A DNA stretch of 32,000 nt from Rhodococcus sp. HNM0569 (GCF_012726205.1 NZ_JAASAE010000007.1:102444-134443); one strand, 5' to 3'. Positions 1 to 32,000 are shown, numbered from the stretch's first letter. Notes: generated by a model from the letters alone, not told the origin. Made by a program: numbers and translations.

Positions 1-1
1 C

Positions 2-106
2 GAACGCCTCTACTACGGAGGCGATCGATATTCGGAACTGAAGAACCGATACGACCCCGAATCCCGATTACTGGACCTCTTCTCGAAGGCGGTACAACGG
101 CGATGA
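2..106 (+). CDS. 3' end (34 codons) of a gene running in from the left edge. Probably the FAD-binding oxidoreductase partner (BfaA / Rv3719-like) of the following methyltransferase.
   Basis: The frame is open from the window edge and ends ...ERLYYGGDRYSELKNRYDPESRLLDLFSKAVQRR*. Its TGA (104-106) overlaps ATG 103 of the next gene (ATGA coupling). Identity is inferred only from the C-terminal peptide and from the known oxidoreductase-methyltransferase pairing next to dnaX in mycobacteria. Confidence 0.45.
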   Translation, partial: ERLYYGGDRYSELKNRYDPESRLLDLFSKAVQRR

Positions 107-1410
107 GCATCATCGACAAATCGCGCAAAGACTCCAAAGACTCCAAGCTGGCGCTCGCCGAGATCCTCGATCTCCTGTCCGACGGCCAGGTTCCGATGCG
201 CTTCACCGCATACGACGGCAGTGCGACCGGCCCCGAGGACTCGCAGTACGGACTGCACCTCAACTCCGAGCGCGGCACCACCTATCTCGCCACCGCGCCG
301 GGCGATCTCGGCATGGCCCGCGCCTACATCTCGGGCGACCTCGAGGCGCGCGGCGTCCACCCGGGCGACCCGTACGAGATGCTGAAGCTGATGGCGACGA
401 TGAACCTGCACCGCCCGTCGGCGCGTGCCCTCGCCGCCATCACCCGGTCGCTCGGCTGGGAACTGCTGCGCCCCATCGCTCCCCCGCCGCAGGAGCACCT
501 GCCGCGCTGGCGGCGCGTCGCGGAAGGGTTGCGGCACTCCAAGACTCGCGACGCCGAGGCGATCCACCACCACTACGACGTGTCGAACACCTTCTACGAG
601 TACGTGCTCGGCCCGTCGATGACGTACACGTGTGCGTGCTATCCGGACGCCGACGCGAGCCTCGAGACCGCCCAGGACAACAAGTACCGCCTGGTGTTCG
701 ACAAGCTCGGCCTGCAGGAAGGCGACCGGCTTCTCGACATCGGTTGCGGCTGGGGCGGCATGGTGCGCTACGCCGCGCGCCGCGGAGTCAAGGTCATCGG
801 TGCCACGCTCTCCCGGGAACAGGCCGAATGGGCGCAGAAAGCCATCGCCGAGGAGGGCCTGGGCGAGCTCGCCGAAGTCCGCTACAGCGACTACCGCGAC
901 ATCCCCGAGACCGGCTTCGACGCGATCTCGTCCATCGGCCTCACCGAGCACATCGGTGTGCAGAACTACCCGTCGTACTTCTCGTTCCTCGAGAGCAAGC
1001 TGCGCAGCGGCGGGCGGCTGCTGAACCACTGCATCACGCGCCCCGGCAACAACACTCGCGCAGGAGCGGGCGGATTCATCGACCGCTACGTGTTCCCCGA
1101 CGGCGAGCTCACCGGGTCCGGCCGCATCATCACCGAGATCCAGAACGTCGGCCTCGAGGTGCGGCACGAGGAGAATCTCCGCGAGCATTACGCACTCACG
1201 CTGCGCGACTGGTGCGCCAATCTCGTCGAGAACTGGGACGCCGCGGTCGACGAGGTCGGCATCGGCACGGCCCGGGTGTGGGGCCTGTACATGGCCGGTT
1301 CGCGGCTCGGCTTCGAGACCAATGTCGTGCAGCTGCACCAGGTGCTCGCGGTCAAGCTGGACGACCGCGGAGGCGCAGCCGTGCCGCTGCGCCCCTGGTG
1401 GAAGGGCTGA
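103..1410 (+). CDS. SAM-dependent methyltransferase of the cyclopropane-fatty-acyl-phospholipid synthase family (BfaB / Cfa / Rv3720-like, 10-methylene fatty-acid forming type)
   Basis: 435-aa ORF with the SAM-binding motif LLDIGCGWGG. It has the HHYDVSNTFYEYVLG and MTYTCACY blocks typical of CFA synthase / mycolic acid methyltransferase folds. Third-codon-position GC is high. The start is coupled to the upstream frame by ATGA. Confidence 0.85.
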   Translation: MSIIDKSRKDSKDSKLALAEILDLLSDGQVPMRFTAYDGSATGPEDSQYGLHLNSERGTTYLATAPGDLGMARAYISGDLEARGVHPGDPYEMLKLMATMNLHRPSARALAAITRSLGWELLRPIAPPPQEHLPRWRRVAEGLRHSKTRDAEAIHHHYDVSNTFYEYVLGPSMTYTCACYPDADASLETAQDNKYRLVFDKLGLQEGDRLLDIGCGWGGMVRYAARRGVKVIGATLSREQAEWAQKAIAEEGLGELAEVRYSDYRDIPETGFDAISSIGLTEHIGVQNYPSYFSFLESKLRSGGRLLNHCITRPGNNTRAGAGGFIDRYVFPDGELTGSGRIITEIQNVGLEVRHEENLREHYALTLRDWCANLVENWDAAVDEVGIGTARVWGLYMAGSRLGFETNVVQLHQVLAVKLDDRGGAAVPLRPWWKG

Positions 1411-1431
1411 CAGCGGAAGAGCCTGCCGGCC

Positions 1432-1944
1432 TTACTGTTCGACGACTGCGTCGTCGAGGGAGCGAGTGATCGACCAGAGCCGCGTGAAGTGGCACCGGGA
1501 CATCTTCCACTCGCCGTCCTCGACGACGTACTCGTCGGCGTACTCACCCGACATGACCGTCTCGGTGCCCTGGGTCAGGTTCACCTGACGGAACGCGAGC
1601 GTCCACTGCCCGGACGCGGTCGTCGGCGAGTGGATCGTGATCGAGGGATGGATGCCGTGGTGCATGTCGAGCACGACGTGCTTGCCGTCCACCTTGTGCA
1701 GCGCGATCCGTTCGAACACCGCGGCGATCGCGTCCGCGTCGTCGAACGCACCCAACGCGCCGTAGTCGATCGACGCACCCTGCCGGATGAAGCACGCACG
1801 AAAGGTCGCGGCGTCCTTCGCGTCGCACGCGCGTAGGTAACGGTGTTTGAGTGCCTTGACGGCCTCTTCCGCCTCCAGACGGTCGAGCCGTGCCGCGAGG
1901 CCTGCGGCGGTCCGGGTGGCTGCACTGTCGTCGCTCACGGGCAC
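1432..1944 (-). CDS. SnoaL-like / NTF2-fold family protein
   Basis: 170-aa ORF. The N-terminal helix AVKALKHRYLRACDAKD followed by a beta-rich region is the usual SnoaL_4/NTF2-like pattern. This is a family-level call only. Confidence 0.6.
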   Translation of the reverse strand: MPVSDDSAATRTAAGLAARLDRLEAEEAVKALKHRYLRACDAKDAATFRACFIRQGASIDYGALGAFDDADAIAAVFERIALHKVDGKHVVLDMHHGIHPSITIHSPTTASGQWTLAFRQVNLTQGTETVMSGEYADEYVVEDGEWKMSRCHFTRLWSITRSLDDAVVEQ

Positions 1945-2046
1945 TCCTCGAAGCTCGGCGGGGTCTCGACACTCGGTCGCCCGGTCACGCTATCGGTCTC
2001 CGGCTCGCCGCGGCCCACACCCGTCCCATCCGCCGGGAGCGACGAC

Positions 2047-2149
2047 GAATGCCCCTCCCTCTCCGGATAGGAGAAGAAGGGGCATTCGGTGTGCCGTGAC
2101 CGGCACACTGTTGTACCGGCGGTTCGGCTACCGGCCCGATCGGGGCCGG
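2047..2149 (-). terminator. Cluster of three GC-rich stem-loops immediately downstream of fadB; candidate factor-independent terminator(s) without a U-tract
   Basis: Inverted repeats read directly from the sequence. CCGGCCC/GGGCCGG lies at 2131-2149. GTGTGCCG/CGGCACAC lies at 2089-2108. A compound hairpin lies at 2047-2087, with GAATGCCCCT/AGGGGCATTC plus an inner TCTCC/GGAGA pair. No T-run follows on either strand. Confidence 0.4.
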
Positions 2150-2153
2150 GACG

Positions 2154-4307
2154 TCAGTTCTTCAGCGACGCGGGCGGGGCGAAGCGCTCGCCGTACTTCG
2201 CGGCCAGTTCCTCGGCGCGCTTGACGAAGCCTTCCTTGCCCTTGCCTGCCGGGCCCTCGTAGCCGACGACGTACTGGTGCACGCCGCCCGTCCACGCCGG
2301 GAAGCCGATGCCGAAGATCGAGCCGATGTTCGCGTCGGCGCTGGTGAGGAGCACGCCCTCGTCGAAGCACTTCTGCGTCTCGATCGCCTCGATGAACAGC
2401 ATGCGCTCGACGAGATCGTGGAACGGCACGTCGAGTTCGGTCTTGGTACCGAACGCCTCGCGCAGACCCGACCACAGACCGGTGCGCTTGCCGTCGGCGT
2501 AGTCGTAGAAGCCCTTGCCTGCGGCCTTCGACGGACGGTCGAACTTGTCGACCATCGCGTTGATGACGTCGCCTGCCGGGTCGGCCGGAATCTCCTTGCC
2601 CTCGGCCTCGAGTGCCTCGGCGGTGGCCTTGCGGATCTTCTGCATCAGCGTGAGCGTGAGCTCGTCCGACAGCTGCAGCGGCGACGCCGGGTAGCCGGCC
2701 TGCGCGCCCGCCTGCTCGATCGTCGACGGATCGATGCCCTCGCCGAGCATCATGATGGCCTCGTTGATGAACGTGCCGATGACACGCGAGGTGAAGAAGC
2801 CACGCGAGTCGGTGACGACGATCGGCGTCTTCTTGATCGCCTGCACGTAGTCGAACACGCGCGCGAGCGCCTCGTCCGACGTCTTCTCGCCGCGGATGAT
2901 CTCGACGAGCGGCATCTTGTCGACCGGCGAGAAGAAGTGGATGCCGATGAAGTCTTCCTGACGCTTGACACCGGTCGCGAGACCCGTGATCGGCAGCGTC
3001 GAGGTGTTGGACCCGAGGAGCGCGTTGGGCTCGACGATGTCCTCGATCTCCTGGAAGACCTTGTGCTTGAGGTCCTGCGACTCGAAGACGGCCTCGACCA
3101 CGAAGTCGACGCCCGCGAGGTCGGCCGGATCGGCGGTCGGCTTGATGCGGCCGAGCAGCTCCTTGCTCTTCTCCTCGGTGGTGCGCCCCTTCGCGAGGGC
3201 CTTCTTCTCGATGCCCTCGGAGTAGCCCTTGCCCTTCTCGGCGGCCTCGAGCGAGACGTCCTTGAGGACGACCTCGAAGCCGGCCTTCGCGGACACATAG
3301 GCGATACCGGCGCCCATCATGCCCGCGCCGAGCACGCCCACCTTCTTGATCGGGGTCTTGTCGATGCCCGCGGGGCGCGAGGCACCCGAGTTGATGGCCT
3401 GCAGGTCGAAGAAGAACGCCTGCGTCATGTTCTTCGCGGTCTGGCCCGTGACCAGCTTGGTGAAGTAGCGCGACTCGATGGTCTGCGCCGACTCGAAGTC
3501 GACCTGCGAACCCTCGACGGCCGCGGCCATGATGGCGAGCGGCGCCTCCATCGGCTGGCCCTTGAGCTGCTTGCGCAGGTTGGCCGGGAATGCGGGGAGG
3601 TTCGCGGCGAAGGCCGGGCTCGACGGCGTTCCGCCGGGGATCTTGTAGCCCTTCTTGTCCCACGGCTGCGCAGCCTCGGGGTTGGCCTTGATCCACGCCT
3701 TGGCGGCGGGCAGCAGCTCTTCGACGGTCGAGACGAGGTCGTCGATCAGGCCGGCTTCCTTGGCCTTCGACGGCACCCGCTGCTGGCCCTGCAGGAGCAC
3801 CTGCATGAGCGCGGCCTGGATGCCGAGCAGACGTACGGTGCGCACGACGCCGCCGCCACCGGGCAGCAGGCCGAGCGACGACTCGGGCAGGCCGATCTTG
3901 CTGCCCTTGACGTCGGCCGCGATGCGATGGTGCGTCGCGAGCGCGATCTCGAGGCCACCGCCGAGGGCGGCGCCGTTGATCGCGGCGACGACCGGCTTGC
4001 CGAGAGTCTCGAGGCGACGCAGGTCGGCCTTGATCGACTGACCGAGGTCGAACGCCTGCTGCGCGTCCTCCGGCTGCACCTGGATGAGCATGTTGAGGTC
4101 GCCACCGGCGAAGAACGTCTTCTTCGCCGACGTCAGCACGACGCCCGTGATGCTGTCCTTCTCCGCCTCGAGCCGGTCGACGGTTTCCTTCATGGACGAG
4201 ATGTACGCCTCGTTCATGGTGTTGGCGCTCTGGCTCGGGTCGTCCATCGTGAGCACGACGATGCCGTCTTCGTCCTGCTCCCAGTTGATGATGTTCTTCT
4301 CGCTCAC
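2154..4307 (-). CDS. fadB: Fatty-acid oxidation complex alpha subunit: enoyl-CoA hydratase / 3-hydroxyacyl-CoA dehydrogenase
   Basis: 717 aa. The N-terminal part is a crotonase fold (FFAGGDLN, AAINGAALGGGLEIAL). A Rossmann motif VGVLGAGMMGAGIA sits mid-protein, followed by a 3-hydroxyacyl-CoA dehydrogenase C-terminal region. GTG start at 4307 is preceded by AGGAGAAA. Confidence 0.95.
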   Translation of the reverse strand: MSEKNIINWEQDEDGIVVLTMDDPSQSANTMNEAYISSMKETVDRLEAEKDSITGVVLTSAKKTFFAGGDLNMLIQVQPEDAQQAFDLGQSIKADLRRLETLGKPVVAAINGAALGGGLEIALATHHRIAADVKGSKIGLPESSLGLLPGGGGVVRTVRLLGIQAALMQVLLQGQQRVPSKAKEAGLIDDLVSTVEELLPAAKAWIKANPEAAQPWDKKGYKIPGGTPSSPAFAANLPAFPANLRKQLKGQPMEAPLAIMAAAVEGSQVDFESAQTIESRYFTKLVTGQTAKNMTQAFFFDLQAINSGASRPAGIDKTPIKKVGVLGAGMMGAGIAYVSAKAGFEVVLKDVSLEAAEKGKGYSEGIEKKALAKGRTTEEKSKELLGRIKPTADPADLAGVDFVVEAVFESQDLKHKVFQEIEDIVEPNALLGSNTSTLPITGLATGVKRQEDFIGIHFFSPVDKMPLVEIIRGEKTSDEALARVFDYVQAIKKTPIVVTDSRGFFTSRVIGTFINEAIMMLGEGIDPSTIEQAGAQAGYPASPLQLSDELTLTLMQKIRKATAEALEAEGKEIPADPAGDVINAMVDKFDRPSKAAGKGFYDYADGKRTGLWSGLREAFGTKTELDVPFHDLVERMLFIEAIETQKCFDEGVLLTSADANIGSIFGIGFPAWTGGVHQYVVGYEGPAGKGKEGFVKRAEELAAKYGERFAPPASLKN

Positions 4308-4343
4308 AGCTTCGATTTCTCCTGAATCAGATGGGGAGGGACG

Positions 4344-5558
4344 TCAGACGCGCTCGATGATGGTGGCGACACCCATGCCGCCGCCGATGCACAGCGTGAC
4401 GAGGGCGTAGCGCGCGTCGCGGCGCTCGAGCTCGTCGACCATCGTGCCGGTGATCATGGCGCCCGTGGCGCCGAGCGGGTGGCCCATCGCGATGGCGCCG
4501 CCGTTGACGTTGAGCTTCTCGTCCGGGATCTTCAGGTCCTTCTGGAACTTCAGGACGACCGACGCGAACGCCTCGTTGATCTCGAAGAGGTCGATGTCGT
4601 CGACCGTGAGACCGGCCGCCGCGAGTGCCTTGTGCGCCGCGGGGGTGGGGCCGGTGAGCATGATGGTCGAATCGGCGCCCGACGTGGCGGTCGCGACGAT
4701 GCGGGCACGCGGCGTCAGCCCCATGTCCTTGCCCGCCTGCTCCGAGCCGACGAGCACGAGAGCCGCGCCGTCGACGATGCCCGAGCTGTTGCCGCCGTGG
4801 TGGACGTGGTCGATCTTCTCGACCCAGTGGTACTTCTGCTGCGCGACGGCGTCGAAGCCGCCGAAGTCGCCGATGCCCGCGAACGACGGCTGCAGGCCCG
4901 ACAGGCTCTCGACGGTGGTGCCCGGACGCATGTGCTCGTCCTGGTCGAGAACGGTGAGGCCGTTGAGGTCCTTGACCGGCACGACCGACTTCGCGAAGTA
5001 GCCGCCTGCCCACGCCTTGGCCGCGAGGTCCTGCGAGCGCGCCGCGTACGCGTCGACGTCCTCACGCGAGAAGCCCTCGATGGTGGCGATGAGGTCGGCC
5101 GAGATGCCCTGCGGCACGAGGTAGCTGTTGTAGTTCGTCTCGGGGTCGAGCATCCACGCGCCGCCGTCGGAACCCATCTTGACGCGCGACATCGACTCGA
5201 CACCGCCCGCGACGACGAGCTCGTCCCAGCCGGAGCGGACCTTCTGCGCCGCCATGTTCACGGCCTCGAGGCCGGACGCGCAGAACCGGTTGATCTGGAC
5301 GCCGCCGACCGTGTCGGGCAGGCCCGCGGCCGTGACCGCGGTGCGCGCGATGTCGGCGCCCTGGTCGCCGATGGGCGAGACGACACCGAGGATGATGTCG
5401 GAGATGCGGTCCTCGTCGAGATCGGGGAACCGCACACGCAGCTCGTCGATCAGGCCGGTGACCAGCGAGATCGGCTTGACCGAGTGCAGCGAGCCAGTCG
5501 CCTTCCCACGGCCACGCGGGGTGCGAATGGCTTCGTAGATGAATGCCTCTGTGGTCAC
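4344..5558 (-). CDS. fadA: Acetyl-CoA C-acyltransferase (3-ketoacyl-CoA thiolase)
   Basis: Thiolase motifs [11 protein letters not shown] (active-site Cys), [18 protein letters not shown] and CIGGGMG are present. I place the start at GTG 5558 ([19 protein letters not shown]), preceded by AGGAAGGA. The rest of track ORF 4344..6434 is a non-coding Arg/Pro-rich extension. Confidence 0.93.
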
Positions 5559-5841
5559 TGTGCAGTGTTCCTTCCTGGTGTTCGTCCTGGCCTGGTGACG
5601 TCTCGGCCTGTTCTGTCCGACCTGTTGTCGCGTCTCGGTCGCGCCGACCTGACGCACGGGGCCGTGTGCGAAGGGCGCCGACCGTGCCCGCGCCGCGGCG
5701 TAGGGGCCGTCGCCCGTGCGGGACCGTCGCCCGGCACCGTTCACCATAGAACCCGCGGCAAAGGCGCTGGAAGGACCGAAGTGATCGAGGATCGTGACCG
5801 GAGCGATCAGTCGGTCGCACGGGTGGAGTCGACCGGCTCGG

Positions 5842-8229
5842 TCAGCCGTCGATTCGGCGCGCACCGAGCACGTCGCGCAGCAGTTCCTCGGCGACCTCGT
5901 CGGGATCGCGACGGGTCGACGGGTCGGCGGGCTGGGCCGCCTCGGCGAACATCTCTTCCTCGTCCTCGGGCGTCGATTCGAGCGACCGCGGGACCGACGG
6001 CTCGTCGTGCGGCGCCGGGCCCGGGTCGTCGGGATAGTCGGGGGCCTCGGGCGGCGGGATGTCGAGGTCGCCGTACGGGTCGGCGGGCACGCCGGAGGGC
6101 CCGGTACGCGCCTGCCCCCGGTGTGCCGACCCGTCGGCTCCGGGACGGGGGTGCGCCGGGCCGGTGCCCGCCGCTGCACCCGTGGACTGCTCGTCGGCGG
6201 GCGCGCCTCCCGCTCCCTGGCGGCTGGGCCGCGAATAGCGGGGCTGCGCCGCGGGCTTCTTGGGCGCCACCGGGGGCGGCGCGGCGGCCGGCGGCGGGGC
6301 CGAACCGAATTCGATTTCCCAGGTGCCACCGAACATCTCACCGAGCACACCGGCCAGCACCTGCGCATTGTGCGGCGACGCGATGCGTGCACCGAGCGAC
6401 GGAACGGGATGCGCGAGCGTGATGTTCGAGCCACTCACGTCCGCGACCGTGGCCGCCGACAGCATCGCCGGAAGGATCTTGTTGCGTTCGCCGACCTTGT
6501 CGCGGATCTCGTTCCAGCGCGACCGGACGTCGTCGGCCGTCGGGCCCGCAGGCTGCTGCGGCGCAACGGATTCGGCCTCCGGCGCCACCTCGGGCTCCGG
6601 CGCGGTGTCGGACTCGGCGACCGCGGCTGGTTCGTTCTCGATCGGCACACTCTCGGCGACCTCGCCCGCGACCGGACTCGGCGTCGAGACCGAGCCCGGA
6701 CCCGAAACCTGTTCCACGGCACCAGGTTCTGGATCACTGTGGACAGGATCGGCAACGACCGGTACCGGCGCCGGTTCGGTCGGTTCGGTCGGTTCGGTCG
6801 GTTCGGTCGGCTCGGGGGCCGTCGGCGCCTCGACCGGCGTGGCAGCCGCCGGTTCGGACACAGCCGGTTCGGGCGCGGCAGGTTCGGGCGCGATGGGGTC
6901 CGGTGCCGCGGGTGCGGGCTCGACGGCAGGCGCGGCAGCGGCAGGCGCCGCGGCTTCGTGCGCGCGGCGCTGCGACGGCCGTTGATACTTGGGTGCGGGC
7001 TCGGGCTCGCCGGACGGCACGGGGGCCCCCGGCGCGCCGGGGCCGTCGCCACGCGCAGGCGCGGACGCACCACCATCGACCACACCGCGTTCGACGCGTT
7101 CGAGACGTTGCAGCAGCGCGGCTTCGCCGTCGGACGCGGCCGGAAGCAGCATGCGCGCACACAACACCTCGAGCAGCAGGCGCGGCGCGGTGGCCCCACG
7201 CATCTCGCCGAGGCCCGCGTGCACCACCTCGGCGTAACGCGTGAGCGTGCCCGCCCCGATGCTCTCGGCCTGCCCACGCATGCGTTCGAGAGTGCCGCCC
7301 GGCGCGTCGACGAGGCCACGCTCGGGGGCGTCGGGCACGGCCCGCATCAGGATCAGGTCGCGCAGCCGCTCGAGCAGATCGGACGCGAAGCGGCGCGGAT
7401 CGTGTCCCGCCTCGACGACGCGGTCGACCGTGCCGAACAGCGCAGCGCCGTCGTGGGCCGCGAGGGCATCGACGGCGTCGTCGATGAGCGCGACGTCGGT
7501 GACCCCGAGCAGCGCGAGTGCGCGTGGATAGGTGACCCCGCGGTCGTCGGCACCGGCGAGCAGCTGGTCGAGAATGCTGAGCGAGTCGCGCGGCGAACCA
7601 CCGCCCGCGCGGATGACCAGCGGATACACGGCGTCCTCGACCTGGACGCTCTCCTGTGCGCACACGCGCTCGAGCAGCCCGCGCATGACCGTCGGCGCGA
7701 GCAGGCGGAACGGGTAGTGGTGCGTGCGCGACCGGATGGTGGGCAGCACCTTCTCCGGCTCGGTGGTGGCGAACACGAAGATGAGGTGCTCGGGCGGCTC
7801 CTCGACGATCTTGAGCAGCGCGTTGAAGCCGGCCGTGGTGACCATGTGCGCCTCGTCGACGATGAACACGCGATAGCGCGACTCTGCGGGCGCGTAGAAC
7901 GCGCGATCGCGCAGCTCACGCGTGTCGTCGACGCCGCCGTGACTCGCGGCGTCGAGCTCGGTGACGTCGAGATTGCCCGCGCCGCCCGGGCCGAGTGCGA
8001 CACACGACTTGCACGCACCGCACGGCGTGGACGTGGGCCCCTGTTCGCAATTGAGCGAACGCGCCAGGATGCGCGCCGACGACGTCTTGCCGCACCCACG
8101 CGGCCCGGAGAACAGGTACGCATGGTTGATGCGGCCCGCATCGAGCGCGGTGCTGAGCGGCTCGGTGACATGCTCCTGCCCGACAACCTCGGCAAACGAC
8201 GCGGGTCGATACTTTCGGTACAGGGCCAC
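5842..8229 (-). CDS. dnaX: DNA polymerase III subunits gamma/tau
   Basis: Motifs: LYRKYRP...[10 protein letters not shown], Walker [10 protein letters not shown], Zn module CGACKSC, Walker B FIVDEAHM, and sensor SRTHHY. A long Pro/Ala/Glu linker precedes a conserved C-terminus. The start is chosen at GTG 8229 (VALYRKYRP). The track start at 8289 is an alternative. Confidence 0.92.
6772..6807. repeat. Four perfect tandem copies of the 9-bp unit CGGTTCGGT (plus one degenerate copy, 6808-6816) inside the dnaX linker
   Basis: Read directly from the sequence. On the coding (minus) strand it encodes (TEP)x4 within ...[23 protein letters not shown]... Confidence 0.9.
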
Positions 8230-8323
8230 GGGCGACAGCCTACCGGCGGGTGGCGACACCGATCGAGGCCGTGAGGGGTCCCGGGGCACGCGCGTGTACG
8301 CGGACCGTACGAGTGCGCGACAA

Positions 8324-8340
8324 CCACCGGAAACCGGTGG
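8324..8340. repeat. Perfect 7-bp inverted repeat CCACCGG-AAA-CCGGTGG in the dnaX / SDR divergent intergenic region
   Basis: Read directly from the sequence. Function is unknown; it could be an operator or a 5'-UTR hairpin. Confidence 0.5.
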
Positions 8341-8388
8341 GCACAGCCGTTAGTGTGAACACGTGCTGAGTCGTGGTGCGAGGCGGAC

Positions 8389-9201
8389 GTGCAGCTGAGC
8401 GGGTCCGTCGCGCTCGTGACCGGCGCCTCCGCGGGCATCGGTGCTGCGGTCGCGGACCGCCTCGCGGCGCGTGGCGCCCACGTCCTCGTGCACGGCCGCG
8501 ACGCCGAACGCACCCGCGCGGTCGCGGCCCACGTGCACGGCACCGCGATCCTCGGCGACCTCGCCGACCCCGCCGGACGCCACGCCGTCGTCGAGCACGC
8601 GCTCGCGGCACGCGGCCGCGTCGACATCCTGGTCGCCAATGCGGGCGCCGGGTGGTCGGGCCCGCTGCCCGACATGTCCGTCGCGCACGTGCGATCTCTG
8701 CTCGAACTCGATCTCGTCGCGTCGATCGAACTCACCCACGCCCTCGTGCCCGCGATGGTGCATCGCGGGCACGGCGCCGTGTGCTTCGTGTCGTCGATCG
8801 CGGGCCGCACCGGCGTGGCGGGCGAGGCCGTGTACTCGGCCGCAAAGGCGGGCGTCGACGTCTTCGCCGAGAGCCTGCGCGCCGAGACCGCCGGCACCGG
8901 CGTGAGCGTCGGCGTCGTCGTCCCGGGCGCCGTCGACACCGGATTCTTCGACCACCGTGGACGGCGCTACGACCGCGCGTTCCCCGCACCCGTGCCACCC
9001 GATCGCGTCGCCGACGCGATCGTGCGGGTCGTCGAGGGCGGTCGCGCGGAAGAGTGGGTGCCGCGGTGGCTGCGCCTGGCACCCGCGGTACGGGCGCTCG
9101 CGCCTGGCCCGTACCGCTACCTCGCGACGCGGTTCGGCGAACCGGTCCGGATCCGCAGCCGAGGGGACGGCGGGGGTCGTGACGGGGCCGACGCGCAGTG
9201 A
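8389..9201 (+). CDS. Short-chain dehydrogenase/reductase (classical SDR)
   Basis: 270 aa with the TGASAGIG cofactor motif, NAG (VANAGAG) and the catalytic YSAAK. GTG start is preceded by GAGGCGGA. Confidence 0.85.
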   Translation: MQLSGSVALVTGASAGIGAAVADRLAARGAHVLVHGRDAERTRAVAAHVHGTAILGDLADPAGRHAVVEHALAARGRVDILVANAGAGWSGPLPDMSVAHVRSLLELDLVASIELTHALVPAMVHRGHGAVCFVSSIAGRTGVAGEAVYSAAKAGVDVFAESLRAETAGTGVSVGVVVPGAVDTGFFDHRGRRYDRAFPAPVPPDRVADAIVRVVEGGRAEEWVPRWLRLAPAVRALAPGPYRYLATRFGEPVRIRSRGDGGGRDGADAQ

Positions 9202-10109
9202 TCCTCGTCGTCGTCCTGAGCCTCGCGGCGGCATTCCTGTTCGCGCTCGCGGCGTTCCTCCAGCAACGCGCGGCCCGCGTCGCCGTCGAGTCGCCTGCGA
9301 CACTCAACGCCGCGTCGGGTGTCGCGCGACTGCTGCGGCGGCTCGTGCGCAGCAGGACATGGCTGTCGGGTTGGGTCACCAACCTGCTCGGGTTCGGTAC
9401 GCAGGCCGCCGCGCTCAACCTCGGCTCGGTCGCCGTGGTGCAGCCGTTCATGTCGACGCAGTTGCTGTTCGCCCTGCCACTCGCGTCCGCCGAGCGACGC
9501 CAGTGGCCGTCGATGCGCGACTGGGCGTCGGCGATCGCCGTGTGCGGTGGGCTCGCGCTGCTGCTCACGTCGGAGCGTGCGGCACCGCTCACCGGCCAGC
9601 CGCTGCGTCCGCTCGTCCTGTTGGCGGCGGCGTGCGCGATCGGGCTGATCGTGATCCTGGTGGCGATCGGGCGCGTCGTCCCGCCGCACATCGCGAGCAG
9701 CCTCGTCGCGGTGGGCGCGGGATTGTGCTTCGCGATGAGCGCGGTGTTCATGAAGATGACGATCGACGACCTCGTGGGACGCGGGGTCGCGGCCACCGCG
9801 GTCGACTGGCCCGGCTATGCGCTCGCGGTGTCGACGCTCAGCGGCCTCGTCCTCGAACAACTCGCGTTCGCGAGCGGGGCGCTGCCGTCGGCCGTCGCCG
9901 CCATGAGCGTCACCAATCCACTCGCGAGTTTCGTGATCGGCATGATGGCGTTCGACGTGCCCGCGCCCACCGCGCCGCACGAACTCGCCGCGATCGCCGC
10001 GTCGGGCGTCCTGATCGTGATCGGTGTGACGGGACTCGCACACGCACGCAGCACGGAAATGGTATTCGCGCCCACCCCGCCGGGTGAGCAGAGCCACGAA
10101 CGTGCGTGA
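9198..10109 (+). CDS. Polytopic membrane protein, DMT (drug/metabolite transporter)-like permease
   Basis: 303 aa with roughly 9-10 hydrophobic segments and a two-halves architecture. GTG 9198 overlaps the SDR stop (GTGA). The family assignment is tentative. Confidence 0.6.
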   Translation: MILVVVLSLAAAFLFALAAFLQQRAARVAVESPATLNAASGVARLLRRLVRSRTWLSGWVTNLLGFGTQAAALNLGSVAVVQPFMSTQLLFALPLASAERRQWPSMRDWASAIAVCGGLALLLTSERAAPLTGQPLRPLVLLAAACAIGLIVILVAIGRVVPPHIASSLVAVGAGLCFAMSAVFMKMTIDDLVGRGVAATAVDWPGYALAVSTLSGLVLEQLAFASGALPSAVAAMSVTNPLASFVIGMMAFDVPAPTAPHELAAIAASGVLIVIGVTGLAHARSTEMVFAPTPPGEQSHERA

Positions 10110-10182
10110 CCGCGTCGTTCTCACAGCAAACGCTCACTGCACACACGGTGGAATGCGCCGATTCGATGCCATAGTGGAGTGC

Positions 10183-10887
10183 ATGCCTCATGACGCGGCC
10201 GACGAGGCTCACACGAGCCCGCACCTGCTTCCGTCCCTGCGCCACGACCATCACCACCACCATGTGATCGAGCTCGGCAGACTACGCCCGACGCTGCTGC
10301 GCGGTGCGCGGCTCCTGCTCGAGACGGTCGTCGTGCCCACCCTGTTGCTGTACGCGTGCAGCAACACCGTCGGTCAGTTCTGGGGGTTGGTCGCCGTCCT
10401 GGCGTGGTGCGCGCTCACCGTCAGCGTGCGACTGAGCCTGCGCCAGCGAGTGCCGGGCACCCTGCTGCTGGCGGTCGGCATGCTCGTCGGCCGCACGTCG
10501 GTCGCCCTGGCGTTCTCGAGCGTCTACGTGTATCTGTTCCAGCCGATCGCGGGGTCGCTGTTCATGGCGGCACTGTTCATCGGCAGCGCGCTCGTCGGCA
10601 AACCCGTCACCGCGCGGCTCGCGCAGGACTTCGTGTCGCTACCCGCACATCTGTTCGGCGACCATCGCATCCGCAAGATGTTCGTACAGGTCGCACTGTT
10701 GTGGGGCGCGTCGCGGCTCATCGACGCCGGGATGAGCGTCGGCAGCCTGCACTTCGGTCTCGACGCGGGACTGCTGTCACGCGGCATCCTGAGCACCGGG
10801 CTCACCATCGTCACGATCGGCGTGTGCACGTGGTGGGGCTGGAGCAGGCTGCGGCGGATGCCGGGGATCAGCTTCCGGCTCGGCTGA
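10183..10887 (+). CDS. Polytopic membrane protein of unknown function with a His-rich N-terminus. It may be VC0807/YciB-like; that assignment is tentative.
   Basis: The ORF is in the frame of track entry 10084..10887. ATG 10183 is preceded by GGAG 5 nt upstream and avoids overlap with the previous gene. The N-terminus is MPHDAADEAHTSPHLLPSLRHDHHHHH, followed by about 5-6 hydrophobic helices. Confidence 0.55.
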   Translation: MPHDAADEAHTSPHLLPSLRHDHHHHHVIELGRLRPTLLRGARLLLETVVVPTLLLYACSNTVGQFWGLVAVLAWCALTVSVRLSLRQRVPGTLLLAVGMLVGRTSVALAFSSVYVYLFQPIAGSLFMAALFIGSALVGKPVTARLAQDFVSLPAHLFGDHRIRKMFVQVALLWGASRLIDAGMSVGSLHFGLDAGLLSRGILSTGLTIVTIGVCTWWGWSRLRRMPGISFRLG

Positions 10888-10889
10888 GC

Positions 10890-10917
10890 CCCCGTGCGCG
10901 AAGTCCCCGTGCGCGAA
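10890..10917. repeat. Two direct copies of CCCCGTGCGCGAA (period 15 bp) in the convergent gap after the membrane-protein gene
   Basis: Read directly from the sequence: copies at 10890-10902 and 10905-10917. Confidence 0.8.
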
Positions 10918-10944
10918 AAAGGCGTACGGAGACTCGTGAAGTGC

Positions 10945-11376
10945 TCACGAGCGGGCGAGCGTGACCTGCGTCTTGCCGAGCACCGTCGCGCCGTCCGCCT
11001 TGACCGTGAGATCGACGCGTAGCGCGTCGTCGGCCACGAGACCCACCTTGCCGGTCACGAACAGTTCGACGCCGGTGCCGTCCGGCACGACGACGGGACG
11101 CGTGAAGCGTGTCTCGTAGGCGCGGACGACCGTGGAGTCGCCGCCCGCCCAGTCGACGACGGCCTGCAAGGCGAGCGCCGCGGTCAGCATCCCGTGCGCC
11201 AGCACACCGGGCAGCCCCGCGTCCGCGGCGGCGCGGTCGCTGAAGTGGATCGGGTTGAAGTCGATCGCCGCGCCCGCGTACCGCACGAGACTCTCGCGCG
11301 TCACGCGGACCGACGTGTCGAGCACGATGTCGCCTTTCGACAGGCCATCCAGGTCGGTGTCGAGCACGGCAGTCAT
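10945..11376 (-). CDS. MaoC-family (R)-specific hydratase/dehydratase, HadB-like catalytic subunit
   Basis: 143 aa. The hot-dog hydratase 2 motif region is YAGAAIDFNPIHFSDRAAADAGLPGVLAHGMLT (D-x(4)-H with downstream G). ATG 11376 overlaps the upstream gene's stop (ATGA). Confidence 0.8.
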   Translation of the reverse strand: MTAVLDTDLDGLSKGDIVLDTSVRVTRESLVRYAGAAIDFNPIHFSDRAAADAGLPGVLAHGMLTAALALQAVVDWAGGDSTVVRAYETRFTRPVVVPDGTGVELFVTGKVGLVADDALRVDLTVKADGATVLGKTQVTLARS

Positions 11377-11819
11377 TGCTGTTCTCCGATCAGGAGCGAC
11401 GACGTGACCGTGACGACGTGCTCGCCTGCCTGGTCGTGGACGTCGCTGACGAGGTTCATGAAGGACACGCCGCCGCGTTCGCTGACACCGCTGACGGTGA
11501 TGGTCGTCGCGAGTTCGTCGCCGGCGACGACGTGCCGCGAGAACTCGAGCTTCTCCGTGGTGTGCACCGGCACGTGCCGCGTGAGGTCGATGCCGCTGTC
11601 GGGATCGGACACGAGCGCGTGCACGGCCTCGGTCTGGACGACCTTGACGAACGTCGGCGGCGCGACCACATCACGATGCCCCGCGGCGCGGGCCGCATCG
11701 ACGTCGAAGTGGATGTCGGACGTCGCGGACACGGCGCGCGCGAACTCGGCCACCTTCTCCCGCCCCACGGCATAACGGCTGGGGTCGGTGAACACGCGAC
11801 CGACGATCTGAGGATTCAC
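11373..11819 (-). CDS. MaoC_dehydrat_N-type hot-dog protein, HadA/HadC-like non-catalytic partner
   Basis: The N-terminus VNPQIVGRVFTDPSRYAVGREKVAEFARAV resembles the HadA N-terminus pattern (..IVG..Y..P..Y.V.REKI.EYA.AV). It lacks the D-x4-H motif. The start is uncertain: GTG 11819, GTG 11828 or the track start 11894. Confidence 0.7.
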   Translation of the reverse strand: MNPQIVGRVFTDPSRYAVGREKVAEFARAVSATSDIHFDVDAARAAGHRDVVAPPTFVKVVQTEAVHALVSDPDSGIDLTRHVPVHTTEKLEFSRHVVAGDELATTITVSGVSERGGVSFMNLVSDVHDQAGEHVVTVTSSLLIGEQQ

Positions 11820-11959
11820 GACAGGCACGGTCGGCCAGCGTAGCCGCGCGACGGCCGACCAGGCACTCAACCCCCGCATACTGCGACGCAGCACACGGTG
11901 CGCAGCGCGCAGCGGCGATTGCGGCGCGGAACCGATCCCGTAGGTGCTATGACAGACGC

Positions 11960-14044
11960 GTGAGCGTCGACACGGATCGACCGGCGACGCGCCCCCCGAT
12001 CGGGCGTGAGCTCGCCGCCGGCCTCGCGGTATTCGCGGTCTATCTGCTGGTGGAACTGCTCGCCGGTCCCGGCAGGCGAGCGGTCGCCGATCGCAACGCC
12101 GAGGCGCTGCTGCACTTCGAACAGTGGCTGCACATCGACGTCGAGAAGGCCCTCAACGAATGGATGGAGCCGCATGCACTGCTGACCGTGCTCGCGAACT
12201 ACGAGTACGCGTTCACGTACGTACTGAGCGCGTTCCTGCTGCTCGCGTGGCTCTACGTCAAACATCCCGACGACTATCGCCGCGCACGCAGCTCGTTCAT
12301 CGTGCTCAACCTCCTCTCGATCGCGTGCTTCGCGCTGTTCCCGGTCACACCGCCGCGGCTGCTGCCCGAGCTCGGCTACGTCGACACCGTCGCGCAGGGT
12401 GCGACCGTCGGGTCGTGGGGCTCGCCGCTGGTGTCGCATGCCAATCAGCTCGCGGCGATGCCGTCACTGCACGTCGCGTGGGCGTTGTGGGTCAGCGTCG
12501 TCCTCGCGCGGCTCTCGCGCGGCATCACGGTGCAGATCGTCAGTGCGATCCACGTCGCGATCACGGTGCTCGTGATCGTCGTGACCGCCAACCACTATCT
12601 CGTCGACGCGGTCGCGGCTGTCCCGTTCGTGTGGGCGAGCGTCGCGCTCGTCGACTGGCACCACGGGCGACGACGCGCCGCGCGCGTGCCGTCGGCCGAC
12701 GCGTTCTTCCTGCACGTCGAGTCGGACACCGCGCCGCAGCATGTCGGCGGCATGGTGGTGCTCGCACCCACCGGTACCGGCTCCCCCACGGTCGACGAGG
12801 TGCGCGCGCACGTGCGCGACCAGCTGGGCAACCTTCCGCGGTTCACGCAGCAGCTCGCACCGCTCACCACGTGGCGTCGACCACGCTGGGTCGCGGCCGA
12901 CGACATCGACTGGACCTGGCATGTCACCGAACGCACGGCGACCGACCCCGGCGAGAAGAACGGTGTCGAGCACGCGTCGGCGGCGCTGTCCCGGGCAATC
13001 GCTGATCTCGCCGCCGAGCGGCTGCCGCTCGACCGGCCACTGTGGCGCATCGTGCTCGTGCGCGAGATCTCGCCCGGACGAACCGGACTCGCTTTCCTCG
13101 TGCACCACTGCGTCGCCGACGGCATCGGCACGGTCGTGCAGGCGATGGAGTTGCTGCGACCGCGCATCGAGCTGCCGAGCGGCCATGCCGGCCCCGGAGC
13201 GCTGAAGACCGCGGCCGCGACCGTCGCCGGGCTCGCGCAGCTCGCAACCGACGGCAAGCCCGCCGCGAAACTCCCGCCGGGGTCGGCGGCGCGCGGATTC
13301 TCGACCGCCGCACTCGACCTCGCGTCGGTGCGTGCGATCGCGAAGAGCAACGGTGCGCGCGTCACCGACGTCGTGCTGACCGTCGTCGCCGAAGCCGTCG
13401 AGCGCACGCATCCGGAGTTCGCGGAGTCGTCGCTGCGCGGCAAGATGCGCGCGTCGGTACCGATCATGTTGCGCGAACCCGACTCCGCCGCGGAGGGCAA
13501 TGTCACGGCGGCGGTCATGCTCGATCTGCCGCTCGGCGACATGCCGGTGCGCGAGCGGCTCGCCCGCATCTCCCGCGTGAGCACGCGACTGCGCACGCCC
13601 ACGCGTGCGCTCGCGTCACGCTTCGTGATGGCGCACGTCCTCGCCGCGCTACCCGTGCCTGTACAACGCTGGTTCGCGCGCACCGTGTACGGGCCGTCGT
13701 TCCTGCAGGCCGTCGTGTCGAACATGCCGGGCCCGACGGTGCCGATGACGTTCATGGACGCACCGCTCGACCGGGTGGTGCCGATCCTGCCGCTCGCACC
13801 GGACGCACCGCTCGCGCTCGGCGCCCTCAGCTGGAACGGCGAACTCGGTATCGGCCTCGCGGTGGACGGGCACGTCCTCGACGCCACGGCCCTGACGGCG
13901 GCGATGAGCGACGTGGTCGACGCACTCGCCGACGAGGGAGCGCAGGCAGGCGTCGGCTACTCGGGGCCCCACTCGAGTGCGAGCAACATGCGGGCCCTCT
14001 CCCGCGGGGAGTCGAGCGCCGAACCGAAGTACTTGCGCAACTGA
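11960..14044 (+). CDS. Fusion protein: N-terminal PAP2_3-type (AUR1/IPC-synthase-like) lipid phosphatase/phosphotransferase membrane domain plus C-terminal wax ester synthase/diacylglycerol acyltransferase (WS/DGAT)
   Basis: Single 694-aa ORF. Residues about 1-233 are hydrophobic helices with PAP2 C2/C3-like motifs MPSLH (aa 167-171) and NHYLVD (aa 211-216). Residues about 243-665 show the WS/DGAT N-terminal pattern ADAFFLHVESDTAPQHVGG, the catalytic HHCVADG (aa 382-388) and the C-terminal NMPGP block. Confidence 0.85.
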   Translation: MSVDTDRPATRPPIGRELAAGLAVFAVYLLVELLAGPGRRAVADRNAEALLHFEQWLHIDVEKALNEWMEPHALLTVLANYEYAFTYVLSAFLLLAWLYVKHPDDYRRARSSFIVLNLLSIACFALFPVTPPRLLPELGYVDTVAQGATVGSWGSPLVSHANQLAAMPSLHVAWALWVSVVLARLSRGITVQIVSAIHVAITVLVIVVTANHYLVDAVAAVPFVWASVALVDWHHGRRRAARVPSADAFFLHVESDTAPQHVGGMVVLAPTGTGSPTVDEVRAHVRDQLGNLPRFTQQLAPLTTWRRPRWVAADDIDWTWHVTERTATDPGEKNGVEHASAALSRAIADLAAERLPLDRPLWRIVLVREISPGRTGLAFLVHHCVADGIGTVVQAMELLRPRIELPSGHAGPGALKTAAATVAGLAQLATDGKPAAKLPPGSAARGFSTAALDLASVRAIAKSNGARVTDVVLTVVAEAVERTHPEFAESSLRGKMRASVPIMLREPDSAAEGNVTAAVMLDLPLGDMPVRERLARISRVSTRLRTPTRALASRFVMAHVLAALPVPVQRWFARTVYGPSFLQAVVSNMPGPTVPMTFMDAPLDRVVPILPLAPDAPLALGALSWNGELGIGLAVDGHVLDATALTAAMSDVVDALADEGAQAGVGYSGPHSSASNMRALSRGESSAEPKYLRN

Positions 14045-15153
14045 GTGACTCGATAGCGCACCGTCTGCGGGTGGATGAACAACTCGTCGGCGACGGCGTG
14101 CCGGTCGCCCATGTTCCGCAACCACGACGCAAGCGTCTCGACGAGCCTGTTCCGTGTGCCCGCGGGCAGCCCGTCGAGCGGCGCGAGGATCTGTTCGCGC
14201 AGCGCCGCGATGATGCGGCCGTCGCGGTGGACGATGATCGTGTCGAGGTGATCGTGCACGAACAGCGGGTCGCCGCGCAGCAGGCCGCGTCCCTGGAGTT
14301 CCATCGCACTCTGCGGGATCCGAGTGCTCGCGGGCAGCTTGTCGAGCGGAACCGTGTGTCCCACGACGGCATTCGCGCCGCGCAGCATGCGACTGATCTG
14401 TTCGGCGCGGACCGGGGTGAGCGGACCGGGCACGATCGCCCCGTACATCGCCGACTGCCGCACCGGCAGGCACCGGTAGTCGAGGCGTTCGACGATCGCG
14501 CGCGCCGCGAGATCCGAGGGATCGACGAGCACGAGTGCCGCCTCCTGCGGCAGCGGCCAGCGCGCACGCTCGGCCGCCGACTGCACCGCGAGCGTGTCCG
14601 ATCGGCTCGACAGCAGCAGATCCGACAGCTCGCGCCGCAGCCGCTCACGTTCCGCGCTCGATTCGGACTGCTCGAGCACGTATCCGTGGGCAGACGCGGA
14701 GGAGAGTTGGTCGACGAACACGAACACCGCTTCGGCGAGCGCCGCGAGCACGTCCGACTGCAAGTGCATCTCGAGCGCCGTGTCGGAGACCTGCCGCCAC
14801 GCCGTCCGCGCCCCCACCTGATAGGCCGACAGCAGTTCCGTCAACTCGCGTCCGTGCACCCACTGCATCCGGCCGATCTGTTCGAACACGAGTTGCGCGG
14901 TCGGTTCGGCCTCGAGCGACTCGGGTTCGAGGTGCGCCAACGCCCGCGCGGCGACGACACGCAACCGGTGGATGAACACATTCGCGGCCTCGGCGACATC
15001 GATGTTGTTCTCGTCGAGAAATTCGGCGTAATCGGGCCAATCGGGCCGCAGCAGATCACCGACTTCCACCAGTAACCGGGGAAGTCGGCCGTTGAGAGCC
15101 TGCTCGAGCGCGTCGAGTTCGGTGTCGATCCGCGCTGTGTCGGCGTCGGTCAC
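13957..15153 (-). CDS. PucR-family transcriptional regulator (C-terminal PucR HTH)
   Basis: The C-terminus ...[41 protein letters not shown]... is the PucR_C helix-turn-helix. The start is set at GTG 15153 because codons 15154-15213 have low third-position GC and the track start is a TTG. The gene's 3' end overlaps the previous CDS by 88 nt. Confidence 0.8.
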
Positions 15154-15190
15154 CTTTACAGCAATACACCATTCACCCGCACCGTTCTCC

Positions 15191-15204
15191 CGGAACTTGT
15201 TCCG
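15191..15204. promoter_or_regulatory. Perfect 14-bp palindrome CGGAAC-TT-GTTCCG in the relatively AT-rich PucR / hpnC divergent region; candidate operator
   Basis: Read directly from the sequence. It lies between divergent starts 15153 (minus) and 15282 (plus). The binding factor is unknown. Confidence 0.35.
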
Positions 15205-15281
15205 AAATGACAAATTCGGGGATGGAGAACTACTCGCGTCGTTGCAGATTTCACACGAATTGCGGCGGGAGAATAGCGAGC

Positions 15282-16196
15282 ATGCCCTTCAGCGGTTTCG
15301 AGTCCCCGCGTGTGCAGAACACGACGCCGGGGCGCGGCGACGGCCGCGAGCCGAGCACCGCCACGCTGGACCAGCTCGCGCACGCGGAGAACTTTCCCGT
15401 CGCGCTGCGCGTGCTCCCCCGGTCCGTGCGCGCCGACCTGCGCGCGGTGTACGCCGTCGCGCGCACGATCGACGAGCTGGGCGACAGCGCACCGGGCGAC
15501 CGCACGGCCGCACTCGCCGACTTCCGCACCGACCTGCACCGCGTCTGGGCGGGCCGGACACCGCGCCGCGCCGTGCTGCGGTCGCTCGTCCCCACGGTGC
15601 GCGCACACGAGCTCGAGGCGACACCGTTCGACCGACTGATCGACGCGAACCTCGCGGACCAGCACACCCACACGTACGACACGTTCGACGAGTTGATCGG
15701 CTACTGCACGCTGTCGGCGGATCCGATCGGACGGCTGGTCCTTGCGGTGTTCGACCAGGACACACCACCGGCACGCGCACTGTCCGACACCGTGTGCCGC
15801 GCACTGCAACTGCTCGAACACTGGCAGGACGTCGCCGAGGACCGGCGGGCGGGCCGCGTCTACCTGCCGCGCGAGGACATGGTGCGGTTCGGCGTCACCG
15901 GCACCGACCTCGACGCGGCGCACGCGAACGACGCTGTGCGGCGGTTGATGCGCTTCGAGATCGACCGCGCGTCGGAACTGCTCGAGTCCGGCGCGCCGCT
16001 CGTGGGCATGTTGCGTGGCTGGGCGCGCGTCGCCGTCGCCGGCTACGTCGCGGGCGGGCGCGCCGCCGCACACGGCCTGAGACGCACCGGCGGCGACGTG
16101 CTCGGGATCGAGGCGATCACCCGCAAACGCGACGTATTCCGATCAGCGTGCGCACTGTCGTTACGTCCGCCGAGCGCGAAAGAGGCTGTCGCATGA
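15282..16196 (+). CDS. hpnC: Squalene synthase HpnC (hydroxysqualene synthase; PSPP to hydroxysqualene)
   Basis: Squalene/phytoene synthase fold with the HpnC-type N-terminus [14 protein letters not shown] and Asp-rich motifs ARTIDELGD and [16 protein letters not shown]. The start is set at ATG 15282 because upstream in-frame codons include rare AGA/ATA/TTT. GGGAGA lies 9 nt upstream. Confidence 0.85.
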
Positions 16197-17077
16197 CCAC
16201 GATCGACGACGCATACCGCACCGCGGAGGACGTGACCCGCACCGAGGCCAAGAACTTCTACTACGGCATCCGGCTGCTGCCACCGCCCAAGCGGTCCGCG
16301 CTGTGCGCGGTGTATGCGCTCGCGCGGCGCATCGACGACATCGGCGACGGCGACCTGCCGCCCGCGCAGAAGGTCACCGACCTCGCAGGCGTCCGCAAAT
16401 CGCTCGACACCCTGACCGATTCGCCCGACCCGGTGCTCGCCGCGGTCGGCGACGCGGCTCGGCGGTATCCGATCCCGATCTCGGCCTTCGGCGAACTCAT
16501 CGACGGCGTGCAGATGGACCTCGACGAGGTCACCTACGCGACCTTCCCCGAACTCGTCCTGTACTGCCGCCGTGTCGCGGGCGCCGTCGGACGGCTGTGT
16601 CTCGCGATCTTCGGCAGCGACGACGCGGGAAACGGTCGCGACGGCGGCCTCGACCCGCGTGCGTCCCGATACGCCGATCAGCTCGGGATCGCCCTGCAAC
16701 AGACCAACATTCTGCGCGACGTGCGCGAAGACCTCATGAACGGCCGCGTGTACCTGCCGCAGGACGAACTCGACCGGTTCGGCGTGCGGCTCGCCGTCGA
16801 CGAGAACGGCGAACTCGACGACCCGGACGGCGGCCTCGCGGCGCTGCTGCGCTTCTCGGCTACGCGCGCACAGGACTGGTATTCGCTGGGACTGCGACTG
16901 ATTCCGCACCTCGACAAGCGCAGCGCCGCGTGCACTCTCGCGATGGCCGGAATCTACCGGCACCTGCTGGTGCGCATCCACGACTCGCCCGCGTGCGTCT
17001 ACGACCGGAGGCTGTCGCTGTCGGGCATCGAGAAGGCCCGGGTCGCGGCCACCGCACTCACCAGGGCGGCCCTGTGA
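16193..17077 (+). CDS. hpnD: Presqualene diphosphate synthase HpnD
   Basis: 294 aa with the motifs [22 protein letters not shown] and [21 protein letters not shown] 16193 overlaps the hpnC stop (ATGA). Confidence 0.85.
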
Positions 17078-18438
17078 CGCCCGGCGGAGTCGCAGGCCCG
17101 CGGCGCGTCGCCGTCGTGGGCGGCGGACTCGCGGGGCTCACCGCGGCGCTGCGTCTCGCCGACGCAGGCGCCGCCGTCACGCTGCACGAGGCGAAACCAC
17201 GGCTCGGCGGGCTCACCTCGTCGTTCCGGCGCGGCGAGCTGTGGGTCGACAACGGGCAGCACGTCTTCCTGCGCTGCTGCACGTCCTACCGCGCGTTCCT
17301 CGACCGGCTCGGCGTCACCGAGCTGACGACTCTTCAGGACCGGCTAGACATCCCGGTGCGCAGCGACACCGCCGAGGCGCGGCTGCGTCGTGGACGGATG
17401 CCCGCGCCGCTGCATCTCGCGGCATCGCTGGCGCGTTACCCGTGGCTCACCACGCTCGATCGTGCGCGTTTCGTGCGTGCCGCGCTCGCGCTGCGTGCCG
17501 TCGACCGCGACGACCCTCGTACCGACGATCTGTCGTTCGGCCGGTGGCTGCGCAGCCGCGGCCAGGATCCCGCAGCGGTCGGGTCGCTGTGGGATCTCGT
17601 GGGTGTCGCAACCCTCAACGTCCGCGCCGACGACGCGTCGCTCGCGCTCGCCGCCACGGTGTTCCAGATCGGGATGCTCACCGACCGCGCTGGCGGCGAC
17701 ATTGGGTGGGCGCGTGTGCCTTTGCAGCAACTGCACGGCGACGCCGCGGGTTCGGCGCTTGCCGATGCGGGCGCCGACGTGCACACCCGCAGCAAGGTGC
17801 GCGCACTGCACCCGGTCGGCTCCGGCTGGACGGTCGTCACCGACGACGGCCGCGAAGACGTCGACGACGTGGTGGTCGCGGCCCCGCCTGCCGTCACCGA
17901 ATCGCTCGTGCCCCACGGCGCGCTCGACGTGCCTGCGGGCTGGTCGCGCGAACTCGGTGTCTCCCCGATCGTCAACCTGCACGTCGTCACCGACCGCCGC
18001 GTCCTCGACACGCCGTTCGTGGCAACCGCGGGCAGCGACGTGCAGTGGGTGTTCGATCGCACCGACCAGTCGTCGCTGACGTCCGGGCAGTACCTCGCGG
18101 TGTCCGTCTCGGCTGCCGACGAGTTCGTCGATGCCCCGACTGCCGCGCTGCGCACACACTTCGCACCCCAGCTGCAGGCCGTCCTGCCCCGGCTGCGCGA
18201 CGCGCACGTGCACGAGTTCTTCGTCACCCGCGAACGCGAGGCGACCTTCCGCGCAGCGCCCGGCACCGCGCGGCTTCGGCCGGGCAATCGCACGCGCGCG
18301 CCGGGCCTGTACGTCGCGGGCGCGTGGACCGCGACGGGCTGGCCCGCAACCATGGAAAGCGCTGTGCGCAGCGGCGATGCCGCCGCCGACGCGCTACTCG
18401 AGGACGCCCGGGACAGTGACACGAGGGAGGCAGCATGA
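17074..18438 (+). CDS. hpnE: Hydroxysqualene dehydroxylase HpnE (FAD-dependent, amine-oxidase/phytoene-desaturase fold)
   Basis: 454 aa with the N-terminal dinucleotide motif [21 protein letters not shown]. Its position follows hpnC-hpnD. GTG 17074 overlaps the hpnD stop (GTGA). Confidence 0.8.
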
Positions 18439-19457
18439 CCGCGACGCTCGAAACACTGGGCCGCAGCCGCGAACTGGTGACTCCCGCGCTCCGCGCGGCC
18501 GTCTCGCGGCTCGACCCGCACACGCGCATGGTCGTGTCGTACCACTTCGGGTGGTGCGACGAGACGGGGACGCCGCTGGCGGGCAACGGCGGCAAGGCCG
18601 TACGCCCGGGGCTCGCGATGCTCGCCGCCGAAGCGGCGGGTGGCACGCCTGCGGACGCGCTGCCGGGCGCGGTGGCCGTCGAACTGATCCACAACTTCTC
18701 GCTCGTACACGACGACCTGATGGATCGGGACACGCGGCGTCGTCACCGCACCACGGTGTGGGCACTCTGGGGCGACGCGACCGCGGTGCTCGCGGGCGAC
18801 GCGATGCTCTCGCTCGCGCACGAGGTGCTCCTCGACAGCGGTTCCGAGTTCGCCTCCGACGCGGGTTCGGTCGTCACCACCGCGACGCGCGAACTCATCC
18901 GCGGTCAGGTCCAGGACACCGCGTTCGAGCAACGCGACGACGTGTCGCTCGCGGAGTGCCTCGACATGGCGTCCGCCAAGACCGGCTCGTTGCTGGCTGC
19001 GAGCGCCGCGATCGGCGCCGTCCTCGCTGGCGCACCCACGGCCACGCGCGCCGCGCTGTCCGCCTACGGCGCGCACGTCGGCCTCGCGTTCCAGTTGGTC
19101 GACGACCTGCTCGGTATCTGGGGCCTGCCGGACGTCACCGGCAAACCCGTGTTCTCCGACCTGCGCTCACGTAAGAAGTCGCTGCCGATCACGTGGACGA
19201 TCGACAACGGCGGCGAGCACGGTCGCGAGCTCGCGGCGTGGCTGGCGGACGGCACGCGCGCCGATCGTGCCGACGACGCGGAACTGGCCGAGGTCGCGGC
19301 ACTCGTCGAGGCGGGTGGCGGCCGGGCGTGGACCGAGGCCGAGGCCAGGCGCCGCATCGACGCCGCCGACGCGGCGCTCGCGTCGGCGTCCCTCGCGTCC
19401 GAGCCGGTCGCTCACCTGAAGTCCCTGGCCCGCTTCATCGTGGAGCGCGACGCCTGA
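18435..19457 (+). CDS. Polyprenyl diphosphate synthase (short-chain trans-prenyltransferase; probably farnesyl diphosphate synthase)
   Basis: 340 aa. The first Asp-rich motif is LVHDDLMD, with Phe at position -5 (NFSLVHDD). The second motif is FQLVDDLLG. ATG 18435 overlaps the hpnE stop (ATGA). Confidence 0.85.
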   Translation: MTATLETLGRSRELVTPALRAAVSRLDPHTRMVVSYHFGWCDETGTPLAGNGGKAVRPGLAMLAAEAAGGTPADALPGAVAVELIHNFSLVHDDLMDRDTRRRHRTTVWALWGDATAVLAGDAMLSLAHEVLLDSGSEFASDAGSVVTTATRELIRGQVQDTAFEQRDDVSLAECLDMASAKTGSLLAASAAIGAVLAGAPTATRAALSAYGAHVGLAFQLVDDLLGIWGLPDVTGKPVFSDLRSRKKSLPITWTIDNGGEHGRELAAWLADGTRADRADDAELAEVAALVEAGGGRAWTEAEARRRIDAADAALASASLASEPVAHLKSLARFIVERDA

Positions 19458-19491
19458 GATATCGAGTTCGCCTACCCGACAGGAGGATTGC

Positions 19492-21396
19492 ATGACGACG
19501 ACAGCCGATCGCGCGCCCGACGACCTGGAGGCGACGCCTGCCGAGGCCGCGCTCGACCGTGCTATCACGTGGTTGCGCGGCCGTCAGGACGGCACCGGGT
19601 GGTGGAAAGGCGATCTCGACACCAACGTCACGATGGACGCCGAGGACTTGATGATGCGCGCCTTCCTCGGCATTTCGAGCCAGGAGGTCACCGAACCCGC
19701 GGCACGCTGGATCCGTTCGCAGCAACGCGAAGACGGAACATGGGCCACCTTCCACGGCGGCCCGGGCGAGATCTCGACGACCGTCGAGGCCTGGGTGGCG
19801 TTGCGGCTCGCGGGCGACGAGCCGGACGCACCGCACATGAAGGCCGCGGCCGAGTTCGTGCTCGCGAACGGCGGCATCGAGTCGACGCGCGTGTTCACGC
19901 GGATCTGGTTGTCGCTGTTCGGGTTGTGGTCGTGGGACGACTGCCCGGAGATGCCGCCCGAGATCATGTTCCTGCCCAAGTGGGCCCCGCTGAACATCTA
20001 CGACTGGGGCTGCTGGGCGCGCCAGACGATCGTGCCGCTCACGATCGTCGGCACGGTCAAGCCGGTGCGCCCGTTGCCGTTCGGCATCGACGAGTTGCGA
20101 TCCGGCCGTCCGGCGCCCGCACTCGACTCGCCCCGCACGGCGTCGGGCTTCTTCCAGCGTCTCGACAAGGTGCTGCACGGATACGCGAAGCACCCGGTCG
20201 GGCCGCTGCGCACGCTCGCGATGAAGCAGGCGACCGAGTGGATCCTCGCGCGGCAGGAAGCCGACGGCGGGTGGGGCGGCATCCAGCCGCCATGGGTGTA
20301 TTCGATTCTCGCGCTGCACCTCATGGGCTATCCGCTGGATCATCCGGCACTACGGGCGGCGCTCGACGGCCTCGAAGGCTTCGTGCTGTACGCGGACGGC
20401 CCCGAGGGCCCGACGCGGCGGCTCGAAGCGTGCCAGTCGCCCGTGTGGGACACCGCGCTGTCGGTGGCCGCGCTGCTCGACTCCGGGGTACCCGCCGACG
20501 ATCCGGCACTGCGCACCGCGACCGACTGGCTGCTGGACGAGCAGATCACGAGCGACGGCGACTGGAAGGTGCGCCGGCCCGACGTGCCGTCGGGCGGCTG
20601 GGCGTTCGAATTCGCGAACGACATCTACCCCGACACCGACGACACCGCCGAGATCGTCCTCGCGCTACGGCGCATCCGGCACTCGGATTCCGCACGGTTG
20701 GACGGCGCGCTCGAGCGCGCCGTCGCGTGGACCGCAGGCATGCAGTCGAAGGACGGCGGATGGGGCGCGTTCGACGCCGACAACACGAGCACCGTCCCGA
20801 CGAAGCTGCCCTTCTGCGATTTCGGTGCCGTGATCGATCCGCCGTCGGCCGACGTCACGGCGCACGTCGTCGAGATGCTCGCAGGCGAGGGTCCCGCGCA
20901 CGCGGGCCGGGTCGCGCGTGGTGTGACGTGGCTGCGGGACAACCAGGAACCCGACGGCTCGTGGTTCGGCCGTTGGGGCACCAACTACATCTACGGCACC
21001 GCCGCCGCGGTCCCCGCGCTCGTCGCGGCAGGCGTCGGGACCGACGACCTGTCGATCCGCCGGGCCGTGCGGTGGCTCGAAGAGCACCAGAACGACGACG
21101 GCGGGTGGGGCGAGGACATGCGCTCGTACGTCGACTCGGCGTGGTCCGGACGCGGCGAATCCACGGCGTCGCAGACCGGCTGGGCGCTCGTCGCGCTGCT
21201 CGCCGCAGGCGAGCGGTCCGCCGCCGTCGAACGCGGCATCGCGTGGCTGGTCCGGACCCAACGGCCCGACGGCCACTGGGACGAGGAGTACTTCACCGGC
21301 ACCGGATTCCCGGGCGACTTCTACATCAACTACCACCTGTACCGGCAGGTGTTCCCGATGTGGGCGCTCGGCCGATACCTCGAGGACCGCACATGA
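19492..21396 (+). CDS. shc: Squalene-hopene cyclase
   Basis: 634 aa with the catalytic DxDDTA motif (YPDTDDTAEIV) and multiple QW repeats (QDGTGWW, QREDGTW, QEADGGWGG, QSKDGGWGAF, QEPDGSWFGRWG, QNDDGGWGE, QRPDGHW). AGGAGG lies upstream of the ATG. Confidence 0.95.
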   Translation: MTTTADRAPDDLEATPAEAALDRAITWLRGRQDGTGWWKGDLDTNVTMDAEDLMMRAFLGISSQEVTEPAARWIRSQQREDGTWATFHGGPGEISTTVEAWVALRLAGDEPDAPHMKAAAEFVLANGGIESTRVFTRIWLSLFGLWSWDDCPEMPPEIMFLPKWAPLNIYDWGCWARQTIVPLTIVGTVKPVRPLPFGIDELRSGRPAPALDSPRTASGFFQRLDKVLHGYAKHPVGPLRTLAMKQATEWILARQEADGGWGGIQPPWVYSILALHLMGYPLDHPALRAALDGLEGFVLYADGPEGPTRRLEACQSPVWDTALSVAALLDSGVPADDPALRTATDWLLDEQITSDGDWKVRRPDVPSGGWAFEFANDIYPDTDDTAEIVLALRRIRHSDSARLDGALERAVAWTAGMQSKDGGWGAFDADNTSTVPTKLPFCDFGAVIDPPSADVTAHVVEMLAGEGPAHAGRVARGVTWLRDNQEPDGSWFGRWGTNYIYGTAAAVPALVAAGVGTDDLSIRRAVRWLEEHQNDDGGWGEDMRSYVDSAWSGRGESTASQTGWALVALLAAGERSAAVERGIAWLVRTQRPDGHWDEEYFTGTGFPGDFYINYHLYRQVFPMWALGRYLEDRT

Positions 21397-22877
21397 CACG
21401 CGCGGCCGCACCTCCCGGCGTCGTGTGCACACCGCTGCGCGCCGAACACTATGCGCTGCGCGGGTCGCTCGGCGCGCCGATGCAGCGCACCGGTCGCGGC
21501 CCCTCGGGGCGGTGCGATGCCGACGGGCCGATCCTCGTCGCGGGCGTCGGCGGGGCACTCGGCGCGACACTCTCTCCTGGAGAACTGCTGGTGGCGAGCG
21601 AGATTCGCACGACCGCGGGCGAGACCTACGCGAGCCACGCGGCACCGTTCGTGTACGGCGCGCTCGAGCGGCTCGGGCTCCCGGTGCGCACGGGCCCGCT
21701 GCTGTCGGCGCCCGCCGTGGTCGACGGGTCCGCACGCGTCTCCGCGGCCGAGGGCGGTGCCGTCGCCGTCGACACCGAGTCGGGTTATCTCGCGGCGCAC
21801 GCGCCCGCAGGCGGCACCGTCGCGGTCCGCGCGATCGTCGACGGGCCCGACGCGCCCCTGGTACACCCGGGCACCGCACTGCGCGGCGTCTCCGCACTGC
21901 GGACCCTGCGCGCGGCCGCCCCGGCCTTCGACCAGTGGGCCGCCGCGACCGGTGATCGAGAGGTGCTGCTCGCCTCGCCACGCTCGTTCTGTGCGGGTGT
22001 CGAACGCGCGATCGACACGGTCGAGATCGCACTCGAACGGTTCGGTGCGCCGGTCTACGTGCGTCGCCAGATCGTGCACAATGCGCATGTCGTACATGAT
22101 CTCGAAGAGCGTGGCGCGGTCTTCGTCGAAGAAGTGGACGAGATCCCGCCCGGTGCGCTGGTCGTGTTCGCCGCGCACGGCGTGTCCCCTGCCGTGCGCG
22201 CGGCCGCGGCCGAACGCGACCTGCGCGTCGTCGATGCGACGTGCCCGCTCGTCGCGAAGGTGCACACCGAGGTCAAGCGGTTCGCATCGCGTGGTTCGAC
22301 GGTGTTCCTCATCGGGCACGAGGACCACGAAGAGGTCGAGGGCACCCGCGGCGAGGCCGCCGACAATGTCGTGGTGGTCGCCGATCCGAAGGCGGCCGAG
22401 CAGGTCACCGTGCCCGATCCGGAACGCGTGTCGTACGTCATGCAGACGACACTCTCGGTCGACGAGGCCGAGGAGACGGCCGCTGTACTGCGGCAGCGCT
22501 TTCCGTCGCTGTCCGCGCCGCGGCGCGACGACATCTGCTACGCCACCACCAATCGCCAGTCGGCGATCCGCGCGGTGGCCCGCGAATCCGACCTCGTTCT
22601 CGTGCTCGGTTCGCAGAACTCCTCCAACTCGCTCCGGCTGGTGGAGGTTTCCGAGAAGTGCGGCACCCCGGCGCATCTCGTCGACGACGCGAAGTCCGTC
22701 GACCTGGCGTGGCTCGCGGGCACCGAACGGATCGGTATCACCGCGGGAGCATCCGCGCCCCCGCGGCTCGTGGACGAGCTGGTCCGGTGTTTCTCCGGGC
22801 TCGGTACGACCACCGTCCGCGAGGTCCACACGGTAGACGAAGACGTTCGATTCACAGTCCCCCGAGAGGTGAGCTGA
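21393..22877 (+). CDS. hpnG-ispH: Single-ORF fusion: HpnG-like hopanoid-associated nucleoside phosphorylase/nucleosidase domain (aa about 1-190) plus IspH/LytB 4-hydroxy-3-methylbut-2-enyl diphosphate reductase (aa about 191-494)
   Basis: ATG 21393 overlaps the shc stop (ATGA). There is no in-frame stop until 22875-22877. The N-terminal part has the PNP_UDP-like pattern (ILVAGVGG..., AVAVDTESGY). The C-terminal part starts VLLASPRSFCAGVERAIDTVE and retains all three IspH cluster cysteines (SFCAGV, DATCPLV, DDICYATTNRQ). Confidence 0.85.
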   Translation: MTRAAAPPGVVCTPLRAEHYALRGSLGAPMQRTGRGPSGRCDADGPILVAGVGGALGATLSPGELLVASEIRTTAGETYASHAAPFVYGALERLGLPVRTGPLLSAPAVVDGSARVSAAEGGAVAVDTESGYLAAHAPAGGTVAVRAIVDGPDAPLVHPGTALRGVSALRTLRAAAPAFDQWAAATGDREVLLASPRSFCAGVERAIDTVEIALERFGAPVYVRRQIVHNAHVVHDLEERGAVFVEEVDEIPPGALVVFAAHGVSPAVRAAAAERDLRVVDATCPLVAKVHTEVKRFASRGSTVFLIGHEDHEEVEGTRGEAADNVVVVADPKAAEQVTVPDPERVSYVMQTTLSVDEAEETAAVLRQRFPSLSAPRRDDICYATTNRQSAIRAVARESDLVLVLGSQNSSNSLRLVEVSEKCGTPAHLVDDAKSVDLAWLAGTERIGITAGASAPPRLVDELVRCFSGLGTTTVREVHTVDEDVRFTVPREVS

Positions 22878-22878
22878 C

Positions 22879-23883
22879 ATGGACATGCCCTGGCACCAGA
22901 CACTTCGGCTCGGCACCTACCTGTTCAAGCAGAAGATGCTGCGTCGCGAGAAGTACCCCATCATCGTCGAGCTCGAACCTCTGTTCGCGTGCAACCTCGC
23001 GTGCGCCGGCTGCGGCAAGATCGCGCACCCCGCGTCGGTCCTCAAGCAGCGCATGCCCGTCGAGCAGGCGGTCGGGGCGATCGACGAGTGCGGCGCCCCC
23101 ATGGTGTCGATCGCGGGCGGCGAACCGCTCATGCACAAGCAGATCGACGAGATCGTGCAGCGCCTGCTCGACAAGAAGAAGATCGTCTTCCTGTGCACCA
23201 ATGCCGTACTGCTGCCCAAGCATCTGCACCGGTTCACGCCGCACCGCAATTTCGCGTTCATGGTGCACATCGACGGGCTCCGGGAGCGGCACGACGCGTC
23301 CGTGTCGAAGGAAGGGGTCTTCGATCAGGCCGTCGACGCGATCAAACAGGCCCAGGCGGCGGGCTTCCGGGTCATGACGAACACGACCTTCTTCGACACC
23401 GACACTCCGCAGGACGTGATCGACGTCCTCGACTTCCTCAACGACGACCTGAAGGTCGACAACATGCAGATCTCGCCCGGCTTCGCCTACGAGAAGGCGC
23501 CCGACCAGGAGCACTGGCTCGGTGTCGAGCAGACCCGCGAGCTGTTCCGCAAGTCGTTCGCCGACGGCAGGCGCAAGAAGTGGCGGCTCAACCACTCCCC
23601 GCTGTTCCTCGACTTCCTCGAAGGCAAACGGGATTTCGACTGCACGGCGTGGGCGGTGCCGTCCTACTCGATCAAGGGCTGGCAGAAGCCCTGCTACCTG
23701 CTCGAGGACGGGTACGTCGACACCTACCGGGAGCTGATCGACGACACCGACTGGGACGCGTACGGGCGTGGCAAGGACGACCGCTGCTCGAACTGCATGG
23801 CCCACTGCGGATACGAGCCGACGGCCGTCGTCGCGACGCTCGGTTCACTGCGGGAGACCCTGCGCGCCGCGGTCTCGTCATGA
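22879..23883 (+). CDS. hpnH: Adenosylhopane synthase HpnH (radical SAM)
   Basis: 334 aa. EPLFACNLACAGCGKI carries the CxxxCxxC radical-SAM motif in the HpnH-typical N-terminal context (YLFKQKMLRREKYPIIVELEP). It starts 1 nt after the ispH stop. Confidence 0.9.
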   Translation: MDMPWHQTLRLGTYLFKQKMLRREKYPIIVELEPLFACNLACAGCGKIAHPASVLKQRMPVEQAVGAIDECGAPMVSIAGGEPLMHKQIDEIVQRLLDKKKIVFLCTNAVLLPKHLHRFTPHRNFAFMVHIDGLRERHDASVSKEGVFDQAVDAIKQAQAAGFRVMTNTTFFDTDTPQDVIDVLDFLNDDLKVDNMQISPGFAYEKAPDQEHWLGVEQTRELFRKSFADGRRKKWRLNHSPLFLDFLEGKRDFDCTAWAVPSYSIKGWQKPCYLLEDGYVDTYRELIDDTDWDAYGRGKDDRCSNCMAHCGYEPTAVVATLGSLRETLRAAVSS

Positions 23884-25715
23884 CCGCGGGCGGCCTGCTC
23901 GGCGAGCTGCGCGGCCCCGACGACCTGCGCCGCTTGCCGAGGGCCGAGCTGCCCGCCCTCGCCGACGAGATCCGGTCGGCACTCGTCGGAACAGTCGTCG
24001 ACCGCGGTGGGCATCTCGGCCCCAATCTGGGTGTCGTCGAGCTGACCATCGCGCTCCACCGCGTGTTCGAGTCGCCGCGCGACGCGATCGTGTGGGACAC
24101 GGGGCACCAGTCCTATGTGCACAAGATGCTCACCGGCCGTGCGCACCTTCTCGACCGGTTGCGTGGCGCGGAAGGCCTTTCCGGCTATCCCGCACGTGCC
24201 GAGAGCCCGCACGACCACGTCGAGAACTCGCACGCATCGGCCGCACTGTCGTACGTCGACGGCCTTGCCAAGGGGTTCCGGCTGGGCGACCCGACACGCC
24301 GCGCGGTGGCGGTGGTCGGCGACGGCGCACTCACCGGTGGAATGTGCTGGGAGGCGCTCAACAACATCGGGGTGTCGGGTTGCCCCGTGGTCGTCGTGGT
24401 CAACGACAACGGCCGTTCGTATTCACCCACGGTCGGTGCGGTCGCGGCACACCTGCGCGCATTGCGTGAAGGTACCGCCGACTCGAATCTGTTCGCCACC
24501 TTGGGCTTCGGCTATGTCGGGCCGGTCGACGGCCACGACGCAGAAGCGCTCGAAGATGCGTTCGCTGCTGCGCGCGAGCACTCCGGTCCGGTCGTCGTGC
24601 ACTGCCTCACGGTCAAGGGCGCGGGCTACCGGCCTGCCGAGAACGACGAAGCCGACTGTATGCACACCGTCCGGCCCCGGACACGCGGCACGAAGAAGGC
24701 CGCCGACCCGGCATGGACCGACGTCTTCGGTGTCGAGCTCACCGAACTCGGCGCGCACAACGAGCGTCTCGTCGCGGTCACTGCCGCGATGCTGCGTCCC
24801 ACCGGATTGTTCTCCTTCGCGCAGGCCTTCCCGGACCGCGTGTTCGACGCCGGCATCGCCGAACAGCATGCCGTCACGTCGGCGGCGGGCCTCGCGATGG
24901 CGGGACTCGACCCTGTCGTCGCGCTGTACGCGACCTTCCTCAACCGCGCGTTCGACCAGCTGTTGATGGACGTTGCGCTGCACCGGCTTCCGGTGACCTT
25001 CGTGCTCGACCGCGCCGGAATCACCGGCGTCGACGGGCCGTCTCACCACGGGATGTGGGACGTGTCGATGCTGGGCCAGATCCCGGGCATGCGCGTCGCC
25101 GCGCCTCGGGATGCGGTGCGACTGCGCAGCCTGCTCGCGGACGCCGTCGCCGAGCGACGCGGGCCGACCGCCGTGCGCTACCCGAGCGGCCGGACACCCG
25201 AGCAGATTCCGACCTACGGAACGCTGGGCTCGGCCGATCTGCTGACGCCACCCGACCCGGCACGGGAGGTGCTGATCCTTCCGGTCGGCCCACTCGCCCA
25301 CGCCGCACTCGACGCCGCCGCGCTGCTGCGCGCGGAAGGCATCCCCACCGCGGTGGCCGACCCGATGTGGATCGTGCCCGTCGATCCGGCGCTCACCCGC
25401 GCGGCGGCTCGCTTCCGGCTCGTCGTGACCGTGGAGGACAACGCCGTGCCGGGCGGCTTCGGCGACGCGCTCGCCCGTAGCCTGCGCACCCTCGGCCGCA
25501 CGACACCGCTGCTCACGCTCGGACTGGCCGACGGATTCGTCGAGGCCCGGGAACGGTCGGACGTACATCGTCTGCACGGGCTCGACGCGGCCGGACTGTG
25601 CTCGAGCATCGCCGCCCGCTACGCACGCACCCGACGCGAGCCGGACGCGTCCGCGCACGTGGCGTGGCCGGGACTGCGTCTGCCGTCGCCCGCGACCGGG
25701 TTCCCGCGCCGCTGA
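23880..25715 (+). CDS. dxs: 1-deoxy-D-xylulose-5-phosphate synthase (cluster-situated copy)
   Basis: 611 aa with the motifs GGHLGPNLGVVELT, DTGHQSYVHKMLTGR, the ThDP motif VVGDGALTGGMCWEALNN and DAGIAEQHAVT. ATG 23880 overlaps the hpnH stop (ATGA). Confidence 0.92.
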   Translation: MTAGGLLGELRGPDDLRRLPRAELPALADEIRSALVGTVVDRGGHLGPNLGVVELTIALHRVFESPRDAIVWDTGHQSYVHKMLTGRAHLLDRLRGAEGLSGYPARAESPHDHVENSHASAALSYVDGLAKGFRLGDPTRRAVAVVGDGALTGGMCWEALNNIGVSGCPVVVVVNDNGRSYSPTVGAVAAHLRALREGTADSNLFATLGFGYVGPVDGHDAEALEDAFAAAREHSGPVVVHCLTVKGAGYRPAENDEADCMHTVRPRTRGTKKAADPAWTDVFGVELTELGAHNERLVAVTAAMLRPTGLFSFAQAFPDRVFDAGIAEQHAVTSAAGLAMAGLDPVVALYATFLNRAFDQLLMDVALHRLPVTFVLDRAGITGVDGPSHHGMWDVSMLGQIPGMRVAAPRDAVRLRSLLADAVAERRGPTAVRYPSGRTPEQIPTYGTLGSADLLTPPDPAREVLILPVGPLAHAALDAAALLRAEGIPTAVADPMWIVPVDPALTRAAARFRLVVTVEDNAVPGGFGDALARSLRTLGRTTPLLTLGLADGFVEARERSDVHRLHGLDAAGLCSSIAARYARTRREPDASAHVAWPGLRLPSPATGFPRR

Positions 25716-25724
25716 GGACCCGGC

Positions 25725-26339
25725 TCAGCTCTTGCCCTGTGCTTTCGCTGCCTTCTCCTGTGCCGCCTTCGCTTTGGCGGCCTTCTTGAACTCGCGCACC
25801 TCGAGCAGCGTCGTGTCGTCGACGACGTCGGCGATCGACCGGCGCGCGCCGTCGTCTCCATAGGCACCGGCCGCCTCGCGCCAGCCGGCAGGAGAGACCC
25901 CGATCTGCTTGCCCAGCAACGCCAGGAAGATGCGCGCCTTCTGATCGCCGTATCCCGGCAATGCCTTCAGCCTCTTCAACACCTGCTTCCCGTCCGGGTC
26001 GCCGTCGGTCCAGATGCGCGACGCGTCGCCGTCGTACTCGTCGACGATCGTGCGGCACAGCGACTGGATGCGCCCGGCCATCGACCCCGGGAACCGGTGC
26101 ACCGCGGGGGGCGTCGCGCACAGCGCCGCGAACTGTTCGGGATCGGTGTCGGCGATACTCGCGGCGTCGAGTACCCCGTCACCCACGCTCATGCGCGAGG
26201 CGATCTTCTCGGGGCCGGCGAACGCGGTCTCCATCGGGACCTGCTGGTCGAGCAACATACCCAGCAAAAGCGCGAGCGGATCACGTTCGAGCAGCGCGTC
26301 CGCGGTCCGGTTTCCGGCGAGGTGCAGCGTCACAGCCAT
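25725..26339 (-). CDS. HhH-GPD-type base-excision-repair-family protein with a Lys/Ala-rich C-terminal tail
   Basis: Start at ATG 26339 (MAVTLHLAG...), preceded by GGGAGGA. It has the HhH-like segment LKALPGYGDQKARIFL and the tail KKAAKAKAAQEKAAKAQGKS. It begins 4 nt after the esterase stop. This is a family-level call. Confidence 0.65.
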   Translation of the reverse strand: MAVTLHLAGNRTADALLERDPLALLLGMLLDQQVPMETAFAGPEKIASRMSVGDGVLDAASIADTDPEQFAALCATPPAVHRFPGSMAGRIQSLCRTIVDEYDGDASRIWTDGDPDGKQVLKRLKALPGYGDQKARIFLALLGKQIGVSPAGWREAAGAYGDDGARRSIADVVDDTTLLEVREFKKAAKAKAAQEKAAKAQGKS

Positions 26340-26343
26340 GCGC

Positions 26344-27675
26344 TCATCCTCCCACGTGCTCCTCCGTCGCTCGTGAGTACTTTGCGAGTCCAGGTACGCC
26401 TGTTTCACGCACGGGGGCGAGCGCCCACGCCAGGCCCGCGAGGATCTGCTCGCGCCACTGCACGACGTCGTGCCCACCACAGAACTCGGCGTAGTGCACG
26501 TCGTGGCCGTGCGCGCGCAGCAACGTGTCGACCTCGCGGTTCTCGTCGAGAAGCATCCACTCGAGTTCGCCGGGCGCGAGGAAGAACCGGCCTGTGCCGC
26601 CCTTCACCACCTGCTGGAACGACCCTCCTGGACCGTTGCCGGGCCACCAGAACGAGCCCGACAGACTCACCCCGACGCCGATGTCGTCGGGCCGCGTCGC
26701 CGTGAGGTAGGCCGCTGCGAGACCGCCGAGGCTCGACCCGGCGACGACGGTGCGCGCGGGATCGGCCGTCACGCCGAAGCGACGACGCAGGGCGGGCAGC
26801 AGCTCGTCGGTCACGGCATGTGCGAACCGGTCGTCGCACCCCAGTTCACGCATCCGCACGTCGGTGTCGACGCTGTCGATCATCACGACGAGCGGCGACG
26901 TGCCGACATGTGCGGCGACCCGGTCGAGCCCGGCGAGGATCGGGTTCTCGACGGCCCACGTGCGCCCGTCGAACAGGATCGCGACGGGCCGGTCGGCTGT
27001 CACCTGGGCGCCCGCCGGCTCGTACAGCCACACCGCCCGGTCGATCCCGGCGAGCGTCCACTGCTCACGCCACAGCCGCCCCTGCCCCACCGACGGCGTC
27101 CACCACCGCTGCTCGGGCGCCGCGGGCATCGCCGCGACCGAACCGGGCCATTCCGCACGCGCCAAACGGTCGCTGTTGAACGGGTCGACGACCGCGGCGG
27201 AGAGCACATCACGCCACCACTGCCAGCCGGGCCCGCCCGACGCCGGCGGAGCGAGCTCGTCACGCCGCGGCAGGAAACGGTACGCGCCACGCCACCGCGC
27301 GGGCACCTCGATCGACACGTGCCACAGTGGTGTCGACGGCAGCCTCGTGAGGGCGGCGCGCTCGGGGCGGGCACGGTCGGTGATCCCGTTCGCGTCGAGG
27401 TAGACGCAGCGCGTCGACGACGTCGACTCGTCGCCGTCCGGGTCCCACCAGCAGAACGTCGCGAAGACCGAGTCCGGGCGATCCGACGGTTCGGCGATCG
27501 GGCCACCGGTCGCGGCGATGGTCCGTCGGATCCCGTCGGGATCCGACGCGTCCAGGCTTGCGATCAGCGGGGACGTCGCGGTCCTGCGTTCCGGCCCCGG
27601 CACTCGCACTCGTCTCGCACGCTGTCGGCCCGGCGCTGCATTGTCGGCCACCTCGTCACCTCCCGATTCGGACAT
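26344..27675 (-). CDS. Enterochelin-esterase-like (Fes/IroD-type) siderophore esterase
   Basis: 443 aa. An N-terminal beta domain (VFATFCWWDP..., LWHVSIEVPARWRGAYRF) is followed by an esterase-D-type alpha/beta hydrolase with the nucleophile elbow VAGSSLGG and a C-terminal GGHD. There is no signal peptide. An iron box lies at its start. Confidence 0.8.
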   Translation of the reverse strand: MSESGGDEVADNAAPGRQRARRVRVPGPERRTATSPLIASLDASDPDGIRRTIAATGGPIAEPSDRPDSVFATFCWWDPDGDESTSSTRCVYLDANGITDRARPERAALTRLPSTPLWHVSIEVPARWRGAYRFLPRRDELAPPASGGPGWQWWRDVLSAAVVDPFNSDRLARAEWPGSVAAMPAAPEQRWWTPSVGQGRLWREQWTLAGIDRAVWLYEPAGAQVTADRPVAILFDGRTWAVENPILAGLDRVAAHVGTSPLVVMIDSVDTDVRMRELGCDDRFAHAVTDELLPALRRRFGVTADPARTVVAGSSLGGLAAAYLTATRPDDIGVGVSLSGSFWWPGNGPGGSFQQVVKGGTGRFFLAPGELEWMLLDENREVDTLLRAHGHDVHYAEFCGGHDVVQWREQILAGLAWALAPVRETGVPGLAKYSRATEEHVGG

Positions 27676-27693
27676 TAAGTTAGCCTAAGCTTG
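27675..27693. promoter_or_regulatory. IdeR/DtxR-type iron box in a divergent promoter
   Basis: TTAAGTTAGCCTAAGCTTG (reverse complement CAAGCTTAGGCTAACTTAA) matches 14 of 19 positions of the consensus TTAGGTTAGGCTAACCTAA. The palindromic core TTAGGCTAA is perfect. The site sits in the AT-rich gap between the esterase (minus) and the siderophore-binding protein (plus). Confidence 0.7.
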
Positions 27694-27724
27694 TTTATCT
27701 TGATCCCAGAAAGGGAGCACGTCG

Positions 27725-28732
27725 ATGCTTCGTAGGACAATCGCGGTTCTCGCCGCACTCACTCTCGCCGGCGGTGTCGCCGCATGCTCGTCGTCCGACG
27801 AGTCCGCGGACGACACCGCGGTTTCCACCTCGACCGGAGACTGGCCGCGCACGGTGTCGACCGAGCGCGGCGACATCACCATCGAGCAGCAGCCCGAACG
27901 TATCGTGTCGACCAGCGTCACCCTCACCGGCAGCCTGCTCGCGCTCGACGCGCCGCTGGCAGGCACCGCCGCGCAGCCGCCGTCCACGGTGACCGACGAC
28001 CGCGGCCTGTTCACACAGTGGGCTGACGTCGCGACCGATCGCAACCTCGACGTGCTTTATCAGGGACAGCCGAATGTCGAGGCGATCACGGCCGCGGAAC
28101 CCGACCTGATCTTCGTCTCGGCCAGCGGAGCCGACTCGGCTCTCGACCAGTACGACGTGCTCAGCAAGATCGCGCCCGTCGTGGTGGTGCGGTACGACGA
28201 CAAGTCGTGGGAGGAAACCACGGAGCAGGTCGCGGCGGCCATCGGCGCCGAGCAGCAGGCAGACGACCTGCTCGCGTCGTTCGACGACAAGATCGACAAG
28301 GCCAAGGAAGCCCTCGGCCCCGAGGTGCTCTCCAGCGCGAACCCGGTCAACACCCTGACGTACAACTCGCCGAAGGAGTCGAAGATCTTCACCGCGGAGT
28401 CGGCGCAGGGCGAACTGCTGGCCCGGCTGGGTCTGACGACGGCCGAGCTGCCCGCCGAGATCGCCGCCGCCGGCCCCGGCGGAGCGATGGGCAAGCGCTC
28501 CGACATCGTGTCGGTGGCTCAGGAGAACCTGTCGCGCGCACTACCCGGCAACACCACCTTCGTCATCGCCGCCGAGGACGACGCTGCCGAACGTCTGCTC
28601 TCCGACGCGACCCTGCGCGAGACGCCGTCGGTCGTCGCCGGCCACGTGTACGCCCTCGGCACCACCAGCTTCCGGCTCGACTACTACTCGGCGAGCGACA
28701 TGATCGACCGCGTGGTCGACGTGCTCACCTGA
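27725..28732 (+). CDS. Fe(3+)-siderophore ABC transporter substrate-binding lipoprotein (FepB/FhuD cluster)
   Basis: 335 aa. The signal peptide has a lipobox (LTLAGGVAAC). Periplasmic-binding-protein type 2 pattern is present (ERIVSTSVTLTGSLLALDAPL, EPDLIFVS). AAGGGAG lies 7 nt upstream of the ATG. Confidence 0.8.
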   Translation: MLRRTIAVLAALTLAGGVAACSSSDESADDTAVSTSTGDWPRTVSTERGDITIEQQPERIVSTSVTLTGSLLALDAPLAGTAAQPPSTVTDDRGLFTQWADVATDRNLDVLYQGQPNVEAITAAEPDLIFVSASGADSALDQYDVLSKIAPVVVVRYDDKSWEETTEQVAAAIGAEQQADDLLASFDDKIDKAKEALGPEVLSSANPVNTLTYNSPKESKIFTAESAQGELLARLGLTTAELPAEIAAAGPGGAMGKRSDIVSVAQENLSRALPGNTTFVIAAEDDAAERLLSDATLRETPSVVAGHVYALGTTSFRLDYYSASDMIDRVVDVLT

Positions 28733-28736
28733 CGCG

Positions 28737-29948
28737 TCACCGCCCCGGACGGCCCGCTCGCATCGCGAGCGGGCCGTTGTCGTCGAACACCAACCGCGCG
28801 AAGCGTTCTCCCATCAGCCGGTGGGTTTCGGCGTCCGGATGCAGCTCGTCGGGCAGCGGCAACCTGGCGTAGTCGCTCTCGCCGTACAGCTCCCGGCCGT
28901 CGAGATGGAACAGTCGAGGATCGTCCACCGCACGCTGCGCGACGATGCTCGCGAGTTCGTCGCGCACGATGCTCAGGGTGAGCTTGCCGTCCCTGATCTC
29001 GTCGGGATCGCCCGTCGCACGGAACCGGACGGTGCCCGCGCGCAGCGCGTCCAGGTCGAACGCGCCAGGACCCGGCGTGTCCTCGTGGATCGGGCACTGG
29101 ATGGGCGAGACGATCAGCAGGGGCGTGTCGGGGTGGCCGTCGCGCAGGGTGTCGAGGAAACCGTGCACCGCGGGCCCGAACGCCCGGCGGCGCATGAGAT
29201 CGGCATTGACGACGTTGATTCCGATCGCGACGCTCACGACGTCGGCCGGAATGTCACGCATTGCGCGCGCCACGAACGGATCGAGCAGTGCACTCCCCGA
29301 GAAGCCCAGATTGACCGGATCGACCGCGCCTTCCATGGCGGCGGTCACGAGCCACGTGCCGGTGGGGCTGACGGCATTGGAGCCTTGACTGATGGAACTG
29401 CCGTGATGCAGCCAGCGCGGTCGGCCGGACTCGAGTGCCTGCGCGATCGGCGCGTCGGCACGCAACCCGACGAGTTCCGTACGTTCGTTGTGCGGCAACC
29501 AGATCTGGACTTCCTTGTCCTCACCCGGCAGGCCGTCGAACCGCAGGGTCTCGGGCGCACCCTCGGTGCGGTCGCCGTGCCCTGTGGCCATGTCGATCGT
29601 GACCACATCGCCGCTCTCGGCGCTCGCCTGCCCGACGAGCCGCCCATCGACGACGAGGTCGTACACGCCGTCGGGCCGCGGCGGCGCTCCCGGATAGACC
29701 TGCTTGGTGGCGATAACGTCGAGTTCGACGGACGTCGCCGACGTTCGGAACACCACGCGCACCCCGGCGGGCTGCGTCTCCGCCGCTGCCAGCCGGTCGT
29801 CGTGATACTGCGCCCGCGCCCGGGCCGGCAGGCGATGGGGCAGAAGTCCGCGCTCGGTGTGTTCGAGCTCGACGGCGCCACGGACCATGTCGGGCGAAAT
29901 CGGCACGGTGCCGGAAACGGTTGCGAGGTCTGTCACGAGGATTCCCAT
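28737..29948 (-). CDS. SGNH/GDSL-family hydrolase with an N-terminal beta-sandwich-like domain
   Basis: The block-I motif is WLHHGSSISQGSNA. The C-terminal part is an SGNH-like region, with an N-terminal domain of about 180 aa. Start options are ATG 29948, or GTG 29936 which gives a GTGA overlap with the tetR stop. The track start 30032 was rejected. Confidence 0.7.
   Translation of the reverse strand: MGILVTDLATVSGTVPISPDMVRGAVELEHTERGLLPHRLPARARAQYHDDRLAAAETQPAGVRVVFRTSATSVELDVIATKQVYPGAPPRPDGVYDLVVDGRLVGQASAESGDVVTIDMATGHGDRTEGAPETLRFDGLPGEDKEVQIWLPHNERTELVGLRADAPIAQALESGRPRWLHHGSSISQGSNAVSPTGTWLVTAAMEGAVDPVNLGFSGSALLDPFVARAMRDIPADVVSVAIGINVVNADLMRRRAFGPAVHGFLDTLRDGHPDTPLLIVSPIQCPIHEDTPGPGAFDLDALRAGTVRFRATGDPDEIRDGKLTLSIVRDELASIVAQRAVDDPRLFHLDGRELYGESDYARLPLPDELHPDAETHRLMGERFARLVFDDNGPLAMRAGRPGR
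28749..28777. terminator. Perfect 12-13 bp GC-rich hairpin just past the substrate-binding-protein stop, embedded in the last codons of the convergent SGNH gene; candidate bidirectional terminator
   Basis: CGGCCCGCTCGC-ATC-GCGAGCGGGCCG (28750-28776), extended by the A28749:T28777 pair, read directly from the sequence. There is no U-tract. Confidence 0.45.
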
Positions 29949-30544
29949 CGGGTAGTGCTGTCTGTTGTCGTCGTGGCCTGCGTCGGCCAGTTGCGGAGCA
30001 GCGCGTCGAGCGCGTCCAGGCTGCGTGCCCACGATTCACTGCTGTCGGGCATGCTGTGCGCGAATCCGCCACTGCCCTCCAGTGACACGTAGCCGTGGAA
30101 CACGCTCCCCAGTAGCCGAACCGCGTGTGTCGCATCGGGTTCGGCGATGTCGTATCCGCGCAGTACTGCGCGCGTGAGATTCGCCAGCGCGGGCCCTGCA
30201 CTCGCCACCGCGACTTCCGGATCGAGCCGATACTGCATGGCGGCGTATCGGCCCGGATGTGCGCCCGCGTAGTCGCGGTAGACATCGGCGAGGCCGACGA
30301 GCGCTTCCTTGCCGGACCGCCCGGCGACGGCGTCCGACGCACGTGCGGCAACCTCCGCAAGCGCGAGCACGGCGATCCTGCTGCGCAGATCGTGCAGGCT
30401 CGCGACATGGGAGTACAGGCTCGCAACCCTGACTCCGAACCGTCGCGCGACCTCGGACAGGGTGACGGCGTCGAACCCGATGTCGTCGGCCAGCTCGGCG
30501 GCCGCTCGCACGACCCGATCGGTCGTCAGACCCGCACGCACCAC
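29933..30544 (-). CDS. TetR/AcrR-family transcriptional regulator
   Basis: 203 aa with the N-terminal HTH FDAVTLSEVARRFGVRVASLYSHV and a WHG-like C-terminal ligand domain (GSVFHGYVSLE). GTG 30544 is preceded by AGGGAG with a 5-nt spacer. Confidence 0.85.
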   Translation of the reverse strand: MVRAGLTTDRVVRAAAELADDIGFDAVTLSEVARRFGVRVASLYSHVASLHDLRSRIAVLALAEVAARASDAVAGRSGKEALVGLADVYRDYAGAHPGRYAAMQYRLDPEVAVASAGPALANLTRAVLRGYDIAEPDATHAVRLLGSVFHGYVSLEGSGGFAHSMPDSSESWARSLDALDALLRNWPTQATTTTDSTTRWESS

Positions 30545-30581
30545 ACCAGCTCCCTAAGGAAGATCGCCAACTAGCTAAAGG

Positions 30582-31616
30582 TTATAGGAAAGGCGTCTCC
30601 GTGCCAACCTCCCGAAGCTGGCCGAGCCGGCTCACGATGCGTGCCGCGTCGATCGGTATTGCGCCACCTGCGGTGGCCCGAGCGAGGGTCGTAGCTGCGA
30701 CGAGCACCGGCGTCACACCCCGGTCGCACAACACGTCGACGACATTCGCGAATCGCTGAGCCGGTTCGCGACCGGCGGATCGCAGATCCGGAATGCCGTC
30801 GATCACCCACGACGAGAAGCCCTCGGCGAGGGCGAGATAGTCCACCGGGGCAGTCGTGCCACCACAGAGGTCGGCGAAATCGACCCACAGGCGCCGACCC
30901 TCGGCACCCCGGATTCGCACGGGATGCCCTGCAGGGAATAGCGTTTCGCATCGATTCTGCGGCGGCCGCACGAGGCTCAGCGCTGCCAGTTGCTCCGCCG
31001 TCCCTGGCGCCACCCACCAGCCCGCGGCAAAGCCGTCCTCGTGCCGCGAGCGCGTCCGGTAGTCGACCGGCCCGTCGACGGCGACGACCGCCGACATACG
31101 CTCGATCAACTCGATGGTGGGCACGAAGTCGGCATGAAACAACGGATTCGGCAGCAACGAGCGCGGCGGATAGTTCGATGTGAGGATCACCCGCGCACTA
31201 CGCGCGTAGAGCACGGGCATCAGCCGCGCGATGAACTTGGCGTCGGCGGGGTCGTGCACATGGAACTCGTCGAAGCACACGACATCGGCGTCACCGACGA
31301 GACTGTCCAATGCCGCCTCGATATCGTTGCCGCACTCCCGGATTGCCGCGTGCAGATCACGAAAGAAGGCGTGGAAGTGCACGCGAAGTTTCCGCTCGGT
31401 GGGCAACGCCGCGAAGTACGCCGCCATCAGCCAACTCTTGCCGCGTCCGGGCGGCCCCCACGCGTACACCCCCGCGTCCACCGCGCTCAGCGCATCCACG
31501 GCGCGGCGCTGCGCGGCGTCGAGAACGAAGCCCGCATCCGTCGCTGCGCTCTCCAGCATTCCGCGGTCCACGGTGGGCACCGGTCGTGCACGCCCACGTC
31601 GTCGTTGCCAGCGCAT
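30582..31616 (-). CDS. zapE: ZapE / AFG1-like ATPase
   Basis: 344 aa with Walker A WGPPGRGKS and Walker B VVCFDEFHVHDPADA, followed by RVILTSNYPP. An alternative start is ATG 31559. Confidence 0.85.
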   Translation of the reverse strand: MRWQRRRGRARPVPTVDRGMLESAATDAGFVLDAAQRRAVDALSAVDAGVYAWGPPGRGKSWLMAAYFAALPTERKLRVHFHAFFRDLHAAIRECGNDIEAALDSLVGDADVVCFDEFHVHDPADAKFIARLMPVLYARSARVILTSNYPPRSLLPNPLFHADFVPTIELIERMSAVVAVDGPVDYRTRSRHEDGFAAGWWVAPGTAEQLAALSLVRPPQNRCETLFPAGHPVRIRGAEGRRLWVDFADLCGGTTAPVDYLALAEGFSSWVIDGIPDLRSAGREPAQRFANVVDVLCDRGVTPVLVAATTLARATAGGAIPIDAARIVSRLGQLREVGTETPFL

Positions 31617-31619
31617 GAC

Positions 31620-31643
31620 GAAACTCTAGCAATGTAGAGTTTC
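31620..31643. promoter_or_regulatory. Perfect 9-bp inverted repeat GAAACTCTA-N6-TAGAGTTTC between zapE and the divergent tetR gene; candidate TetR operator overlapping -10-like hexamers
   Basis: Read directly from the sequence. Each arm contains TAGAGT (fits TANNNT) reading toward its own gene. Confidence 0.5.
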
Positions 31644-31693
31644 AGATCGACGCCGTCGTGTCGTAGATCTCGGCGGACCGGAAAGGAGGCGTC

Positions 31694-32000
31694 ATGCCGC
31701 GGCAGCAGCGCAGCTCACGTCGCGGCCTCATCTGCGAGGCCGCGCTCGATCTCGCGGCCGAAGGCGGCAACCACGCACTCACACACCAGGCGATAGATAC
31801 CCGACTCGCACTCCCCCGCGGCTCGACCTCGTATTACTACCGAACCCGGCACGCCTTGGTGTCCGCTGCGGTCACCCACCTGACGCGAACATCCGCCGAG
31901 CGGTTCGCGGCCACCGTTCCCTCGCAACCGCCTGCCTCCGCCGACGAGGCGGCCCACTTCATTGCCGGCTACCTGGAGGCCCTGTTCGCCGAGCGGCGCC
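31694..32000 (+). CDS. TetR-family transcriptional regulator, 5' part (runs off the window)
   Basis: ATG 31694 is preceded by GAAAGGAGG. The N-terminus MPRQQRSSRRGLICEAALDLAAEGGNHALTHQAIDTRLALPRGSTSYYYRTRHALV is a TetR HTH. The frame stays open to the window end, so it is absent from the ORF track. Confidence 0.75.
   Translation, partial: MPRQQRSSRRGLICEAALDLAAEGGNHALTHQAIDTRLALPRGSTSYYYRTRHALVSAAVTHLTRTSAERFAATVPSQPPASADEAAHFIAGYLEALFAERR

Follow-up and report, generated by a model that had tools for sequence, protein, structure and literature searches.

Within the 32,000-nt window of Rhodococcus sp. HNM0569 analyzed here (NZ_JAASAE010000007.1:102444-134443; positions are counted from its first nucleotide), a single open reading frame on the plus strand (11960..14044, 694 aa, GTG start) joins a PAP2_3 membrane domain through a linker to a WS/DGAT acyltransferase. 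This raises the questions whether the fusion is real and which lipid its two halves handle. The first-pass annotation had read it as an enzyme that channels membrane-derived diacylglycerol (DAG) straight into triacylglycerol or wax ester. As a whole, this interpretation was partly supported.

The fused gene and its translation start

Codon usage in the reading frame is biased as in a genuine gene of high GC content (GC3 0.886 vs. GC2 0.504). Its product is 100% identical to the annotated Rhodococcus sp. HNM0569 protein, and the NCBI annotation already names the fused protein type. An uninterrupted three-domain fusion was found in 120 of the 120 best homolog clusters, which cover many genera and include isolates as well as metagenomes. 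This continuity excludes a missed stop codon, such as a hidden stop near nt 12650-12690 separating two genes. A sequencing or assembly error that wrongly joined two adjacent genes is already refuted by these clusters and is practically out of the question. The length and charge of the linker are furthermore conserved in 50 homologs, the full-length protein yields a confident structure model, and no point in favor of an artefact was found. The gene family is real and widespread in actinobacteria, and its product is a putative variant of known enzyme kinds.

The NCBI gene model of the fusion starts 50 aa downstream and comprises 644 aa. It lacks transmembrane helix 1 (aa 16-35; 12005..12064, plus strand), in which the residues G21, L22, F25, Y28 and V31 are conserved in homologs. 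Since helix 1 is kept in homologs, the long GTG start is the better choice. Promoter and terminator scans around the fused gene revealed nothing beyond the shuffled expectation.

No paper on a PAP2_3–WS/DGAT fusion or on a hopanoid-linked WS/DGAT was found in a full-text literature search, which agrees with the earlier statement that no characterized fused enzyme was known. A Frankia DGAT that is mentioned alongside hopanoids was rejected as being unlinked to the hopanoid cluster.

The PAP2_3 membrane domain

The PAP2_3 domain (PF14378) was identified at aa 49-230 (12104..12649, plus strand) (165.6 bits, cut-off 27; E = 1.5e-48), and the match covers profile positions 2-190 of 190. Classical PAP2 (PF01569) gave no Pfam match in the fused protein at E ≤ 1. 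Both results support the AUR1/IPC-synthase-like type that had been proposed for the N-terminal domain.

The C2-like motif PSLH (aa 168-171; 12461..12472, plus strand) corresponds to S253-L254-H255 of yeast Aur1, and the C3-like motif HYLVD (aa 212-216; 12593..12607, plus strand) would, by comparison with Aur1, provide the nucleophile His and the activating Asp of an H-H-D triad (PMC13133130). A His-His-Asp catalytic set, the C2 His followed by the C3 HxxxD, is thus present. S169, L170, H212 and D216 were invariant in 50 of 50 homologs with 50-67% identity, and H171 was kept in 49 of them. The canonical C1 motif KxxxxxxRP is not present in the domain; an invariant PPR in outer loop 3 (aa 131-133; 12350..12358, plus strand) is a possible counterpart of the C1 arginine. 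The SR of the classical C3 motif SRxxxxxHxxxD is also not present, and the fused protein reads TANHYLVD at this site. Downstream lies the Arg-rich linker HGRRRAARVP (aa 235-244; 12662..12691, plus strand), which is assigned to the cytoplasm by predicted topology and motif position. The positions of SLH and HYLVD were exactly those given in the first-pass annotation, and the linker sequence quoted there was recovered.

Aur1, the fungal IPC synthase, belongs to the same Pfam family, and Aur1 and SMS/SMSr share the same S-L-H (C2) and HxxxD (C3) residues, located on extracytoplasmic or luminal loops, as is predicted for the fused protein. The triad of Aur1 is H255/H294/D298 (PMC13133130), and the spacing between the catalytic histidines is 41 residues in the fused protein compared to 39 in Aur1. 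Aur1 and SMS/SMSr release DAG from a glycerophospholipid (PMC13133130, PMC7988496). In the Aur1 mechanism, this release is the first step and depends on the same residues (PMC13133130), and SMSr can form DAG from PA, PI, PE and PC in the absence of an acceptor (PMC7988496). In contrast to Aur1, the fused protein is bacterial, has no Kei1 partner and is joined to an acyltransferase, and no ceramide is expected in the organisms carrying it.

In sequence, the domain is too dissimilar from solved or curated members to be scored. PhinosDhcerSyn (phosphoinositol-dihydroceramide synthase) was matched only weakly (15.7 bits, cut-off 480), and sequence and profile searches of the PDB with the N-terminal domain found no solved relative. 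Folded alone from an 11-sequence alignment, the domain gave a poor model (pLDDT 59), for which the best Foldseek matches were PgpB 5jwy and 8bm3 at non-significant E-values of 0.17-0.29. The matches of this model to PgpB and LpxE give a weak hint only.

The WS/DGAT acyltransferase domain

In the C-terminal half, profile searches identified WS_DGAT_cat (PF03007; aa 246-392, 12695..13135, plus strand; E = 3.6e-23, 83.1 bits, cut-off 23.6) and WS_DGAT_C (PF06974; aa 513-653, 13496..13918, plus strand; E = 4.3e-19, 69.4 bits, cut-off 20.7). WS_DGAT_cat contains the PLW motif (aa 360-362, 13037-13045) and the catalytic HHCVADG (aa 382-388, 13103-13123), and WS_DGAT_C contains SNMPGP (aa 587-592, 13718-13735), all on the plus strand; a TDVVLT motif is located at aa 469-474. 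H382, H383, D387, G388, N588 and G591 were invariant in the same 50 homologs. The full WS/DGAT domain with HHCVADG and NMPGP described earlier was therefore recovered, with both Pfam domains above their cut-offs.

The structure model of the full-length protein was confident (pLDDT 87.6, pTM 0.81). Its Foldseek list was filled by condensation-domain folds, the membrane domain not being represented, and included 6chj (E = 8.6e-20, target TM-score 0.72) and 7nxg (E = 4.1e-18). The same two structures were matched by phmmer against solved structures (1.4e-17 and 8.5e-11, respectively). By domains, motifs and fold, the C-terminal half is a complete WS/DGAT-type acyl-CoA O-acyltransferase.

Known WS/DGATs (Acinetobacter AtfA 7nxg, Marinobacter 6chj and the actinobacterial Atf/Tgs) share both Pfam domains and the PLW, HHxxxDG, xDVVL and NxPGP motifs with the fused protein, 7nxg and 6chj being the closest solved folds at 21% identity. 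The fused protein differs from them in being tethered to a polytopic membrane domain, in its hopanoid neighborhood and in its NCBIfam TIGR02946 score, which at 203 bits is under the cut-off of 309.95 and marks the acyltransferase half as a divergent branch.

Predicted membrane topology

The fused protein has six hydrophobic helices in all, for which an N-in/C-in topology was predicted from the positive-inside rule in 50 homologs. The charge bias in these homologs places SLH and HYLVD on predicted extracytoplasmic loops, whereas the acyl-CoA-dependent domain must be cytoplasmic. With the PAP2_3 site predicted outside and the acyltransferase inside, a shared intermediate must cross the bilayer. 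Direct channeling between the two active sites is consequently unlikely, and in the strict sense there would be none. The proposed coupling through DAG thus stands in part: DAG as the intermediate is indirectly backed by the Aur1/SMSr chemistry and by a PAP2_3–UgtP-like fusion described below, but the straight channeling conflicts with the predicted placement of the active sites on opposite faces. A single polypeptide with active sites on both membrane faces would be an unusual arrangement for lipid remodeling.

Gene neighborhood and linkage to hopanoid synthesis

The fusion gene is the last of a set of four genes on the plus strand, preceded by an SDR (adh_short) oxidoreductase (8389..9201), a DMT/EamA-family membrane protein (9198..10109; NCBIfam DMT_1, 93 bits, cut-off 50) and a VC0807-family membrane protein (10084..10887; 65.2 bits, cut-off 65). 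A gene for a PucR-type regulator (13957..15213, minus strand) is convergent with the fusion gene and divergent from hpnC. It is followed by a hopanoid operon with 4-bp gene overlaps (15207..25715, plus strand), which consists of hpnC (15207-16196), hpnD (16193-17077), hpnE (17074-18438), a polyprenyl synthase gene (fpps, 18435-19457), the squalene-hopene cyclase gene (shc, 19492-21396), a gene for IspH with an N-terminal extension (21393-22877), hpnH (22879-23883) and dxs (23880-25715), all on the plus strand. HpnC, HpnD, HpnE and HpnH of the window all scored above the NCBIfam equivalog cut-offs. A MaoC/HadAB-like dehydratase pair (10945..11894, minus strand) lies outside the conserved module and was absent from all other loci examined (0 of 29 related loci). 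Of the neighbors pointed out previously, the convergent PucR gene holds a conserved position and the HadAB-like pair is no conserved neighbor.

What is conserved is the set SDR–DMT–VC0807–fusion with PucR and a complete hopanoid operon next to it. At least seven actinobacterial lineages show this linkage, which is retained in four different arrangements of the genes and at identities as low as 34%. Of the 20 fused loci that were informative, 12 had PucR and hpn genes linked to the fusion, and these covered the four arrangements; the other eight had no hpn genes within 10 kb. The hpn neighborhood is also conserved at four Kribbella loci with a stand-alone acyltransferase and at a Pseudonocardia glycosyltransferase fusion. 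The fusion gene is thus a member of the actinobacterial hopanoid gene neighborhood.

The adjacent operons contain hpnH and usually also an HpnG-like domain, which indicates that extended C35 hopanoids are made; no known hopanoid tailoring genes were found inside these operons. Six Nocardia taxa that are presumed carriers of the fused gene have the cyclase (N. transvalensis, N. blacklockiae, N. wallacei, N. aobensis, N. nova and Nocardia sp. BMG51109). The hpn locus of N. transvalensis itself is without the fusion gene, and presumed Nocardia carriers with the fusion gene distant from the hpn cluster still possess the cyclase.

Alternative domain architectures

A comparison of fused and split architectures showed that, besides the widespread fusion, there are versions in which the acyltransferase half stands alone or has a glycosyltransferase as its fusion partner; PAP2_3 and WS/DGAT as separate adjacent genes were looked for and not found. 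In Kribbella, the acyltransferase half is a stand-alone protein at the hopanoid-linked position, with no PAP2_3 domain within 10 kb. In Pseudonocardia, it is fused at this position to a UgtP-like glycosyltransferase. These Pseudonocardiales MGDG_synth/UgtP-like–WS/DGAT fusions (for example, in Pseudonocardia acaciae) have a homologous acyltransferase half (250 bits against the C-domain profile) and the same neighbors, namely SDR, DMT-like protein, PucR and hpn operon. They differ in the N-terminal domain, a cytoplasmic glycosyltransferase, and in a degenerate NxPGP motif (SVMPGR). In all three architectures, the acyltransferase half and the SDR stay paired beside PucR and hpn genes. This exchange of partners at the hopanoid position indicates that the acyltransferase, and not PAP2_3, is the constant hopanoid-linked part.

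The same PAP2_3 subfamily was found independently fused to a UgtP-like glycosyltransferase elsewhere; the best NCBIfam match of this glycosyltransferase is the diglucosyl-DAG synthase UgtP (93-146 bits vs. 20-28 for MurG). The one such fusion examined for its neighbors does not adjoin hopanoid genes. One further relative is fused to a penicillin-binding protein, which suggests that the subfamily is not restricted to DAG-yielding substrates. At 61 loci with stand-alone PAP2_3 relatives (Streptomyces, Solirubrobacterales and others), the neighbors were either unknowns or housekeeping genes, for instance those for ATP synthase, a histidine phosphatase and GlnE. Within 10 kb, these 61 loci had neither a WS/DGAT nor an hpn gene and gave no clue to the substrate.

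Possible function of the fused enzyme

The explanation tentatively favored here is a two-site membrane enzyme that releases DAG at the outer face and acylates it at the inner face as part of a hopanoid-linked membrane remodeling. The outer-face PAP2_3 domain would attack the phosphate of a glycerophospholipid (phosphatidate, PI, PE, PG or cardiolipin), a phospho-histidine intermediate would form on H212, and DAG would be released. The head group could pass to water or to another acceptor, a hopanoid polyol being one candidate. DAG would then flip across the bilayer unaided and be esterified with acyl-CoA to triacylglycerol by the tethered cytoplasmic domain. Phospholipid would in this way be converted to neutral lipid within a membrane-remodeling program organized together with hopanoid synthesis and probably sharing its PucR regulator. 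Hopanoid-linked remodeling of membrane lipids is probably the role, rather than plain fat storage.

DAG as the product is suggested by the two unrelated DAG-consuming cytoplasmic partners of the two fusions, the acyltransferase and the UgtP-like glycosyltransferase (Rosetta-stone evidence). A comparable logic is reported for mcr-1 with pap2 or dgkA (PMC7559476), where a head-group transfer at the outer face leaves DAG and a linked enzyme removes it. In DgkA-type pairs, DAG is reportedly phosphorylated by a kinase, whereas acylation is proposed here and both activities would reside in one polypeptide. Several observations count against this explanation. It offers no direct reason why triacylglycerol should be made in connection with hopanoids and assigns no part to the conserved SDR partner, and Kribbella has the acyltransferase at the hopanoid locus without PAP2_3. 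Moreover, the Pseudonocardia fusion would combine one DAG-consuming enzyme with another, an odd pairing within one protein. The predicted active sites on opposite faces, the TIGR02946 score under the cut-off and the penicillin-binding protein fusion point in the same direction.

About equally probable to the release and acylation of DAG, and thus also a possibility of less than even weight, is that the acyltransferase half acts not on DAG but on an alcohol of the hopanoid series, bacteriohopanetetrol or ribosylhopane, which it would esterify. The neighboring SDR would supply this alcohol by reducing ribosylhopane, and the exchangeable N-terminal partner, PAP2_3 or in Pseudonocardiales the UgtP-like glycosyltransferase, would attach a polar head group to the same hopanoid or process one there. 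PAP2_3 would then work in the manner of an IPC synthase in which ceramide is replaced by a hopanoid polyol. This fits the constancy of acyltransferase and SDR beside PucR and hpn in all three architectures, the persistence of the linkage over four arrangements and down to 34% identity, and adjacent operons that make C35 hopanoids yet carry no known tailoring genes. It also fits the transferase type of the PAP2_3 domain (SLH and HxxxD as in Aur1, no canonical C1) and its weak match to phosphoinositol-dihydroceramide synthase. To our knowledge, no phospho-hopanoid has been described, and acyl hopanoids are known from few bacteria only. Sterols are among the compounds that the promiscuous WS/DGAT enzymes can esterify (bioRxiv 10.1101/775916). 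The default acceptors of the family are DAG and fatty alcohols. The opposite-face topology would further demand the flipping of a polyhydroxylated lipid, and the eight fused loci without hpn genes within 10 kb as well as the PAP2_3–glycosyltransferase fusion examined, which is not beside hopanoid genes, speak against hopanoid tailoring. It is rather unlikely, though conceivable, that the whole set SDR–DMT–VC0807–PAP2_3/WS-DGAT is an undescribed hopanoid-tailoring module of Actinobacteria with new classes of hopanoid conjugates as products. The SDR would in this case be the long-missing reductase that converts ribosylhopane to bacteriohopanetetrol, hopanoid esters would come from the acyltransferase half, and the Aur1-like half would move a phospho-head group from phospholipid to the hopanoid polyol at the outer face, a step taken over by the glycosyltransferase in Pseudonocardiales. 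PAP2_3 as a phosphoribosylhopane phosphatase, though conceivable, was set aside as a leading reading in view of the outward-facing site and of the lack of such a gene in most hopanoid producers.

A plain fused Kennedy pathway, in which a phosphatidate phosphatase and a DGAT make bulk storage triacylglycerol and the hopanoid neighborhood is meaningless inherited synteny, is improbable. The domain pair fits the last two Kennedy steps, the enzymes for the phosphatidate phosphatase step in rhodococci are poorly assigned (PMC4850399), and SMSr, which has a triad of this type, is strongly active as a phosphatidate phosphatase (PMC7988496). However, the phosphatase site is predicted to lie on the outer side, while phosphatidate synthesized de novo arises at the inner face, and the hpn linkage outlasts rearrangements and partner swaps, which passive synteny does not predict. 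In Streptomyces coelicolor, Lpp-alpha/Lpp-beta and SCO0958 convert phosphatidate via DAG to triacylglycerol, and their co-expression makes TAG in E. coli (PMC3599759); the proven actinobacterial Lpp-alpha and Lpp-beta belong to the classical PAP2 enzymes (PF01569) and are separate proteins, whereas PAP2_3 is found here in a fusion. Given the topology, the hopanoid context and the partner swapping, bulk fat storage is not likely as the role, and the route to storage triacylglycerol put forward initially is not the best reading. More doubtful still is a synthesis of isoprenoid esters, in which PAP2_3 would act on a (di)phosphate of the prenyl or polyprenyl type and release an isoprenoid alcohol for esterification by the wax-synthase activity. 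In its favor, farnesyl and presqualene diphosphate arise from the neighboring genes, polyprenyl diphosphates are substrates of PAP2-type enzymes, there is the relative joined to a penicillin-binding protein, and WS/DGAT enzymes accept isoprenols. Yet the HpnC/HpnD substrates are cytoplasmic, charged diphosphates do not reach a site on the outside by flipping, and the UgtP-like partner points to glycerolipids.

The gene family is a candidate for two enzyme steps, namely DAG formation for neutral lipids in bacteria and late hopanoid tailoring in actinobacteria, the latter concerning the ribosylhopane reductase and any hopanoid acyltransferase. If the plain conversion of DAG to TAG were true, the enzyme would be of interest for oil engineering; a role in hopanoid tailoring would add new biomarker lipids and show the IPC-synthase fold in a new use. 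The Kribbella acyltransferase alone, the Pseudonocardiales glycosyltransferase fusion and the PAP2_3–glycosyltransferase fusion elsewhere provide natural controls, and the two sites can be separated by point mutants in H171, H212 and D216 on the one hand and in H382 and H383 on the other.

The fused gene and its distribution

The ORF at 11960-14044 on the plus strand starts with GTG and encodes 694 aa. Its GC content is 0.886 at the third and 0.504 at the second codon position, a contrast that marks a genuine gene in a window of 69% GC; the check matters since spurious long ORFs are frequent there. Using Pfam, PAP2_3 was identified at aa 49-230 (E 1.5e-48, 165.6 bits, cut-off 27), WS_DGAT_cat at aa 246-392 (E 3.6e-23) and WS_DGAT_C at aa 513-653 (E 4.3e-19). 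PF01569, the model for classical PAP2, did not match the fused protein at E <= 1, and the assignment of the N-terminal half to PAP2_3 in the first-pass annotation is supported by the profile. A motif scan located PSLH at aa 168-171, HYLVD at aa 212-216, the linker HGRRRAARVP at aa 235-244, HHCVADG at aa 382-388 and SNMPGP at aa 587-592; all motifs quoted earlier were found exactly at the positions reported for them. Two additional WS/DGAT motifs are PLW (aa 360-362) and TDVVLT (aa 469-474).

In the NCBI annotation the protein has 644 aa, as its start is placed 50 codons after the GTG at 11960 and the stretch 11960-12109 is omitted. The GTG is probably the better start and the annotated one wrong, because the latter would remove the first transmembrane helix (aa 16-35), which is conserved.

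A search of 5.8 billion proteins resulted in 680 matches to the fused protein at E <= 1e-10, one of which, the Rhodococcus sp. HNM0569 protein, is 100% identical. The three-domain architecture was the same in all 120 best clusters of these matches. This confirms the uninterrupted fusion and excludes a stop codon missed between two genes; an artefactual joining of two genes is thus ruled out for practical purposes. The best clusters include homologues from Aldersonia, Nocardia, Mycolicibacterium, Nocardioides, Marmoricola and Modestobacter, and further from Phytohabitans, Dactylosporangium, Actinoplanes, Rugosimonospora, Skermania and many metagenomes. Many homologues are already named by NCBI and UniRef. 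Since annotation pipelines already recognise the architecture, the fusion as such is no new finding.

Across 50 aligned homologues of 50-67% identity, S169, L170, H212 and D216 were invariant, as were H382, H383, D387, G388, N588 and G591; H171 was conserved in 49 of the 50. Likewise invariant were YEY 81-83, R110, N117 and PPR 131-133. These residues show that both halves are under selection as enzymes.

A full-text literature search on the fusion or on hopanoid-linked acyltransferases found no published work on a PAP2_3-WS/DGAT fusion, in line with the earlier statement that no characterised fused enzyme was known. The PAP2 genes of R. jostii RHA1 show very low expression and are not in any Kennedy-pathway operon (PMC4850399). 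As far as the searched literature shows, the hopanoid linkage, the three companion genes encoding SDR, DMT and VC0807 proteins, the predicted opposite-face topology and the three-way set of fusions are new.

Linkage to hopanoid genes

Beyond the convergent PucR regulator gene (13957-15213, minus strand), a complete hopanoid operon with 4-bp gene overlaps was found at 15207-25715. It comprises hpnC (15207-16196; NCBIfam 269.5, cut-off 250.45), hpnD (16193-17077; 296.1, cut-off 278.6), hpnE (17074-18438; 408.9, cut-off 283), a polyprenyl synthase gene (18435-19457; Pfam polyprenyl_synt), a squalene-hopene cyclase gene (19492-21396; both Pfam cyclase domains), ispH with an N-terminal extension (21393-22877; Pfam LYTB), hpnH (22879-23883; NCBIfam 513.5, cut-off 225) and dxs (23880-25715; Pfam DXP_synthase_N). 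Upstream of the fused gene are genes for an adh_short oxidoreductase (SDR, 8389-9201), a DMT/EamA-family membrane protein (9198-10109) and a VC0807-family membrane protein (10084-10887). Between the last of these and the fused gene lies a MaoC/HadAB-like dehydratase pair (10945-11894, minus strand). Both this pair and the convergent PucR gene had been described as neighbours and are present, but the pair was seen only in the window and is missing from all 29 related loci.

The order SDR, DMT, VC0807, fusion, PucR (opposite strand), hpnC-D-E, fpps, shc, ispH, hpnH, dxs was found in Aldersonia, Phytohabitans, Nocardioides and Dactylosporangium. An identical layout was recovered in Amycolatopsis viridis when the search began from its cyclase, and Modestobacter keeps the fusion-PucR-hpn order with the three upstream genes missing. 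According to the tblastn table of all loci, 12 of the 20 with sufficient flank have hpn genes next to the fused gene. The arrangement is collinear, or has PucR immediately upstream of the fusion while hpn is encoded on the other strand (L015 and L016, only 34-42% identity), or has fusion and hpn directly divergent without PucR (L006, Actinomadura), or places hpn upstream of the fusion (L018). Proximity kept through four arrangements, in Mycobacteriales, Pseudonocardiales, Micromonosporales, Propionibacteriales, Geodermatophilales, Streptosporangiales and Jatrophihabitans alike, speaks for a functional linkage between the fusion and the hopanoid genes.

For the other 8 of the 20 loci, no hpn gene lies closer than 10 kb to the fusion; they come from three Nocardia, two Mycobacterium MAGs, a Mycolicibacterium, an Actinomadura and an unclassified Actinomycetota MAG. 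The cyclase occurs elsewhere in six Nocardia taxa that match carriers of the fused gene by name or contig size, and N. transvalensis has the PucR-hpn unit without the fusion beside it. Contigs of equal size hold fused proteins and cyclases (29,619; 63,409; 98,627; 150,004; 31,302; 29,912; 83,686).

Membrane topology and comparison with known enzyme families

The N-terminal 235 residues contain six hydrophobic helices. The net charge (K+R minus D+E, mean over the 50 homologues) is +1.0 for the N-terminus, +2.4 for loop 101-112, +0.8 for loop 185-189 and +1.4 for the linker, versus −0.4 for loop 36-72, −0.5 for loop 129-169 and −1.0 for loop 210-216. By the positive-inside rule, the protein is predicted to be N-in/C-in with SLH and HYLVD on the outer face. 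The acyltransferase half must be cytoplasmic because it needs acyl-CoA, which would place the two active sites on opposite membrane faces.

In yeast Aur1, an IPC synthase, the triad H255/H294/D298 is located on luminal loops (PMC13133130). S253-L254-H255 and H294-xxx-D298 of Aur1 correspond to S169-L170-H171 and H212-xxx-D216 of the fused protein, with a similar His-to-His spacing (39 and 41 residues), and the predicted outer-face position of these residues would match the luminal one in Aur1. The N-terminal half, a Pfam PAP2_3 member retaining the H-H-D triad, did not pass as a classical PAP2 phosphatase: neither the canonical KxxxxxxRP of C1 nor the SR of C3 is present. The domain thus appears to be of the transferase rather than the classical phosphatase type, and it is too distant from curated IPC synthases to bear that name.

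The C-terminal half is a WS/DGAT by Pfam, motifs and fold. Its TIGR02946 score of 203 is under the NCBI cut-off of 310, which assigns it to a divergent branch. Among solved structures, the WS/DGATs 6chj and 7nxg came closest to the full-length AlphaFold model, which is confident (pLDDT 87.6, pTM 0.81); NRPS condensation domains ranked next.

Exchange of fusion partners

Five Kribbella genomes carry the homologue as a WS/DGAT domain on its own (560-610 bits with our own C-domain profile), and no PAP2_3 was found within 10 kb of it. SDR and PucR still flank the gene, and hpn genes are present at 4 of the 5 loci; the fifth contig stops inside PucR. At these loci (L008-L010, L012, L013) the acyltransferase gene directly follows SDR, and DMT, VC0807 and PAP2_3 are absent together, as if three membrane components had been lost as one unit.

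Pseudonocardia acaciae encodes an 828-aa fusion of an MGDG_synth/GT28 glycosyltransferase with WS/DGAT (L091:1661-4147, minus strand), located between PucR and a DMT-like gene plus SDR in one operon with these and divergent from hpnC. Its WS/DGAT half reached 250 bits with the same profile and retains HHALGDG. This architecture gave 458 matches in Pseudonocardia, Saccharopolyspora, Actinopolyspora and Halopolyspora, and two of the contigs equal cyclase contigs in size (17,699; 18,258). The best curated match of the glycosyltransferase was the diglucosyl-DAG synthase UgtP (93-146 bits, compared to 20-28 for MurG).

With the PAP2_3 domain alone as query, 3864 relatives were detected among 1.84 billion representatives, mostly stand-alone proteins of 260-340 aa. 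Four clusters join PAP2_3 to a glycosyltransferase of this type, with 35-38% identity to the half found in Pseudonocardia, so that PAP2_3, UgtP-like glycosyltransferase and WS/DGAT occur in all pairwise combinations. At the single such locus read (L087:10001-13152, an Actinomycetota metagenome), an 816-aa fusion is followed by a polysaccharide deacetylase, with no hpn genes nearby; this order suggests a phospholipid-to-(amino)glycolipid route. One further cluster joins PAP2_3 to a penicillin-binding protein (P0345, 818 aa, MecA_N plus penicillin-binding transpeptidase), which hints that undecaprenyl diphosphate at the outer face is the substrate of some members of the subfamily.

Possible function of the fusion

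We tentatively favor, at somewhat below an even chance, a conversion of diacylglycerol (DAG) to triacylglycerol within a membrane remodelling coordinated with hopanoids. The outer-face PAP2_3 domain would release DAG from a phospholipid, transferring the head group to water or some acceptor; DAG would cross the bilayer spontaneously and be acylated by the tethered cytoplasmic domain. The data establish the domain families, the conservation of catalytic residues, the intact fusion, the gene neighbourhood and the exchange of partners, and from them the topology, the substrates, the flipping of DAG and the role in the cell are inferred. The first half-reaction of Aur1-type enzymes frees DAG from a glycerophospholipid (PMC13133130), SMSr releases DAG even without an acceptor (PMC7988496), and both cytoplasmic partners, WS/DGAT and UgtP-like glycosyltransferase, belong to DAG-consuming families, which together point to DAG. 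The acyltransferase and SDR, on the other side, form the constant pair next to PucR/hpn across all three architectures, and this favors a tailoring of hopanoids, in which SDR would yield an alcohol, the acyltransferase would esterify it, and PAP2_3 or the glycosyltransferase would attach a head group. The operons produce extended hopanoids (hpnH is present), known tailoring genes are absent, and WS/DGAT enzymes are promiscuous, with steryl ester synthase activity included (bioRxiv 10.1101/775916). Roughly a one-in-three prospect by itself, this explanation came out about even with the DAG route after a rough weighing of prior and likelihoods; a tailoring module with an "IPC synthase for hopanoids" among its parts is rather unlikely.

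The first-pass annotation had proposed that membrane-derived DAG is channelled straight into triacylglycerol or wax ester, in essence a plain fused Kennedy pathway for storage fat. Such a pathway is improbable in view of the predicted outward-facing PAP2_3 site and of a hopanoid linkage that persists through rearrangements. An isoprenoid-ester route is less probable still.

Additional observations

A complete hopanoid operon is unusual in a strain labelled Rhodococcus; the cyclase is closest to those of Aldersonia and Nocardia (73-76% identity). The N-terminal extension of IspH (about 190 aa) has no Pfam match. Relatives carry a PNP_UDP_1 (HpnG-like) domain fused to IspH at this position, and in the window this domain is either highly divergent or decayed. 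As called, PucR starts at TTG 15213 on the minus strand and hpnC at ATG 15207 on the plus strand. The two overlap at 15207-15213 and leave no room for a common promoter, which makes it probable that one start or both lie further in.

Streptomyces, Solirubrobacterales, Acidothermaceae and other groups commonly have stand-alone PAP2_3 relatives (L020-L080, 35-45% identity), which adjoin housekeeping genes; in Streptomyces the next genes encode two conserved proteins, about 420 and 550 aa long, without Pfam match. On the minus strand upstream, a FadB-like enoyl-CoA hydratase/3-hydroxyacyl-CoA dehydrogenase gene (2157-4307) and dnaX (5845-8289) have no conserved link to the SDR-DMT-VC0807-fusion module. 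The region 26344-30032 contains an enterochelin-esterase-like gene and genes for a Peripla_BP_2 periplasmic binding protein and a GDSL lipase with an SsfX3-like N-terminal domain, and probably serves siderophore use unrelated to the fusion.
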